From assembly GCA_009859145.1 (NCBI GenBank), contig VRVR01000009.1, positions 355,468-419,467 on the forward strand: a DNA stretch of 64,000 nucleotides, written 5' to 3'. Positions within the stretch are counted from its first letter, which is position 1, and every line of letters begins with the position of its first letter. Below are positions 1-64,000 of the stretch, in pieces. This stretch comes from Andalucia godoyi And28 (Eukaryota > Protista > Jakobida). The position numbers and the translations under genes were made by a program. The notes beneath the pieces are model-generated. The model did not search any database. It was not told the DNA's origin and saw nothing but the letters and a program-made list of their open reading frames with translations.

Positions 1-1
1 G

Positions 2-859
2 CTACCCTACAAATTTGTGGAACGCGGCAATGCACCTCGTCCACGTTTTTCTTGCTTGCCCTTCTCGCTTATGGATTGCACTACTCCAGCAATGAAAGAA
101 CAGCGACTGTGTGAAGTGCTTCGAACACTGAAGATAAAATGCCTGCTTCCAACTGTTGACACTGCCAGCGGTTTCCGAGAATGGAAGACTCTCACGCATC
201 GGTATGTGGTAACCAGGGACAACGAAATTGTAATGTACGCTGACGGAGAGCACGCAAAGGAATTCGATTGCATCCAGTCTGTTTGTGGACACTCCGGCGC
301 AGTTTTGGACATTTCATTCTCGCCCGACAGCAAGCGCATCGCATCGGCATTTGCCGACAAGAGAGTGAAAGTGTGGCAAGATGAACAGTGTTGCCAAACA
401 CTTGTTGGGCATGCAAAGAGTGTTAATTGCGTTGCATTCTCACCTGACGGCAAGTGCATTGTATCTGGTGCGGACGATGGAACAATTAAGTTGTGGAGTC
501 TGCAAGATCCGTTGAAGTTCCAAGCGAAGCCTCGGTCCTCCGTCACCGCCATTGCCGTCTCGACAGATCCGAATCGGTTTACTTCTGTCCATTCTGACGG
601 TACCGTGAATCTCTGGCATCAAGATCAGTGCACGAGCTCTGTTTCTTTGTCATTTGTTGAGTGGATGTCATTTTACACGGACTCCATCGTCATCGGTGTG
701 CAGGTAAATGGGAAAGCTTTCGTTATTCAGGACGGTCATTTGAGATGGAATGACACTGTCAATGATAAGATACTGATAGAATCGACGCTGCTTCAGATCA
801 CAAGCCATTCTGACGTACCATGTGTTTTTTGGCAAAGGCGCGAGCTCGTTGAACGATGA
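2..859 (+). CDS. WD40-repeat protein (5' end open at window edge)
   Basis: GH...W repeats: GHSGAVLDISFSPDSKRIASAFADKRVKVW and GHAKSVNCVAFSPDGKCIVSGADDGTIKLW. The frame is open from position 2 and ends at TGA 857-859. Confidence 0.8.
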   Translation, partial: LPYKFVERGNAPRPRFSCLPFSLMDCTTPAMKEQRLCEVLRTLKIKCLLPTVDTASGFREWKTLTHRYVVTRDNEIVMYADGEHAKEFDCIQSVCGHSGAVLDISFSPDSKRIASAFADKRVKVWQDEQCCQTLVGHAKSVNCVAFSPDGKCIVSGADDGTIKLWSLQDPLKFQAKPRSSVTAIAVSTDPNRFTSVHSDGTVNLWHQDQCTSSVSLSFVEWMSFYTDSIVIGVQVNGKAFVIQDGHLRWNDTVNDKILIESTLLQITSHSDVPCVFWQRRELVER

Positions 860-1114
860 AGAAGCGCGCTTTCGATAGCTGCGCCACGTAATAAAATTGT
901 GTCAGCGAAACGGTCTGGTGGAGCTCAATCCAGTTCGCAAGCGTTGATTGCGAATTACAGGCCAAAGAGCCTTTTTAAGACACTTTGCACTTATTTTTGG
1001 CTCAAAAATTGCCGCAAAATCTTGGCTTACTCATCGCGAAATGAGCATCTCCAGAAGTGTCCTTCACAGTTTGATTTTGAATGAGACGGAGCGTATCTAG
1101 GAACTTTACAGGTT

Positions 1115-4100
1115 CTACTCGGCGGCAGGCGGAGGGTCTGCGGCAGCGACATCCTCAGCAATTCCCGAGTCTCTCTCCTGGAGTGGCGTACAATCAATGT
1201 TCGACTGTTCTTCACAATTCGAAGGGGCCGATTTTTCGTTCAAACCAGTGTCGGGCACCATTTCCGCCGCACTGATGCTCGTCTCTGGCTCGGAAATTCG
1301 CGACTCTTCACTGACGACGTTTTCTTTCTCTGGCGCCGCTTCCGTCTCCACGATGACGGTAGAGACGTCAATGCTTGACGACATCTTGCATTCTGCAAAA
1401 TGCGATGATGATCCACACTCCGCGTCGTCTGTGCTCATGTCGAGCATGGGGATGGCGGGAGATAAAGGCAGAGCTGCAGACTTGCGCCGTTTCCAGAACC
1501 AGACTCTTCCGACAACTAGGGCGCCGAGAACTACCAGAGGAACCACAACAATTGCAGCAATGTCTCCTGCAGACAGTGACCCCGATCCGCTTCCGTCAGA
1601 CGATGGGGAAGAAGGGCTTCGGAGCGCGTACAAAACCGTCACAGTCGGCTGTGATCCGGAGCTGCGGACAGAGTGCAGAGCAGGTGTAGGAGACAACGGC
1701 GTCGGATTGTACAGACCGACGTACACCGGCCCGCTCGCAAGGATCGACAGTGTTGCCGTTGTCGACTCGATGCGCTGCATGACTTCCCAGCTGGCCGAAG
1801 ACGGCGATGGATTCGATGTCGACAGATATGCATCCACCGTGCCCCCGGTCACGGTGACAGTGATTTCGACGATTCGGGCGCCGGCGGTAGCGAACGATGG
1901 TGTGGACACGAACTTTGGCTGGCCGGGAGCAATAGCACCTACCAGCACCTCTGAATTCTCGGCGACTACTTCCGTCTCTGACAGCGCAATCCAGGCACTG
2001 CCTGCCGCTGAGCCGCGCATGCACACGAAGCACTTTGCGTTTTGCACAAACCACGAACTTGCCGACGTGAGCGTCGTCACATTCAGCGCCAGGCTCAGCG
2101 ACTCTCCTTTGGTGCTCGCAGTCGGCAGCGTTTCAAATGTGCTGACGTTGCATGAGGCAAACGATTCCACGGTCACTGCCTGACGATTCCATGTCGCATA
2201 CACAGAAAGGGAGGCATTCGACGAGCTCAGCTGGTGCGATGCACACTGCCAATCTGCCGACAGCAGCGACAGTTCTGTGGGCAATAGTGCAGTCTCGGAA
2301 ACATTGTAGATATTGCACCGCGGAGCTCTGTCCACGCTGGAGACTCCGCTGCTGCAGGTCGTGCAGTATGGTGATGCAGTTGGCGAGTACGTTCCTACTG
2401 GGCACGCATCGCAAGCCCCGCTTGCGTAGATGCCCGTGTAGGTTCCTGCTGGGCATGGGCTGCAGCCTCCGTTGCCAAACCCAGGTGCAAACCACCCTGG
2501 ATAGCATTGCGCACAGCTCGCAGATCCAGCCACAGGGTACGTTCCAGCAGCGCAAGGAGTGCAGACACTGACGTTGTTCGCACCGACGACTGATGAAGTC
2601 TGTCCAAAGGGACAGTAGTAGCAGGACTGCTGGTCCGGCAAGCTTTGCCATGTGCCTGCAGGACACTGCGCACAGGCTGTTGCGCTGACGCGATACTGGC
2701 CGGGAGCGCATGTGCAAGCGCCGCAGGACGTCGATCCGACAGCGGGCGCGCACTGTCCGGTGCTGCAAGCTGTGCAGGTAGCGCTGCCCGCCGACGACGA
2801 GAACGAGTTCACGGCACACGGAATGCATGCTGTGGAGTTCGTCGAGCCGTTGCTCGGATTGTAGGTGCCTGCGGGGCACAGCAAACAGGATGCATTGTTT
2901 GTCGAGCCGATATTCGGATTGTACGTTCCAGCGGAGCAGAGGGTACATGCAGCGGACCCTGCAGCAGTCGCGTAGCTCCCAGCAGAACAAGACGTGCATG
3001 CAGAAGTACTCGACGAGCCCGTTGCGTTGTTTGAAGTCCCTGCGCTGCACAAAGTGCATGACGTCGAGCCTTTCGATGTCGAATACGATCCAATGGGACA
3101 TTTGACGCACGTGGAAGCGTTCGTGGCTCCCGCGCTGCTACCAAACGACCCAGGAGCACATGCATGGCACGATTGGACGCTTGAGTCCCCTGTTGTGTTT
3201 CCAAACGTACCCCCCGGACACAGTGTGCACGCTGCAGAGCTGGTTGCTCCTGTTCGATTGTTGTACGTTCCTGTAGCACAAAGCGTGCATGACGTCGAGC
3301 CGCTGACCGGTGAATACGAACCTTCAGGGCAAGTATAGCAGGATGAAGCATTTGACGTACCACCAGTCGTGTTTCCAAACGTTCCACTCGCACATAGAGT
3401 GCAAGTAGAAGATCCGGCCGTCGTTGAAAAGGAGCCCGCAGGGCACGCATAGCACGAAGATGCACTTGTTGAGCTAGTTGAGTTTCCAAATGTACCCCGT
3501 GGGCACGACATGCAGCCAGAGGATCCATTGAAGCTTGCGAAAGATCCTTGCGCACATGGAGTGCAAATGCTGGAAGAGTTGGCACCAGTGACCGCGCTGT
3601 AAGTTCCAGCGACGCAGGACTCGCAATTCACTGTTCCGTTTGTTGAGGAATAGTATCCAGCTGCACAAGGACTGCAAGATGTTGCAGAAGAAACGTTGAC
3701 GAAGGTTCCAGGAGAGCAAATTGCGCACGTCGCAGAACCGTTGAAGGGAGCATAGGATCCAGGAATACAAGGTTGACATGTGCTGGAGCGGTTCGCTCCA
3801 ATTGCAGCACTCGCAGTACCAGCATCGCAAAGAGTGCACACAGTTGAACCGTTGGTGGTTGCATACGAACCAGAACCGCATGAAACACAAGTTAAAGAGG
3901 TATTTGCAGCAATCTTCAAGCTGGCAGTTCCTGCTGGACACCCGGTGCATGTCGAGGATGCTGAAACTGCCGAATAACTGCCAGCAGCGCATGGAAGACA
4001 TGACGAAGAAGAATTCGCTCCCACGATGGGGTTATAGGTTCCTGCAACGCAGTTCTGACACGTAGACGAGCCATTGCTTTGTGAATATTTTCCAGATGGA

Positions 4101-5578
4101 CACAAGGTGCAATTCACTGTGCCTGCTGCCGATGCAAAAGAACCGGAAGGGCAGGGCAGGCATGCCGGAGTGCCTGCAACAGGAGAATGGTATCCGGACA
4201 AGCAATTCGTACACGATGTTGAACCGGGTAGAGAAGATTTTCCTGCCAAGCACAGCGTGCAAGACACCGACATCTGGTTACTATTGTAGGAACCAGCAGG
4301 ACAAAGGGTGCAATTAGAAGCGCCTTCACTGGAATACGTCCCTGCAAGACAAGCAGTGCAGTACGCCGCTCCTCCTACGGAAAATGTACCTGCAGGGCAA
4401 ACGCTGCAGTTGTAGTAGGTGGAATGCCGAAAGTACCCCGGTTCACACCAAGTGATGTTGGAGTACTGCATGACAACAGGACGAACAGCGTAAGACGGCG
4501 TCATATCGATAAATCCGACCACGACGGTCGCATTCTGAGGCGTTCCCAAATAGACTTCACAGTTGACAACGTTGAACTCCGGATAGGCATACGTACCTCC
4601 AACAAGAGACCAAACGGAACCATTCCACTGCTGGACAACAACAGCAAGACGATTGAACAAGCTGTAGGATTGATCCGGATAGCCCACAAACAAATTTCCA
4701 TGCTTGTCGATGGCAAATGCAAGAAACACTACTTGGCCAGGAGCAAATGAACCACCGACAATATCCCAGTCAGAGCCGTTCCAACGTTTCACATATGAGC
4801 CATTTCCAGGATAATTTGAGAATGGCTGATTGTAGGCGATATATGGAGAGTCAGCAGCATCCAACTGCAGCTGGAGAGCTTGTACGTGAGCGGAAAATTT
4901 GTCCGGGAGTATCTCCCATGCAGATCCTGTCCAACGAGAGACATGCCCATCGCTGGAGGTCCCAGCCGTGAATGCAGCATACGGATTTCCGGCAGCGTTG
5001 AAAGCCAGAGACGTGTACTCTGTCGAGTCATTATAAAGATAGGTTCCGAGCATGGACCACGTCGCTCCGTTGAACTTTCGCACGTATGGTTGTCGTGTCA
5101 CTGGAGTGGCCGCCTCCAGGATGAGAGCATATATGTCTCCCACCTTGTTGACACCAATCGTTGTTATACCCCCACTCGCAGTAAGACTTCCGGGAGGACC
5201 CACATACTGCCAACCAGTCCCGTTAAACGTAGCAACAGAAAAACGACTTTGATATGCTCCATCCTGAAATGCAACATAAATCTTGTTGTCAACGGGGCTG
5301 ATCGCCATGCTTGTAAAAGTCGCACCGGAGTTTGACATAGGTGCAGGTCCTATGTCAACCCAATCGGATCCGTCAAACTTCATCACGTGGAGTTTGCCAT
5401 TGAACGGAGGAAGCATGTCAGAGAACGCAACATACGTCACATTGTCCGGACCAACAACCATTGACCATGGCCGCTGGGGAGCACCGGGCAAGCCCAAGGG
5501 ACCCTGGGGATTCCAAGCGAATTCCGCCGTAACTACTCTGATTCCAATGCACAGCAAAAGCCAGATCAAGATTCGCAT
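1115..5578 (-). CDS. Type I membrane surface protein: signal peptide, beta-propeller-like repeats, many CxxC/CxxG Cys-rich (GCC2_GCC3/ephrin-receptor-like) repeats, one TM helix, acidic tail
   Basis: ATG at 5578 gives MRILIWLLLCIGIRVVTA. About six [KR][FW]xGxxWxxxG repeats are followed by more than 20 CxxCxAG[ST]Y repeats, then TM IAAIVVVPLVVLGALVVGRVWFW plus KRRK. Confidence 0.9.
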   Translation of the reverse strand: MRILIWLLLCIGIRVVTAEFAWNPQGPLGLPGAPQRPWSMVVGPDNVTYVAFSDMLPPFNGKLHVMKFDGSDWVDIGPAPMSNSGATFTSMAISPVDNKIYVAFQDGAYQSRFSVATFNGTGWQYVGPPGSLTASGGITTIGVNKVGDIYALILEAATPVTRQPYVRKFNGATWSMLGTYLYNDSTEYTSLAFNAAGNPYAAFTAGTSSDGHVSRWTGSAWEILPDKFSAHVQALQLQLDAADSPYIAYNQPFSNYPGNGSYVKRWNGSDWDIVGGSFAPGQVVFLAFAIDKHGNLFVGYPDQSYSLFNRLAVVVQQWNGSVWSLVGGTYAYPEFNVVNCEVYLGTPQNATVVVGFIDMTPSYAVRPVVMQYSNITWCEPGYFRHSTYYNCSVCPAGTFSVGGAAYCTACLAGTYSSEGASNCTLCPAGSYNSNQMSVSCTLCLAGKSSLPGSTSCTNCLSGYHSPVAGTPACLPCPSGSFASAAGTVNCTLCPSGKYSQSNGSSTCQNCVAGTYNPIVGANSSSSCLPCAAGSYSAVSASSTCTGCPAGTASLKIAANTSLTCVSCGSGSYATTNGSTVCTLCDAGTASAAIGANRSSTCQPCIPGSYAPFNGSATCAICSPGTFVNVSSATSCSPCAAGYYSSTNGTVNCESCVAGTYSAVTGANSSSICTPCAQGSFASFNGSSGCMSCPRGTFGNSTSSTSASSCYACPAGSFSTTAGSSTCTLCASGTFGNTTGGTSNASSCYTCPEGSYSPVSGSTSCTLCATGTYNNRTGATSSAACTLCPGGTFGNTTGDSSVQSCHACAPGSFGSSAGATNASTCVKCPIGSYSTSKGSTSCTLCSAGTSNNATGSSSTSACTSCSAGSYATAAGSAACTLCSAGTYNPNIGSTNNASCLLCPAGTYNPSNGSTNSTACIPCAVNSFSSSAGSATCTACSTGQCAPAVGSTSCGACTCAPGQYRVSATACAQCPAGTWQSLPDQQSCYYCPFGQTSSVVGANNVSVCTPCAAGTYPVAGSASCAQCYPGWFAPGFGNGGCSPCPAGTYTGIYASGACDACPVGTYSPTASPYCTTCSSGVSSVDRAPRCNIYNVSETALLPTELSLLSADWQCASHQLSSSNASLSVYATWNRQAVTVESFASCNVSTFETLPTASTKGESLSLALNVTTLTSASSWFVQNAKCFVCMRGSAAGSAWIALSETEVVAENSEVLVGAIAPGQPKFVSTPSFATAGARIVEITVTVTGGTVDAYLSTSNPSPSSASWEVMQRIESTTATLSILASGPVYVGLYNPTPLSPTPALHSVRSSGSQPTVTVLYALRSPSSPSSDGSGSGSLSAGDIAAIVVVPLVVLGALVVGRVWFWKRRKSAALPLSPAIPMLDMSTDDAECGSSSHFAECKMSSSIDVSTVIVETEAAPEKENVVSEESRISEPETSISAAEMVPDTGLNEKSAPSNCEEQSNIDCTPLQERDSGIAEDVAAADPPPAAE

Positions 5579-6650
5579 GCGTGTTTGTTTGGTTGTTTGT
5601 TCGTTGTACTTTTGAAACAATAACAAGAAAGAAAGAAGAAAAAGAGAATCACAAAGAAAGACAAGAAGGGTGCCGTTTCATTGGATTTGCTGTGGCAGTG
5701 GCTCTGTTGTCCATTCAATTTCACACTAGCCTGCCAACCGTCTGGAGTTCTTGTTCTCGATCAATGGCGAAAAAAGAGAAAAGCAAATTGAAGTCTGCAA
5801 AGATCCGAGCATTCCCCGAGCCGTATCTGATGTGACATACCCTGCTTCTGCTCGTAATAATCGGAACCAGACATGTCCGCTCTGTTCATGAAGGCGGACT
5901 ACTGCAAAAAACTTGTCCTAGCACATTGGGAACCTGGAGACTCGAGTGTCAAATGCCAACTTGCATCTCCATTTGCTGTCGGAAAACGATGACCGGAGAT
6001 GCGAGCAAACAACCTAGCGGAGCTCCGATGTGAGCATGTGATCGACAGACGATTCCAGAATGACACCTGATTTGCGATCATTCAGGGTTGGCAATAAGAG
6101 GAGGAGAAAATTTTCGAGTTTTCGATGGTTCCATCCGGGACGAGCATTCCGAAAGCCTGTCAGATGGTCAGAAAAAAGTGCGAAAAAGCGGAAGTCCACG
6201 TTGAAAGCTTTCAATTCGAGACTCAGATGGGTCATTGCCACCGACCGGCAATTTTCTTGTTTATGTTTCGCATCGTGTCTGCAGTAACTGCCATTCTTCG
6301 CTCTTCGGCTTGCCCGACAGATGCTGGAGGGGAAGATGGCAAATCAAACATCCGAACACCGTGTGCTTGACTGTTCCGCTAGCATTATCTTCGGTTCTCC
6401 TTGTGATGTACACCAGTCTCATTCCAGAAACCATGATGGGGTTTTTCAACCCATGTCAGCATAACAAGGAGGAACTAACTTGAATGAAAGGGTGCAACCT
6501 ACGAACTTCCAGAAGAGTAACTGGGGGGGACGATTCGTTAAGTGAATTCAGTCATCTACTTGATCGACACATATGCTGACCAGAAATGCCAAAATGCGAG
6601 AAAATTTTCAAGGCCTGCTGCGTTTGTCGAATGCTCAAGCCCGGATTGAG

Positions 6651-7620
6651 TTATCCGCGGACGGTCGTGCAAGACTCTCGCATACGGCTCAAAAGCAAAC
6701 AACCTGCGGTGCTTCGCTCTTCCAATTCAAAAAGCGTCGGCGCCGCGTCCCTCAGCTGCTGGAAAAACAATCGTAGAGAGTCGCGGTCGGCCAGCACTGG
6801 TGTATCAAGCGAGGGATCCAGCAGATGAGCGATGATTTCTCTTCGAATCTCAAACAGCTCTGTTTTGGTCCGCACGCGAGAGTGCGAGTCCTGTTGCAGA
6901 TTCTTCTCATCAAGAACAATGGCCATTGGCGGCAGCCACAAGAGCGCGTCGCCGAATGCAATGCACATTGTAGTCAGCATTGCCTGCTGCAAGCAGACCT
7001 GCAATCGCTCGCCATCGGACAGATCGGCCAACGACGCCACTGCATCCAGCCAATCGGGCGAGAAGGCAGTGTGGTAGTGAAACTCGTCATTTCGCTTTTG
7101 CATAAACGAAGCACCGCCCCAATCAATCAAGCATACTGGGAACAGAAATTCATTGACTGGCTCGCTCAGAAGGAAGATGTTCTACGGACAAATGTCCATG
7201 TGGTAGATGCCCTTCTCGTGGCAGCTCGACACGATGGATATCGACTGGTGGAGAAGCTGGGAACAATAAAGCATCGCATGCTCGGAAAAGCACGATGCAA
7301 GTGGCAAAGGGTTGCCCACGGGAGTCGTGCAGAGAACACCACCGCGCTCGGACTGTCCAGAAACCACAAGGGACGGCACCCAGTACTTATGACCGCTCCA
7401 GTCGATTGTAGCAAGTTCTATCAGTGCACTTTTCTCCATCTCCATATCTGCGAGTTTCGACGTCGGAAAGCATTTCACGACAACCGAGGTCGTCTGATCC
7501 ACGACAGCCACCGCAATCTCGACCGCATCCCAACTAACTGGACCTGTTGTGCAATCGATAACGAATCAGCAATCGCAGAAGATACAGTAGACACGACAGG
7601 AGGAGCTTCGCCGTCCTAGG
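6651..7620 (-). pseudogene. Disrupted protein-kinase-like gene (FunK1/Crinkler-type kinase)
   Basis: ORFs 7182-7511 and 6651-7130 are in the same frame and read VVVK...GIYHMDICP*NIFLL...LIDWGGA. TAG 7182-7184 falls inside the catalytic loop, and further frame breaks occur upstream. Confidence 0.7.
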
Positions 7621-8563
7621 AACATCTAAATACACTGGCGCTCCCTCTTCGAATGTGATGACAGAGTCGGCGGTGGGCGCAGGAGACGCAAATTGCGATG
7701 GTTCCGGGGATTCCAATTCCCCGAGGAGATGCATCGATGGGTCAGGTCGATGGGCGATTCCGAAAGCACCGGTGATTGAAGGCTCAAGTCGACTGTTGCA
7801 TCAGGAGCAGGATGCTGTGGCGATTTGTTGAGGGTTGCAGCAAACACGTCGTAGATATCCAAATTCTGTTTACGCAATCTCTGAAAACACATCAAGACAG
7901 GAACAGAAGTAAAAAGAAAACGGCAAGTGCAAAACACCACAGCAGCAAACGGGTCCGCAGGACGATTGCCTGGATGTGGAGATGACGGTTTCATTGGCAC
8001 AAGTGCTTCTGGCTGCACAGTTTCTCGATATGGGTAGAGCGGGAGCGGAATTAGTGCTGCTGGACATCAGCGAGCTCGTTTGGTGCGATCGGTGAGCTGT
8101 ACTTTTCAATGTAAAATGTGCTGTCATCCTCAGTTTTTTTGTCTCATTGTTGCACTTTGGACCGTTGAGCGCGCGACAGGCGTCGTGACGGGGCTGTCTG
8201 TCGTCCGCTGGGAGTGGCGCAAGCACGGTTCTTCAAGAACAAGGCGAGAAACGGCGATATCACAGAAGAACACCGGAGTGCAGAACTCCACTGAGCAGCT
8301 CCTTGTCGATGCAGGCGCATGCCGATGCACTGAATACATGAACAGAACAGAGAAAAACTGAAATGAATGATGCTTTTATGACCTAATTAATCAAAAAACA
8401 CAACTCTGCAGGGAGGCAGCCAAAAGCGACGATTTTTAATACACAAGGAGATATTGTTGTGGGCGTTGCATACATTTCGAAATCGCATCTTGGTAACGAG
8501 TAGGAACAGAGATATAACAGAAATGCGCAGCCATGCGAAATCGAGTTCGCATGGGCCATTTTC

Positions 8564-8583
8564 AGGCGAACTCGAGTTCGCCT
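8564..8583. repeat. Perfect 20-bp palindrome AGGCGAACTCGAGTTCGCCT
   Basis: Read directly. It is flanked by TTTTc and AAAA, with partial copies AAATCGAGTTCGC (~8538) and AAAATCGACTTCG (~8584). Confidence 0.9.
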
Positions 8584-8657
8584 AAAATCGACTTCGGTCG
8601 GCTCACAGAATTTTCAGGTTCACGTTTGTTCGTTTCCCTCATACCTTGCTGCGTGAA

Positions 8658-9626
8658 ATGTTGACACCAATGTTGTCTCATGCAAACGAGGGCGCAGCGG
8701 AAGAACTGGTTTTGGTTTTTAGTCAACCAGACAACACGGTTGGAGAAACCATTGTCCGTCTCCTCGATGTCACGGGAATCCTTCAGCTCGTAACAAGGTC
8801 CAGTGCGCCAGGCACCATCCGAAGCTCGAGCCTGCTCCTCGTTTCTGTTGCAGATGCGGTCTGCGGGCGACTGGACCCGTCAGTGTCCTGGCTACAACCA
8901 AGCGGCTTGCCTCGGTGGAAATACACGAGTCTGCCTCATATTTCTGTTGACCTGTCCATGTCCTCCTCGATCGTTAGGTTATTGTGCGATGGTGGATTGG
9001 GCATGACCAGCACTGTGTATCCGTTGGCACGGGAATATGACGGTGTCTTGTTTCTCGGGGGAGCGCTTCCGCGAGTGATTTCGCGCGCAAGCTTTCTTCG
9101 TTCTCTTCTGAGCAGCGGACTGACTTGCAGGCGCATGTACATTCTAACGGGCCCCAGGGACCTGCAGTCGGATGCAGGCGAGACAGACTCGGCGTTGTTT
9201 GATGCCTGTGGAGAAGTCGTGGCAACGGAAGAGGAGATGGTTCCATTGGTACTGAGTAGAATGCTGGATGTTCGGACGGCTTTCTCGGACGTCACAGTTG
9301 TTTCGGGAGCTCGGGATGCTGATTACGGCCGTGCAACGACGGAGAGCTCTGTGCGGGCATGGCTGACGCAATGCGAGGTGCAGGGTGGCCGATATTTGGC
9401 GATTTCGAACCAGCCGTTTGTGTTCTATCAGCAGCTTGTTATAGACAGAACTGTCCGCGAAGCTCGGACTCTGGTGTTGGGGAACGATGCCGGCCCCGGA
9501 GTGGACTGTGTGGGACCAACCTGCTTGTCTTGCGATCAAACAACCTGTCAATTCAGTCTTGTGCTTCTCGACACATGTGCGCGCATCTTGAATGAACTGT
9601 CTCGGCAGAATGCTGCGGTGTCGTGA
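8658..9626 (+). CDS. Hypothetical alpha/beta protein resembling a bacterial YdcF/DUF218-like family
   Basis: Intact 322-aa ORF from ATG 8658. Motifs include GVLFLGG, ILTGPRDL, TEEEM, RATTESS, LAISNQPFVFYQQ and LLDTCARIL. Confidence 0.65.
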   Translation: MLTPMLSHANEGAAEELVLVFSQPDNTVGETIVRLLDVTGILQLVTRSSAPGTIRSSSLLLVSVADAVCGRLDPSVSWLQPSGLPRWKYTSLPHISVDLSMSSSIVRLLCDGGLGMTSTVYPLAREYDGVLFLGGALPRVISRASFLRSLLSSGLTCRRMYILTGPRDLQSDAGETDSALFDACGEVVATEEEMVPLVLSRMLDVRTAFSDVTVVSGARDADYGRATTESSVRAWLTQCEVQGGRYLAISNQPFVFYQQLVIDRTVREARTLVLGNDAGPGVDCVGPTCLSCDQTTCQFSLVLLDTCARILNELSRQNAAVS

Positions 9627-9976
9627 TCGTCGTGTTGTCCGAGGGGTCACGCAGTCCTTCCTTCATGTTTCTTCTTTCATTGAAATGAAGAAGCCAATCT
9701 GCTTGGACGCTTCGCCGTACGACCGGTGAAGGCTTTTCCTCGTGGTCGCAAAGCATGCGCAAAAGCCAAAAGAGGGGTTTTTTTCCGGGGGGGATTTTGC
9801 CTTTTTCCTTTTATGGGAATTGAGGAAAGCCGCCTGTTTCCGGTCTCCTGTCTCCCCGCAGTTTTCGTCTGCTTCCCTCCTTTTATTCTCTCGTTTCTCT
9901 CGTTTCTCTTCTTTTGTTCTCCCCCCTTCTTTTTCTTCTTTTACCTTGTATCTTTCAAAATTCGTTTTTCCAGACC

Positions 9977-12900
9977 ATGCGACTCCTAGTTTACGTTCTG
10001 CTGCTTGCGCTGTTCGAGCTTGGAACGATTGCGCGCGCTGTAAGCAATTTCAATGCTGCCATCCATGTTGTTACGCAGGAGGCTTTCCGGCGGTCTCCTG
10101 GTGAAGGTGCACCGTACATTGCAGACGCCATGAAGTCGCTGTCTTCAGTTCACTTTCCGGACATCCACGGAGAGAAATGCGGCAGCACAGAGTATATCGT
10201 GTATGGAGCGCAAGCAACAGTGACCCCGACTTTGGACATGTCGTCCATTAACATCGACATTGTCCCAGACGGCATTCATGCAACGGGAGTTGGAAGTGCA
10301 CATGTCGAAGTGCCCCTGCGGTATGTGTACATCACGGGCCACACCTTCGACCACCATTGTTTAATCCACAAGGTGGTTTGCGATTCCGTTCCTGTGTTTG
10401 TGGACGTGAATCCAATCACGCTGGATGCGCATCTTCAGCTGTCACTCGACACCACCGCCAACGTCATTCGAGTCAATCCTGTAGTTTCTGTCAACACGGG
10501 GGCCGCCAGAGTGGATCTTTCGCGATGCAGCTCTGGTGGCTCTTTGGTGGACGACGTGGTTCGCTCTATTCTCGCAGGACTGCAGCACCAGATAAGCGAT
10601 TTGGTCACGTCAGCGCTGCAGCAGAGTGTGAATGACTACATTGCGTCGCTTGCCAGTATGCAAGTCACCACGCCCCAAGTCTTCGCGCCATTTTCGAACG
10701 CGTTCATCGCTCTGAACTACACAGGCCTTGTGATTGTCGCGAACAGTCACGTTCAAGTCACAGCCTCGATGAATCTAACCGCAACAACGCCAGAGGGAAG
10801 GAATGTGACGTGGAATGGCGTGCGTCCGGAGGAAGCGCTTCGGTATCCCCCGGCTGATTTCCAACCAGTCAGTCCCGATGGCCGCTACATGCTGGAGAAT
10901 CTGAATCGGCAATCGTCGACGATCATCGAGGGCCTGTTTTGGACAATGACGGAGTCGGGGGCGTTCATGTTTGCGTGCAACGTCACGGTGCTGGACGCCC
11001 GCATCGAGTTCAACATGTCGATGTCGCAGCCCGTCGCGTCGATTCCGGGAAACGGCAACTTGAGTCTTTGGGTGGACTCCGGGCGAGTCATGTCCACTTG
11101 CGGGAAAGCCCCGGTCGGCGACACCATGCCGTGCATCCAAATTGCATTCCAGGATCTCTCGCTGTTCGGGCATCTGGAGTCTTCGGGGACCACGTCGCCA
11201 GAGTATGTATTCGTGGTGGATGGCCTGGACATGTCAAGAATCAGCATTCAGCTTATTGCACCTCCTCTTCCGCTGCCTCTGTCGCTCATCACGGACATGT
11301 TGCGATCACTGGTCCGCCATTCCATCGGGCCCATGAACAGCGCACTCAGGAACTACACGGTGAACCTTGCTCCGGGCGTTCGTCCGTTCCTGCCGCATCC
11401 CGTTGTCTCCCTTGTGAGCTATGGCGATGGCACTGGGGAAGGCTACACTGAGTTCTTGTCCGCTTGCAGCGTGTCGAAGGATGATCCGTATCCGTGCTCC
11501 GTCAGATCAGACGCAGTGCCTCGCCTTGTTTCCTGGCCTCCCACCGCGCCTGCAGCTGGTCACTCGATCGACTTGCAACGCGACGAGCACGCAGTCCGCA
11601 ACGAGCACGCAGTCCGCAACTCGAGCTTTCCGAACACCGTTGGAATTCTGGTGTTTGGAAGCATGATGCGCGGCGTGGGAAACCCCACTTGCTCCATGAA
11701 CCACGAGGGAGATCGACTCTTGTCGTTGGCGATCAACGTCACGGGCGGAAGCTGTGCGGTTGCTTCGCATGCCCCTCAAACCGCATCCTACTATTCTCTC
11801 TCTTCGGTGACGTCCTCGGATGGCGACATCCGAATGGCAGCGCGGTTCTTGTGTGCAGACTCTGCATGCACCGACTGTGCTGTGGAGGTCCATGATGCAC
11901 CTCCGCAGTCGTGTGTGCAGTCTGTCAGCAAGCCTGCACTCAGCGTTTTGCTGGTGCCGAGTAGCGAAGGCTGCCTCGGTCCTGCAATGCTGCCTCCAAT
12001 GCCACCAGACGCGTTTCTGATTGTGGAACAGACCCCCGATGGAGATGAGTTTACACCAACGCTCTGGGCCATCACTCGTGTGGACTACACCACCAATGCC
12101 AGCGTCAGCGTGTGCAAGTCGTTTGACGAAGACCCGTTTCTTTCTGCACCGTTCGCTGTCCCCGGCCACTTTATGATCTCTGGCCGCTCGCTGCTGGACC
12201 TTGATTGCTCGCCGTCGTGTGCAGATTGCTCCGTGCAACTGTCGTTTGACCAAGCCGAGCCAGTGCTCGTGCAGAATAAGCTGCTGCAACTGTGGACGTT
12301 TGATTTTCTCTCCAGCTGCAGTGCTCCCAACATCCATCCTGCACACTCTGGTCGGGACGATGCTGATTCAAAAGTCATCGTGATCGCTGTGGTGTGTATC
12401 GTCATCATCGTTATCGTCATTGCTGCGGGGCTGGTGGTGCTCGGCATCCGGATGCGAAGGCGAAAGCGCCGAGATCAGTCGCAACCTCGAGGCAATGTCA
12501 ATGACCAGTCTCCGCTCATTCGCGGAGAGCCGAACTCGTCTGTCAAACGCGACTGTTCTGCATGCCTGCCGCAGGTGACGATGCCTTGGAACGTTGGAGC
12601 AACAACAGCAGCAGCAGCAGCAGCACCTGTGCACCGGAGGAGCGAGGAAGCGCTACCTCGAAGAATCCCTTGCTTCTTCAAACCACGGCGGCCTACTACA
12701 GAGGAAGTGCGTCTGTATGGGATGGCACTCGCGATTGTGATCATCGCGGCTTGCTTGATGGCGTACACGCTTGCTTCTGCGACGAATCCGCTGCAGAAGC
12801 TGTCCGTCGCATCTCTTCGCCAGCACGTTTCTGGGCCCGATTTCTTCGACCTGGCTGCGCTGGACCGCGTCATTCGGACTTGGGTTCTGGTGGTAGACGG

Positions 12901-14944
12901 CACGCTTGGGAGCATGTTTGCCTTGCTGCTGCTGCTTGTCTGTTGGAAGCTGTGCACGGGAATGCCACACAAGTTTCTGCACATGCTGTCCTGTCTGCGA
13001 AATCACAGCGCACTGTGTCTCGCGTCTGTGGTTCTTGTCTTTGTTGCTCCTTTGGTCTATGTTTCTTTTCGGAGCTTGGCAAAAATCAATCCGAGTGCGT
13101 TTGGGTCCGCGGTGGCAGATTCGCAGGACGCAACCTCGTTCTTGTCCTTGCTTACGGGGTTTGTGTTTGCGGGTGCCCTATTCGGGAATGTCTGCATCAT
13201 ATTGCTCTTCGTATTCCGGTCGATTCAGCTTGCTGTTCATGTTTCGCTGGTTGGCATCGTGTCGTTCCGCCTCTCGCTGCCGCGCTCCGGAACGTTCTTT
13301 GCAAATGTGATGGCGGGTCTTGCTCTTTCCCACGTGTTTTGCATCATGGCGGAAACCCTGCCGCTGATGCTGTTCTACCAAACCTCTGGGTGCCCCACCG
13401 ACTTTGCCTCGGCTTGGATTTTCATGTGGTGCACGGACGCTGTGGCATCCACGCATCTCTATCTAGAGCTGAAGCGACTGCATCACAACCGTGAGTACCG
13501 TGCTGGTGCGCTGTCCAAATTGCCGGTGCTTCTGTTTTGGACCCTCCATCTGAATGCGTTTGTTGTGGCTGCCGTTGATGGGTATGTGGTGTACCAGGGA
13601 ATGGTGCTGTATGCTCGTCTGTCTCTGGATGTTGCGTTCCTGGTCCTTCTGTGTCTGGTTGTGGTTCTGCTGACTGTGTTCAGCATTCTATGTGCCTTTT
13701 TCGTCCCCGACAGCTTCGTGTCTCTCAAGCATCTTGCCTGGTGGCTGACATTCGTTGCTACATTCGCGCTCCGCCTTCCTCTCCTTCTCATCGACGGTTT
13801 GATTGGCGGCATTGTGCGCATTGCCGGCAAGGTGAAGTCCTCGCGCGCGGCTGGGATTGCGGACCGCTACGCCGGATTGTGGGCGTGGCTTGTGGAGAAG
13901 TTTGAGAATTCACGGCCGCGTGTGTTTGGCAGACGGACAGTCGGCAGGCGGCCGTTTCTGCTGATTGGCACGGTCTTCTTGGGTGTGGTGGTGCTCAAGT
14001 TTCAAAAGGATCGAGTGTACGGGCCGTCGACGTCCGCGAATGTCCGCACTTGGCTCAACCGTCAGAATCTCGGCTTCACGTGGCCGCCTTCGCGCATGAC
14101 ATGCGACGACGCATGCGATGCTGTGGATGCCGGCTTCATGCTGCAGTTCATTCTTGAGGGTGTTGCCTTTGGGTGCTTTGGATTCTCCGTACTGACGGAC
14201 GTGCTGGGGAGCAACGAAGGCTTTTTCCCTCTGGTGTTGCATTACATGAGCGTTGTCTCGTCGTTTGCAGGAACGGCCATGCTGTTTGGATCCATCATTC
14301 CGATCTGGCTGCCAGACTACTTTGCGCTGTGCGGGGTCGCTTCGCTGCTTCCACAGTGCGCACCGCTCTTTACAGACTTTGTGGACACGTTCCTGCGAGG
14401 GATTGTGGGGCTCGGGCTGAGCACGCTGTTCACGATGGCCATCGGCCCGCTGCTGTTCTTTGTCGGCCCCGCACTCATGCGCGTCTGTGCTTATGGAAGA
14501 ACCGGGATGGGCTCGAGCAATGTTAATGGTGATGGCAATGGCAATGGCAATGGTGCTGGGGCCAGTTCGTTTTTCACAGGAATCTTCATCGGAGCGTCCA
14601 TCCTGACTCCGTTGCTTTGTGTGCTGCCGATGGCCCTGTTTCAGCAGCTTGCAGGTGATTCCGTGTCGGGAGCCGTGTTCGTCGCCTTTCTTGTTCTTTC
14701 TCCCCTGATTGGGTCCATGTTCCGGTTCGACGACGCTCGTCCCATGTCGGTGCTGTATCTGTGGGTGCTCATGTTGCTGTCCCTCATCACGGTGCTGATC
14801 GTGCATTTCAGCTGGTGGGACGAGATTCAAGGCTACATGAAGTCGGGGGAATTCTACTGCGAGTTCTTTGCAGAATTTTTCCTCTCCAATGTGGCGTTCG
14901 GGGATCTTTTGATGTTGTGTGCTTCCTTCTTTCTTGAATCATAA
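9977..14944 (+). CDS. Signal peptide, BPI/LBP (TULIP)-like domains, Cys-containing ectodomain, then polytopic membrane region
   Basis: MRLLVYVLLLALFELGTIARA signal peptide. BPI-like helix/strand pattern ends ...ITDMLRSLVRHSIGPMNSALRNYTVNLAP. TM VIVIAVVCIVIIVIVIAAGLVVLGI plus RMRRRKRR is followed by roughly 14-16 further hydrophobic segments. Confidence 0.8.
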   Translation: MRLLVYVLLLALFELGTIARAVSNFNAAIHVVTQEAFRRSPGEGAPYIADAMKSLSSVHFPDIHGEKCGSTEYIVYGAQATVTPTLDMSSINIDIVPDGIHATGVGSAHVEVPLRYVYITGHTFDHHCLIHKVVCDSVPVFVDVNPITLDAHLQLSLDTTANVIRVNPVVSVNTGAARVDLSRCSSGGSLVDDVVRSILAGLQHQISDLVTSALQQSVNDYIASLASMQVTTPQVFAPFSNAFIALNYTGLVIVANSHVQVTASMNLTATTPEGRNVTWNGVRPEEALRYPPADFQPVSPDGRYMLENLNRQSSTIIEGLFWTMTESGAFMFACNVTVLDARIEFNMSMSQPVASIPGNGNLSLWVDSGRVMSTCGKAPVGDTMPCIQIAFQDLSLFGHLESSGTTSPEYVFVVDGLDMSRISIQLIAPPLPLPLSLITDMLRSLVRHSIGPMNSALRNYTVNLAPGVRPFLPHPVVSLVSYGDGTGEGYTEFLSACSVSKDDPYPCSVRSDAVPRLVSWPPTAPAAGHSIDLQRDEHAVRNEHAVRNSSFPNTVGILVFGSMMRGVGNPTCSMNHEGDRLLSLAINVTGGSCAVASHAPQTASYYSLSSVTSSDGDIRMAARFLCADSACTDCAVEVHDAPPQSCVQSVSKPALSVLLVPSSEGCLGPAMLPPMPPDAFLIVEQTPDGDEFTPTLWAITRVDYTTNASVSVCKSFDEDPFLSAPFAVPGHFMISGRSLLDLDCSPSCADCSVQLSFDQAEPVLVQNKLLQLWTFDFLSSCSAPNIHPAHSGRDDADSKVIVIAVVCIVIIVIVIAAGLVVLGIRMRRRKRRDQSQPRGNVNDQSPLIRGEPNSSVKRDCSACLPQVTMPWNVGATTAAAAAAPVHRRSEEALPRRIPCFFKPRRPTTEEVRLYGMALAIVIIAACLMAYTLASATNPLQKLSVASLRQHVSGPDFFDLAALDRVIRTWVLVVDGTLGSMFALLLLLVCWKLCTGMPHKFLHMLSCLRNHSALCLASVVLVFVAPLVYVSFRSLAKINPSAFGSAVADSQDATSFLSLLTGFVFAGALFGNVCIILLFVFRSIQLAVHVSLVGIVSFRLSLPRSGTFFANVMAGLALSHVFCIMAETLPLMLFYQTSGCPTDFASAWIFMWCTDAVASTHLYLELKRLHHNREYRAGALSKLPVLLFWTLHLNAFVVAAVDGYVVYQGMVLYARLSLDVAFLVLLCLVVVLLTVFSILCAFFVPDSFVSLKHLAWWLTFVATFALRLPLLLIDGLIGGIVRIAGKVKSSRAAGIADRYAGLWAWLVEKFENSRPRVFGRRTVGRRPFLLIGTVFLGVVVLKFQKDRVYGPSTSANVRTWLNRQNLGFTWPPSRMTCDDACDAVDAGFMLQFILEGVAFGCFGFSVLTDVLGSNEGFFPLVLHYMSVVSSFAGTAMLFGSIIPIWLPDYFALCGVASLLPQCAPLFTDFVDTFLRGIVGLGLSTLFTMAIGPLLFFVGPALMRVCAYGRTGMGSSNVNGDGNGNGNGAGASSFFTGIFIGASILTPLLCVLPMALFQQLAGDSVSGAVFVAFLVLSPLIGSMFRFDDARPMSVLYLWVLMLLSLITVLIVHFSWWDEIQGYMKSGEFYCEFFAEFFLSNVAFGDLLMLCASFFLES

Positions 14945-15096
14945 ATGTTTGCAGTTTTTGTTTTCTTCGCGTGCTTGTGCAGGAATGCAGCAGTCTTCAA
15001 AACCAAAGGGGGACAACAAAAAACCACCACCAGGAGGGATGCCGCGATGCTTTTCAATCTTTGCGCTGGACGTCTTGGTTTTTTATGCTTGCCTTT

Positions 15097-16713
15097 TCAG
15101 AGTCCCTGGGATTGCTTCCACTTTGCGATTTCTGAGGAAACTTCAGTCCGAATGACGGCATCCGCAATCACGTTGAAGGAGATTGAAGGAAGTTCGTTCA
15201 CGGCGGTTGCTGGAACACCCACAAAATGCTTGCTGCCGTCCCATGACAGGCTGATTTTCCCGTACGAAGGCCAGTCTCTGATCAGATGGTGACCGATCCC
15301 GACGAACGGAATGATGTTCCAGGCGGCAAATGATTTCAGCTGGGAAACAACGCGGTCAACATATGCATTCACTTCGTTCTCTGACTGCTTCATTCTCTGA
15401 TTCATCTGTCCGTTGAACAACTGCTCCTGCTTCTGGAAGCTCTCGATGAATTGAAGGAGGCAGGCCTTGTCTTTCTGCAGGCTCTGCGTCTCGGCGTGCT
15501 GCGTGGAAATGACCGTTTTCTTCTCCTGCAATTTCTCCTTCAGAGAGCGTTCAGAATCTTCCAGCTTTCGCTTTGCGCTCTCCAGCTTGCCAACATCCGC
15601 TTGCAGCTGTTCCTTTTCCCGCATCAGCATCTCACCCACGCCACGCAGCCGTGCCACCTCAGCTCGCTGTCTTTCCAGCTCGTCTGTTTGGCGTGCCGAT
15701 GTGGATTCGCCGTCCATGAGCTGCTGTGCCAGACGACGGACTTCCTGCTCCAGGCGCTGAATGGTTTCCCGAAGCGACGCTTGTCGCTCCACGGCGACAC
15801 TGCACTCAACTTGCCTCTCATGAATTTGCGAGTGGAGATCGCGATTTTCTTCCTCCAGTGCCTCGTGAGCGCTTTGCAGGGTTCTCAAGGCTGCATCGCA
15901 ATGGCGTAGATCCTTTTCGAGCCCATCTGCCGTTTTTTGCAGAACGCGTTTCTCCGCAGAATACTTGTGGACCGTCAAGGATAAGCTGTCGCACTCCTCA
16001 CGCTTCTTTTCCAGTTGTGTGTTGAGCTCCCGCACCATTTCAAACCTTGTCGAGAGGAGCAGGTTGTCGTGGCATGCAGTCTTGAAGCTACTCTGCATTG
16101 TCCGGAATGCACTATCAAAGACATGGTGGTTCTTTTTCACGTACTCCTGGGCCCGCGCGTCGTCATCCAAGATGTTGGCTTCTGGAAGAGTTTCGACAAA
16201 GAACGATGCGACGAGATTCTCAGCCAGAACTCCAGGATTTGCACCGATTCGGACCCGCAAGTCTTCGAGATGCTTTGGCACGTTGAGTCCTTGATCAAAC
16301 CGCAGAAAGACAATGATTGGCATGTCTGGATTGAGGGCCGCCAAGGTTCGGGCGATGAGGGCATCTTCTGGGTCGATGCGAGGAACCCCGGACATGAACC
16401 ATATGCATCCATGGTAGGTTTCCGAAAGCTGCGCAATCTCTCGGATGGAGGCATCGGATTTTGAGCCGGCGAACCCTGGAATGGACACGAAAATGTTTCC
16501 TTCGATTGATCCTCTGGCGGTTGCGTGAGCCGGGTCGTGTGCTTCGTGATCCGTACAGGGTAGCTCCATCAATCCGCAACAAGAGCGGATGAACAATGAC
16601 TTTCCGAGACCCTCCTTTCCAACCACGAGAATCCGAAGACCAGAGAGAGGCTGCAGCAGGCCTTGCAGCTGGACATTGTTCCTAGAAAAAACTCGTTCCA
16701 ATGACGATAGCAT
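15097..16713 (-). CDS. P-loop GTPase (AIG1/GIMAP/Toc34-like G domain) with long coiled coil
   Basis: ATG at 16713 (MLSSLERV). Walker A ILVVGKEGLGKS, degenerate G3 SIPGF, about 230 aa of heptad E/Q/L/K-rich coil, and C-terminal hydrophobic AWNIIPFVGIG. Confidence 0.75.
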   Translation of the reverse strand: MLSSLERVFSRNNVQLQGLLQPLSGLRILVVGKEGLGKSLFIRSCCGLMELPCTDHEAHDPAHATARGSIEGNIFVSIPGFAGSKSDASIREIAQLSETYHGCIWFMSGVPRIDPEDALIARTLAALNPDMPIIVFLRFDQGLNVPKHLEDLRVRIGANPGVLAENLVASFFVETLPEANILDDDARAQEYVKKNHHVFDSAFRTMQSSFKTACHDNLLLSTRFEMVRELNTQLEKKREECDSLSLTVHKYSAEKRVLQKTADGLEKDLRHCDAALRTLQSAHEALEEENRDLHSQIHERQVECSVAVERQASLRETIQRLEQEVRRLAQQLMDGESTSARQTDELERQRAEVARLRGVGEMLMREKEQLQADVGKLESAKRKLEDSERSLKEKLQEKKTVISTQHAETQSLQKDKACLLQFIESFQKQEQLFNGQMNQRMKQSENEVNAYVDRVVSQLKSFAAWNIIPFVGIGHHLIRDWPSYGKISLSWDGSKHFVGVPATAVNELPSISFNVIADAVIRTEVSSEIAKWKQSQGL

Positions 16714-17067
16714 GAGACGTCGTTGTGCGCTTCGCGACGAACAAAAAGTGCACAGCCCAACCAAACAAAAAACAAAAATCAATGTCGGGATTTTCTTCCG
16801 GTCTTGGCGAATTTTCGAAACAAGCGAAAAGCCCCGAATATCCATAAAAGGAAAAATCGGAACGCGGATCGCGGACCCCGGAGGGTCAAATTTTGTACTT
16901 TTATACCCTGCAACCTCTGAGTTTCCCCCCTTTCCTTTCCTTTTTTTCTTTTTTTTCTTCATCTTTTTTTCTTCCCTTCATATCCATCGTCTCCATTGTC
17001 TTCTTCCTTCATTCTCAACAACCAACTTGATTTTCGTTTGCACCCCCAAACTCCAGATACAAGCGGC

Positions 17068-20000
17068 ATGTTGCGGCCGTACACGAAGCCTTTTGGAACG
17101 TTTGGTCCCGTGGATACGGGCCAGCACCGCACGCGGCAGTTTTCCGTCTCTGACAGTGCTGCCACTCGCGCCGCCCTGAAAAGCGAATGGATCCGAAAAG
17201 GAACTGGCTCGTCTTTCCTGCGCGAGGTTCCTGATACTCAACGCATCCAAAAATTCCTCGACGATTCTCACAAGCGACTTCACAAACAGTGCCAGGAAAC
17301 CGTCACAACGTGGTGTCCGGAACCGTACGTTCCGCTGCAGTCTCCACCGGCGGCTGGAGGGCGCATTAAGAGGCTGTCAGAGGTCCCCTTGCCGCCTACC
17401 AACAAGGACTTGCCGCAGCTGAGCGACGTTGAATTCTGCCGAGTCATACAGAGCCTCCTGGAATCTGGACGTCCAAAGGAATTGATCGAATGCATGAAAG
17501 AAATTGACGCCTTCGCACTGCGCGGAGCCTTGGGTGTCGATCCCACGCACTTTGAGCAGGATATGAAAATTGTCGGTCGTGTCCAGTGTGCGCTTGCCCG
17601 ATTTGGTGACCTAATGCATCTGAAGAAAATGGACTTGGATCACTGGATCGTGGTTTGCGGCTTTGAATCGAGCGGAAAGACAACGCTGCTGTCTGCGTTG
17701 CTCGGGTTTCCGGCTGGCGTTACGTGTGCGAACACAGCCACACGATGCCCGATCATGTTTTATCTGTCGGTGGACGAGAAATGCCAGGAAACGATGTTCC
17801 GAATCCATCACTGGGAAGGCAACTTCCAGGATCCCAACTGCGCGATGTCCAGAGAAGGCACGTGGACGCCGATCGCAAAATTGCTGGACGAGCTTCAACG
17901 TCACACAGAGAATGTGAGAAAGGAGTGCACCCCAAAGGATGAAGGGCTCACCGTGCGGTCCCTCAAAGTGGAGATCAAGTCCCACTATCTTCCTTTCACC
18001 GGAGTCGTCGTCGATACTCCAGGGCTGAAAATTGCTGGTGGTGGAAACGGCAAGAATGCAGCGAACACGGAAATGTTCCTCAATGCATTCAATGACCAGA
18101 TCACGTCCATCATCCAGACATACATCCAGGACCGCGTTGCTCGCGACAAGAACTCTGTCACCATCATCTCCGTAACCAATGGATCGCAGCCGAATGCTGA
18201 AAACTTCTACACCGGACGTCTTCGAAAACTTGTTCCCAACATCGACGACCGAGTCGTCGAAGTGTTCACTCGGCTGGACACTGGTCTTTCTCTGCGGCCC
18301 CTTGCCGCGCCCAACAACCAGAACGGCAGTGCGTTCGCAACTCTGCAAGAGCAGGAGTTCGTGCTATTTGACGTCAACGATGCGCAGGAATTCGATCGAA
18401 TTCTTCTCAACATGTTTGGCGCTGCAATGACGACGATCCGCGATGCGGCTCGCTTTACGCCGCACTGTGTGTACGAGCGAAAGGCTCCGGTGTGCCTTCG
18501 TGGAGTGGAGAAACTGTGCAAGGATTTCTCCCACATGAGCCACAAGCAATTCTGTGACAAGATGGACAAGGTTGTTTGCCACCATTGCACGGAACTAGCT
18601 TCCATGACCAAAGGCTTGCTCCATCGTGACATGCTGCCTAATTTTGCCGAGATCATGAGGCTGTTCAGCGCCGGCGAACAGAAATTCGATGTGGACGAAT
18701 TCTTCTCTTTTGCGCGGCTCCCATGGATGCTGCTTCGGGATATGGTGCATTCAACAGTTGCAACCATCCAGCGCGCGTTTCCGAATGGCGTGAAGGAATA
18801 CGTGCTGCAGCTGATTGACGAGCGTGGGATGAAGATCGGAGCGCAGGTTGCCCAGAATGAGAATCGCAGCCTCCACACCCGCTTCCAAAATCTGAGCACC
18901 GCGCTTGTCGAAATTGTCCGTGCTGCACTTTGCAGCAGCTCGCAGATTGTGAACGAGGTGCCCACGATTCTAGTACTGGATCTGCTCTCCGGCTGCCCGG
19001 TCTTCAACGACGTGTGGAAGGTATTTCCGCTGCAGATGCACGTCGACAATGACCTGCGCTGCAGTTCTCAGCCAGATACGCGGACACTGGAGCACTGTCT
19101 TTCCGTTGCGAATCTGCAGCTCACCCTGCCAGAAGGCGACAAAGGAGCGTTCTTCAACGTCGATCATCCTGAGGATCATGTCTTGCGGTATGCCAACTCG
19201 TGGCAGCTGATGATGTGGATTGTGGATCGCTGCCTGGAATATTTTGCGCGCTGCACCCTGGAGATCGCCCACGGGAGAGAGAGGGTGTTTGCTGGAAACC
19301 TTGGGCTGATTCCGATGCAAACGCATGGATTCATGGTTGCGGCTGCAGTCCGCGGTGCAGCCTCCAAGAGCATGTCCGTGGTCTACGACGTGCTGCTGGT
19401 GTACATGCGTGTCGCTCTGATTCAGGTGGTGAACGAACTGTGCAACATATCCACGTTTCTCGGGAGAATCACGGTGAAAAGCGCGGAAATGTCGGACGCA
19501 TCTTTCCTTTCCGTCTTGTGGTGGCGCCTCCGCATGTCTTTGATTCACGCAATCGATGACATCTTCCGAGACCTCCACAAGTATGTACGCTCATGGACGT
19601 TTGATGACGTGCGCGAGGAGCAGGCTCGACGAAGAAAGCAGGGCGAGGTAGCCGAGGCCTTGCGCCAATACGCGGACGTTGCGCTACAGGCCGGAGGCTT
19701 GGGCGGCGTTCCAGATGCGCCACCTGCGTGCCCACCCACGTCGTGTGTCGGCGGGGCGGACACCGGTATGTCAGCCATGCACTCCGGCCCGTTGCAGGGA
19801 AATGCTGTTTGGGATGTCATCCTGCGATGCATCACTGGACTCACGAATGCATGCAACGAAGAGCTGTGGACGAAGCAACTTGCAGAGATGTTCAAAATCA
19901 CGCTTCGGCAGGCACAACTGCAGATTCACGAGCATTTTGGGCACACGATTCGGTCAAGGCTGCATGATGTGTTTCTCGCGGACCCGTTTCAAAATCTCGG

Positions 20001-20271
20001 AGGTGACAGGTGTCAGAGATCTGTTGCTCATCTCAATTACATGTACGCCAAGTTCGACATTGTGCGGCATCGGTACGTGGATCCTTTCGCAGCATCACAC
20101 AAGCCTTTGAGTGCAAATTCGGAAGAGAATCAAGAAGTGTTTCAATTCGGACCTTATGGCGATGATCTGGAAGAGTTTCTGCGATCCGTCATCCCGTCAA
20201 GCCTGGACGGCCTAATCCTCGATGAATGTGCTGACCAGCTCGCAGAAGCCACCGTGATGTTTGCCGGATGA
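17068..20271 (+). CDS. Dynamin-superfamily GTPase
   Basis: G1 VVCGFESSGKTT, G2 ATRCP, G3 VVDTPG, G4 FTRLD, followed by a long helical stalk. First ATG is at 17068. Confidence 0.85.
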   Translation: MLRPYTKPFGTFGPVDTGQHRTRQFSVSDSAATRAALKSEWIRKGTGSSFLREVPDTQRIQKFLDDSHKRLHKQCQETVTTWCPEPYVPLQSPPAAGGRIKRLSEVPLPPTNKDLPQLSDVEFCRVIQSLLESGRPKELIECMKEIDAFALRGALGVDPTHFEQDMKIVGRVQCALARFGDLMHLKKMDLDHWIVVCGFESSGKTTLLSALLGFPAGVTCANTATRCPIMFYLSVDEKCQETMFRIHHWEGNFQDPNCAMSREGTWTPIAKLLDELQRHTENVRKECTPKDEGLTVRSLKVEIKSHYLPFTGVVVDTPGLKIAGGGNGKNAANTEMFLNAFNDQITSIIQTYIQDRVARDKNSVTIISVTNGSQPNAENFYTGRLRKLVPNIDDRVVEVFTRLDTGLSLRPLAAPNNQNGSAFATLQEQEFVLFDVNDAQEFDRILLNMFGAAMTTIRDAARFTPHCVYERKAPVCLRGVEKLCKDFSHMSHKQFCDKMDKVVCHHCTELASMTKGLLHRDMLPNFAEIMRLFSAGEQKFDVDEFFSFARLPWMLLRDMVHSTVATIQRAFPNGVKEYVLQLIDERGMKIGAQVAQNENRSLHTRFQNLSTALVEIVRAALCSSSQIVNEVPTILVLDLLSGCPVFNDVWKVFPLQMHVDNDLRCSSQPDTRTLEHCLSVANLQLTLPEGDKGAFFNVDHPEDHVLRYANSWQLMMWIVDRCLEYFARCTLEIAHGRERVFAGNLGLIPMQTHGFMVAAAVRGAASKSMSVVYDVLLVYMRVALIQVVNELCNISTFLGRITVKSAEMSDASFLSVLWWRLRMSLIHAIDDIFRDLHKYVRSWTFDDVREEQARRRKQGEVAEALRQYADVALQAGGLGGVPDAPPACPPTSCVGGADTGMSAMHSGPLQGNAVWDVILRCITGLTNACNEELWTKQLAEMFKITLRQAQLQIHEHFGHTIRSRLHDVFLADPFQNLGGDRCQRSVAHLNYMYAKFDIVRHRYVDPFAASHKPLSANSEENQEVFQFGPYGDDLEEFLRSVIPSSLDGLILDECADQLAEATVMFAG

Positions 20272-20569
20272 AGTCATCGAGGTGGCGTTTCGGTGCCGAA
20301 TCTGATGTAACCACTTTATGTGCGTGTCCTGTCTTTTCTTCGATAAAAAGTGTCTATGGATGTTCCTTTCCCCACCCTTAAGTAATCAGTAGAAGGTCCG
20401 GCGATGAACTCCAAGTCCTCAAGCAGCTGCGTTTTTTTGTGGTTTTGCGCCATTTTCATCTGCAGCAGCAACGAACGCCTAGCAAAAAGTCGGGTGCAAA
20501 AAGTTGGTTGTCCTTGCAGGTTCTGAAGCCACCGAAAAAAGTGCCCTTCCAGTCAGCGACTGAATCACT

Positions 20570-22179
20570 ATGGATCAGAGTCTTCTTGCGTCAAATTCAA
20601 GCCAGGATTCCAGCCGTTCCAAGTCCACTCGTCGTCGTTTCTTTCTTGGACTGCTCTTGTTTGTTGTGGTGGTTGCGGGAGTTCTGGCGATCGTTCTTGG
20701 TGTTGTGTTGTCCTCAAGGCGATCCAGCTCGGAATCATCGAACGCTACTCCTTCTGGATTCTTTCTTCAGCTCTCTGATCTTCATATTGACCCATTGTAC
20801 GATCCTCGCTGTGATGCAACGACAAGGTGCCGACGAACAGCCGTATCTGCGAACTGCGGACCGAGTGTCCCATATGCTCCTTATGGACGATTTGGCTGCG
20901 ATTCACCCTTGTTTTTATTAGCTGAGGCACTCGCACAAGCGAAGCTGGTCCTCCCGAACCCAAGTTTTATTCTGCTGTATGTTTCCCCCCTGATGCTCTC
21001 TCTCTCTCTCTCTCTCTCTTCAAACGATCTTTTTGAAGTGCTCGCTAACTAAAAGAGTCGCCAATTGAATTACGTAGTACTGGGGATTTCGGGGCACACG
21101 GTCTTCCCAATGCATCGATCACTCTCCAGGCCATTCGTATGACGGCAGCGTTGATTGTGTCGTATTTTCCAACCACTCCCGTGTTTCCTGTTCTTGGAAA
21201 CAACGATGTCGTTCCAGATTACTGCCTTTCATGCGGTCCAAATCCATGGCTTGCAGACTTGTGGTCTGTCTTCAGCCAGTGGCTTCCTGACAGTGCAAAA
21301 ACAGCATTTCTGGCAGGCGGTTACTACAGCGCCATCGCGCCTTCCGGAATGCGTGTCATCGGCTTGAATACGTTGTATTTTTCAAAGTTCCAACGCTCAT
21401 CTGGATGCGACGAGGACGCAGATTTTGCCCGGATATCGAATGAACGTACGACTCGACGATCCATTGCGGAGAAACTGTTGGACGCGCAACATAGAGAGTG
21501 GGCTCTCGGCAACGCAGAGGTACCGTGTGGACAAGATGCTTTTTTGACTGCTGAATTGCAAGCAGCGGAAAGTTCGGGTCAGCGAGTTCTGATATCCGGA
21601 CACATTCCTCCCGGAGTTGAAGCATTCGACAACGATTTCATGTGGAACGCTTCGCATGTTGCCTTTTTTGCGAGTACCATAGCATCGCCGATGTCGCAGT
21701 CGACGATCGCGTCCCAGCATTTTGCACACTATCACCGCGACGATTTTCGCTTGTTTTACAATGTCACTGCACCAAGTGAATCAACCGGTCCATATGGATC
21801 CGCACTTCTGGCGCCATCGTTGTCGCCCATATACCAGAACAATCCCACGTTTCGTGTGTTTGAATTTGACACGAATTCTGCGCAGCTGCTGAACGTAGAG
21901 AGCCACTACATGTTGCTCGAGGCGTCTAACGCTGCGGCAGCTCCTTTCTGGTCGAAGCTGTACGACGCACGGTCCGCATACGGCTTGTCGGATTTGAGTA
22001 CAAGGTCTCTAGTGAGTTTGCGAGACCAGCTGCGAACGAATTTGGGTACAGCAATGCAGTGGGCTGATCGTCGCCAGTCCAATTATTTGCCCGATCGTCA
22101 TGCTTTGATTTGCGCAATTGACACTTTATCCGAAAGCGTCTACACTGCATGTTTGAGAAATGCAACGACGTTTTTATGA
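20570..22179 (+). CDS. Type II membrane calcineurin-like metallophosphoesterase (acid sphingomyelinase/SMPDL3/Ppn1 family), two exons 20570-20976 and 21078-22179
   Basis: N-terminal TM anchor, then SDLHIDP, spliced FILL/TGDFGAH, LGNNDV, GHIPPG, FAHYHRDDF and PSLSP...NNPTFR. Confidence 0.9.
20977..21077 (+). other. Spliceosomal intron (101 nt) containing a (TC)n tract
   Basis: GTATGT donor, CTAAC branch-like motif, TAG acceptor. Removing it joins two ORFs and restores the TGD motif. Confidence 0.9.
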
Positions 22180-22621
22180 TGTGTTCGAGTCCCCAGCACA
22201 GTGTCGGAAGTGCTGAGGACGAGCGATTGAACCATGTTGTCCATGGATTCTTTTGGGCGTGTTTCCGTATTTTGTTAGGTTGTTTATTTTGTTTTGAGAA
22301 GTAAAATTGCCAATGACGAGTCTTCTTTGATCAAAAACGCGAACTGCAAGTCTGCGCATGAAAGGAAACATCCCGCCGGCGAGCGTGCTGCGGAAAGGAA
22401 AGATCCTTGTCGAATGTCGACGTGGACCGCTACGGATCGTCGGGTGTAAGCAAAGCCAGGTTCTCCGCAAGTCGGACAGTCTTCCGGTAGCCATCAGCGC
22501 TTTGTCCCGTTTTTTGCTGGGAGACCCATCTTCGTTTTTCTTCTGTCCATATAACCTCCCCTTTTATTCGTTCGCGTCGCCTTTTCCTACCAAAAAAGAA
22601 TAATAATAAAAAAATAAAAAA

Positions 22622-25069
22622 ATGAGCGCTGTCGCGTCTGTTGATCCATTTCTGATATGTGCCCCTCATGAACCTGAGTCTCGTGGACTTTCGCTTCAAC
22701 AAGGCGTTTCGTCCAGAGTATACTTTGCTGTACTGCGAGGCATGTCCGTTGCAGTTAAACTTTTCTTACCGCGGAATGGAGGACTGGACAACCGAGAGCT
22801 TGGCTTTTTCCGAAAGGAAATGCATGTCTTGCTCTCTTGTCGCCATCCGCATATCGTGTCTATTGTAGGTGTCTCGGATCCTATGCTGAACAGTAACCAG
22901 TACGGCTCGGCATCGAACGAAAAAGACCGCGTGGTTTGGTATGCGATGGAAGCGTTGGACTGCAGTCTTGGTTCGTTTTTACGAGATTACATTGGCGACT
23001 CGAAAAGTCGAACGCGTGCGGCGTCTGTGGAATTTGCGTACACTGTGACGAAGACGGCAGCAGCCCATGTGATTTCCGGGATTCGTTATTTGCACGGAAA
23101 GGGAATAAGCCATGGAGACGTGCAAGTGACGAATGTTTTGGTGTCGGTTGGAAACGCTCATTTTGCAGCCAGGCATGGTGCCGTACTTCCGATTGGGAAT
23201 GCTGGCCATGGTCTCGTTTTCAAACTGTGTGATGTGAGCTATGTGGACGGAGAGGATCAATGTGAACGTGACCTGAAAGGATATTCGAAAATTCTCTCTT
23301 CGATGCTTCTGCTTACTCCGAATCGCAGCTTGATTTGGTTGGAGCAGATCGCCGATCTTTTTGGTCGGCCTGTGAGTCCGATGACGGTTGTCTATTGCGA
23401 CTGGCTGATTCAGTGTGAAGCGCCAATGAAGTGCCTCTTGTCCAAGGATTTGATCTCGCCGTGCTACTCGTGTGGTGCTTTTCAGGTGCCTGCGCTTCTT
23501 GCAGAGAGGTTTTCTTACTTGGACGACGGTGGTCGCGTTCGTCCAGTGAACGAGTATGTCGATCTGCAATGGGCAATCCCCCCTCGTCAATTTTCATCCT
23601 GGAGGTCAGAGTTTCAAGAGTGTCTTGGTCCATTGGTGGAGAAGGAGTTGCTTGCTGTTGTTGCAAGTCGCCCAGACGATAAGGAGGTTCCGTTGGACAG
23701 GTCTTTTCAGGTCCAGGAAAGTGTGGAGCACCTGTGGCATGTTCTTCCGAGCCCGGTCTTTGCGGAGGAATACAAGTCACGTGTGGAGTACTGGGTTGAG
23801 AAAACCGACCCGTCTGTCAAACCGCAAGTATACTTCAACGAGTTTACGCTGGCTTTGAAAGGGTATTCGAAGCAGCGATCTGCGGAAGGACAGTATTGCA
23901 AGACGACGTTGCTCATGGGTGCCAATACATATGTGCATCAAAAATCTGTGTCCGACCTTTGGAAAATCAATGGCTACAAAACGGTGTTGGTAGGGAAAGA
24001 TGAATATACGGACATTCGTCAGGTGCATCCTAGATGGAGTACGTCTTTTGGAATCCAAATCGCAATCATCAGTTCAGACGGCTACTACCTGCTTCGTCGG
24101 CGTGGCCACCTGAGTCAAGTAAGTACGTCTCCTCGCGTCTGGACCTGCCCGGTTGTGGAAGGCTTCAATCTCAAAGATATTGGGAGAGAATCCAAGATGA
24201 CGCTCTTGGACGTTTGTAGACGTGCATTGAAAGAAGAGGCGAATATACTCGATCTGCCTGACAGCATGTTTCCTCTGTTTTATGTTGGCGGTCTGTTTTT
24301 GAAACTCGATACGGGGGAATGGGGATGCTACGGAGTTCTGGATTTGAGAAAACTCGGTCCACAGTGTTTAGAATGGAATGCAAGTTCCTTGGCCGCGAAA
24401 TTCTGTTACGCACAAGATGCATCGGAATTTGGCGTAGACTGCCATCGGATACCAGTGTCGCAGGATGAACTGGCAAGATATCTCGTTCAGAATGAGGCGT
24501 CACTGGCCTCGTCGACCTTGCTGACGACCTTAGAGTTCTTGATCGCCGAATTTGGAGAGACCTCCATGAATTCTGTTTTCCAGCGGGAACATAGTGCGAA
24601 CCGTAATCGCTTGGAAGAGTCATTGAACGAAGGACGCTACGCTGAAGGTCCGGCAATGCAACGGAATGCAACTGTTACCGTCGAGCGCTGTGTTAGTTCA
24701 CTGCAAGAGGGTCCGCAGTTCTCGGCTTCGACCAGTCGCTTGGAATTGATTTTGCGCAGGACCGAGGCTGTTGTCCTCAGTGGCGCTGCTCGCATTTCCA
24801 ATCTCTTCTACGACCCGTCCGAGTCGTCGTTCCGACAAATTCTTTCTTTTTGGCTGTTCGTTGAGACTTCATTTGGTTCAGAACTTGCATCGTTGTGGAC
24901 TGCGCGGAGAGCGAGCGCAAGTCTTCCACAAGATCCTGACATTTTGTCTTGCTTCTTCTACTGTGCTTCTGCTCCAGCCACTCGTGCGTTCTACAACGAA
25001 TGGGTGTCTAGAACATTCGACCATATGAAAGAGCCGCAGTCTCTCGCGGGTGCTCCGAGTCTCTCATGA
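22622..25069 (+). CDS. Protein-kinase-like domain fused to a Nudix-like domain
   Basis: VAVK, EMHVL..CRHPHIV, HGDVQVTNV and KLCDVS (degenerate DFG). C-terminally, YYLLRRRG...WTCPVVEGFN...RRALKEEANI resembles a Nudix box. Confidence 0.75.
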   Translation: MSAVASVDPFLICAPHEPESRGLSLQQGVSSRVYFAVLRGMSVAVKLFLPRNGGLDNRELGFFRKEMHVLLSCRHPHIVSIVGVSDPMLNSNQYGSASNEKDRVVWYAMEALDCSLGSFLRDYIGDSKSRTRAASVEFAYTVTKTAAAHVISGIRYLHGKGISHGDVQVTNVLVSVGNAHFAARHGAVLPIGNAGHGLVFKLCDVSYVDGEDQCERDLKGYSKILSSMLLLTPNRSLIWLEQIADLFGRPVSPMTVVYCDWLIQCEAPMKCLLSKDLISPCYSCGAFQVPALLAERFSYLDDGGRVRPVNEYVDLQWAIPPRQFSSWRSEFQECLGPLVEKELLAVVASRPDDKEVPLDRSFQVQESVEHLWHVLPSPVFAEEYKSRVEYWVEKTDPSVKPQVYFNEFTLALKGYSKQRSAEGQYCKTTLLMGANTYVHQKSVSDLWKINGYKTVLVGKDEYTDIRQVHPRWSTSFGIQIAIISSDGYYLLRRRGHLSQVSTSPRVWTCPVVEGFNLKDIGRESKMTLLDVCRRALKEEANILDLPDSMFPLFYVGGLFLKLDTGEWGCYGVLDLRKLGPQCLEWNASSLAAKFCYAQDASEFGVDCHRIPVSQDELARYLVQNEASLASSTLLTTLEFLIAEFGETSMNSVFQREHSANRNRLEESLNEGRYAEGPAMQRNATVTVERCVSSLQEGPQFSASTSRLELILRRTEAVVLSGAARISNLFYDPSESSFRQILSFWLFVETSFGSELASLWTARRASASLPQDPDILSCFFYCASAPATRAFYNEWVSRTFDHMKEPQSLAGAPSLS

Positions 25070-25470
25070 CAGCCTTGCTGCTACCAACGGAGCGAGACTC
25101 CATTTCACAAACCGACTTGCTTCAACGAGTTTTGAAAGGGCTGCGTCTTCTGGATCCTCCGTTCAGTGTTCGATGGAGACTTGCAGAGGCGTTTTCTTAT
25201 CTTTCGAACGGAATTTTGCAGCCAGTGGACATACTGTTGTTTGTCTCCAATGACCGCCTTTCGTCTGGTACCCAATTTCCGTTCACCAACGTGCCCGCGC
25301 TTGTTTCGGCATGTGCAAAGGCTGTTGGATGCTTGTCAATTGCACTCTGCAATGCTTCTGAAGAACAGTCTGCGTCGTTCGAGCTGGTCTTGCAAGCCAA
25401 CTCCGGTCCGAAAACGTTCCGTTTGGAAGTGGAGAAACATACAGAAGCTGTACACCTTTATTGCCGGTAG
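25066..25470 (+). CDS. Hypothetical 134-aa protein overlapping the upstream stop (ATGA)
   Basis: ATG 25066-25068 overlaps TGA 25067-25069. Composition is globular and no motif was recognised. Confidence 0.45.
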   Translation: MTALLLPTERDSISQTDLLQRVLKGLRLLDPPFSVRWRLAEAFSYLSNGILQPVDILLFVSNDRLSSGTQFPFTNVPALVSACAKAVGCLSIALCNASEEQSASFELVLQANSGPKTFRLEVEKHTEAVHLYCR

Positions 25471-25512
25471 CAAAGAGCCGGGATGGCGAGCTCGTGACGT
25501 GTCTTCTGATGA

Positions 25513-26415
25513 TTAGACATCCCATGCAACATCGCTGCCAGTGCAGTGAATCCAGCCGTCGTTGCTCATATGGTCTTGGAGATAACGAACACACGCTTCA
25601 TCGTTGGCAAAACGAACCTTTGAAATGCCCTTGGAAGCTCCGCGGGAGCATCGTGTCCCCAGGAGCCACAGTAAGTCTGCATGGACGACAACAACGGCCC
25701 TCATGTCTTCTGAATTTCGAACTGCGAACACGTGCCTCCCTTTTTGTTCTTCCCATAATTTCAGCCATTCTTTCAGTCGACTGAGCTCATCCAAGTCGGA
25801 GGAGTTGCAAAGATCCATCTGATCCAATAAAAACTTCATGTCATTCTGCTGTCGTGCGTCCAGGAGCGGAGCCGTCCATAAGCTCGTCATACGACAGCTT
25901 CGCACTCGAGCGGCGGCTATTCTCAAAAAATTCCCTGTGAATTCCTCCAAATCAACCATGTCATCAACTGCCCACTCAACATAAGGAGGCGAATCCTCCG
26001 CTGTCTGAGGAATTGCATAAGACATCCCGTCACCCGAGACTGGTGGTGGCTGGACAGTGGACGATTCCGGAGTCGTTGAGTAGGATGTTGCTGAGGATTC
26101 ATCTGAGGATCCCTCTGAGGATGTTACTGACCGTGCTGTTGACCGTGGTGCATGCCGAGTGTATCCTCGAACAGTCGGCTTCACGTATGTATGCCACTTC
26201 ACCATGATGCCCATGTGATGGCGAAATGAAAACCTTTTCGAATTTGAAGTTCGTTTATCTGGGATTCCTTTTTTCAAAATGCCCGACAGGAAACAAATCT
26301 CCTGGGAACGTTGGCTGGGGAATTCAGATTTGTCGACTTCAATTGCTTCGACAGCAGACTGTGCGCAATGGTCCGAGCACTCGCCAGCCGCCACGCCTCT
26401 CAAACTCGATTTCAT
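25513..26415 (-). CDS. Hypothetical protein, WxHxTGS family member 1
   Basis: 300-aa ORF with a Ser/Thr-rich middle. The C-terminus VHADLLWLL...YLQDHMSNDGWIHCTGS matches two other ORFs in the window. Confidence 0.7.
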   Translation of the reverse strand: MKSSLRGVAAGECSDHCAQSAVEAIEVDKSEFPSQRSQEICFLSGILKKGIPDKRTSNSKRFSFRHHMGIMVKWHTYVKPTVRGYTRHAPRSTARSVTSSEGSSDESSATSYSTTPESSTVQPPPVSGDGMSYAIPQTAEDSPPYVEWAVDDMVDLEEFTGNFLRIAAARVRSCRMTSLWTAPLLDARQQNDMKFLLDQMDLCNSSDLDELSRLKEWLKLWEEQKGRHVFAVRNSEDMRAVVVVHADLLWLLGTRCSRGASKGISKVRFANDEACVRYLQDHMSNDGWIHCTGSDVAWDV

Positions 26416-26514
26416 TTTGGTCCGGTGGCAAAAATCCTTTATACTTTACTTTCACCACGAAATTCTTGAAATTCTAGACGATTCTCTGTCCGCCTACAAT
26501 CCCCCTCGCGTTTC

Positions 26515-27192
26515 ATGGAGCCGTTTGGGCAGCGGTACGTCGCTTTTCGCCGCAGGTACGAAGAGCCCGATCGTCTAGGAATTGAGCACGCTGTAACACG
26601 CCAATTCAATTCAGAGGAAATAAATCCCCGGCAAATCTTGCTCTTGGGAAAAGCATCGGAAACCTTTGATTCGTTTCCTTATGGTTGCCAGCTGTTGGCG
26701 CAAGATCCATCAATCAGTTGTCATTTGACGGAAGTGCTGGAAGAGCACGATCACTCTCCGCGTTTGATGTTGACAATGATGGGGTGGCAGAACGAACAAG
26801 AAGGACGCGTTTTGCTTCGCCGTGTTCCTTTGCGGAGTGCGCTGACCTGCATGTGGAGGGATTCAGATGCCACGCAACATGTGGTGTGCGTGCCGTCATT
26901 GCCAGAGGCCTTAGCACAGGACGGATTTTTGGCTAGAGAACTTTTTTTCGAAGGCCACATGGGAATTCCTGGCCATCACGATTTTTGGAAGCAGTCGGTC
27001 TATCTTTCTGGCCATTACGTCATCGACTTGCTCGTCGAAGTTGCGGAACTGCGAATTTTTGGCCCTGACGCTGCTGCAAACGAAAGTCGCGCAGTACTGA
27101 CCGATCGGCGCCGCATTCTGCGACAAATCATCAGTGTTTCAGTAGAAGATGCACAGCAGAACGCACAAACCGGGATGCAGCTTTTCGCGTGA
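26515..27192 (+). CDS. Hypothetical protein
   Basis: 225-aa ATG-initiated ORF, divergent from the 26415 gene across about 100 bp. Confidence 0.6.
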   Translation: MEPFGQRYVAFRRRYEEPDRLGIEHAVTRQFNSEEINPRQILLLGKASETFDSFPYGCQLLAQDPSISCHLTEVLEEHDHSPRLMLTMMGWQNEQEGRVLLRRVPLRSALTCMWRDSDATQHVVCVPSLPEALAQDGFLARELFFEGHMGIPGHHDFWKQSVYLSGHYVIDLLVEVAELRIFGPDAAANESRAVLTDRRRILRQIISVSVEDAQQNAQTGMQLFA

Positions 27193-27198
27193 TCCCAG

Positions 27199-27234
27199 GT
27201 GTGTGCGTGCGCGTGTGTGCGTGCGTGCGTGCGT
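27199..27234. repeat. Alternating purine-pyrimidine (GT/GC) tract, 36 nt
   Basis: gtgtgtgcgtgcgcgtgtgtgcgtgcgtgcgtgcgt read directly. Confidence 0.9.
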
Positions 27235-27522
27235 TTCTCCCTCATTCGATAAATGAGTGTACGCTGCAGCCTACAGGCCTACTGAGAACGGCGATCCGCG
27301 AGAAACAGCTTCGTAGTTTACATGCGTTTCTCAATAAAGGCCGAATATTTCCTTTTTAGGAAATTGTTTTTCAAAGCTGTCTGTTACAGAGGGACCGAAA
27401 GTGCCCGATCATGTGTCTTCGGTCTTCCATTCCGCCATTGCGTTTCTGTTTGTCCGTCTTTTTTTTGTTGATGTGATGACGCGACTCCTTTCTGCTGCTT
27501 AAGATTCTTGACAAAGCTGCGA

Positions 27523-29856
27523 ATGACGACAATCCGAGATATGCAAACTCTTATTCGTTCTGTGCAACGTTTTATGGCTTCCGAAGAACCGGGAGACCAG
27601 GCACGACAGAATGAGCTCCAGTGTATTCTGTGCGCAAACGTAGTCGACATGCAAGGAGTCATGTCCTCAGAAATGTCGCAAATCGTTTCCATGGAGTTCT
27701 TCCCTGTGCTGTGCAAAAGCATTGGTGCTCACCTGACGGGATTTTTGGAAAATCCAGACGGCGTATGGACCGCCAACTGGCGCGCCGTACGGCAACAACT
27801 GTCAACCGCCGTTTTGATTCTTTCCCGATTTCCGGAGATTGTCCTGAGTCTTACAGTCGGGAAAACCACATTCGAAAGGGTCGTGGACGTCCTGATCGCC
27901 GTCGTCAACCCATCCACTGAGTCTACAAGATTCACTCCTCGGACAGCGAAGCGTTTTCTGGAATTTGCATTGCCAGAGCTGATATCATGGATTGAACACA
28001 TCACAGAAGCAGATCCCCGTCTTGTGGAACTTCTCTGTGCATCCAAGCTGGACGGCTTGGTCGATGCTGTTATTCGGCTATGCGAGATCCACCCGCTTTC
28101 TGGGCATCCGTCCTTCGAGCATCTTCACCAGTCTAACGCAGATCGCTTGGTAGATGTACAGTGTCGCTTGCTTCTTTGCATCCGCAAGTGGGTCAGGAGT
28201 TTTGAAGATCCTTGCAAGCACTTGTTTCCCGGATTGGTCCGTGTCCTTTCTTCCTGTCAGCGTGGCGATTCAATGCTGCAAAATTTGTCTTCCATGATTC
28301 CTCAGAGTCCAATCGGTCTTGCCATACAGTATTTTCCACGAAACGTGACACACGTAATTGACTGCACAATCGGTTTCCTGGACGCGCTCCTGCCAGCGGC
28401 AACTCAGCACGCTCCCAAGGGATGCCTATTCAAAATTCAGTCGTTGGAGCAGTTCATGACAAACATCAAACATTCCCGCAGCCACACTGCCCATTCAAGA
28501 ATTCTCATGCAATCGTGTGAGCCTCTTCTCGCATTCGCGGTGCTGGCTCGACAGACTGTTTCCAAGACTGCAGAGGAAGCAGCGAATCATCTTCTTTCCG
28601 TTGCATGTGATGCAAACCGTATTATAGACGGTCATCACCAGAGTGCAGTGTCGGCATCGCTGACTGCGGCCATCGACAGCCTGAACAGCGTCAAGGCTCT
28701 CGTGCATTCCGAAACCTTTTTTGAGCACTTTTCGACGCTTCTTGAGTTCACCGAGTGTCCATCTGCCATTTCCACGGATCCACAACAGCTGGACAAAGAG
28801 AAGAATGATAAGAATACCAATGACATTGATGATGATAACGGCAAGAGTAATGAAGAAGAAGAAGAAGAAATGAGTGATGAGAAGGGCGAAGCTGCGGATG
28901 CGGTGGAAGACAACCGCAACCACAACCACAACCGGTCTTCAGCGCGCATTTTCAAAGACGTGAAACAGGAATTCTTGAATTCTGTGCGAGAGATCACGGA
29001 GGATGCGCAGACGGTGAGCAGTGCTATTGAGCATTCGTTTCAGCGAATCGCAGAAATGCAGCAACAGCTCGCGAATGGCCACTCGGATGCATTTCGGGAG
29101 ATTATGGCGCACCTGCCCGAGGCCGTCCGCTCGATTGACCCCGAGGCTGTCATCCACGGCCAGTTCGACCATTTGCTCGCGAGTGTCAAGTCCGTCATTC
29201 TCGAGGAGACTCCCAAGCTGCCCGCTTGCGTGGAGAATGCAAGAGTGCTGTTTTCCACAATCTCCTCGCTGTCTGACCGATTCGCAGCAACACCGTTCTC
29301 GAACCGCCTGGCCAACGACTTGCAGGACTGGGTCATTCAGAGCGCCGAGAAGCTGGGGAGCAAGGTCGCGAGCGTCTGGCAGATGTACAAGAGTCATGCT
29401 GAAGTGTCTCGGCTCTTTGCAGAGTTTACGTCGTTCTTGAGTGCGGCAGACGGCATTACGAAGCTGCTGCAGTCACCAGGCAATGCGTGGACAGAGCTCA
29501 TCGTGTCGGTGGAATCGCTGCTCAGGGAATCGTACGAAGGGGCTGTGGCTTCTTTTTCGGGTGGGGCACTGAAACGGATTTTGCACTCGCTCAACTTTGA
29601 GATCCTGTCAGTGAAGGATCTGATGTCGACGACGCCATTCCAACAGCTGCTGTCGGATCCAGAATTCCTTCTTCGCGGCATTCTTGGAACAAACGCAATG
29701 CCTCCGCTCAACCAGTGCTTACATGGAATTATGACGTCTGTTGTGCCTCTGCTGTTTGGACCGCAAGGACTGGCCACCGTCATAGGAAGTGCGTTTGGCT
29801 TTCCGGGAGCCGGAATCCTTCTCGGCACTCTGATTAACATCGCGCTGCGTCTGTAG
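27523..29856 (+). CDS. Large alpha-helical hypothetical protein with acidic linker and C-terminal Gly-rich hydrophobic hairpin
   Basis: 777-aa ORF from ATG 27523 with linker DDDNGKSNEEEEEEMSDE. It ends VVPLLFGPQGLATVIGSAFGFPGAGILLGTLINIALRL. Confidence 0.75.
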   Translation: MTTIRDMQTLIRSVQRFMASEEPGDQARQNELQCILCANVVDMQGVMSSEMSQIVSMEFFPVLCKSIGAHLTGFLENPDGVWTANWRAVRQQLSTAVLILSRFPEIVLSLTVGKTTFERVVDVLIAVVNPSTESTRFTPRTAKRFLEFALPELISWIEHITEADPRLVELLCASKLDGLVDAVIRLCEIHPLSGHPSFEHLHQSNADRLVDVQCRLLLCIRKWVRSFEDPCKHLFPGLVRVLSSCQRGDSMLQNLSSMIPQSPIGLAIQYFPRNVTHVIDCTIGFLDALLPAATQHAPKGCLFKIQSLEQFMTNIKHSRSHTAHSRILMQSCEPLLAFAVLARQTVSKTAEEAANHLLSVACDANRIIDGHHQSAVSASLTAAIDSLNSVKALVHSETFFEHFSTLLEFTECPSAISTDPQQLDKEKNDKNTNDIDDDNGKSNEEEEEEMSDEKGEAADAVEDNRNHNHNRSSARIFKDVKQEFLNSVREITEDAQTVSSAIEHSFQRIAEMQQQLANGHSDAFREIMAHLPEAVRSIDPEAVIHGQFDHLLASVKSVILEETPKLPACVENARVLFSTISSLSDRFAATPFSNRLANDLQDWVIQSAEKLGSKVASVWQMYKSHAEVSRLFAEFTSFLSAADGITKLLQSPGNAWTELIVSVESLLRESYEGAVASFSGGALKRILHSLNFEILSVKDLMSTTPFQQLLSDPEFLLRGILGTNAMPPLNQCLHGIMTSVVPLLFGPQGLATVIGSAFGFPGAGILLGTLINIALRL

Positions 29857-30105
29857 TTCGTCATGGTGGTGTTCTTCGCGGTCCCCGTGGAGTAACGCAT
29901 ACATTTTCATAAATGAGGCGCTGTCGATGAGGTTTGTGAACCGTCTATTATTCTGTTCCCGCTCTCCTTGCATCCTCCTGTCAAGCCTGTCACACCCTGT
30001 AAACTTTGCTTTAAAAGGAAATATGCCATTCTTCAGAATTCTCCTTTTTGGGAAAAAGTACGCGCACTCGTAAAGCTCAAAAACAGAAATTCTGAACATT
30101 TTCTC

Positions 30106-30157
30106 TTCTGTTCTTTCTGTTCTTTCTGTTCTTTCTGTTCTTTCTCTCTCTTCTCTC

Positions 30158-30204
<47 letters not shown>

Positions 30205-30210
30205 AACAAA
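30106..30210. repeat. Compound simple repeat: (TTCTGTTCT)x4, TC-rich stretch, (CA)x19, CAAA repeats
   Basis: Read directly: 9-mer x4 at 30106-30141 and CA run at 30163-30200. Confidence 0.95.
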
Positions 30211-30253
30211 CATACTATCTCTTTTTCGTCCTTTAAATCAAAAGTCACTCAAA

Positions 30254-33200
30254 ATGGTTCGGAAATCTCCACAATCATCTTCAGCTGCAACAGCTCCTGC
30301 ATCAGCTTCTGCACCAGTTTCTGCACCGGGTGCTGCATCAGATGAATCGAGCGCTCATTTCAGAAACACCACTAGCGCGGATGTTACCTCTCCAAACAAC
30401 CCGCTTCCGCTGCTCCGCCAATTCACCCAGGATGCGACGCAACTTCGACGCGACAACGGCGCAGTGCTGGACCATGGTAAAGAGACACAACTGCTGTCCA
30501 GATTGCTCCGAGAACTGGAGGTCTTTTTGCTGCAGCATTACAAGGCAAGTGGTGTGCCGGTGGTATTGGTGCAAGGATATCAGAGCTCGTCAAAGAGCAC
30601 TGTTGTGAATCGTTTGGCAGGAGAGCCGGTTCTTCCCATGGGGCAGGGTACGTGCACCAAGTTTCCAATTGTCTTAAGTCTGCAGTTTGAGGCTGGCGAT
30701 GACAACTCCTGGACCGCAAAGCTGCTGGCAGAACCGGACAAGCGCGTGCTAGAGGAATCGTCGCGATCAGGGGGTGTTGATCTTCTGCGCTGGCTGGAAG
30801 ACCACTCGGCCGGCAGAGATCTCCGTTTCGACCGAAGCGCACAGATCACGGTGCTGAAGCAAGATGAACGGCAGAGCGTCGTGGTCATCGACCATCCGGG
30901 ATTCTGCCAAAACTATCCGGAAGAAGCCCTCGAACTGTCGCAGAATTCCATTGACAAGCATTTCGGAGGCGGGTCCGAGGAAGAGAGCGACGCCATTCTT
31001 GTGCTTTGCCAACGAATCACCGGCGAAACGGGAGACTCGGGGTGGGACAATCTGGAGCAACTGGATCGCATTCCTGACGGCCGCCTCTTTGTCGCCGTCA
31101 CCATGATGGACACATTCAATCACGCGCAAGTGGCTGAGCGAGTGCGCGCCATCCGAAACCTGTCGCGAAACGACAGAGCGCAGCTCACTCAACTGGACAT
31201 CCTGCTGGCGCTTCAGGAGGAGATTCAGCGTGCAACGTCCAAACAAGACCCAGCGAAACGAGTGCTGCCCCGTGGCACGCGGTTCTTCTTTGTCGCGGGA
31301 TCCAAGGTTTCGTCAAAGGATTTGCTGTCAAACAAGCGGCAGACAACGTGGAGGACGTTCTTGGACAGCGAAGACGAGAGTCTCGCCAGCTTTCTGGACG
31401 AATTTTCGGATCAGTCGAAGTGGCTGGCAGAGTCCATCGAGTTGATTCCGATGACGAACGCGCAGCAGAAGGTATTTGACGAGATGGTTGGCATGGACTG
31501 CCTGGTCTCGGCCGTGCATGCAAAGCACATGGAAAGCGGGATCCGCACGGTTCGAAAGGTTGAGGGGTTCTTGCGGGCGCGACTGGAGGAATGCGAGTTC
31601 CAGGCAAGTGAACTGTATGCATGCAGCCAGTCCCTCCTGGACGTCTCTTCAACAGTGGTCGCCTTTTTGGAAGACTTTGCCGTGCAATTTCTCTCGTTGA
31701 GTCGAGAACAGCCGTTTGACGTGGAGACTGCAACGGTGATGCATTCGGCGCATCCTCTATCCACCGAAACAGAAGCCACGGTTCGACAGTACTTCGACCA
31801 TATTACGAAGTACCACGGATGGACAACCGAGCAGGAGATGGAACTCTGCAGAGAACACATTGGACTGGAGCCGGACAGCTTCCCTCCGTCCCGGTACATG
31901 GAGAATTCGAATGGCGTGAAAAAGATGACAGAAAGAATCGCGCGTTACGCCCGAAATGCGAAGAGCAACCTCTCCACGCTTCCAAGACTGAACCACCGCC
32001 ACGGGCAAGAGATGGCGATCCGACTGGTCCATGTGCATGTCCAAGATCTTGACATGGACCACATGCTGAAGAAAAGCCAACAGAACCCTGGGATGATCGG
32101 CGGAAATCTGACTGAAGTGCTTGCAGTGGTCGTGCAGCGGCAGTACGACGATATCTACCGCGGAGTGCCTCGCTCCGTTGCTGAAGGAATGGACTCACTG
32201 GCTGCTAACTCGAGTACCAACGGTGCTTCGACTTTCTTTGCAACACGCATGGCAACTCAGTCCTTGCTTCATGGACAGTCAGTCCTAAACTTGCTGCTCA
32301 TGGTGCCGAAGTATGCTGCACTCCTCGACCCTTCTGGAAGCGTTGCGTCCAAGATCAAGTCCACACGAGACACGCCAGTCTTCCTGGTCGAGCGCGTTGC
32401 TGAGTACTCAGGAGTGGGAGGTCGAGGTGGAGACCGTCTGCGTGAAAAGGCACTGCGAGATGCAAGAATGCGCAGGTCTCTTGAGGAACCAGACGTCGGA
32501 ACATTCGCAGACTTGCTGTCGAGCTATCAGAAACCAATGGCGAATGCATTCAACTGGTCTGGAGACTTTGCGAGCTTGCGGGAGATTGTGGAGCGAGTGG
32601 CGATCGCAATGTACTTCGACGCAAAGCTGCTGGGAATGAAAGAGCGACTGGAATCGCTGGGAGATTCATTTCGGGTGACCCTCTCGACGGTGAATCCGAC
32701 GCTGACCGCGTGTTCCTCATTGTTCATCCACCAGGACCCGGCTTTCCTCTCCGAATACCGACGTACGTTCCCCATGTCACACTTCGTTCGTGCGTTTCTC
32801 AGCAAGGGCGTCGACGGTGCAGACGATATTTCAATTCTGGAGGCACTGATTCAGGAGATCAAAGCAACTGGCGGCACGCTGCTGGACATGGATGAGCACG
32901 ACACTGATTCTATGTACAAGTACGCGGACAAGGATGCCGAGTTGTTTTTCAATCTTCCGAGAGCGGTGAGATTCTTGCTGTCTGCGACGCAGTGTCTGCC
33001 GGCGTTGGATCGCGACGCTCGTTCCAAGCTTGTTGCCATGTTACCACGAGCGCAATTTACGCCGGATTGCCCAGTTCCGCTGCAGAGCATCAGCGATGTC
33101 AACAGGTTTGACACTGCCTCGTTCAACCACGTCAACCGCAGGATCATCTCCACTTCGTTGTTTGAGTACCATTTGGCGGCATGCCGGATTGCTTCCATGG

Positions 33201-33763
33201 TGCTGTATGCCGACACTCATTCAGGCGGCACAAAACGCCGGGTGTTGGAAACGCTGGAAAGGGTGTTGTCCTTGTTGCTCGGATACCCGTATCCGTATTT
33301 GGAAAGCGAGCGGCCTCAGGAATTGTACTACCTGGAACCGGACAGCATCATCCGCTTCGTACACAAGCACATGAAAGAACTGATCGCTCTCTTCCACCGC
33401 AAGCCAAACGATGCTGTTGCAGCGTTGGGTGGCGACAAGCCGATGGTGCTTCGTTGCGCACTTTACGGCCAGTCTCCGTTGTTCCGCCATCTCGTTGGGC
33501 TGCTTGTGGATGCTCCGTCGACTGCAGACTTCCATGTTGAGATCAAGGGGCACTACAAGAGACTGGCTACCGAAGGAGAAAGACTCGGGTATGTCCGAGA
33601 ACTCGTGAAGTTTCTGCTTTCACAGTCGTTCAAGAAGCTGGATGCGCGCTCCGATGTTGAGAAGAAGATCGCCGTTCTTGAGTCTGAGCGGACAGTCTAC
33701 GCAGAGGCCAAACAATCCTTGGATCTGATGAGGCGCCGGTTGGACAACATGTTTGCTTCCTAA
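30254..33763 (+). CDS. Dynamin-superfamily GTPase, divergent P-loop
   Basis: G1 VQGYQSSSKS, G2 CTKFP, G3 VIDHPG, G4 VTMMD, followed by a long helical region. 1169 aa. Confidence 0.85.
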   Translation: MVRKSPQSSSAATAPASASAPVSAPGAASDESSAHFRNTTSADVTSPNNPLPLLRQFTQDATQLRRDNGAVLDHGKETQLLSRLLRELEVFLLQHYKASGVPVVLVQGYQSSSKSTVVNRLAGEPVLPMGQGTCTKFPIVLSLQFEAGDDNSWTAKLLAEPDKRVLEESSRSGGVDLLRWLEDHSAGRDLRFDRSAQITVLKQDERQSVVVIDHPGFCQNYPEEALELSQNSIDKHFGGGSEEESDAILVLCQRITGETGDSGWDNLEQLDRIPDGRLFVAVTMMDTFNHAQVAERVRAIRNLSRNDRAQLTQLDILLALQEEIQRATSKQDPAKRVLPRGTRFFFVAGSKVSSKDLLSNKRQTTWRTFLDSEDESLASFLDEFSDQSKWLAESIELIPMTNAQQKVFDEMVGMDCLVSAVHAKHMESGIRTVRKVEGFLRARLEECEFQASELYACSQSLLDVSSTVVAFLEDFAVQFLSLSREQPFDVETATVMHSAHPLSTETEATVRQYFDHITKYHGWTTEQEMELCREHIGLEPDSFPPSRYMENSNGVKKMTERIARYARNAKSNLSTLPRLNHRHGQEMAIRLVHVHVQDLDMDHMLKKSQQNPGMIGGNLTEVLAVVVQRQYDDIYRGVPRSVAEGMDSLAANSSTNGASTFFATRMATQSLLHGQSVLNLLLMVPKYAALLDPSGSVASKIKSTRDTPVFLVERVAEYSGVGGRGGDRLREKALRDARMRRSLEEPDVGTFADLLSSYQKPMANAFNWSGDFASLREIVERVAIAMYFDAKLLGMKERLESLGDSFRVTLSTVNPTLTACSSLFIHQDPAFLSEYRRTFPMSHFVRAFLSKGVDGADDISILEALIQEIKATGGTLLDMDEHDTDSMYKYADKDAELFFNLPRAVRFLLSATQCLPALDRDARSKLVAMLPRAQFTPDCPVPLQSISDVNRFDTASFNHVNRRIISTSLFEYHLAACRIASMVLYADTHSGGTKRRVLETLERVLSLLLGYPYPYLESERPQELYYLEPDSIIRFVHKHMKELIALFHRKPNDAVAALGGDKPMVLRCALYGQSPLFRHLVGLLVDAPSTADFHVEIKGHYKRLATEGERLGYVRELVKFLLSQSFKKLDARSDVEKKIAVLESERTVYAEAKQSLDLMRRRLDNMFAS

Positions 33764-33800
33764 TGTCTGCAAAACTATTTGCTTTCTTACATATCTGTGG

Positions 33801-33900
<100 letters not shown>

Positions 33901-34016
33901 TGTTTCGTAAATGCAACTTCATCGACCCTGAGCTCGCACCTTTTCGAAACAATCAAGTCGCTGAAAGACTTCTCTGAGAGATTACCCACAGGAAATACGC
34001 TCAACATCACAGCTTG

Positions 34017-35099
34017 TTACTGCGCCAAAGTAAATCCACAAGCTTCAACCACAGCACGTACGAAGGGAACACGCAGGACAGCAAGATCTTTTGAAAACAG
34101 TTCCAAAGACTTCCTAAGCGACAAATTTCTTCCAAATGTTCCAATTGGACAGATGCCATCATGGAAGACGTGTTCTGGCCCGGCCATCCACAACTGGCCA
34201 TCCGAAAACACACAGTCATTGCTGAATTCCTGCATATCCCACGGAAGGAACCCACCATTGGTGACAGCAGAGACATACATTCGAAACAATAATGACCCAT
34301 ACGTTTTGGGCATCCCGGAAACGGGGATTTCGGGATGATGCCCACAATTCCGCTGCAGTCTTCCGTTGATTCGAGACTCAATCACGCACCGAAAATTGGC
34401 CCGGGTGTCAAGATCGACTCCTTCAAACCAGGTGGAGGGAAGAAACACTCGCTGATAAAGGCCGAATGGATGAACGCGCTGAAGTTTCGTTCGAACATCA
34501 GGCTGCGATTCCAGCAGAGCCAGCACGCTTTCCGCACGAGAGGACATGTGGTCATTGAACGCTTCGGCGAAAACACGAAGGAGTTCAACGGTGCGACACG
34601 ATCGCTCGTATCCCAATTGCCGCAGCTCGACCTCCTCTTTCTCTTTCAGAAACGGCTTTGCAACGTTCATTTGGGCAAAACTGTCCTGCAACCAGTCAAT
34701 CGCCACAAAGCATTCTTTTTCGCTGCCCTTCTCCATATGCTCGTTTGCAATTGCGATCAAGCAATCCCTTTTGCCCCACTCTTCGTGAACAAACACCTGC
34801 TCAACACGTCCATTTTTCATATCCGCGTCATCCCAGTCGACTGGATCAATCTTTTCTTTCTGTTTAGATAATACTAGTCGACAAACGTGCTTTCTCCCAA
34901 CGAAGACGCGCCAAATTGAAGGATTTCGCAATTGCGGGCGATCGGGATCACGAAGATCATGCACGTCGACTGTAATGTCATCCAATGAACGAACTCCCAC
35001 GGCAGCATCACAACGATTCGAGTGATCCAGATTCTCGACTTGCGAACCCACGAAAAAATCTCTCGAGGCCGACCGCTGAACTCGGCAACGCCATAACAA
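34017..35099 (-). CDS. Hypothetical protein; probably the C-terminal part of the 36739 gene after a frameshift
   Basis: 360-codon open frame with no early ATG. It overlaps the upstream ORF by about 225 nt, and a T6 run at the junction would join the frames if it had one more T. Confidence 0.55.
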   Translation of the reverse strand: MLWRCRVQRSASRDFFVGSQVENLDHSNRCDAAVGVRSLDDITVDVHDLRDPDRPQLRNPSIWRVFVGRKHVCRLVLSKQKEKIDPVDWDDADMKNGRVEQVFVHEEWGKRDCLIAIANEHMEKGSEKECFVAIDWLQDSFAQMNVAKPFLKEKEEVELRQLGYERSCRTVELLRVFAEAFNDHMSSRAESVLALLESQPDVRTKLQRVHPFGLYQRVFLPSTWFEGVDLDTRANFRCVIESRINGRLQRNCGHHPEIPVSGMPKTYGSLLFRMYVSAVTNGGFLPWDMQEFSNDCVFSDGQLWMAGPEHVFHDGICPIGTFGRNLSLRKSLELFSKDLAVLRVPFVRAVVEACGFTLAQ

Positions 35100-36739
35100 A
35101 ACTTCATGTTCTCCAAAACCTCCGCAGGAAGACTCCCATCGGATCCCAGCCCCATGTCAGTCGCACGGGATGAACCGGAGGACAGGAACAGATCGGATGG
35201 AGACTGTGACTGCGTAAACGTGTTGTCCACAGGGTCGAAATACGCTCCCCAATGACGACGATTGTAGAGAAGGTCAGCGGCCATTGGAACCAAGTCATGA
35301 ATTAACAATAGCAACTTTCCGGCAGCATCGTGGTCTTCGGGGCCATTTCGGCGCCGATAGGCAATCCACAAGTGAAATCCTGCTCGCACCGCTTCCCACC
35401 ACGTTTCCGGACTTTGCTTCTGACTGCTGTGCAACAGACCATCGAGGCCGAACCCTGTTCTTGCAAGCTCCAGTGCAACAATCGCTCGATCCAAGTATGC
35501 AGCCTCACCAGTCGCTTCGTGGAGCAAAAGCAGTGTTTCTCCGAGCCAGCGCCGATGACGAGACGCGAACAGGGCCACTGGCGTGAGAATCGCAGCTCGC
35601 TCAAACCATGTGACGCACTGAAGCAAAATCTCGATGCGTCTGTGCATGGCACGGTTCGACAACGAGGATGCCTGCGCAAGACCGATTTGGCCAAGGACCA
35701 TGAGGCTCATGCCAAGACCTTTAACATCTGGCGACGGTCGCACCATGACGTACTTGTCGATGGAGCAGCGTACACTTTGATCTGCACTGCGAATCCGGCC
35801 CAACGAAAGACAGCACTGCGCTGCTATTTGATGAAGCGTGCCAAGCGCATCGCATTGCGCTTCCAGTGAAGGATCCAGAATCATCTTCGTCACACGCCGC
35901 AACACTCTCGCATACTGTCCTCGAGCGAATTGCGACCGAACAATGCGAATCCGCAGCTGAAAAGGCAGCCCCCGCAAGAGGATCTCGTACCGCGCCTCAT
36001 TGGCCTTCTTCAGAGCCTCCGACATCAAAGCAGGATCGGAGACGTCCTCCATGTCCGCATCATAGTCGTCTTTCAACGGATCTTCTATGGGCACCCCGAT
36101 CAGCTTCTTGATCTCATCTTCTATCGAGCTGGCGGAGTTCAACCGCGCCCACGAACGATCAATTAACGCCAAAGCACTCATCGCGCATTTTGTGAGCTCG
36201 GCGTCCTTCTCGGCATCCGCTGGCGATGACGATGAAAGATTGTCACCGTGTCGCAGCCGGCTTCGTTCTTGCAGCAGGTCGCCGTACCGATCATACGTCA
36301 TCTGCAAAATCGTCTTTCCAGTCGAGTTGTCAAGTGTCGACAGCAGGGCGTCAAGCGTCAGCACGGGCGATGACGATGGTGATGATGATGATGATGATGC
36401 ACTGCTCTGCGGCGAAGGGCCAACGAGCAGGTGCATCAACGACTGCTGGATAAAGGCAAAGTCGTGATCGTCCAGCGGCGAAAAGTTGCGTGGACGAATG
36501 GAAGACAGATACGTCTCGAACTCACAGGTGAATGCTGCGTTCGACACATACTGAGTCGGCTCCGGCACAAATGCCACTTCGCTGTTGTACACGCGTCCAG
36601 CAATGTGCACTATGCTCGAGCGATCCGCAGTCGCACGCGGGAAGCGCTCGGCAACAAGGGCCGCAATCCGTTGGCCGAGCACCTTGACCCCGGCACTCCA
36701 TGACGTGTTGTTGGTGGTGTTGTTGCTGTTGCTGTGCAT
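34874..36739 (-). CDS. TPR-like alpha-solenoid protein
   Basis: 621-aa ORF with helical repeats such as LHQIAAQCCLSLGRIRSA, WLGETLLLLHEATGEAAYLDRAI and GFHLWIAYRRR. Confidence 0.65.
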   Translation of the reverse strand: MHSNSNNTTNNTSWSAGVKVLGQRIAALVAERFPRATADRSSIVHIAGRVYNSEVAFVPEPTQYVSNAAFTCEFETYLSSIRPRNFSPLDDHDFAFIQQSLMHLLVGPSPQSSASSSSSSPSSSPVLTLDALLSTLDNSTGKTILQMTYDRYGDLLQERSRLRHGDNLSSSSPADAEKDAELTKCAMSALALIDRSWARLNSASSIEDEIKKLIGVPIEDPLKDDYDADMEDVSDPALMSEALKKANEARYEILLRGLPFQLRIRIVRSQFARGQYARVLRRVTKMILDPSLEAQCDALGTLHQIAAQCCLSLGRIRSADQSVRCSIDKYVMVRPSPDVKGLGMSLMVLGQIGLAQASSLSNRAMHRRIEILLQCVTWFERAAILTPVALFASRHRRWLGETLLLLHEATGEAAYLDRAIVALELARTGFGLDGLLHSSQKQSPETWWEAVRAGFHLWIAYRRRNGPEDHDAAGKLLLLIHDLVPMAADLLYNRRHWGAYFDPVDNTFTQSQSPSDLFLSSGSSRATDMGLGSDGSLPAEVLENMKFCYGVAEFSGRPREIFSWVRKSRIWITRIVVMLPWEFVHWMTLQSTCMIFVIPIARNCEILQFGASSLGESTFVD

Positions 36740-36785
36740 GGTCCATACACTGCATACACTGCACAGAAAAGGAATACACAGAGCT

Positions 36786-36875
36786 TCCCGACATTCGATA
36801 AGCGGGGAATTCCGCCATTCCAGGCACTCTCGATCCCGATTCCCGAATGGTGAATTCCCGATCTCGAATTCTCGA
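36786..36875. promoter_or_regulatory. Cluster of seven TCYCGA motifs in a divergent intergenic region
   Basis: Copies start at 36786, 36828, 36834, 36841, 36856, 36862 and 36870, between head-to-head genes starting at 36739 and 37093. The motif is seen; the function is inferred. Confidence 0.45.
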
Positions 36876-37092
36876 TTTCGGATCCCGTGCGGCGTGCTTG
36901 GCTGCTTGCTCTTCCGTCAGCCCTTTTGCACGGTCGACTTCTAGTGGTCGATCTGTGTCGACATCGGCGCACCCCCGCTTCAGAGAGAGAGTTTTTTTTT
37001 GCTGTCGAGACCCGACTCCCGAGTGACGAATGACGAGAGTCGATTGAGCGATTGAAGTCGATGCAGGTTTCGGGGGTAGGTCGGTAGGGGCG

Positions 37093-38748
37093 ATGGCAGC
37101 GCACGGTTGCAAGTGTCCAGAGCGATTGGCTGCCAGTGCCTTCCATGATCGCAATGCATTGTTTGTGACGATCACACTCGACTTGTCTCGCATTGTCGCG
37201 TCTCCACGTGCGTCCATGCAGGTTACGGTTGACGTTCTTGACATGCTGTCCAGGACGCACGATGACAATACCGTGCGGCTGTTCTCGGTGGATGATGCAT
37301 GCCTGGAAATGGGAATCTCTTTCGACGACCCGTGTCGTCTGAGAACCGTGATCGTGTGCTACCATGCTCCGTTGCATCTGTTCTTCCTTTCGCACGTTTC
37401 GTCGTCGTCGAAGGATTTGTATGTGACCATGCATGACGGCGGACAGCAGTCTGCAGATGTGCAACAAGAAGAGAAGAGGATCTGGCTAGGTCGCAAGCGT
37501 CACGTCAATTGTCCATCGATGCTCGGCTCATTTTCCGTGCAACAGAGTGTCGAGATTGCGGGCGATTGCACGTTGTGGCAACGGATGCGCACTCGCACAG
37601 CCCGCTCGACAGAAGCTTCTGCGATTGAAAATGATGTTCGAGTGATGGAAATTACGTTTTCGAGGAATCCTCGCGAACGGACGCTGCTTGCGATTCCCGG
37701 CAGTTCCAAAGAAGAAGAAGAAGAAGAAGAAGCAGCGGCGGCGGCGGCTTCCAACAGTGCGTGGTCTTTGGTCCTATCCATCACAGAATTCAACGATGAC
37801 TGTCGTTCGCGAGAGGAGTTGCCTGCAGGCTCGAGTTCCGATACGGTGCATCGCGGTCGCCGTGGAAGAAAGATCTCCAATGATGGTGCAGAGAACGATG
37901 CGCAAGTTTCCTCCCATTCTGTGAGACATTCGCACGAAATGTCCGTGTCCCCAGACTCTGCTGTGGTCCTTGGCCGGCAGCATTTCAATGCACTGTCGCT
38001 CGCAAAGACATTTCCATTGTGGAGCGCTGCGGCGAATCGCTTGTCTCGCTTCCAGCTGCTGCGTCCCAAAGGCGGCCCTGCAATGGCACAACGACCAGTC
38101 GAGCTCTGTGACATCCGAGGACATTTGTTGTTTTGGTGGCAGGTGTCCGATGAAAGCGAGGTGTGCAACGGCCGGTCGTCGTTCCTCTACGTGCATAACC
38201 TGGCGTCAAAGTCGCCAACCGTCTTCTTTTTCGATGTTGCGCACTACTTGATGTTTGCGAAGCACATGTCGCTCGGAAATGACCCCGACCGCTCCATGTC
38301 GTGGAACGACGTGACGTATCAAATAGAGATTTCGGATCCGCGACGCGACGGGCTGCAGACCGGCACATGTTGCTCACGCGATAACCTCGTGTTCGAGTTC
38401 GTGGTCATTCCTCCTCGAGGATCTGACGGCGGTCTGGGTTCTCGCAGCGCTCCTGTCATTATGGGGTTTCATATGGACCGAAAGGACCGACCATCCGATG
38501 GGCCTGCGTTTCCAGCTGATTTGCAATGCATTCGAAAAACGATTGCGCGCAATCGAGGCAGGATGACTGTCGCTCCGAATGCAGTATTCCTAGACAGCAG
38601 TCTCTTCTCTTGCTGCTGCTCACCGGTGTTTGCTTCCGGGTACCACTGCTCTGCAGCCTGTGATAATCCTTCGTTTCGGGATCAGTGGCTTGATTTCTCG
38701 ATCCTTGTCAAGGCGCAGCGAGCAAAATCAAAACAACGAAAATCGTGA
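37093..38748 (+). CDS. Hypothetical protein, paralogue of the 42082-40226 gene
   Basis: Shares GDCTxWQ, LSITEF, VLGRQHFNA, GHLL, YxHN and DVxHYxMF with the 40226 ORF. Confidence 0.8.
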   Translation: MAAHGCKCPERLAASAFHDRNALFVTITLDLSRIVASPRASMQVTVDVLDMLSRTHDDNTVRLFSVDDACLEMGISFDDPCRLRTVIVCYHAPLHLFFLSHVSSSSKDLYVTMHDGGQQSADVQQEEKRIWLGRKRHVNCPSMLGSFSVQQSVEIAGDCTLWQRMRTRTARSTEASAIENDVRVMEITFSRNPRERTLLAIPGSSKEEEEEEEAAAAAASNSAWSLVLSITEFNDDCRSREELPAGSSSDTVHRGRRGRKISNDGAENDAQVSSHSVRHSHEMSVSPDSAVVLGRQHFNALSLAKTFPLWSAAANRLSRFQLLRPKGGPAMAQRPVELCDIRGHLLFWWQVSDESEVCNGRSSFLYVHNLASKSPTVFFFDVAHYLMFAKHMSLGNDPDRSMSWNDVTYQIEISDPRRDGLQTGTCCSRDNLVFEFVVIPPRGSDGGLGSRSAPVIMGFHMDRKDRPSDGPAFPADLQCIRKTIARNRGRMTVAPNAVFLDSSLFSCCCSPVFASGYHCSAACDNPSFRDQWLDFSILVKAQRAKSKQRKS

Positions 38749-39060
38749 ATGGCTGTTTTCCGTCCGCCAGAGCACCTCAGAATCGTCAGCGTGCTGCTCG
38801 CGGTTCTGCCCATACCCGCACCTCGTGTGCTCTGTTCTGGTCGGGTCCGTCGCGGTTCTGCTTGGATGCCATGTCGCGCCGATAGCTGCGTCCTGCAGTC
38901 GTGCCGTCCGGCCCCCCGGCGATGCATTTTTTTGTTTTTGTTTTTTTTGTTTCTTCTTCTTCGTCGTCGGCAACACACACCTCGGGAGATTTACTTTCTC
39001 TTTTCTGTTCTTTTTTGTTTGCGTCTTCTTTGTTCATTGTTTTTGCTCATCGTCGTGAAC

Positions 39061-40098
39061 ATGAGTTCGACAGTTCCAGTGGAGTGGAAATTCAAGAATC
39101 AAAATCCCAAGAATGCCATCTTGAAGCAAGAAGAGAAGATGAAGATGAAGATGAAGATGACGAAGAAGATGCTCGAACAACAGCCAGTGCCCCAGGACGG
39201 AGGGCAGTTGTTCGCCGGACGCAATGATGAGGATGTTGACATGCTGATTCCAATTCCTTCCTTGAGCGCCGATGAGACGGCATTCTGTTCAACCCCGGTT
39301 GGCTCTGCTGTCGCTCACGCCACCCTTGCTAGCACCGGCCAGTTGATGACTCCGGGGTATGTGTACGATACCGCTGGTGATCCTGGTGATATTTGCGATG
39401 CGCTTCTGCCATTCGAGCCGGCTACTGGCAATGCGGCTGTGTTCGGAAACGTGACTCGCGACGCATCTGAGCCTCCTTTTTCGCTTCTGAACCCAGTGGA
39501 CGAATGGTCTCCCTCTGTTGCATCGCCGATTTCCCTCTGTTCTACTTCTCTTCCGTCTGATGATTTCCATCCTGGTGGCTACGATGGAATGGACTTCGAA
39601 TGGGGCATCAGCGGCCTAATGCGAGGAGTGGCGGACCGAGAAGGAAACGATCGTCTTGCAGCGCCTGCTTCGAAGCAACATGCTCGCATACCGTACGTTG
39701 CGGAGTTGGCACCCATTCTCGGCAAGGATGCTCCGATGTTTGAGAAACCCCATCGAGAACCTGCAACTGAATTCTTTCAGAAGAGAATGGGACTGATGAA
39801 TGACGACAACCAGCAGGATGATCGTCCTCCTTTCTTCTTTTGGATCTCAGTCTTACTTCAGATGCCGGACACGAGTGTCTTCTGCGTGTCACAGAACGAA
39901 GAGCAGCCCGGCATCGTGGATGTGATGCACAAGTCACTGCTTGACATTATGCATCCCTGTCGGTGTCGCGCATGGTCGAATGCCGTGAATCTTGTTCGAT
40001 TGGATCTGCTCGAATTCGCGGAATACATCAACCATCATGTTCGACATCGTAACTGGGTGCACTACACAGGCAGCGCTGATTTTCGTTTCGATTTGTAA
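39061..40098 (+). CDS. Hypothetical protein, WxHxTGS family member 2
   Basis: Likely start is ATG 39061 (MSSTVPVEW); the longer ORF's N-terminus runs through T-rich intergenic DNA. It ends MHKSLLDIM...YINHHVRHRNWVHYTGS. Confidence 0.7.
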   Translation: MSSTVPVEWKFKNQNPKNAILKQEEKMKMKMKMTKKMLEQQPVPQDGGQLFAGRNDEDVDMLIPIPSLSADETAFCSTPVGSAVAHATLASTGQLMTPGYVYDTAGDPGDICDALLPFEPATGNAAVFGNVTRDASEPPFSLLNPVDEWSPSVASPISLCSTSLPSDDFHPGGYDGMDFEWGISGLMRGVADREGNDRLAAPASKQHARIPYVAELAPILGKDAPMFEKPHREPATEFFQKRMGLMNDDNQQDDRPPFFFWISVLLQMPDTSVFCVSQNEEQPGIVDVMHKSLLDIMHPCRCRAWSNAVNLVRLDLLEFAEYINHHVRHRNWVHYTGSADFRFDL

Positions 40099-40225
40099 TG
40101 TGGGATAGGTTCGTAAAACCACCTTGATGTTTGTGTTTTCTTTTGTCGGTGCGTCGTTGTTGACAATACGAAAGCAATGTGCCACCCTGACGACATCACT
40201 GACAAACAGCATTTGGAGGAATTCC

Positions 40226-42082
40226 TCATTGCTGAACTGCGTGCGAAACACTGTAGAAACAGCCGTGTGCTGCATGGTCGACCACGGCAGCAAACGCATA
40301 ATCGAGACTCGTGATCCACTCTGACACATCTACATTCAATCCTTCAACGCCATAGCCAGAAACAACAACCGGCTTGTAAGCAAAAAACAGATCATCATGC
40401 AGTGCAACCGCATTGGCGAACAGGGTCATCTTTGCTTCGTGCTGCAGGAATTCTCGCCTCAGGCATCCAAGCTTGGCGGAGCGCTCGCCATTGTCGTGAT
40501 CGTGCACTCGAGAAACTGCGTAAAATCGTACCCTGAAGCAGCTTCGAGGATTCGAATGAGGAACCAAACCACCCCTGGGAGGAACTACCACAAAAGAAAA
40601 CACGGCGCTCTCTGCCGCGCACTTTGCTTGCGGCGGGAACGTGCAAGCGAACGGTGCATCGTACGCAATGGCACAGTCGAACGGAGAAGGCCGCGACGCG
40701 AGAAGATCCACAAACATGTTGTAGTGCGAAACATCATAGAACACGAGTGCTGGCGAGTCGGAAGAGATGTTGTGAATATACACGAACTGCCCAGTGATGG
40801 ACGGCAACACCGTGTCGACACTCGCAAGATTTCGCGACCACACCAAGAGATGTCCCTGAAGATCATCCAGTTCTATGAGCTCCTTCTCGGTGCTGGTGCT
40901 GAACGTCTGTGACACCGCAAAGGGAGACACGCGTCGAGCGCACACTTCCCACTCTGAGCCAAGAAAACGCCGAGCTAGAGCAGAAGCATTGAAATGCTGG
41001 CGTCCCAGCACGATCGCACGGTCATCGAATAGAGAAACCATGTGGTGGCTTACATTGGTGGAAACGGGAGACGCCATCCTCGCCCCGGCACCGCGAGACG
41101 ATGGCGACGAAAACGTGCCGATCCTCTCCGTCAACACAATCTTTGTCAATTTGCGCTCCGTGGTTTGCGGATGAAACTCTGTAATGGACAGCTGATGAAA
41201 GGACGTGTCATTTTCCATCGCAAAGTGGGGAAGCTTCCTTGCGCTATCAAACGACGGTACGGCAGAACCAGTGGTGAAGCACACATCCATGCCCTTGACG
41301 TAATCCGCCAATTCGGACGCCAGTGATGCGGTTTCATCATTCCAATTCAAAACTCCCCTCTTTTCCTGCCACACAGTGCAATCTCCCTTCATCACAATAC
41401 TGGTCTCTCTGAACGATTCGTCCAACAATATGGGACGATTTTGTGCCCGAGACCGGTGAAATGCTAAAATCAACGCTGACCGATGCACGCCATCGTTTTC
41501 AAGACATCGCATGTCAAGACGCATGCTACTTTGACCGGGACACGACATGTAGAACAAGTCCAGTGGCACATCATACCGAATCGTCAGCTTCATAAGAACA
41601 CTGTCTGCGGCTGCTGCTGCGGCACCGAGCGACGAGGCGCAGTCTTGCGTGACGTCGTACACGACAAGCGAGGAGTCGTCGGGAGTTTCCAACACTTTTT
41701 GAAGTAAATCCACGCTCCGGTTCACAGGATCGGAAAAGAGGTTGAGCAGGCGGATGTGCACTGTCTGGCGGTGTTCGAAGAAGACAGAAGCGGCGTTGGC
41801 TGCGAGGTCTGCTCCGCATGTGCAAAAGACGGTACTCGACTCTTCCGAGAGAACACCAAAATAGTCGGGTACTATCGAATCGTACCCGTGGCGCTCGCAA
41901 GTCAGAAGATGCCTCCGACGGTCAGACATTGTCGATCGATTCTCCTTGTCATAGAATTCAGCAAGGGCAAAAACGTCAATAGGCACTGGTGAAAGCGCAA
42001 AGGTGAAAAGGTACCAAAGAGCATCCCTTTTTTGCACTTTGCGGGCAGGCAGAGGAAAGCGGGCATCTACGGTAGCCTCCAT
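40226..42082 (-). CDS. Hypothetical protein, paralogue of the 37093 gene
   Basis: ATG at 42082. Shares the colinear motifs listed for 37093-38748, and has an N-terminal CxxHG...CxC. Confidence 0.8.
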   Translation of the reverse strand: MEATVDARFPLPARKVQKRDALWYLFTFALSPVPIDVFALAEFYDKENRSTMSDRRRHLLTCERHGYDSIVPDYFGVLSEESSTVFCTCGADLAANAASVFFEHRQTVHIRLLNLFSDPVNRSVDLLQKVLETPDDSSLVVYDVTQDCASSLGAAAAAADSVLMKLTIRYDVPLDLFYMSCPGQSSMRLDMRCLENDGVHRSALILAFHRSRAQNRPILLDESFRETSIVMKGDCTVWQEKRGVLNWNDETASLASELADYVKGMDVCFTTGSAVPSFDSARKLPHFAMENDTSFHQLSITEFHPQTTERKLTKIVLTERIGTFSSPSSRGAGARMASPVSTNVSHHMVSLFDDRAIVLGRQHFNASALARRFLGSEWEVCARRVSPFAVSQTFSTSTEKELIELDDLQGHLLVWSRNLASVDTVLPSITGQFVYIHNISSDSPALVFYDVSHYNMFVDLLASRPSPFDCAIAYDAPFACTFPPQAKCAAESAVFSFVVVPPRGGLVPHSNPRSCFRVRFYAVSRVHDHDNGERSAKLGCLRREFLQHEAKMTLFANAVALHDDLFFAYKPVVVSGYGVEGLNVDVSEWITSLDYAFAAVVDHAAHGCFYSVSHAVQQ

Positions 42083-42311
42083 TGAGCACAAGAGCTCAAG
42101 AAGACGAGCTGCGAGCCGCCTGTAGATGAAATGCCGATCTCAAATCTCTCATTCCCGATTTTCCGATTTCAGAATTTGGTACAGTATCTATTATTGGAGA
42201 TTTGGAGTGTGGAATTTTCCAAATTAGGAAATTTCGAGCATTACAAAAGGCTTGTTTTTTGGTGGCTAGGTCTCTTCTGGTTTTGATATTGCAGAACTGT
42301 TCACATACTCC

Positions 42312-42758
42312 ATGGCTTTACAACTTCCATTGCTTGTTACTGCAGCGATCCTCTGCGACAAAAACGACCCAGGCAGAGTGCTCCTCGTGAAGCGCGCTCG
42401 TGCGCCCTTCTGCGGGAGCTGGGCGCTCGTGGGCGGCTGTGGCGCCTTCGAGAAAATTGTGAACCCCGAGGAAGCCGTGGTCCATGAAGTAGAATGCGAT
42501 TTAGGGGTGACGCCTGTCCAACTTCGGTTCTTCCACTATTACTTTTGCGAACCAAAGTCTGTTGTTCTCGTTTTCGCTGGACACTTGGAGCATGAATCGT
42601 CCATTCGGCTTGACCCGCAGTATGTTTCTGCATGGAAATGGTTCGACGTTCGTGACGCACGACCGAATGAATTAGGGGAGATTGCGTTTGAGGGCGGTTT
42701 TGTCCTTGCATCCTATGCCAGGACTTTATCAGCTCCGGATGTCATGAACGGATCGTGA
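42312..42758 (+). CDS. Nudix (MutT-like) hydrolase with non-canonical Nudix box
   Basis: RVLLVKRARAPFCGSWALVGG...PEEAVVHEVECDLG, where the canonical REUxEExG appears as HEVECDLG. C-terminal WFD...IAF. Confidence 0.85.
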   Translation: MALQLPLLVTAAILCDKNDPGRVLLVKRARAPFCGSWALVGGCGAFEKIVNPEEAVVHEVECDLGVTPVQLRFFHYYFCEPKSVVLVFAGHLEHESSIRLDPQYVSAWKWFDVRDARPNELGEIAFEGGFVLASYARTLSAPDVMNGS

Positions 42759-42985
42759 AATCCCGTTGTAAAATAATTTTTGAAAATCCAGTTTATTTCG
42801 TGTAGCACAGCTCTTTTGGATTTGCAGTTCGCATATGAGTTGACACTCGATAGAGGACAATCAACAACCGCCTGCGGAATTCTGTTTATGACAAAAACGT
42901 ATTCGGATGGTGGCTCAATAGAAATCTCCTTTTTTGGAAATTGTCCTTTTATCTGGAGAGCGGATGGTTTGATGCAGTAGAGCAT

Positions 42986-43612
42986 ATGTCATCTGAATCC
43001 ATAGGCCAGCAAGGTACTGGGATTGTTTTTCTTTTAAAACGTGCATTACTGACATCTTCAATGCCGGAAGCAAGACAGCAAAATATTTCATCGTCCCAAT
43101 CAGCAGTGGAACGGACCAGATTTCCTTGGTGCCATGGGACAAGAATCCGGTACAATGAGAAAGTCGAGGGTTCCTCGATGACGACAGCCACAGCGCCACT
43201 CCTAGAGCAGCAAATGGTCCCGCACTCTATTGCAAAGCAGCGTCTGCTGAACGGAATGCAACTGGCTCGTGATGAATGGCAGCGTTCTCCGCCAGCGCTG
43301 CAATTTTGGAGAGGAGTATTGAATGAGAACACAAAAACCCGAGTGTTTTTCTTACAAAGACACGTTCTTTGTGACGACGAGACAGTGCTCGTGTTTCACG
43401 CATCTCTGGCTTGTCTGTTGAACCCACCTCCAGATTCTGATGCCTTGGATGACATCGGGCTCGTTCGAGCGTGGAACGAGACGAAGTTGAGAGACTTTCT
43501 CAGTCACAAATGTAGCCAAGAGGGATGGATTCATTTCACGGGATCCCACCTAAGTGGCAGCGACGTTCACAGTAGCCACCTGCTGCATCCCCACGTGATG
43601 ACAGGACGGTGA
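42986..43612 (+). CDS. Hypothetical protein, WxHxTGS family member 3
   Basis: First ATG is at 42986. C-terminus is FHASLACLL...FLSHKCSQEGWIHFTGS. Confidence 0.7.
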   Translation: MSSESIGQQGTGIVFLLKRALLTSSMPEARQQNISSSQSAVERTRFPWCHGTRIRYNEKVEGSSMTTATAPLLEQQMVPHSIAKQRLLNGMQLARDEWQRSPPALQFWRGVLNENTKTRVFFLQRHVLCDDETVLVFHASLACLLNPPPDSDALDDIGLVRAWNETKLRDFLSHKCSQEGWIHFTGSHLSGSDVHSSHLLHPHVMTGR

Positions 43613-44229
43613 AGTCGTCGCACCTAGAACAAAATAAAACCTGACAGTGCGAGTCTGGAGGGCGCATCCGCAACATCTGACAAATGACGCACGGCCTTCC
43701 TTACACTATCAGTGAAACTCATGAGGCCATTAAACACTGTGCGATTCCGATCCAACAGGTCTTCGGACAATTCATGGAAAGCGTCGTCGCCAAGATTGAA
43801 ACCTCCGACAACAAGTTCCCGGTTTGAATGGATTCCGTTTCAATAAAAGCAAACATAATTTCACAAACATCGCTCTTGTTACAACACTTGGCTTGCAATA
43901 TAGTTTTGCAACAACCGAGAGTGCACGTGAAAAAGAATCTCCCGCGTCTCATTCCAAAGTCCAAAAAGGCGGGAACACTTCGAAGTTAGGAAATCTTGCG
44001 AGGTGGCAAAAAGTCTCGTTCAACGAATTAGCATCTAGTGATGCTTTCAAAATAACAAGTCGTGCAAAATGCTCTGTTGAATAGATGAGGTGCATCTCTC
44101 CGCAACAATTGGCAAACACTTCTACGCGACAAGCGATGTCAGTGAAACAATACTCAGCATATTGGGTAAAACAACAAATGCACGACATCTTGTTACACTA
44201 TTGGAAAAAAATGTCACCGAATTTTTTTA

Positions 44230-44309
44230 GAGACGCCCCTGTGACGCGTCGGTGATCTTGTGACATTGATCCTCTTGCTAGGATCACCGAAGCGTCACAG
44301 GCGCGTCTC
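44230..44309. repeat. Inverted repeat, 28-bp arms with 2 mismatches and 24-nt spacer
   Basis: GAGACGCCCCTGTGACGCGTCGGTGATC at 44230-44257 and GATCACCGAAGCGTCACAGGCGCGTCTC at 44282-44309. Confidence 0.92.
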
Positions 44310-44379
44310 ATTAATAAAACCAGAAAATTCTCTGAAAACAAAGATTTTTATTGTAATAAAAGTAGCCAATATTACAAAT

Positions 44380-45516
44380 TCATAACCCAGTCCCTTCGAT
44401 GGAGATCGGATGGCGGGACAGCTCCAGCACAAGATGGCTCCGGCCACGCGTAAGCTCCTGGAGCACCACATGAGAGCCAATAAGGTGCAGTGGCACGAGC
44501 TCTGAGGCGTTGGAACGGTGCCATCCTTTCCCTATATCCACCACCGCATATCCGGAGCTCCCATGAGTGGGCAGAGATGCGAAGCCTCGAACCTGGGCAA
44601 AAGCCAGATGCATCCCTCTCGAATGTGATGCGGCGCAAATGAAGAATCGTTGAATCTCGCAATACAATTTCGGCCGAAACATGACAGACACTCGGCTGTT
44701 GCAAGATTTGGAAGACAACACTGTCGCCATCAGTGAGGTGAGTTGCAGAGGCCCCCACTGGTTGCTGCACTTCACCCGACCGAAGCACAGCAGATCTCGA
44801 CAGGGAACGTCGATTCTCCCTTCGAAGAACAATAAGTCATCCTCTGAGGTAATGTTTTTGGAACCAAACTCACGCATTGCTTGATGATATAGAAATCCGT
44901 AGTGCTGGTCAAAGGATGCTCTCCACTTCATGATCGCGGCGATTACCAGAGGAGATGCATTTTCTACTGTCATTTCTTGATCTACGAATTCCACGTCTTC
45001 GGCACGGGCGTACTGATTCGAGTGCGGATGAAACACGAATCTTTGATTCGTTTCCCGAATGCTTCTGAACGATTCCAGATGCTCCCACACAGAACTGTTA
45101 CCCAGACAGCATTCCATCTCAGACAAAAACAGCCTACGGTGCAGTCCGTCGGAGAGTTGAGAAAATGCCTGATTCGGAGCGGTTATCAAAGCGGACGATT
45201 CTTTGATAAAGGCTTCGAGAGGGAATGTCCAGTGATGACACAGAGGTCCATGCCGCCTGGTAACCATCCCGACATGCAAGAGGGCGTGGAACGCGAATCG
45301 ACATTCAGCTGCGCCGGCAAGCCTTTCGAATGCCTGGCATGCGCTTGAAAAATGGTATTCCATTCTCACAATGTCCTCTTCTTGTAACGTCGTACACGAG
45401 GCCAGAAAGAATCCGATGCTAAAGTCCCGGAAGCACTGGTAGAACTCTGGATGGACCACTAAATCGTAAAACAGAAATGGGATGGCATAGATCAGAAAAT
45501 TCATGTGATCCACCAT
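44380..45516 (-). pseudogene. Truncated CACTA-type transposase (C-terminal DUF4218-like region)
   Basis: FHALLHVGMVTRRHGPLCHHWTFPLEAF matches the HxxxH...GP...WxFxxE motif. The N-terminal catalytic half was not seen. Confidence 0.7.
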
Positions 45517-46100
45517 TTAAATCTACGTTCGAAGTCATTCTCTGCTTTAAAGTTTGCAGCTCTTTCCAGAAATCATCGTCTTTCTGTTCATTTGCGCATT
45601 TGAATGTTGTCCGGGGATGAGGACCGAGAAAAGAATGCCTGATCATTTCTCATTGTTGCTGTCGATTTTCTAGCAAAGAGATCGCGGTTGGCACTCTGGA
45701 GCACACATGGGACAATGTGGTTTCCAACATGCCATTGTCACTCCGTTTTTACTAGAGAATCGCAATCTTATAGTGGTATTGCCCGTTCAAAAAGCGCATG
45801 ACTGGTAGACTGGATTTGTCGATGTGCTGCAATCTCTCCAGATTTCTGTTTCTCGCATTCTGGACTGGGATTACGTAGATGATGCTAGTTTACTTCGTAC
45901 CTATTTATGGTTGCGACTCGGAAGGAACCAACAATCGCTAATAGGCTTCTCAGATTTCTCCAGATGTCAAACAATATCCAGCTCAAGTCATTCGGGACAA
46001 GGCTCCAAAGCGACTGTCAGCATTGTTGACGAATCTCTTGAAGATGTCAAACAATTTCTGCAAGACAACCCGCTGTTCATGACTATTGGCGGATTTTCGA

Positions 46101-49100
46101 TTACCTAGGATCATTTTCCGACATCTCTATTCTACTCCTCAGCGCCTGGCCACCCATCACTGCAATGTCAGCGGATTGACTATGTAAGGTAGAAGAGTAA
46201 TTTCGAATGCGATTGTTGCATATGTTCAACTTGCGATCAGCAGCAATATCATTGATCAAGACACTACTACTAGAATTGTACTCTATCACGCAACGGCGAA
46301 GAACACCATATCCACCAGGAGCACCAAACAGCACACCTGCATCATTATCGAAAACCTGACAATCTTCCATGACGAGAAATGGGCGACCTTCAGCACAGAC
46401 CTCATCCGCCTGAACGACAACTCCTTCTGCTTCATTTTTGTGAATTTTGCATCGTCTGAGAATCGTTGCACCGCAGCCAAGAAGAACACCAGAATAACGA
46501 GGATTTGAACCACATCTCGTAATTTCGCAGTCTTCCATGGTCAATCGGCGCGCTCCTTGATAGATAAATGCAGATTGGTGACCACAATCACGAAAATGAC
46601 AATGCGTAAATGTGCCTTCCGACGCAGCTCCACGCAACTCTACAGCAGCAAAGCGAAAATTTTTGAACAAGCAATGTGTGGCCGTTGCATGGCTTCCTCC
46701 TTCAATGACAATACCAGCAGAGCAGAATTTCTTGAACTTGCAATTGTCTAAAGAAATGGTAGTCCCTAATCCCGTTGTTGCGATGCAGGGAGCATCCGGA
46801 TTGAAAAAACGACACCCCACAAAAGTGGCAGTTGCTCCGTCCCCCACGGAAACGCAATTCGACGGCATCCCGTTTCCTTGCCCACATGTGATCAGCAACT
46901 GGATATTTTGTACAACAACCTTGCAAGACGATCCAGTCACAGCCAAGATCATCGCATTTCCGATCCCGAGCCGCTTCATAAATGCAGCTGAACAAGCAAT
47001 CGAAGCGACGGGATGCTGTTTTGCAAGACCATTCTTTGCAAGCTGGGAATAACAGGCTGTCGACGATTGCCCAAGTAACTGTACAACCACTGAACCAATA
47101 ACGATTGAAGGAAGAGGAATAGTCATCAATGCTGGGTTGATAGCATCATGAGCATCTCCGTTTTGCAAACCACCATGGAAATGAAGAAGTTCCTCATACA
47201 CTCCTTCCAGGAGGAGGACACTAATTCCAGAGCAACCCGGATGATCCGCGACCACAGTGGAAACTGCATCGACAATGGATACGAAATTAGCAATGTCATT
47301 TGCAGTTGGAGAGACGACAACAAAATTGTCTTTGAATAGAACATCTTCCCAACAGAACAATCCCCCGATTCGTTCCATTTTGACCCCGGGGGTTGTCGGT
47401 ATGGGAGAATCCTTCGGGCATGTTTCAAGAATCTGAAGACGCAAAGCCGTGAAAGACTCCAGAGCACTACCACAACCACAGGCAATCCCCTTCTCGACGG
47501 CGACCAAAGCTTTCTGGGTGTTTTGCTTCCCCATCTCAGCCTGTGCCAGACGATAGTGACCTTTGATCGATGTAGGATCGAAACGTAGAGCAGCCAAGGC
47601 ATCGCGTGAAGCCAATGTAAACATACCCAATCGAATGTACGCAAGCGATCGATTAGCGAGAATCATCGATGCGGTGGACGGATCTTCGATGTTTTGGGCA
47701 TGCATCTTGCTGTACACTTGGATCGCGTTATTGAGATTACCGCTTTCAAACAGCAATTTCGCCAACGGCCGCATTGCTTCGATGAACGACAATGCCGGAT
47801 CCAAACCTGGTGCACTTTGACTCTTTTTTGGAATACGAGCCCGAGAAATGTTTGTGAGGATTTCACATCGAGTCTTCGCCTCACAATCGCAAGGCGGGAA
47901 GCATTTTAGCATATTCCTCTCTAAAGCGAGCCCGCGTTGGAAGCATGCTTCACCACGAAGAAAAGATGTTGAAACATCTGAATGTTTGCTACTTAACTCG
48001 AGGAGAGCTAGTCGATACAATGCTTCACAATACTTGCGACCCTCTGGAGCTGCAAGATCGAGAAACTGTTGAAGGCGAGTCCTCTGGAACTCAACATCGG
48101 AAACACGAATATTCGAGCACGCGACAGCACACCAATAATGGAACATGGGTTCCTCTGGAGCGATTTGTGATGCCTTTGCGTACGCATCTAAACAAGCTTG
48201 AAAATCTCCCTGATTGCCGCAGACACTTCCCATCATGTGCCAACATCCGTATGCATCCCGAGGATTGACGGCAATTCCACGCTTGCAATGCTCAATCGCT
48301 TCCTTGCAACGCATCGTATTGAACGCAATCGATGCCAATAATAGCATTGCATCAACATTCCTGGTGTCTGACAAAAGGACAAGACTCGCGGCATTGGTGT
48401 ACCGCGATATGTCACCGTTGCTTGTAGTGTAACAACCCGAAAAAGGATCTCCATCAGAAACCGATGAACGCAGTGAAAATGCAAAGAGTCTTGTTGCTTC
48501 ACTGACGTTATCAGCAAACAATGCCATTTCTCCCTGAATCCATGTCGTGCGAGTTCGTAGCATTCGCCCCGCAACAGTGGATCCTTGTTCTGCCCACACA
48601 GACAAGTCTCGTAAAACCTCAGGACGAAAGCTTTGAGGTAGTTGCCGGGGCAGTTCGTCCTCCTTCTTGTCGTCATCGGGGGTGACAGACACGTACTTGA
48701 ACCATGCATGTCCAGGCTTTGCAACGATTTGCAATAGTCCAACGTACCTCTCAATGCACTTGGTCTGAGAAGAGTGCTGGGTAGAACTAGATGCCTCACT
48801 GCTTCCGTCCTTCATTGCATCTTGACCACCAAAACCTTCAAGACCGGATCGAAATGCATAAGGATACATTTGACGATGTTTCAAGGAATGCTGAGCGTCC
48901 AACAGCCATTCGGGAATCGGTCCAGCAGGTGAGGAAAAAGTGTCCAATGCTTGAAGCAACAGCCACGATTGTATGTCCCGGGGAGTCCGAAACCCTTTGC
49001 CCAAAACGATTCGCGAAATAACAAACAGTCGCAAAATGCTTCGGAAATACAGTTGCAATTGCTTCCGAACTGTTTTCCACCACTTTTCACGCATCCATTC

Positions 49101-49736
49101 CGAATTTTCATCCACGGTCACCTGCAAAATGTCAACAGCAATCCGCATGCACTGGGCGGTAGAGGGTGCTTCATTTCGCTGTTGATGAAAGAAGAAGACC
49201 CTTTCCACAAGCGATTCCAGAAACATCCCCGGAACTTTCTCGTGCTCAAACTGGCGAGACACGAATTTCAAGACTCGCACAGCAGATTGTGCAACAGGAA
49301 ACTTGTCCAACGAAGTGGAAGCCAGCGGACGCTCTCCATACTCAACAGTATTTCCGAAGACAACATCGTAATCGACAGCAGCCTTGATGTGAATCGCAAG
49401 TTTTCCAAGCTTGACGTGATGCGGATGAAAACACGGATGCTCTTGGAGGCGCTCCACGAAACGCTCCCTCTCTTGCAAAGTGACTGGCTTGGGTGTAGAC
49501 ACATATACGTCGACATCACTGGAATGCACAGTTGTCCCTTTCTTGGCACTCCCTTGAATATCTGCCGAACTTTGAGGACCAAACATGGAAACTGCAAGAT
49601 CGTGAAACACTTTGACATGGGCTTTCACGAGGCCGGCAGCAAAACCAGTGACCATGCACGAGTTGGCCATGTCTGAAAGGAATGCATCGAAAATGATGGA
49701 TTCCTCTGGATGCACGTAGTCCGACAATCTGATCAT
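46101..49736 (-). CDS. CD-NTase/OAS-like nucleotidyltransferase fused to TPR repeats and a right-handed beta-helix
   Basis: ATG at 49736. NTase motifs QGSAKKGTTVHSSDVDVYV, YDVV and SAVRVLKF...PGMFLESL. TPRs include LANRSLAYIRLGMFTLASRDALAALRFDPTSIKGHYRLAQA. Parallel beta-helix repeats include ATFVGCRF, ISLDNCKF and TILRRCKIHKNEAEGV. Confidence 0.88.
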   Translation of the reverse strand: MIRLSDYVHPEESIIFDAFLSDMANSCMVTGFAAGLVKAHVKVFHDLAVSMFGPQSSADIQGSAKKGTTVHSSDVDVYVSTPKPVTLQERERFVERLQEHPCFHPHHVKLGKLAIHIKAAVDYDVVFGNTVEYGERPLASTSLDKFPVAQSAVRVLKFVSRQFEHEKVPGMFLESLVERVFFFHQQRNEAPSTAQCMRIAVDILQVTVDENSEWMREKWWKTVRKQLQLYFRSILRLFVISRIVLGKGFRTPRDIQSWLLLQALDTFSSPAGPIPEWLLDAQHSLKHRQMYPYAFRSGLEGFGGQDAMKDGSSEASSSTQHSSQTKCIERYVGLLQIVAKPGHAWFKYVSVTPDDDKKEDELPRQLPQSFRPEVLRDLSVWAEQGSTVAGRMLRTRTTWIQGEMALFADNVSEATRLFAFSLRSSVSDGDPFSGCYTTSNGDISRYTNAASLVLLSDTRNVDAMLLLASIAFNTMRCKEAIEHCKRGIAVNPRDAYGCWHMMGSVCGNQGDFQACLDAYAKASQIAPEEPMFHYWCAVACSNIRVSDVEFQRTRLQQFLDLAAPEGRKYCEALYRLALLELSSKHSDVSTSFLRGEACFQRGLALERNMLKCFPPCDCEAKTRCEILTNISRARIPKKSQSAPGLDPALSFIEAMRPLAKLLFESGNLNNAIQVYSKMHAQNIEDPSTASMILANRSLAYIRLGMFTLASRDALAALRFDPTSIKGHYRLAQAEMGKQNTQKALVAVEKGIACGCGSALESFTALRLQILETCPKDSPIPTTPGVKMERIGGLFCWEDVLFKDNFVVVSPTANDIANFVSIVDAVSTVVADHPGCSGISVLLLEGVYEELLHFHGGLQNGDAHDAINPALMTIPLPSIVIGSVVVQLLGQSSTACYSQLAKNGLAKQHPVASIACSAAFMKRLGIGNAMILAVTGSSCKVVVQNIQLLITCGQGNGMPSNCVSVGDGATATFVGCRFFNPDAPCIATTGLGTTISLDNCKFKKFCSAGIVIEGGSHATATHCLFKNFRFAAVELRGAASEGTFTHCHFRDCGHQSAFIYQGARRLTMEDCEITRCGSNPRYSGVLLGCGATILRRCKIHKNEAEGVVVQADEVCAEGRPFLVMEDCQVFDNDAGVLFGAPGGYGVLRRCVIEYNSSSSVLINDIAADRKLNICNNRIRNYSSTLHSQSADIAVMGGQALRSRIEMSENDPR

Positions 49737-49926
49737 TTTGCAATAGTTTGCCAAACTAATAGTAGGTGAGAAAAAGAAAATGCGAAGTCGAGGATTCTGT
49801 CGGAGGATCTCTATGAATTGACCCACATGCACATTGAGCACCGCAACGATCCTCGTGGGTACGACAGGCACACATAAAGATTGTCGACTTGTCGTTTGAC
49901 TGCCGATGTTTGGACTTTTTATTGAA

Positions 49927-50763
49927 CTAAGGACGAGCGGCACGGTTCTTCAGGATTGATTGACGAACTTCTTCTGCATGCGAGAGACTGTCGGTGTCAG
50001 GCAGCGGATGTGTGGCATTTCGAGCCACTGCCAGACAGTTTTCAAGGTCGTTCTTGGAAAGACTGTTGTTGCAAAAATCCAGAAGCAAAGAGTTCCATGA
50101 TTCTTCGAGATTGCTCGCACGTCGAAGATAATAGTATCGCGCACGCAAGATCTCATTCTGGAATCGCAGAAATGGAGAAATAAGCAGAGGTGGAAAAACG
50201 GAAGAGACGGAAACGAGGAGCGATGGAGCAAAAAAGATCCCTGTAGCTGAAGCAATTCCAGCCACTCCAGACGCGATCACGATATAAACCTCCAAGTCTC
50301 TTTGAAGAGCCTTTGCTTGTTCGAAGAGAGCGCCTTTGGATTCTTGCAAGTCGTTGTCAAATCCCTTGAATTGTGAATGGAGGTTCTTCTTCCACTCTGA
50401 CCATTGGGACACCATCAATTTCTTACTGTCTGCCTTTTCTTTTTGAAACTCGGTCACATCCTGGAAAACGTTCCTGCCGCCGTGGAGTCGTTTGTAATAG
50501 GATGCATCAGAGACATAGTCACGCGCCAGATTGCATTTGGTCTGCATCATCTCCTTGAGAGAAGCGATCACGTCGTCTCCATAAGCAACGTGCTCCGAGT
50601 TGCGCATTTCAGAATCCAACGAGTCAAACTTGTTGAGAAGTTGCCTGTACAAACGACTAGCATCAGAGTGTTCTTTTTGCCAAGCTTCGAGATAATCAGA
50701 TAACTGAATAGTGCTAATCGTAGAAGTGACAAGCGTTGACAACGCAGCAGTAGCTCTCAACAT
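49927..50763 (-). CDS. Helical-bundle/coiled-coil protein with one hydrophobic hairpin (candidate membrane effector)
   Basis: ATG at 50763. Amphipathic helices lead to a 41-aa uncharged stretch VYIVIASGVAGIASATGIFFAPSLLVSVSSVFPPLLISPFL. AATAAA lies just after the stop. Confidence 0.7.
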   Translation of the reverse strand: MLRATAALSTLVTSTISTIQLSDYLEAWQKEHSDASRLYRQLLNKFDSLDSEMRNSEHVAYGDDVIASLKEMMQTKCNLARDYVSDASYYKRLHGGRNVFQDVTEFQKEKADSKKLMVSQWSEWKKNLHSQFKGFDNDLQESKGALFEQAKALQRDLEVYIVIASGVAGIASATGIFFAPSLLVSVSSVFPPLLISPFLRFQNEILRARYYYLRRASNLEESWNSLLLDFCNNSLSKNDLENCLAVARNATHPLPDTDSLSHAEEVRQSILKNRAARP

Positions 50764-51031
50764 CTTGCTCGACGAGAACCGAAACGTCAACGTTTGCAAG
50801 CACACAGTGAAACCAGCTGAAATACATAAACCAGACAACGTAATCTTTTGGATTTTGGAAATAAAATCGCGTTCTGATTCGTGGCATTCGCACGCAATCA
50901 GCGTACCTCGGCGTTGATTCCAATACAAGGATCTCAAGGAAGGTCTGGTTGGATCGTGAACACGTCAGAATCAGAGTCTGGAAATCAAAGAGCTCGTGAT
51001 GGAAGAGCATACCCGTCCCACTTTTTTGGTT

Positions 51032-52366
51032 CTACCGCGTGGTCGCCCGCAGATGGCGCAACAGAAAATAAAGACGTGAAAAGACCCATGCTGAAACGGC
51101 TCTCAGATGATGTATGAATGAAGGAAAGGAGAAAGAAGGACAAGGAAGCCAAAACATAGTAGAAATGTCAAGTATGGGATTCTGCACCTGCACGATTTTG
51201 CAGAAGATCGAGAATTTTACGTGTACAGCAGGCGAACTAATAAAGTTCAAAAAAAAAATAAAATCCCTCAACAACAGACATGAAGTCCCATATCGAAAGG
51301 CCGAAAGAATATCTGCAATATCTGCCGCCAAACGATAACGAGCAGCAAGCCGCTGTCGTTCATGCTGTGTACGTAAAGGCACCTGCGGCTTAAACTTGGC
51401 AAACATATCTACTTGCTGATCATATGGATCGGCCAAACAGGAATAGGAAGCACATTTGAACAAACAAAGGAGGGTACGAATGAGCACTCTTTCGTACAGA
51501 TAGCTCTTGTCGGCAAGAGGAAAGTCGGCAATGGATGCCAACACTGCTTGCTTGATGGAAAATGAAGAAACTTGCCTCCAAAACGCACGTTTCTGCACAT
51601 TTCGCAGATGCTTCACGGTACGAATCACGTCGTGAAAAGCAGGGAACGACTGTCAAAAGGAAGACCATAAGATTCGATGATAAGGTTAGGCAAAAACAGC
51701 AAAGAGACATACGTTGACAGCAACGACGGTGGAACGATGCTCATCATCAAGATGACAATCGTCCCATGCACTGTCGTTTTTGCGTGAAGGAACTTTCCAT
51801 TTCCCATCCTTCACAATTGCGGGCAGCAAGTCGTACTCGAATCCTTCCGTGTTCTCGACTTCGACGGAGACGCGGTTTCGGATCGCGCTGCGAATTCCAT
51901 CCTGCTCACGGACAAATGATGCAAACTGCTTCAATACGGTGCGGGAAGCCGGTTCTGGAGCAGAAGACTCCAACATGATACGACAGAGTAGATCCACATC
52001 CGATCCAGAGGGGACGTCCAGGCCCTGAATCGAACTGCCGGCTAGCTTGATCCCTCCCGTCAACTTATAATTCTTCTGAAGAAACTTTTTTGTCAAATTG
52101 CGCTCTGCAACAGGACGACTGGGAGAAAGAATGCGTCTCATGCGGTCTACGAGCTCGCTACGTGCTTGCTGTTGCTCGGGTCCCAGGCGAAGACGACTCG
52201 ACACAGGCTTCAGACGCTCTCGAAGAGACTTCAAAACATCGATTGACACTGAATTTTGAAAGTCGTCAGCAAACATTCGACACTTTGCTAGGAATTCATC
52301 CACATGAGCTTCCACATTCTGGAAATCGTTCGCAAACCGGCGACACTCCTCTGAAAATGGCACCAT
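51032..52366 (-). CDS. Stand-alone CD-NTase/SMODS/OAS-like nucleotidyltransferase, two exons (52366-51713, 51649-51032; 3' end uncertain)
   Basis: AGSSIQGLDVPSGSDVDLL and EYDLLPA. Splicing gives AVN/SFPAFHDVIRTVKHLR...SSFSIKQ...CLADPY. Confidence 0.85.
51650..51712 (-). other. Spliceosomal intron (63 nt)
   Basis: GTATGT donor, CCTAAC branch motif, CAG acceptor. Removing it joins the 52396 and 51628 ORFs in frame. Confidence 0.9.
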
Positions 52367-52562
52367 TTTGTGACGTTGCGATATAGAGGGAAGCAAAACG
52401 CCGAAGTCTTTGTTTTAGGTCAGAAGAATTTCCGTCAACCTGGCTGCTCTCTCTGCTTTGGACTCTCGGTGATTCGGATCCCGGGATCCTTTCGCTACAC
52501 CAGGTTCTCCGATGGAATTGAGCTGCTGTGGACAGAGCTTTCATTTCTTACAAACATCACGT

Positions 52563-55500
52563 TTATTGTGACATATAGCGACTCTTGCATCTCTTGAAGA
52601 GGTCCAGCGCATTAGAAGGTGAAAGAGCTATCCAAGAGTCTAACAGCTCAATGTACGCCTCCTTGGTAGACCGATTTTCTTCTTCTCGAAGACGACGCAG
52701 CACATCTGAATCGGGATCATTGGGAGCTGGAAACCTCGCGGCAGTACCCGTCCTTTGGAGAGAGGCAAGGATGACGCGAAGACATCCCTGAAACAGCTCC
52801 ATGAACGTCTTTGAATTCCAAGCTTCAGCGAGGATATTGGATGAAAAGGCTATTGCTGCTTGCTCGAACGCACATGAGGGTATCTGAAGGTTCAAATGAT
52901 GTGCCTCCATTTTGTTCACCAGCTTCAAAACCTTGATGACATCACAAAAACCTTTGTAAAACTTATTTAGTTCCTCAATCTCTCTGCGAGCGGAAATATT
53001 CCGCGACGTTTTGAATTTTCCCTCTTTCCCATCGAGAAGGAGGAACATACCAGTCGAGGTCTGCAAAGCGGGTAGCACATCCACTTGCGCAACGTCGGAG
53101 TTGTGTGGATCTCGAAGTGACACCGAGAATCGAATCTTGCCGTCTCTACGACAACTTTCCAAAACAACCATTTCACTACCTTCAGATTGCTCCTGAAGGA
53201 CATTACGCAATGCATGAGCAACAATGTTTCCGAGCAGTATTACTTCCGCCAGCTGCACGGGTTTGTTAGCTGGATGAGGCCATGTTGCACTCATTAAGGA
53301 GGCATTGTACTCAACACGTGCGGCGAGATCCGAGTTCAAAATCACCACCATATCCATATCAGGATCGAAGAGAGCCGTTTGATTTCCGATACTACCACAC
53401 AATTCGCTTTTCGGCACCAAGTTCAAAGAAGGTAATTCGTTGGAACGTGCTTGGAATAGAGTGGCCCAAGTAGAGCAAATCGCAGTACTTAACGATTCGA
53501 AGAACCTGTTGAAACGACGAAGCCGACTGTTTAGAAGGCTCTCGTCTGACTTGAGTTGAGACGCAAAGTTCCACAAGTCGATATCCTCTCTGGTTTTTCC
53601 CAGACGAATGGAACTGAGCAGATTTTGTATTGCATTCGAACTCTCTTGCAGAAAACGTGACGCATGCTCCCGTGGATTAGCATCTTGTAGGAACGCCTTT
53701 GACCGAATAGAAATGTGTTCTGAACCAATGTCATTCGGTGAGCCTCCAGAAAATGGAGTTGTGTCTCCAGAAGGTGCGGAGTTTGGACGCAAGGAACGCT
53801 CTGTCCTCTGAGCATGACCACCGCCAAACATTGAAGTAGGCTCATATACACCGTCAACCAGCACCACTTCCTCACACGACAGCACAGATTTCGACATCGG
53901 ATCCTGTTTCAGAAAAGCGTCCAAAAGCTCAACGAAATCCGGTACTTCCGTCGCATGAGGGTCAGACAGGATATCAAAATGGAAAATGGACGAGACTCCT
54001 TCCTCACGATCCAGCCGAATTCTGCATTGCACAGAGCTGCTAGAATAGCCCACTATCACGTCCAGACCGAATGCCGGGGGATGGCCACGGGAAAACAAAG
54101 GAAACAATAAAGAATGAGTTCCCAAGTACGTTATGAACCGCCAGAAATGCAGATCCGTCACAACACCGTCAAACATTCCAGTCAAGACTCCATCCCCAAC
54201 ACATCGAACTGAAAGCGAAACCGGAGCAGCCGCAGCAGAGTTGGAGCATATCGACTTCCAGCGAGTGTCAAGAGTATCCTGAGCATGCGAGTGCAGATCG
54301 CAATGACGGTACCACTGAGGGAAAAATACAAGTTTGGATTCTTGGTCCATTGGAACCACAACGCCAAGCGTGACCAACATCCCAATAACCTGTTCCGCAA
54401 CTAACCTGTGAGAATCAGCAGGGCAAAACTTGTTGGTCCGAAGATGCTCTTCCAGATTGGTTTTCGCAATTTCAAACTGAACAATACCCGCATTCTCCAA
54501 CAAATCCTTGTAGACAACACTCTTGCTATGACCAACATGCTGCAGTCCGCCTTTTCCATCGGTTGGTGGAATTAGTTGAGCACACGTACGGATGAAGACA
54601 TCGGGTCGCAACACGATCATGTGTCCATCCGACGAACATGCAAAGAAACATCCGAGCGCGACTAGATCATCAAAACAGCTCTTCACCTCGGCATTGGTCT
54701 TGCACACACTGGCAATGCCAGGAATTCGATCGCGAATGCTGTCTACTGCGAGAATTACATCTTTGCAATCCCTGCACATCTGCTCGAGAACAAGGTTCCG
54801 CAGAAGAACCTTTGGCAATCGACGATGAAAGTCTTCAATCGTTTTCGAGAGCCACTCCATCATTGGCTTCTGACCGTTCTTCCGCTGACGCCTGTCGTTT
54901 TCCACAACGATAAACCATCGATCATTTGAAAATTGTCGAATTTCAAAGAATGCATTGAACTGAGGTTTCTTGAGAACCTTTCCCAAACACGCATTGCAGG
55001 CATCCAGAAACGTCTTCTGCCAGTTCCATTCTCGGGACGAAAGAGAACAACGAACCTTTTCCCACCAAAAAGTAGCATACGAGTTACCATGCGTGCCGAT
55101 GAGAACCACCTTCGACATCAATTTCTGTTCCTTGGAAGCATGGCACGCACCAAGATTGGCAATGATGCGCAGCCACGAAATGATATTACTCTCGATTGCC
55201 TTCTCCAGTGTCCCGGTTTGATGGGCAACATAAAGATCGCGTAGGCTAAACACACAAAAGTACAGAGATTGCTTGCCGAAGAAGAGCGGATCAAACACGC
55301 GAAATACGTTCTGACCGGCGAAATCAAGAACGCTCACTGATAGCGTGTCTCCATCCAGATCTGTCAATACTCGAGCGGTGACGTCGATGCGTTCGCGAGC
55401 AGTGACTTTTTCGCGAGCAACATTCGGCGATGGTTGCCAGGAGGAGGGAGTGACGATCGATTCAGCGACATCCTCAACCTCACCTTCTGCATCAGCAACT

Positions 55501-56975
55501 TGCGGTGAAGCTGGCGAGATCACAGGTAATTCCACTGTACTCGGTTGCAGGGTGGAGGAACCATCAGTATTTCGAAGTGGCGACCTCAACTCTTGTATCT
55601 GCTCTGCGACATATCGATTCATCAGCCGTGACAGCAACGTTGTTTGCTTACCCTCTGTTGAATCTGTCCACACATGTTTTCGTATGGATATCTCGAGCGT
55701 TCGCACATCACCAACTTCCGTGGATTTCTCCGTGGGATCAAACAGTGTTCCACCAGATGACAGATTCTTGATCAGACTCGTCTTTCCCACTCGTGCATCT
55801 CCAACGACCAGCAGACGCACGCGCGATGATCGAGTCCAAACATGGTCCTCAATGTCGATCTCGGAAACATCAATCCGCACTTCCCTTGTACTAGGAATGG
55901 GAAATGCCAGCGGACGCGATGCATCAACGTCATCCAGTAGAGATCCATTCGACAACACATTGGTTTCTGCTTCCACGGAATGCACAACATTGTTGCGCAC
56001 GAGATACCCGGCAGACGACAGCTTAATATCGAACCCGGATTCGGACGACATGGAAGACACTGCGCGGCAACGAGCACTCACACCACAATCAGCTGCAGAA
56101 ATGAGATGCATGATTTCTGTTGATTTTTCAACATTGCCTCCAATTGCAAGAATGCGATTGTCAATGCACACCGCTGCTCCATACGATTGTAAGACATTCA
56201 AATCTGGACCAGGAAATCACTTGTTCATTCGAGGCTCGTAAATCTCGACGTTCCTACGCCCATTTCCTCCAATGGTATAGATTAAACCATGGACAATCAC
56301 TGCAGAATGTCCAGACCGACGCATACTCATCGACGCCACAAACGACCACTTTCCCTCTCGAAGATCCACCCTCTCAACACTGGAGAGCCCAACAACAACC
56401 GAGTATCCACCAATCGCATAAATGCATTCGTGCATGTGATCAGCCACAGATGCAAACTGCTTACGACCCACATTCATGGAATTCAATTCGAGTTCCCATT
56501 GGCTGTTCTGCGGATGGAACGTCTCAACAGAAAAGCGGTTGTCCGGCAAGGAATTCCCGCCAAGAACGTAGATGCGTCCATTCAAGGATACTGCACAATG
56601 GCTGGTACGAAAAACCCGCAATTTGGGACCAAGGAGTCTCCACTGTCCATCGGCACCATCTTCAAGACGGTACACATCTTTTCCTCCAACACAGAAAATG
56701 GCGCCATTGAGTTCAACGGCCGTCCAGGAGTGAGGAAAATTATCATTCAGAGACGGATCTCTCGTCCACCTCCATACCGAAACATCGCTCGACGTGGTCG
56801 TATCGAGGATCTCGACTTGACCACCATTGCCGATCGCATAAACACGACCATTTGGTTTCACAACTGCAGACCAGTAAGTTTGAATCGTCTGTAAACGTGG
56901 CCCAGGCATCCAAACTCCATGGGATTCATCTCGTCGATTCACTTCTTTCCACAGCTGCACCAAATTCTCAGTCAT
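52563..56975 (-). CDS. Kelch propeller - Roc - COR - CD-NTase/OAS-like fusion with one in-frame TGA (56217-56219)
   Basis: Six Kelch blades (GG...W). Roc LLVVGDARVGKT, DFAGQ and VVLIGTH, then COR-like helices. NTase CGSIGNQTALFDPDMDMVV, VDVLPA, FCDVIKVLK, PSCAFEQ and PNDP. The two ORFs are in the same frame, separated by TGA plus FPGPD. Confidence 0.85.
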
Positions 56976-57213
56976 TGCACTGTACGCGGGTCAAGAGCGC
57001 ACTGCTCCAGCACCAGAAATCACCGCCAATCCGAATCGTTGAGAGAAGTATCGATCCTCAAAGCGAGAGGATCAAATCCCTCTATTGTCGTGTAAATAAT
57101 ATGACTACAAGCTCACGAATCAGAGCGAATATCGCTTTCCAACAAGGAGATGAGGGCTCTGGTCATTCTCCAGAAAAGAAGCTGAAAATGCCAAGAGGGA
57201 AACCTCAAAGAGC

Positions 57214-60200
57214 AATGACTGCCCGACTCAGGGCACGCACTTTTTCCCCTTGAGTCGACGGTCCCAAAAATGTCAGCGTCCGGCCTCAATTCCTTCCAAA
57301 AACACCACCAACAATGTGCTGCAGCAAAAGTCGGCCGAGTCCGTGGACTCTGTGCCTCTGCGCCGCGGATCGGTAGCAATAAATATCTCGAGCAACAGAC
57401 AACCGCGCCTTATCGAACATGAGCAACTTATCCGACGCAGCTCCGTCTGTCGAACACGATGACGAGTTTGATCCGTTTACGATATTACAAGTATCTGCGA
57501 GTGGTACAGTAGCAGTTCCCGATGTTACCGTGTCGTGCAAACTGCAGGTCATTGGATTGAATGGCTGGTACCCCGAGTGCTGGGATGTTTCCAGGCGAAC
57601 CGTTTCTGCGGATACCTACTCGCAGCATCTCTTGAAGGCAGTCTCCCTTGTCTCTGTGGATCTGCTACAAGGCGCTCTCAAGCCAAAAGGAATGCCCGAG
57701 AAAACATGGAAGCTGGACATCAGAGGAGATTCCTCTGATCCCACCGCCGCGAATAGTGTTGCAAGGCCGACCGTTGTTTCCCATCAAGCGTATATCTGCC
57801 TTTCAAGAATGCTGGAGTGTTTGTGGACCTCCATCGACTACAGAACGGGCGGCAAGCCCACGAAACGACGCGGGGGCGACGTGGAGTATTGGGTGTGTCC
57901 GTTTGGAAGAGAATCTCGGAAAAGCAAGGAAGGAGTGAAGGGCCTTCGGGCACTTGACAGAAGACACAAGGATTGCGGATGTCCTGTGACATATCGGGTC
58001 TACGAGCTGCCTGCAGTGGCATCGACAGAGGATCATCCAATCAGCATCGTGTACGAAATGGGTGTTCACAATCACAATCCGCTATCGACTCAACACTTGC
58101 AAACAAACAGTATTGATAACCGGCTTCAACAGCAAATTATCAAATACGCAGAACAGGGACTTCCCGCAGCTCAAATTCACAAGCTGGTGTTGACGAGCGC
58201 ATTGTCTGCTGTCGGAAATGTTCGCAGAGACGGGATTGACATGTTCTATGATCAGCGACTGTTTCCATCGTACGATTCGATCGTTAAGATCATCAATAGA
58301 AGAAGATTGACAAGTCGCTCAGATGACAGGCGGTTCGTGGAGCGAATTGCCGCTGAATTGCCTCAAAATGTTTTCATCGACAGCATGTTCGAAAAGACTC
58401 CGGATGGCAAGATCACATCCCACCTGGTTCTGCGGGTGGGAAGTCCTGTGTGCAATGAGAGCCTGAAAAGACTGATGCCTGGAGGACTAGTGCTGATAGA
58501 CTCCACTCACAATCTGAATGATTACGCCTACCAAGTGTTCACTGTGATGGGTATTGATCCCCGCACACTCGAATCTCGAGTCCTCGAGCACTTGATTACG
58601 TCGTCTGCGGATTGCGAGACGTTGGAGCGCTGGTTACGAAGTTTGGCAGAACGAGCTCAGGGGACACCTGCCGAGGTTATTGAGGATAAGTGTCGAACGC
58701 AGACTCCGGCAATAGAAAAGGCTTGGCCAGAAACGCACATTCACTACTGTTACTTTCACAGTATGAAGACCTTTCGAGAAGAGTTCACCAAAGCTGGCGA
58801 GCAGCAGAGGCAACAGCTGTTGTCTTGGCTGCGGCGCATATACTATTCCAGAGATCCCCAGGTTTTGTCCGAGAACGTTTTCCACTTGGAAGCGTTCTTG
58901 GAACGAAACAATCTCAAGGACTGGAAACAGTACTGGGAATCCAACTGGGCGAATTGCCTGTCACGTTGGACTCGTTGCCACTCGATATTCAAATTTGTTG
59001 GTACGAACAACCACCTAGAGTCTTACCACAAAACTCTGAAGCACGCGAAAAAGGCGGCAGGTGGACGGCGGATATTGGCTGTTTTTGATTGCGTTGTCCT
59101 GTTGCTACAGCAGCAATTTTGGAACAACAACAAAATCTTGGAAAGGGCTACAAACCATTATCAGAAGAGTCACCTCGAAGACTTCAGACGACGGATGACC
59201 AAAAGTTTCGGAAATGCTCGCTGGTGGGCAGTACGCAAGCTGCTTGTCGACAGAGGACAATGGTGTCAAACTATTCTTCGTTGCCAAATACAAAACAGAT
59301 TTTGAACAAAATGAGAACCTTGAGGAAACGCAGGAGGAAAACGATATTCAGGACAACGTGAAAGAGGTCTACGAAGTGCGTTTGGGAGACGGAGTATGTG
59401 CGTGCACGTGTCCCGCGTTTGTTGAAAAGGAGATTCCGTGGTGCAAACACATGGCGTTCTGCGCCGCTGAGGATAGTATCGACGTCTTGTACTATCCTTC
59501 TCCTCAGGACAATATGCAGACAGTGGTGGACGAGATGCTCAAATGGGCACAGCGGGAGAACGGAACCATGGGTGAGAACAACGGACGTATACCGATCGGT
59601 GAGCGCATATTTGGCCCATTGGAATGGCCAGCAGCACTCCAGAGAGGGTGGTCAAGTCGACGAAGAGCAGGCAGAAGCGCCAGTTGAAGATGCAGGACCC
59701 TCTGGTTCAGGTACGTTTCAGACTCTGGCACATCAAGATGTGTGGAATGCACGGGAAAGAGCTCGAGGAAACTTGCAACGGCTCACTAGAGAACTCAGTG
59801 TGATTGACATGCAGGCTCCGAGTGTGCTTGGTTACCTTGATGATCTGGACCGCACACTGTCCGCGCAAACAGTGCCGCCCTCACTTCATCTACCAGTCGC
59901 TTCTAATTGTCATGGGTGTATTCGTCCAGCAGCCGGTTTTGAACGTACGGAAAAGAAACGTGGAAGAAAGAAAGCAGATCAAAGTGAGGAGCTTGTAAGG
60001 TGGAATGCCGATTTGAATGTCGACGAGATGTGCAGGGCGTGGACCGAAAGAGGGGAGGCAACACAAGCTCGAGCCCCGTCAAAGAAGAAGCGCCGAGCAG
60101 AAGCGTTTTCTCAGCTTGCTTCACCAGGCAACGAACAAAGAAATCAACAGGAAAAACAAGGGTTTAACGGTGGTGATGCGGCGGGAAACGCCGAGAGCAC

Positions 60201-60304
60201 CCTGGATCAAATTGTCAGTGACAATTGATGCTAAGTGTCAGTGTAAAATGCGACTTGAGTCGCCAAAAGGAAAAAAAGTGCGTGCCCAGAGTCGGGCTCT
60301 CATT
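57214..60304 (+). mobile_element. Mutator-like (MULE) DNA transposon with terminal inverted repeats
   Basis: TIR core GCCCGACTC[A/T]GGGCACGCACTTTTT at 57221-57245 and inverted at 60273-60297 (24/25 identical). A weaker match extends to 57214/60304. The TIRs enclose a MULE transposase. Confidence 0.85.
57419..60228 (+). pseudogene. MULE DDE transposase with SWIM zinc finger, two frameshifts
   Basis: VLIDSTHNLN, EDKC, YCYFH and TNNHLESYHKTLK. SWIM CACTCPAF...WCKHM lies in the next frame, and the C-terminal part is in a third frame. Confidence 0.85.
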
Positions 60305-60477
60305 ATCGTAAAGGCAGGTAATCTTGCCGGTTTTTTTCCAACGCTTCGCTTTTATTTTTTCTCACTTATTTTTGTTTGTTTTTCATTTTTTCAAAATATT
60401 ATCGAGGTAAATGGATTCAGTTTCGAGCGGAGAACAATAATTACATCTCAAATGGCTTTCCTGGCGAATGAGAATCA

Positions 60478-62400
60478 TTAGTTTTGGGCAAATCGTCGGT
60501 TTGCTGCTTGGATGAACGACAGCATCCCTGTGGGTTGTATTCCAGCCGTGCTTGCTGGCTCTGCCACCGGTTGTTGTGATGCGGGAACATAGGGCGAGGT
60601 GCTGCTACCTTCACCACCGTTGTAGGAACGGATGTGGATAGGATTCTGCGGAAGAGGAGCAGTCGAAACGCTCGAGCTTCGCGTTGCCGATTGCTGTCGT
60701 TTCTGCGCTTTCGCTTCCTTCTCGGCTCTTCGTTGATTCTCGTCTGCAACTTTGTTTCGCATGTATGTCACCGATTCCCGAGCAGTGAGGCAGAAATTCG
60801 CCGTCTTTCCTCGAGGTTTTTTCAAGGCCTTACCTGCACTTGCGGACAGGACTCCTCTTTGACTGTTGCGCCGCTCCCGCTGTTTCTGTGCCACCACTGC
60901 GGCTCGCTTGTGGCCCTCTGCATCGTCATCGTCACCATCGTCGTCGTCGTCATCATCGTCGTCATGTGCAGCATCGTACTCGTGGGTCTCCGATGCGGTG
61001 TTAGACGAATGCGGCACTGCAGTGTTGCTTCTGTTGTCCCAGAACCGCATTTCAGCAGCTTGTTGTGCAGCATGCTCTGCCTCCGAAAACTCTGCTTCAA
61101 ACACGTTCTTTCGAAGTGGGAACAGCCCCGTGACTTGAAACGCACGCTCAACATGCATAGGAGAGATGTTCCTCCACGCCTTCATCAGGCATTGCGTGTT
61201 GACATCGTCTCCCTTCGTTAGACGGAACACCGAACCATCCTGCAGCAACACGTGTTTCCCGTTCTCAATCCCGTGCTCTCCCATCTTCTGCTTCTCATAC
61301 CGGAACGCATTTTTGACAGTCTTGTAGCACTCGACGTCCAAAGGCTGCATTTTATGCGTGCAGTGCGAGGAACGTGACCAACTCCCAGTTGTTTGCGCAG
61401 CACCATTCGACAGCTTCGATCGTTGTGTGGCTGCTGTGTCCGTCCACAATCAGCACGATTCTTGCGTCGCGACGCTCAGCGAGCAACTGGGATTTGAGGT
61501 CCTTCAAGAACTCCCAAGAGAGTGGAGTCTATCTATCCTTTCTCGCTTCGACAGATTTTCAGTTCCGGATCCTTCTTCAAGAGCACATTCCCTGCATATT
61601 CCGTTGACAGTGCTGTGTTTGGATACACCATCATTGGACGAAATGCTTTTCCATCTGCAGAGATGGCATTGATGATCGTCACGTGGTTTCTCTCCGAGTT
61701 GATGGCCATCTGCACTCTCTTTGTGCCTTTGGGAGCGAGAACACGCAACTTGGACTCTTGATCGCCTTGGACACCTGTCTCGTCCATGTTTATCACTCGC
61801 CACGCATCTTCCTGACTCGTGATTCCTGCTCGCGCATACGCGGTTTGCAGATCCCCGAAGAATTTATCGACGTTCTCCTTGTTGAATGAGTACTCACGGG
61901 AACGTTCGAGTGTTGAGGGCAGACGGAGGACTAGAGACGACAAATCTTGCTTTTCCATCCGCCGATTGAATGCAGGAAGCCAGTTTTTCGACAGCATTGT
62001 ACTGGATACCGTCGATTTGACGTCATTCCCAGACGAACAGTCTCTCTTCCTTGTCAAGGTGATTGTTCTTGTTCTTCCGGTATCGCTCAGGTACTTCGAC
62101 ACCATTTGGAGGAAATCCTGCTTCAGAAGTGGCATATTCCTCTGCACTCTGTACACTGCGTAGTGATACAGCCGCTTCTCTTCGTCCGGGCAGAGAGCAG
62201 GCGGTCGTCCTGCCTTCCCAAAGAAGGAAACTGCTTCTTCGAGATGATCCATGTAGTTGCAAGTGCTGTCCCGTTCATTACCAAAAGAACAGAGAGACTA
62301 ACAAGCACAGAATCTCCTCAAATCTTTTTATGCTCTGTCTTAGTCGTTATGCGCCTTCTCTGGATGCTGATTTTTCAGTCAATGGTTTGGGACAGTGGTT
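60478..62400 (-). pseudogene. pogo/Tigger/Fot1 (CENP-B-like DDE_1) transposase, disrupted
   Basis: GRPPAL, INMDETG, ERNHVTIINAISADG and SEKG*IDS, then LIVDGHSSH in another frame and SHCTHKMQPLDV in a third. K/E-rich C-terminus. Confidence 0.88.
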
Positions 62401-62538
62401 CCACAATATTCATCCAGTTGTTTTCATCGATCGCGAGGCATGAATTAACCATGACAACAGCATCCAAGACGATGCGGATAACGATGTTTACGCATTCATC
62501 TGAGTCAGTGCATTTGTTTCAGTGACAATATTGTGCGG

Positions 62539-62599
62539 TTTACGTCATTTTACGTGCATTTTACGGTAAAATACGTATTCTACGTACCCGGATCGTAAA
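62539..62599. repeat. Phased TTTACG motifs upstream of the pogo transposase
   Basis: Direct copies at 62539, 62549 and 62560, an inverted copy at 62594-62599, and TACGT variants between. Confidence 0.7.
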
Positions 62600-62914
62600 A
62601 TCAGTAAATCGCGTTTTTCTCCTTTTGCCACGAGCCCTCAGACAAAATTCTTTATCCATTATGTGGAGAATGCAAAAGCACACACTATAGGAAAAGAAAA
62701 GAATTTCGACTACTTCTTGGGGGAAAAGTTGCGCCATTTATGTACTTAGAAAATCGTGCGTCGCTTTGTTGAAAGAATTCACGTGCGATTCAGGCAAGTA
62801 GGCTTCGCTGCCTCAATTGACCGCGTTCTGCGAGCCCAACAGCGCCCGCGCCCGACGTTGACAATGATTCTGGCTGAGGTTTCCGCATTCCGCACATCTG
62901 TACCGCCTATCGAT

Positions 62915-64000
62915 TCACGGAATATTTCTCAAACTGGTAACCATATGCTCTCCGAACAGCGCTATCAAGTCTTGTTTCCCAAGAACAATGGTCAATCCTC
63001 GCGCGTGAGAATACACGTTCCGATCATCATTACGAATGCTGATCCCAAGCTGCACTAAAATCACTTGCTTCGTTTTAAGAAACGAAGAAGCAGCAGGAGC
63101 AATGTCAACCAATTTGTCGAATTCAGTATCCCAGGGGACATCATTCTTCCAATGCTTCGTCTGCAGTCCTATCAACACCAATCGATTCGGTTTCGCAGTC
63201 CACCGACTAAGAAGCACATCCGGAGACTTTGATTGAGGCAGAGGAAACCAGAAAATCCACTTTTGGCGAGGCTGCTTTTGAAGGATTTTGCTGAAATCGC
63301 GAGGCAGCATGGTCTTGTGAGTGATCCCTAACGTCTGAAGGTTGTCACAGATGGATTGAACGTCCCTGTCACCCAACACACTTGACACCGACTCCCCCTT
63401 TTTCGATCCCTTTGCGTTATTCGTAACCTTTGGCTGGTCCACAAACTGGTACCCATTCCGCGGCACCTCCCAATCTGCCAAGATAAACTGCTTTTGGAGA
63501 CTCTCGTCTTCCAAACACGGGAACAGGATGGACAAGTTGAAACCTCCCGAAAATCTGCATTCTAGCGTGAGACGAAGCATGATACGAAGCGCATCTTCCA
63601 AGGCATCACCTTTTCGCATGGACACGCCCTTCAGCAACTGTTCAACTTCAGGCAACAGAAAGCCGTCCGGTCGGGCCAAAATGGAGTCTCGCACCACAAC
63701 AGGAAGAACAAGCAGGAAAAGGTTCTTCGAGGCCGCCGATTTCCCTGCTGGAGCGACGAAGAGGCCGAGACGCTCAACGATTTCAGCGTAGGACTTGCCA
63801 TTCGCCGCGTTGCTATCAAGTGTAATAGGAACTTCCAAGACAGCAAGAGTCATCATTATGTTGGCAACCGTCTTCCAGGAAGCATGGTCTGCCACCCAAA
63901 AACACTGATTAAGGCCTCTTGAATCACGAATGGAGGCGTACCCGGAACTAGTCGGAGAAAATATTTGGAGAATGTGCGATTCGGTACAGATCACAGATCG
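62915..64000 (-). CDS. Crinkler-like protein C-terminus with PD-(D/E/Q)xK restriction-endonuclease-like domain (5' end beyond window)
   Basis: KGDALED, SKSPDVLL and LIGLQTK in the order expected for an REase fold. The frame is open to the window edge. Confidence 0.65.
   Translation of the reverse strand, partial: RSVICTESHILQIFSPTSSGYASIRDSRGLNQCFWVADHASWKTVANIMMTLAVLEVPITLDSNAANGKSYAEIVERLGLFVAPAGKSAASKNLFLLVLPVVVRDSILARPDGFLLPEVEQLLKGVSMRKGDALEDALRIMLRLTLECRFSGGFNLSILFPCLEDESLQKQFILADWEVPRNGYQFVDQPKVTNNAKGSKKGESVSSVLGDRDVQSICDNLQTLGITHKTMLPRDFSKILQKQPRQKWIFWFPLPQSKSPDVLLSRWTAKPNRLVLIGLQTKHWKNDVPWDTEFDKLVDIAPAASSFLKTKQVILVQLGISIRNDDRNVYSHARGLTIVLGKQDLIALFGEHMVTSLRNIP

Follow-up and report, generated by a model that had tools for sequence, protein, structure and literature searches.

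Based on sequence comparison and structure modelling, we identified in the jakobid Andalucia godoyi And28 a protein of 1211 residues that combines in a single chain a predicted nucleotidyltransferase (NTase), a conserved helical linker, two TPR blocks and a beta-helix with some ten rungs, in an order that is kept in its family. The solved structures closest in sequence to this NTase are, by profile and model comparison, those of the bacterial cGAS/DncV-like enzymes CdnD, CdnE, CdnG and CdnB, and we regard it as plausible, with the scales about even, that the protein is a single-chain "enzyme plus binding module", that is, a sensor-synthase making a nucleotide signal. The gene lies in the window analysed here, a stretch of 64,000 nucleotides (contig VRVR01000009.1, positions 355,468 to 419,467).

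Animals and bacteria are known to use nucleotide second messengers in immunity (cGAS-STING, OAS, CBASS); to our knowledge, little is known of this in most other eukaryotes. The family described here is a concrete, clonable candidate for testing nucleotide signalling, and its trigger, in non-animal eukaryotes. If the enzyme tails RNA or modifies proteins instead, it would still represent a new, widely scattered enzyme family.

Results

The gene and its product

The minus-strand open reading frame extends over 46101..49943, and its first ATG, at 49736, gives a product of 1211 residues (133 kDa and pI 7.3, both computed). This ATG is the likely start, since the family consensus N-terminus xxLxxxVxxxEAxxF aligns to MIRLSDYVHPEESIIFDAF of the target. 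The gene is apparently intronless and intact, with no sequence sign of the splicing that the initial annotation had considered as a way of removing the NTase domain, and the layout proposed there (NTase, two TPR blocks, C-terminal beta-helix) was confirmed on this one reading frame. The features of the protein are the following:

46101..49736, minus strand: complete coding sequence of the NTase-TPR-beta-helix protein (1211 residues plus stop, one exon)
48867..49736, minus strand: predicted N-terminal bilobal NTase, CD-NTase-like, residues 1-290 (AlphaFold2 model, Foldseek, family profile)
49509..49553, minus strand: catalytic motif G62-S63-AKKGTTVHSS-D74-V-D76, with the GS loop and the first two metal-binding carboxylates
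49365..49367, minus strand: third catalytic carboxylate D124, in VDYDVVF (conserved in at least 90%; model strand E122-127)
49215..49268, minus strand: C-lobe motifs LK157 ... PGxxLE174 (E174 invariant)
48435..48584, minus strand: linker motif GSxVAxRMLxxRxxWxxGE...SLRxSxxDGDPFSG, residues 385-434, the most conserved segment of the family
48057..48416, minus strand: TPR block 1, residues 441-560 (TPR_2, ANAPC3, TPR_19)
47427..47831, minus strand: TPR block 2, residues 636-770, three TPRs resembling the Hop/PP5/CHIP "carboxylate clamp" type
46104..47036, minus strand: C-terminal right-handed parallel beta-helix, residues ~926-1190, with about ten PbH1-like rungs

Inspection by eye revealed no signal-peptide-like N-terminus, and placed the strongest hydrophobic stretch at about residues 866-890, in a conserved segment directly before the beta-helix rungs. 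The protein is probably cytosolic.

A small family scattered over distant eukaryotes

The homologue search that the initial annotation had proposed yielded, among 1.84 billion proteins, 69 representative relatives, and in at least 12 of the long ones the layout is collinear from the first to the last domain. This collinear, conserved layout points to a functional unit rather than to a chance fusion. Split-gene versions occur on three metagenome contigs. The family, small and as yet without a name, is spread over jakobids, amoebozoans, stramenopiles, chytrids and a lycophyte; the annotation of its named members (one lycophyte, one chytrid and one xanthophyte source, besides amoebozoans) does not go beyond "hypothetical protein" or generic domain labels. 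Since family members occur in Paramoeba MMETSP transcriptomes, relatives of the target are transcribed. Variations on the layout include a MYND finger, added in 7 of the 69 relatives, and ankyrin repeats in one member; additionally, a TIR gene adjoins one relative. The 2 kb downstream of the target stop contain no exon for a MYND finger, so that the target appears to be without this domain.

Word-indexed homology searches recovered much less: only the target itself with the full protein as query, and only five proteins with the family profile. A single-protein metagenome scan gave just two 31-residue matches, both spurious, and no contig turned up when the target was looked up by its exact sequence. 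The architecture was not found described in a literature search that did not extend to Burroughs et al. 2015, a paper said to have defined SMODS and SLATT.

An intact nucleotidyltransferase

On its own, the target reaches NTP_transf_2 in Pfam with E 0.019, below threshold, and its N-terminus, used as a single sequence, found no match in the PDB. The NTase domain is real all the same, as its conservation in the family and the AlphaFold model show. NTP_transf_2, MTPAP-like_central or Polbeta, which are the top Pfam matches of the family, were found in 27 of 27 family members, and the motif GSxxKGTxxxxSDxD is present in almost all of the 69 representatives. Across 27 aligned domains there is no variation at G62, K66, T68, S73, D74, D76, E174 and Q205, while S63, D124, K157 and D209 are conserved in at least 90%. 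From the single sequence alone AlphaFold gave no usable model (pLDDT 42). Residues 1-300 were modelled by AlphaFold2 with a pLDDT of 90.6 and a pTM of 0.87, and Foldseek related this model to 120 PDB entries at E <= 1e-3, with an NTase fold in 50 of the 50 matches listed. A model without this fold would have refuted the initial annotation; the model obtained shows the fold.

The model contains the alpha-beta-alpha-beta-alpha-beta palm of the pol-beta superfamily, and the sequence holds the hG[GS] loop (G62-S63), the [DE]h[DE]h motif (D74-V-D76) and the carboxylate of a third h[DE]h (D124). These are the GS/DVD/D that had been called intact at the outset, and they are nearly invariant in the family. 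Taken together, sequence and model identify residues 1-290 as a bilobal pol-beta nucleotidyltransferase, whose predicted metal- and triphosphate-binding residues are all intact and under strong constraint.

Kinship with CD-NTases and with RNA-tailing enzymes

When the family profile was compared with the PDB, CdnD (9ntn) came out best (E 1.2e-7), aligned over profile positions 12-183 (172 positions) and covering both the N-terminal helices and the LK/LE motifs of the C-lobe, and a CdnE homologue (6e0m) was found at E 1.1e-5. In these alignments the catalytic motif of the target falls on GSVAKRTYVDGLSDVDCLV of CdnD 9ntn, and the C-lobe motifs fall on LSGYHIESLAI in CdnD and on SSFFIECLV in the CdnE homologue. 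The best natural protein other than a CD-NTase was Trf4 (E 2e-3), and OAS1 appeared at E 0.09. The best Foldseek matches of the model were CdnG (E 1.6e-6) and CdnE, while CdnB had the best reciprocal TM-score (0.59/0.60). The PADLOC model of the CBASS "Cyclase" (PDLC00803) matched 18 of the 27 family members (best E 1.6e-8) and the NCBIfam model CBASS_cyclase_b two of them, the other NCBIfam matches being generic (MntA, CCA-adding enzyme, aminoglycoside nucleotidyltransferases). With the CBASS enzymes CdnD, CdnE, CdnG and CdnB the family has in common the GSxxK.T....SDxD motif and the third Asp, and its N-terminal helices and LK and LE motifs align with theirs; it differs from them in being eukaryotic, in its ~900 extra residues (TPR and beta-helix) and in a C-lobe too diverged for detection by sequence. 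A C-lobe-only profile found no natural protein in the PDB. The designed helical repeats that it did match were judged spurious. A Foldseek search of viral structures was negative (TM < 0.27) and lends no support to a giant-virus relative.

A similar bilobal fold occurs in non-canonical RNA 3'-tailing enzymes (terminal nucleotidyltransferases such as poly(A)/poly(U) polymerases), and the protein might be one of these, with the TPR blocks and the beta-helix (and the MYND finger of some relatives) recruiting it to particular RNPs or chaperone complexes. MTPAP-like_central, a palm shared with Trf4, GLD-2, TUT7 and mtPAP, matches every one of the 27 members at E <= 1, with 7e-6 as the best value. 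Foldseek brings up yeast PAP, Pla1, GLD-2, TUT7, Trf4 and mtPAP with E-values between 1e-5 and 1e-4 and TM-scores of 0.45-0.58, so close that PAP, GLD-2, TUT7 and NF45/NF90 stay within a factor of about 10 of the CD-NTases in E-value, and Trf4 is, as said, also reached by the family profile. The profile scores of the tailing enzymes are nevertheless weaker than those of the CD-NTases, CdnD scoring at least four orders of magnitude better than Trf4 with more of the domain aligned; additionally, PAP_assoc (PF03828) was found in none of the 27 members at E <= 1, and Pfam detected no RNA-binding domain in the target. We therefore consider a tailing enzyme unlikely.

The linker and the TPR blocks

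Between the NTase and the repeats, the linker is 34-55% identical to that of relatives, compared with 25-43% for the other domains. The two TPR blocks that the initial annotation had noticed are borne out by Pfam and PDB matches. Block 1 contains TPR_2 at residues 498-528 (E 2.2e-11) and ANAPC3/TPR_19 over residues 452-521, and is missing in some relatives (P0022, P0026, P0056). Block 2 matches the TPR domains of PP5, Hop (STIP1), SPAG1, SGT1 and RPAP3 in the PDB at E 1e-9 to 1e-6. Its alignment with the PP5 TPR (E 4e-9) places R656, K660, N695, K725 and R729 at the clamp positions, which we take to be K, N, N, K and R in PP5; three of these are identical in the target (N695, K725, R729), one is a conservative replacement and one is changed (K660 for the canonical Asn). 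The family consensus [RK]xxGN...NRS...KxYR retains all five positions. This likeness of block 2 to the clamps for Hsp70/Hsp90 EEVD tails was absent from the initial reading.

With PP5, CHIP and Hop the target appears to share a general build in which an enzyme is fused to a clamp-like TPR, differing in that its catalytic domain is an NTase and that K660 replaces the second clamp Asn. By the logic of CHIP, PP5 and FICD, the protein could accordingly be conceived as a chaperone-tethered protein nucleotidyltransferase, in which block 2 would dock on the EEVD tails of Hsp70/Hsp90 and the NTase would AMPylate or UMPylate either the chaperone itself or client proteins. Nearly all natural proteins that match block 2 best in the PDB are Hsp70/Hsp90 co-chaperones (SPAG1, STIP1/Hop, PP5, SGT1, RPAP3, SGTA, CHIP), the clamp pattern [RK]xxGN / NRS / KxYR is kept in the family, MntA-type protein adenylyltransferase models match 12 of the 27 members weakly, and the MYND finger of 7 of the 69 relatives fits the same picture. 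SMYD proteins have a link to Hsp90 similar to that of ZMYND10. The latter, a MYND protein, is tied to Hsp90 co-chaperone function in published papers. Against this, the matches to MntA and to aminoglycoside transferases span the generic minimal core only, the fold is bilobal and CD-NTase/PAP-like rather than minimal-NTase or GlnE-like, the second clamp position is K in the target, and the large conserved beta-helix is left without a role; such an activity seems to us distinctly improbable. The clamp-like TPR suggests that the Hsp70/Hsp90 machinery is connected with a nucleotidyltransferase, for which our literature search gave no earlier description.

The beta-helix

The C-terminal parallel beta-helix, likewise seen in the first reading of the sequence, corresponds to Pfam Beta_helix (PF13229) at residues 994-1136 (E 8.9e-26; 90.8 bits, the cut-off being 25.9). 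Between residues ~938 and ~1180, Cys-x-[FIVL] recurs every 23-30 residues or so, as a ladder of roughly ten rungs; no solved beta-helix in the PDB matched the sequence at E < 0.1. The conserved columns are the Cys ladder, Gly, R1035, Q1109 and N1131, among which there is no acidic catalytic cluster. FBXO11 and SHCBP1, with their intracellular CASH/PbH1 binding modules, presumably also carry a cytosolic right-handed beta-helix without an obvious catalytic cluster. The target differs from these two in having no F-box or other domain in common with them.

The beta-helix and the TPRs are conserved about as well as the enzyme, and the module evolves no faster. With regard to the sensor idea of the initial annotation, this conservation speaks for a conserved partner rather than for a rapidly evolving sensor that binds pathogens.

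Many right-handed beta-helices act as polysaccharide lyases or hydrolases, and NF45/NF90 DZF domains are among the Foldseek matches, but a catalytically silent scaffold (a pseudo-NTase like NF45/NF90 or MiD51), or else a protein with a glycan-acting beta-helix as its active part, is very improbable, given that G62, S63, D74, D76, D124, K66 and T68 hardly vary, if at all, between eukaryotes that are very distantly related (a pattern unexpected for a pseudoenzyme), that the conserved beta-helix columns listed above offer no acidic cluster and that no signal-peptide-like N-terminus is seen by eye.

The genomic neighbourhood

Upstream of the target, within 7 kb and on the same strand, lie two further CD-NTase-like genes, with a gene for a putative membrane protein between them and the target:

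49927..51089, minus strand: upstream neighbour, 364 residues, 100% identical to ANDGO_06074
51290..52366 (3' end loose), minus strand: SMODS/CBASS-cyclase-like gene; a GT..AG intron of 63 nt is proposed at 51650-51712
52563..56975, minus strand: Kelch, Roc GTPase, long middle region and CD-NTase-like C-terminus in one reading frame

The ANDGO_06074 neighbour has a myristoylation-like N-terminus (MGLFTS) and hydrophobic helices, both by eye; its matches to SLATT_4 and SLATT_1 are faint (E 0.043-0.081), and SLATT found no match in its 77%-identical paralogue. The gene at 51290..52366 matches CBASS_cyclase_b of NCBIfam (E 9e-9) and the PADLOC Cyclase (E 3e-6), and after the predicted splicing it contains SMODS and Mab-21_C. 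The Kelch-Roc-NTase frame is broken by a single TGA (56217-56219). BLASTP and hhalign found no kinship between the target NTase and these two neighbouring NTases beyond the core motif, and with the family HMM no further paralogue turned up in the window. Large internal repeats are absent from the window, whose three 621-residue open reading frames are mutually unrelated.

Discussion

In the sensor-synthase reading that we prefer, the NTase would condense NTPs to form a small cyclic or linear nucleotide that serves as a signal, and its activity or location would be set by a binding partner of the TPR/beta-helix module. TPR block 2 would most likely act as a clamp for an acidic C-terminal peptide, either an EEVD tail like those of Hsp70/Hsp90 or a mimic, possibly in parallel to PP5, in which the TPR domain restrains the catalytic domain until a peptide binds, and the partner of the beta-helix would be a conserved protein or polymer. 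Since the gene is one of several CD-NTase-like genes in a row, immunity or stress is the probable setting; gene adjacency, it should be said, carries little weight in eukaryotes. The initial annotation had proposed a one-component receptor that makes a nucleotide signal on binding its ligand. The layout, the constraint on the catalytic residues, the kinship with CdnD and CdnE and the CD-NTase-like neighbours are consistent with this, whereas the models of the recognised families do not back it: SMODS (PF18144) matched 1 of 27 members, at E 0.3, and Mab-21 (PF03281) and OAS1_C (PF10421) matched none of the 27.

More tentatively, and with rather more doubt than belief, the family might be an unrecognised fourth eukaryotic lineage of CD-NTase-type signalling enzymes beside cGLR, OAS and eSMODS, a one-chain receptor in which a clamp-type TPR and a beta-helix would couple the recognition of a chaperone or polymer to second-messenger synthesis. 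In Andalucia it would then belong to an "immune island" made up of the target, the SMODS cyclase, the Kelch-Roc-NTase gene and the membrane protein as a possible effector.

Animal cGLRs are known as fusions with TPR or ankyrin (Li et al. 2023, bioRxiv 10.1101/2023.02.22.529553). By analogy, they may embody the same concept of a CD-NTase-type enzyme as a one-chain receptor, with ankyrin also present in one member of our family. The family differs from them in giving no Mab-21 signal and in occurring outside animals, and a beta-helix or clamp-type TPR is absent from the passages of Li et al. 2023 consulted here. The eSMODS are defined by SMODS (PF18144) as the top Pfam match (Culbertson & Levin 2023, PMC10732462) and are likewise patchy in non-animal eukaryotes, with amoebozoans in both sets; the top Pfam matches of the target family are instead NTP_transf_2, MTPAP-like_central and Polbeta, and it is the neighbouring gene at 51290-52366 that fits the eSMODS better than the target does.

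Gene model and domain organization

The NTase-TPR-beta-helix protein is encoded by one uninterrupted frame in the window:

49943 to 46101, minus strand: open frame of the target gene, with the first ATG at 49736, giving 1211 residues

Since the consensus N-terminus of the family aligns with the first residues of the target, the start at 49736 is likely to be correct and no intron is needed; nothing in the sequence points to a splice pattern that would take the NTase out of the transcript. The C-terminal parallel beta-helix and the two TPR blocks proposed in the initial annotation are both present. The beta-helix is unambiguous (Pfam Beta_helix, 90.8 bits, E 8.9e-26), with ~10 rungs and a conserved Cys-x-[FIVL] ladder at residues about 938-1180, and the TPR blocks lie around residues 441-560 (TPR_2 E 2.2e-11 at 498-528) and around residues 636-770. 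The NTase of the target taken alone is sub-threshold in Pfam (NTP_transf_2 E 0.019) and was not recovered by a PDB search with the single target sequence, and a single-sequence model was likewise unsuccessful; given this weak target-only evidence, the domain was tested through its relatives.

A conserved family of eukaryotic proteins

Residues 1-420 served as query in a full HMMER search against 1.84 billion representative proteins (E ≤ 1e-3). This yielded a family of 69 proteins, many of them 1000-1500 aa long, nearly all of which carry the motif GSxxKGTxxxxSDxD. Across 27 aligned N-terminal domains, G62, K66, T68, S73, D74, D76, I115, E174 and Q205 are invariant, and conservation is 90% or more at S63, D124, K157 and D209, so that the GS loop and the catalytic triad are strongly constrained; the GS/DVD/D signature that had been read as intact (G62, S63, D74, D76, D124) is thus borne out by the alignment. 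Domain-by-domain searches found one collinear order (NTase, linker, TPR1, middle region, TPR2, pre-helix, beta-helix) in at least 12 long members. TPR1 is missing from a few members. An additional C-terminal MYND finger occurs in 7 of the 69 (a MYND exon was sought up to 2 kb downstream of the target and is absent there), and ankyrin repeats and a Peptidase_S74 domain occur in one member each. Additionally, two members have Adeno_E1B_55K matches. Peptidase_S74 acts as an intramolecular chaperone in phage tailspikes, whose beta-helices are trimeric, and these two kinds of match hint at a possible trimeric beta-helix in some members.

The nearest relative of the target has only 38% identity over the query region (residues 1-420), and a metagenome scan found none nearer than this. 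Identity to the relatives is similar across the domains (NTase 25-43%, TPR2 25-39%, beta-helix 25-34%), and this evenness favours a conserved binding partner over a pathogen ligand under rapid diversification. Conservation within the family is highest, at 34-55% identity, in a linker motif (GSxVAxRMLxxRxxWxxGE...SLRxSxxDGDPFSG, residues 385-434, window 48435-48584), which is without known counterpart and may be a regulatory interface.

Members were found in the lycophyte Diphasiastrum complanatum (as two adjacent locus tags), the chytrid Nowakowskiella, the xanthophyte Tribonema minus, the transcriptomes of the amoebozoans Paramoeba atlantica and P. aestuarina, and one contig labelled 'archaeon'. 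In three eukaryotic metagenome contigs (L001-L003), the prokaryotic gene caller breaks the gene into co-oriented NTase and TPR/Beta_helix pieces, with a separate MYND piece on two of the three. These contigs also carry the following features:

L001, 14562-17232: second, tandem copy of the NTase gene, with a MYND finger piece of its own after it
L002, 17146-17766: Cas12f1-like_TNB (TnpB/Fanzor-like) ORF beside the relative
L003, 7669-8337: divergently oriented TIR_2 gene beside the relative

All named members are annotated as hypothetical protein or as 'TPR repeat protein / predicted nucleotidyltransferase', and a literature search for the NTase-TPR-beta-helix architecture found no description of it. 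The family is real, conserved, eukaryotic and so far uncharacterised.

Fold and affinities of the NTase domain

The AlphaFold2 model of residues 1-300, built from the 27-sequence alignment (pLDDT 90.6, pTM 0.87), has the expected NTase fold and is bilobal, comprising helices at the N-terminus, a palm of five strands and a helical C-lobe. In Foldseek against the PDB, CdnG and CdnE come first (E about 2e-6 to 8e-6) and CdnB has the best reciprocal TM-score among the matches listed (0.59/0.60), with yeast PAP, Pla1, GLD-2, TUT7, Trf4 and NF45/NF90 close behind. Structure thus makes the fold class clear but does not decide the subclass. The target has an intact, constrained active site in a CD-NTase/PAP-type fold.

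Sequence discriminates better than structure. Against the PDB, the family profile matches CdnD (9ntn) with E 1.2e-7 over 172 positions, in an alignment that covers GSVAKRTYVDGLSDVDCLV as well as the N-terminal helices and the C-lobe motifs LK and LE, followed by a CdnE homologue (E 1.1e-5), Trf4 (E 2e-3) and OAS1 (E 0.09); the C-lobe alone matched no natural protein there. The PADLOC CBASS cyclase model PDLC00803 matches 18 of the 27 members, Pfam SMODS a single one (E 0.3), and Pfam Mab-21 and OAS1_C none, NCBIfam giving generic minimal-NTase matches only. The family thus lies outside the published definition of eSMODS and the Pfam delimitation of cGLRs and OAS. An RNA-tailing role, to which the nearness of yeast PAP, Pla1, GLD-2, TUT7 and Trf4 in Foldseek would lend itself, is unlikely: PAP_assoc is found in 0 of the 27 members, which counts against RNA-tailing enzymes but not against CD-NTase membership. 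We conclude that the family is distinct and that its nearest characterised relatives are the CD-NTases.

The C-terminal binding module and a possible mechanism

Among natural proteins in the PDB, those that match TPR block 2 best are almost all TPR domains of Hsp70/Hsp90 co-chaperones (SPAG1, STIP1/Hop, PP5, SGT1, RPAP3, SGTA and CHIP). In the PP5 alignment, R656, K660, N695, K725 and R729 of the target fall on five positions which we take to be those of the carboxylate clamp, all of them kept in the family consensus ([RK]xxGN ... NRS ... KxYR), from which the target departs at the second, with Lys (K660) for Asn. The NTase is permanently and conservedly fused to this clamp-type TPR and to the beta-helix, and we regard the target as a CD-NTase-like enzyme to which a binding module has been fused. 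That it might instead be a protein nucleotidyltransferase docked to chaperones is a reading we hold to be improbable, somewhat more so than RNA tailing. In the beta-helix, Cys and Gly columns are conserved, as are R1035, Q1109 and N1131; no acidic catalytic cluster was seen among them, and the beta-helix sequence had no match among solved structures. A pseudoenzyme or a glycan-acting beta-helix is, even taking the two together, very improbable.

As regards the CD-NTase-like enzyme with its binding module, the chances appear evenly balanced that it makes a small nucleotide signal and that the C-terminal module, via a bound partner, controls the NTase. PP5, whose TPR domain keeps its catalytic domain inactive until it is bound by an EEVD peptide, is a concrete analogy for such control. 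Animal cGLRs with TPR or ankyrin fusions (bioRxiv 10.1101/2023.02.22.529553) provide a precedent for such a design. The initial annotation had proposed a one-component receptor that makes a nucleotide signal upon binding a protein or glycan ligand; the intact, constrained NTase and its conserved TPR/beta-helix fusion stand, and the interpretation is supported in part, a signal and its control by the module being plausible.

Neighbouring genes

The target belongs to a head-to-tail row of four minus-strand genes (Kelch-Roc-NTase, SMODS-like, ANDGO_06074 and the target), the first three being:

56975-52563, minus strand: gene 1, Kelch, Roc GTPase, long middle region (~550 residues) and CD-NTase-like C-terminus
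52366 to about 51290, minus strand: gene 2, SMODS/CBASS-cyclase-like, 63-nt GT..AG intron proposed at 51650-51712
51089-49927, minus strand: gene 3, ANDGO_06074 (ORF 100% identical), 364 aa, between two NTase genes

The C-terminus of gene 1 carries GSIGNQTALFDPDMDMVV and has PADLOC cyclase matches (E about 8e-4). A single in-frame TGA at 56217-56219 (...VEIYEPRMNK*FPGPDL...), at the exact position of a Trp in the Kelch consensus, breaks the frame of gene 1; a sequencing error, a polymorphism or a nonsense mutation may account for it. Gene 2 matches NCBIfam CBASS_cyclase_b (E 9e-9), PADLOC (E 3e-6) and Pfam SMODS (E 6e-5), and its second exon, after removal of the intron, Mab-21_C (E 0.02); it fits the published idea of eSMODS better than the target does. 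Jakobids are not among the eSMODS lineages in the accessible part of the 2023 survey (PMC10732462). ANDGO_06074 has an MGLFTS N-terminus (MGxxxS, myristoylation-like by eye) and, also by eye, two pairs of hydrophobic helices; it gives only faint SLATT_4/SLATT_1 matches (E 0.04-0.08), and its 77%-identical paralogue ANDGO_01901 has no SLATT match. Comparison of the three NTases with each other does not detect a common family; a 10-kb stretch containing three genes of this broad type is suggestive, but not proof, of a functional neighbourhood.

Genomic setting

Since the ORF adjoining the target is 100% identical to ANDGO_06074 of the jakobid Andalucia godoyi, the window appears to be nuclear DNA of this species. 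The genome paper (PMC7050145) describes a compact genome of about 20 Mb, for the most part intronless, whose GT..AG introns span 55-756 bp, and both the gene density of the window and the proposed 63-nt intron fit this description. The remaining features are:

57419-59305, plus strand: MULE / Mutator-type transposase ORF, just past the row of NTase genes
16996-20271, plus strand: ORF with Dynamin_N GTPase domain, 1091 aa
30254-33763, plus strand: ORF with Dynamin_N GTPase domain, 1169 aa
1115-5626: ORF rich in Ephrin_rec_like repeats
22622-25069: kinase ORF

What the first reader, a model, noticed from the sequence alone, without database searches (positions are those of the whole stretch)
52563..56975. 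Kelch-Roc-COR-nucleotidyltransferase: a ROCO protein whose output domain is a cGAS/OAS-like enzyme
Seen: six Kelch blades, Roc G-motifs (GDARVGKT, DFAGQ, IGTH), a COR-like region, then GSIGNQTALFDPDMD...VDVLPA at about 53400-53080. Established: ROCO proteins typically have LRR or ankyrin sensors and often a C-terminal kinase. Inference: here a GTPase dimerisation switch could control second-messenger synthesis. I do not recognise this architecture from known ROCO families.
Basis: partly seen in the sequence, partly recalled or inferred. Interest (0 to 1): 0.86.

Follow-up and report, generated by a model that had tools for sequence, protein, structure and literature searches.

The report
Roc GTPase fused to cGAS-like enzyme
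A free-living protist (Andalucia godoyi) carries a gene that joins a Kelch sensor and an LRRK2-type GTPase switch to a cGAS/OAS-like nucleotide-signal enzyme, an arrangement I could not find described, although this copy is cut in two by a stop codon.

Summary
The window is Andalucia godoyi (jakobid) nuclear DNA. On the minus strand, 56975-52563 is one frame of 1470 codons with a single internal stop, a TGA at 56217-56219. That TGA sits on a Trp codon kept in all five paralogs.

- **Domain order:** six Kelch blades, a Roc-type G domain, about 400 aa of a COR-like region, a linker, then a 383-aa C-terminal domain.
- **C-terminal domain:** it models confidently (pLDDT 87.9). Its best 50 PDB fold matches are all cGAS/DncV-like nucleotidyltransferases but one, and GS, DxD and the third Asp are intact.
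- **Roc:** a profile of the family hits the LRRK2 Roc domain first (7e-9).
- **COR:** no sequence method detected it, and its fold was not tested.
- **Output slot:** paralogs share the first ~1040 aa but carry other C-termini, one nucleosidase-like.
- **Elsewhere:** the same NTase family is fused to an LRRK2-type LRR-Roc-COR and to GBP GTPases in environmental sequences.
- **Neighbours:** a CBASS-cyclase-like gene, a weak SLATT-like ORF and a third NTase gene lie directly downstream.

Public models split the gene in two. Function is inferred only.

The parts
56220..56975 (-). Kelch blades 1-5. The ATG at 56973-56975 matches the N-terminus of paralog P0003. The public model is a separate 252-aa protein (P0052).
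   Evidence: Pfam Kelch_1 1.9e-26. Blade motifs. Collinear with paralogs from residue 1. P0052 in EukProt.
56217..56219 (-). In-frame TGA on a Trp codon that is conserved across the family (YEPRMNK*F here, YEPRMNKWF in the paralog).
   Evidence: all five paralogs have W at this position. TGA ends other genes in the window. The frame holds 27 TGG codons.
56076..56216 (-). Sixth Kelch blade (ILAIGG), downstream of the stop.
55056..55832 (-). Roc-type G domain. G1 is GDARVGKT (55779-55802), G3 is DFAGQ (55311-55325), and the G4-like motif is THGN (55083-55100) without Asp. A low-complexity insert of about 110 aa lies between switch I and G3.
   Evidence: Pfam Roc 35.6 bits, above the cut-off of 27. 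Family profile A5 against PDB: LRRK2 Roc 7e-9, MbRoco2 3e-6, Rab and Ras far weaker.
53868..55055 (-). COR-like region of about 400 aa, conserved in all paralogs. Its identity as COR is not demonstrated.
   Evidence: No Pfam COR at E<=10. No PDB sequence hit. hhalign against the COR of P0012/P0025 is collinear but not significant, E 0.15. Its position and length match the P0012 ROCO.
53715..53867 (-). Low-complexity linker. Similarity to the paralogs ends here.
   Evidence: BLASTP to the paralogs stops at residues 1029-1048.
52566..53714 (-). cGAS/DncV-like nucleotidyltransferase domain, followed by the TAA stop at 52563-52565. GS is at 53376-53396, DxD at 53343-53366 and the third Asp at 53064-53087.
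   Evidence: AF2 with MSA: pLDDT 87.9, pTM 0.86. Foldseek PDB: the top 50 are all CD-NTase, cGAS, OAS or Mab21 structures apart from one poly(A) polymerase at rank 46, best 3e-9. PADLOC cyclase models down to 2e-5. 35 relatives found. Motifs.
51650..52366 (-). Neighbour 1: a SMODS / CBASS-cyclase-like gene lying 197 nt downstream. Exon 1 is 51713-52366, a 63-nt GT..AG intron is 51650-51712, and exon 2 continues below 51649 with an uncertain end.
   Evidence: NCBIfam CBASS_cyclase_b 9e-9. PADLOC cyclase 3e-6. Pfam SMODS 6e-5. Intron. Weak Mab-21_C hit on exon 2.
49927..50937 (-). Neighbour 2: a SLATT-like membrane ORF (weak evidence). It has no ATG ahead of its first hydrophobic helix.
   Evidence: Pfam SLATT_4 0.043. 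NCBIfam SLATT_1 0.081. Hydropathy peaks. Splice enumeration was ambiguous.
46101..49736 (-). Neighbour 3: an NTase (GSAKKGTTVHSSDVDVYV) followed by TPR repeats and a right-handed beta-helix. The public model is 1211 aa (P0054).
   Evidence: Pfam Beta_helix 8e-36, TPR, and weak NTP_transf_2. hhalign to A1 lines up on GS..DxD, E 0.027. P0054.

Best explanation
The locus encodes, or until recently encoded, a modular sensor-switch-output protein of a Kelch-Roc family in Andalucia godoyi. A six-bladed Kelch propeller would bind a ligand or partner protein. A Roc-type nucleotide-binding domain and the ~400-aa region behind it would act as the conformational or oligomerisation switch. The C-terminal cGAS/DncV-like nucleotidyltransferase would then be switched on to make a nucleotide signal, either a linear or a cyclic oligonucleotide. 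I think an immune or conflict role is most likely, by analogy with CBASS, cGAS and OAS, and given the neighbouring cyclase-like and SLATT-like genes.

Shown here: the domain order, the NTase fold, the intact catalytic residues, the Roc affinity, the swapping of the C-terminal module among paralogs, and the repeated fusion of this NTase family to GTPases.

Inferred: catalysis, the product, control by the G domain, a link to the neighbouring genes, and a role in defence.

In this assembly a TGA at a conserved Trp codon splits off blades 1-5. This copy may therefore be inactive or may work without its sensor.
For: - **NTase fold:** confident model. The best 50 of 129 significant PDB fold matches are all CD-NTases, cGAS, cGLRs, OAS1, MiD49/51, MAB21L1 or DncV, apart from one GLD-2 poly(A) polymerase at rank 46.
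- **Active site:** GS lies at the end of strand 1, DxD on strand 2 and the third Asp on a later strand. The A1 profile aligns to CD-NTase chains on this GS..DxD motif.
- **Roc:** Pfam above its cut-off. The paralog profile hits LRRK2 Roc and MbRoco2 ahead of every Rab, Ras and Miro except one Rab-like GTPase at rank 18.
- **Output slot:** five paralogs align collinearly to residue ~1040 and then diverge. P0003 ends in an MTA/SAH-nucleosidase-like domain (7e-4), and P0002 carries a near-identical C-terminal sequence.
- **Recurrence:** the same NTase family sits at the C-terminus of P0012, which is LRR-Roc-COR-A by Pfam and matches LRRK2 at 9e-25. It sits at the N-terminus of the GBP-type GTPases P0010 and P0021.
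- **Neighbourhood:** a CBASS-cyclase-like gene, a SLATT-like ORF and a third NTase follow on the same strand.
- **Composition:** GC3 is uniform along the gene, 0.48 / 0.48 / 0.46.
Against: - An in-frame TGA lies at 56217-56219 in an Illumina-corrected assembly. The public proteome holds two separate proteins.
- COR is not detectable by sequence.
- G4 is THGN, without the Asp that reads guanine, in all the paralogs. GTP specificity is therefore unproven.
- No curated NTase model reaches its threshold; Pfam SMODS scores only E 0.17.
- There is no expression, biochemical or receptor evidence.
- The SLATT assignment rests on two hits near E 0.05-0.08.
- Some members of the NTase family have lost the catalytic motif, so the fold alone does not guarantee activity.
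Confidence: 0.55

Rival explanations
1. This copy is a recently inactivated pseudogene of a multi-gene family, sitting in a transposon-bearing region. The architecture is real as an evolutionary product, but nothing functional is made here.
For: The TGA replaces a Trp found in all five paralogs. It cuts the propeller after blade 5. TGA is a normal stop here. A MULE transposase lies directly upstream. The assembly was Illumina-corrected, so a substitution error is unlikely.
Against: There is only one lesion in 1470 codons, against 50 and 69 stops in the other frames. All catalytic and G motifs are intact. The 1162-aa Roc-to-NTase part still has a usable Met and is a public gene model.
Confidence: 0.3
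2. The stop is real and two proteins are made: a five-blade Kelch fragment and a sensor-less Roc-COR-like-NTase. The second acts on its own or with other Kelch-Roc paralogs.
For: The public proteome holds exactly these two products, P0052 (252 aa) and P0001 (1162 aa). An internal Met lies 51 codons into the second ORF.
Against: A five-blade fragment of a six-blade propeller is unlikely to fold. All the paralogs are single chains. There is no evidence of a promoter between the two parts.
Confidence: 0.15
3. The C-terminal domain is not a second-messenger synthase. It is either a nucleotide-binding scaffold like MiD49/51 and MAB21L1, or an RNA-tailing or protein-nucleotidylating enzyme.
For: MiD51, MiD49 and MAB21L1 are among the fold matches, and the GLD-2 poly(A) polymerase appears at rank 46. 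There are weak MTPAP-like and NTP_transf_2 hits in the family. Several relatives have lost GS or DxD.
Against: The window's copy keeps GS, DxD and the third Asp. The best fold and profile matches are the active CD-NTases CdnB, CdnD, cGAS and CdnE. PADLOC hits are all 'oligonucleotide-cyclase' models.
Confidence: 0.15
4. The protein is not a ROCO. It would be a Roc-like small GTPase followed by an unrelated helical/beta region, so LRRK2-style Roc-COR mechanics do not apply.
For: There is no COR signal in Pfam, in PDB sequences, or against the COR of P0012. G4 is non-canonical, and a 110-aa insert sits in the G domain.
Against: The Roc affinity is specific. The review of the family states that Roc is not found without COR (PMC6320773). 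The spacing from Roc to NTase, about 450 aa, equals that of the true ROCO P0012. hhalign lines up the expected motifs collinearly, though at E 0.15. COR is weakly conserved even in P0012, where COR-A scores 30.6 bits, below the cut-off of 35.3.
Confidence: 0.12

Closest known systems
ROCO proteins (LRRK2, Dictyostelium Roco/GbpC, C. tepidum and M. barkeri Roco, MASL1)
   Same: It has a Roc-type G domain inside a large multidomain protein. A repeat-type sensor sits N-terminal, and Kelch is known to flank Roc-COR in Dictyostelium ROCOs (PMC6320773). An enzymatic output follows a ~400-aa post-Roc region. LRRK2 Roc is the best PDB match.
   Different: The output is a nucleotidyltransferase, not a MAPKKK-type kinase or death domain. 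There is no LRR. COR is not recognisable by sequence. G4 lacks Asp. The G domain carries a large insert.
cGAS/DncV-like nucleotidyltransferases (bacterial CBASS CdnB/C/D/E and DncV; animal cGAS/cGLR; OAS)
   Same: It has the same two-lobed fold, with TM 0.55-0.66 to CdnB, CdnD and cGAS. The GS, DxD and D active site is present. Some family members have their own sensor or regulator attached.
   Different: It reaches no curated family threshold (SMODS, Mab-21, OAS1_C). It is covalently fused behind a GTPase module. Known CD-NTases are activated by nucleic acid (cGAS, OAS), by HORMA/TRIP13 (CdnC/D), or by unknown cues.
Eukaryotic SMODS-type CD-NTases (eSMODS) and the OAS superfamily of Culbertson & Levin 2023 (PMC10732462)
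   Same: These are CD-NTase homologues in protists outside animals. The neighbouring gene at 51650-52366 has SMODS / CBASS-cyclase as its top hit.
   Different: Andalucia does not occur in that paper's text or its 33 supplementary files. The fused domain belongs to a separate family that is mostly environmental and unannotated.
NLR/STAND-type immune receptors with exchangeable effector domains (for example fungal NLRs with PNP_UDP nucleosidase heads) - recalled from general knowledge, not tested here
   Same: It has sensor repeats, an NTPase switch and a variable effector. Paralogs here swap an NTase for a nucleosidase-like domain.
   Different: The switch is a Ras-like Roc domain, not a STAND ATPase. 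The effector is C-terminal.

Membership tests
ROCO | Roc (Ras-of-complex) G domain | tested here: met
   Pfam PF08477 scores 35.6 bits against a cut-off of 27. Family profile A5 against PDB: the 27 best hits are LRRK2 Roc (7e-9) or MbRoco2 RocCOR (3e-6), apart from one Rab-like GTPase at rank 18; the other Rab, Ras and Miro hits come after.
ROCO | COR domain directly C-terminal of Roc | tested here: inconclusive
   No Pfam COR-A/B at E<=10 in four family members. Profile A3 against PDB found nothing. phmmer and hhalign against P0012 found nothing. hhalign against P0012+P0025 is collinear over 156 columns but scores E 0.15.
ROCO | Canonical GTP-binding motifs G1, G3 and G4 | tested here: not met
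   G1 GDARVGKT and G3 DFAGQ are present. G4 reads THGN (THGG, THCA or THAN in the paralogs), without the Asp of [NT]KxD. P0012 has THKD.
ROCO | N-terminal LRR (typical of the family, not strictly defining) | tested here: not met
   Six Kelch blades take its place. Kelch is a known flanking domain in Dictyostelium ROCOs (PMC6320773).
cGAS/DncV-like nucleotidyltransferase (CD-NTase) superfamily | Pol-beta NTase core plus C-terminal helical lobe | tested here: met
   AF2 pLDDT 87.9. Foldseek PDB top 50 are almost all members of this superfamily, E down to 3e-9.
cGAS/DncV-like nucleotidyltransferase (CD-NTase) superfamily | Catalytic G[GS], [DE]x[DE] and third [DE] | tested here: met
   GSIGNQT..DPDMD..VDVLPA, aligned with the motifs conserved across the family and with CdnE/CdnD chains. 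The residues sit on the expected strands.
cGAS/DncV-like nucleotidyltransferase (CD-NTase) superfamily | Match to a curated sequence model (SMODS, Mab-21, OAS1_C, CBASS cyclase) above threshold | tested here: not met
   Pfam SMODS E 0.17. NCBIfam CBASS_cyclase_b 0.08. PADLOC cyclase models 2e-5 to 0.04, a library with no curated cut-off.
cGAS/DncV-like nucleotidyltransferase (CD-NTase) superfamily | Synthesis of a cyclic or linear oligonucleotide | not testable with these tools
   This needs enzymology.
CBASS-like system (cyclase plus nucleotide-activated effector) | Cyclase gene next to an effector gene such as SLATT/2TM | tested here: inconclusive
   The cyclase-like gene is supported (9e-9). 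The adjacent ORF matches two SLATT models only at 0.043 and 0.081. Its gene structure is unresolved. No nucleotide-sensor domain was found.
Kelch beta-propeller | Six Kelch repeats on one chain | tested here: not met
   Six repeats are present in the frame, but a TGA lies between blades 5 and 6.

The most novel reading that the evidence does not exclude
Andalucia godoyi, a deep-branching eukaryote, has a family of ROCO-type pattern-recognition receptors. In them a Kelch sensor and a Roc-COR switch drive exchangeable effector domains. In this member the switch directly activates a CD-NTase, whose nucleotide product is read by the adjacent cyclase/SLATT-like membrane module. That would be a eukaryote-built, GTPase-gated counterpart of bacterial CBASS. 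The same NTase family would have been wired independently to LRRK2-type ROCO and to GBP GTPases in other protists.
Probability: 0.25. Interest if true: 0.85.

Novelty: new variant of a known kind. Interest (0 to 1): 0.66.

Why it matters
ROCO proteins are studied mainly because of LRRK2, and how Roc-COR passes a signal to its output domain is still debated. A natural ROCO-type switch whose output is a nucleotidyltransferase would give a second and easily assayed read-out of Roc-COR signalling.

It would also extend cGAS/OAS/CBASS-type nucleotide signalling to a jakobid, and would show a new way of gating such an enzyme: a covalently attached GTPase.

Three observations point to an unexplored conflict or immune gene set in protists:
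- the C-terminal module is swapped among paralogs;
- the same NTase family is fused to GBP and LRRK2-type GTPases elsewhere;
- three NTase genes lie next to a possible SLATT effector.

Tried and rejected
- **Word-index homologue searches.** The search with the C-terminal 412 aa found nothing. The search with alignment A1 found only one member. The exhaustive HMMER search was needed instead.
- **Single-sequence AF2.** The model was useless, pLDDT 34.
- **PDB sequence search.** phmmer of the C-terminus against PDB found nothing relevant.
- **COR detection.** Every attempt failed or was non-significant: Pfam at E<=10, the profile against PDB, phmmer, and hhalign against P0012/P0025.
- **Genomic context.** The look-up of encoding contigs had no record for P0001 or P0003, so paralog neighbourhoods could not be compared.
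- **Collection scans.** The metagenome scan with A4 gave 196 pattern matches but no confirmed relative.
- **Joining the SMODS gene to the SLATT-like ORF.** Enumerating GT..AG introns gave 25 frame-keeping combinations, none with a convincing donor. A fusion stays open.
- **TGA as Trp.** Rejected. TGA ends several well-supported genes in the window, and the frame uses 27 TGG codons.
- **A tiny intron over the stop.** Considered when reading the sequence and rejected. The only GT..AG pair there spans 17 nt, which is below the 55-756 nt intron range of this genome and would shift the frame.
- **Three ORFs of exactly 621 aa as a repeat.** Rejected; they are 6% identical.
- **Tree of NTase domains.** The NJ tree is star-like, without support values, and does not group the ROCO- or GBP-linked members. 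One versus several fusion events is unresolved.
- **Other large ORFs.** PADLOC found no further defence-type domains in them.
Full report
**Source and frame**

The best database match of the 1212-aa ORF is a 1162-aa protein, 100% identical. Every other hit is an Andalucia godoyi protein (ANDGO_01445, _00489, _07311, _04544, and an NCBI 'Kelch and P-loop NTPase' entry). The window is therefore nuclear DNA of this jakobid. That genome is compact, about 20 Mb, and has few introns (PMC7050145).

On the minus strand, 56975 to 52563 is a single reading frame of 1470 codons. It has exactly one internal stop, at codon 253. The other two frames of that strand carry 50 and 69 stops.

**The stop codon**

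The internal stop is a TGA at 56217-56219, in the context YEPRMNK*FPGP. All five paralogs read W at this position, for example YEPRMNKWFEGP in P0003. It is also the conserved Trp of the Kelch repeat.

- TGA is an ordinary terminator of several well-supported genes in the window, and the frame holds 27 TGG codons. Recoding of TGA is excluded.
- The assembly is 454 sequence corrected with Illumina reads, and its authors reported excellent agreement with RNA-seq. The stop is therefore more likely real than an error, but I could not check reads.
- The public proteome holds the two halves as separate proteins: P0052 (252 aa, Kelch) and P0001 (1162 aa, starting at an internal Met).

**Kelch and Roc**

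Six blade motifs are present, the sixth after the stop. Pfam Kelch_1 scores 1.9e-26.

Pfam Roc scores above its gathering cut-off, 35.6 against 27 bits. A single-sequence search of PDB was weak; the best hit was MbRoco2 RocCOR at 0.018.

A profile of the six Andalucia G domains is decisive. Its first 27 PDB hits are LRRK2 Roc (7e-9) or MbRoco2 (3e-6), apart from one Rab-like GTPase at rank 18. The other Rab, Ras and Miro proteins follow from 3.6e-4 upward.

Two oddities stand out:
- A low-complexity insert of about 110 aa lies before G3.
- The G4 motif reads THGN in this gene and THGG, THCA or THAN in the paralogs. It lacks the Asp that normally reads guanine.

**COR**

The ~400 aa behind Roc are conserved in all paralogs. 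They gave no signal for COR in any of these tests:
- Pfam at E<=10;
- a family profile against PDB sequences;
- phmmer or hhalign against the COR of a true ROCO.

An hhalign run against P0012+P0025 gave a collinear 156-column alignment. It pairs the motifs one would expect: LGVVVP..FFPQW with FELAIP..FFIP, HFWRFITYLG with LFFFRLHLLA, and the following beta segment. The score was only E 0.15.

As a control, P0012 matches human LRRK2 from LRR into COR at 9e-25. Even so, it reaches only 30.6 bits on Pfam COR-A, below the cut-off. COR is hard to see by sequence, and here it is undecided.

**C-terminal domain**

Curated models barely see it: Pfam SMODS scores 0.17 and NCBIfam CBASS cyclase 0.08. 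Six PADLOC 'oligonucleotide-cyclase' models hit it, from 2e-5 to 0.04.

An exhaustive HMMER search found 35 relatives, with E from 3.5e-33 to 1e-3. They are unannotated sequences from metagenomes, ENA, NCBI and MMETSP. Their alignment shows these shared motifs:
- GS[VI]xNxT..[SP]D[LM]D..V.LN
- [EQ]FD[LV]LPAL
- GLREMIKxLKL
- LPSCxFE
- LPxPNDP

The window's copy keeps GS, DxD and the third Asp.

With that alignment AlphaFold2 gives pLDDT 87.9 and pTM 0.86. Foldseek against PDB returns 129 hits at E<=1e-3. The best 50 are all cGAS/DncV-like nucleotidyltransferases: CdnB 3e-9, CdnD, cGAS, CdnE, CdnC, MiD49/51, OAS1, cGLRs, MAB21L1 and DncV. The one exception is a poly(A) polymerase at rank 46. The profile aligns to CdnE and CdnD chains on the GS..DxD motif. 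The catalytic residues fall on the expected strands of the model.

**Is it an output domain?**

The full frame aligns collinearly with the paralogs from residue 1 to about 1040 (up to 72% identity), and similarity then stops. After that point:
- P0003 carries an MTA/SAH-nucleosidase-like domain (7e-4), and P0002 ends in a near-identical sequence.
- P0004, P0005 and P0006 carry other tails.

The family thus has a fixed sensor-switch body and an exchangeable C-terminal module. GC3 is even along the gene.

**Is the architecture found elsewhere?**

- P0012 is encoded as one 3.3-kb ORF on a 17-kb JGI contig. It is LRR-Roc-COR-A followed by this same NTase family.
- P0025 looks like a fragment of another such protein.
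- P0010 and P0021 carry the NTase in front of a GBP-type GTPase and TPRs. P0008 and P0014 join it to NHL propellers.

Fusion of this NTase family to large GTPases is therefore recurrent. An NJ tree is star-like and does not say whether the fusions arose once or several times.

I found no paper describing a ROCO-NTase protein. The survey of eukaryotic CD-NTases by Culbertson & Levin does not mention Andalucia in its text or in 33 supplementary files.

**Neighbourhood**

Three genes follow on the same strand.

1. *Cyclase-like gene.* It starts 197 nt downstream. It scores NCBIfam CBASS_cyclase_b 9e-9, PADLOC 3e-6 and Pfam SMODS 6e-5. The public model is a truncated 226 aa. A 63-nt GTATGT..ACAG intron restores the helical lobe, which then gives a weak Mab-21_C hit.
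2. *SLATT-like ORF.* It has hydrophobic helices and two weak SLATT hits, 0.043 and 0.081.
3. *Third NTase gene.* It carries GSAKKGTTVHSSDVDVYV, followed by TPRs and a beta-helix.

A MULE transposase lies upstream. This looks like an NTase cluster with a possible CBASS-type effector, but the SLATT call and any functional link are weak.

**Mechanism**

Best-supported reading: the Kelch propeller senses a ligand, the Roc domain with its COR-like partner switches, and the NTase makes a nucleotide signal.

- Shown: the anatomy, the fold, the catalytic residues, the modular output slot, and the repeated GTPase-NTase pairing.
- Inferred: catalysis, the product, gating by the nucleotide state, the downstream receptor, and a defence role.

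In this genome the copy may be a fresh pseudogene or may act as a sensor-less protein.

**Verdict**

The finding is a new variant of known kinds, a ROCO-type switch joined to a CD-NTase output. It is of real interest but rests on computation only.

Noticed in passing
window 51650-52366 (-): A CBASS-cyclase/SMODS-like gene. The public model (226 aa) seems truncated. A 63-nt GT..AG intron at 51650-51712 restores the C-terminal helical lobe.
   Followed up: partly
window 49927-50937 (-): An ORF with hydrophobic helices and two weak SLATT-domain hits. It has no ATG before the first helix, so it may be spliced to the cyclase-like gene upstream. 25 frame-keeping GT..AG pairs exist and none is convincing.
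   Followed up: partly
window 46101-49736 (-): A third nucleotidyltransferase gene with an OAS-like GSAKKGTTVHSSDVDVYV motif, followed by TPR repeats and a right-handed beta-helix (Pfam 8e-36). This is an unusual combination.
   Followed up: partly
window 57419-59687 (+): A MULE/Mutator-type transposase ORF (628 aa), followed by an overlapping ORF with a weak SWIM zinc-finger match (Pfam E 0.013, below the cut-off). It lies directly upstream of the Kelch start.
   Followed up: no
window 16996-20271 (+) and 30254-33763 (+): Two large proteins with dynamin-family GTPase domains (Pfam Dynamin_N 6e-10 and 9e-11). Together with the Roc gene, they make the window rich in large GTPases.
   Followed up: no
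window 1115-5626 (-): A 1503-aa cysteine-rich protein with 12 Ephrin_rec_like repeats (1e-79) and NCD3G-like segments.
   Followed up: no
window 15097-16962 (-), 34874-36739 (-), 40226-42091 (-): Three ORFs of exactly 621 aa that are unrelated to one another (6% identity). The first has a P-loop (LVVGKEGLGKS) and coiled-coil-like hits.
   Followed up: partly
window 9914-14944 (+): A 1676-aa ORF with no Pfam or PADLOC hit. It lies in a stretch with strong AT skew (-0.26 to -0.29 at 12-16 kb).
   Followed up: no
paralogs P0002 and P0003 (not in the window): Kelch-Roc paralogs end in an MTA/SAH-nucleosidase (PNP_UDP)-like domain, scored on P0003 only (NCBIfam 7e-4). P0003 also has an internally duplicated helical segment before it.
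   Followed up: partly
relatives P0010, P0021, P0011; P0008, P0014; P0033: The same NTase family occurs fused to GBP-type GTPase plus TPR, to NHL propellers (with or without a kinase), and possibly in tandem (P0033). Several members have lost the GS/DxD motif.
   Followed up: partly
L001 4497-7796: A metagenomic LRR-Roc-COR-NTase (P0012) encoded as one ORF on a 17-kb contig of 46% GC. The organism is unknown, and the neighbouring ORFs have no Pfam hits.
   Followed up: partly
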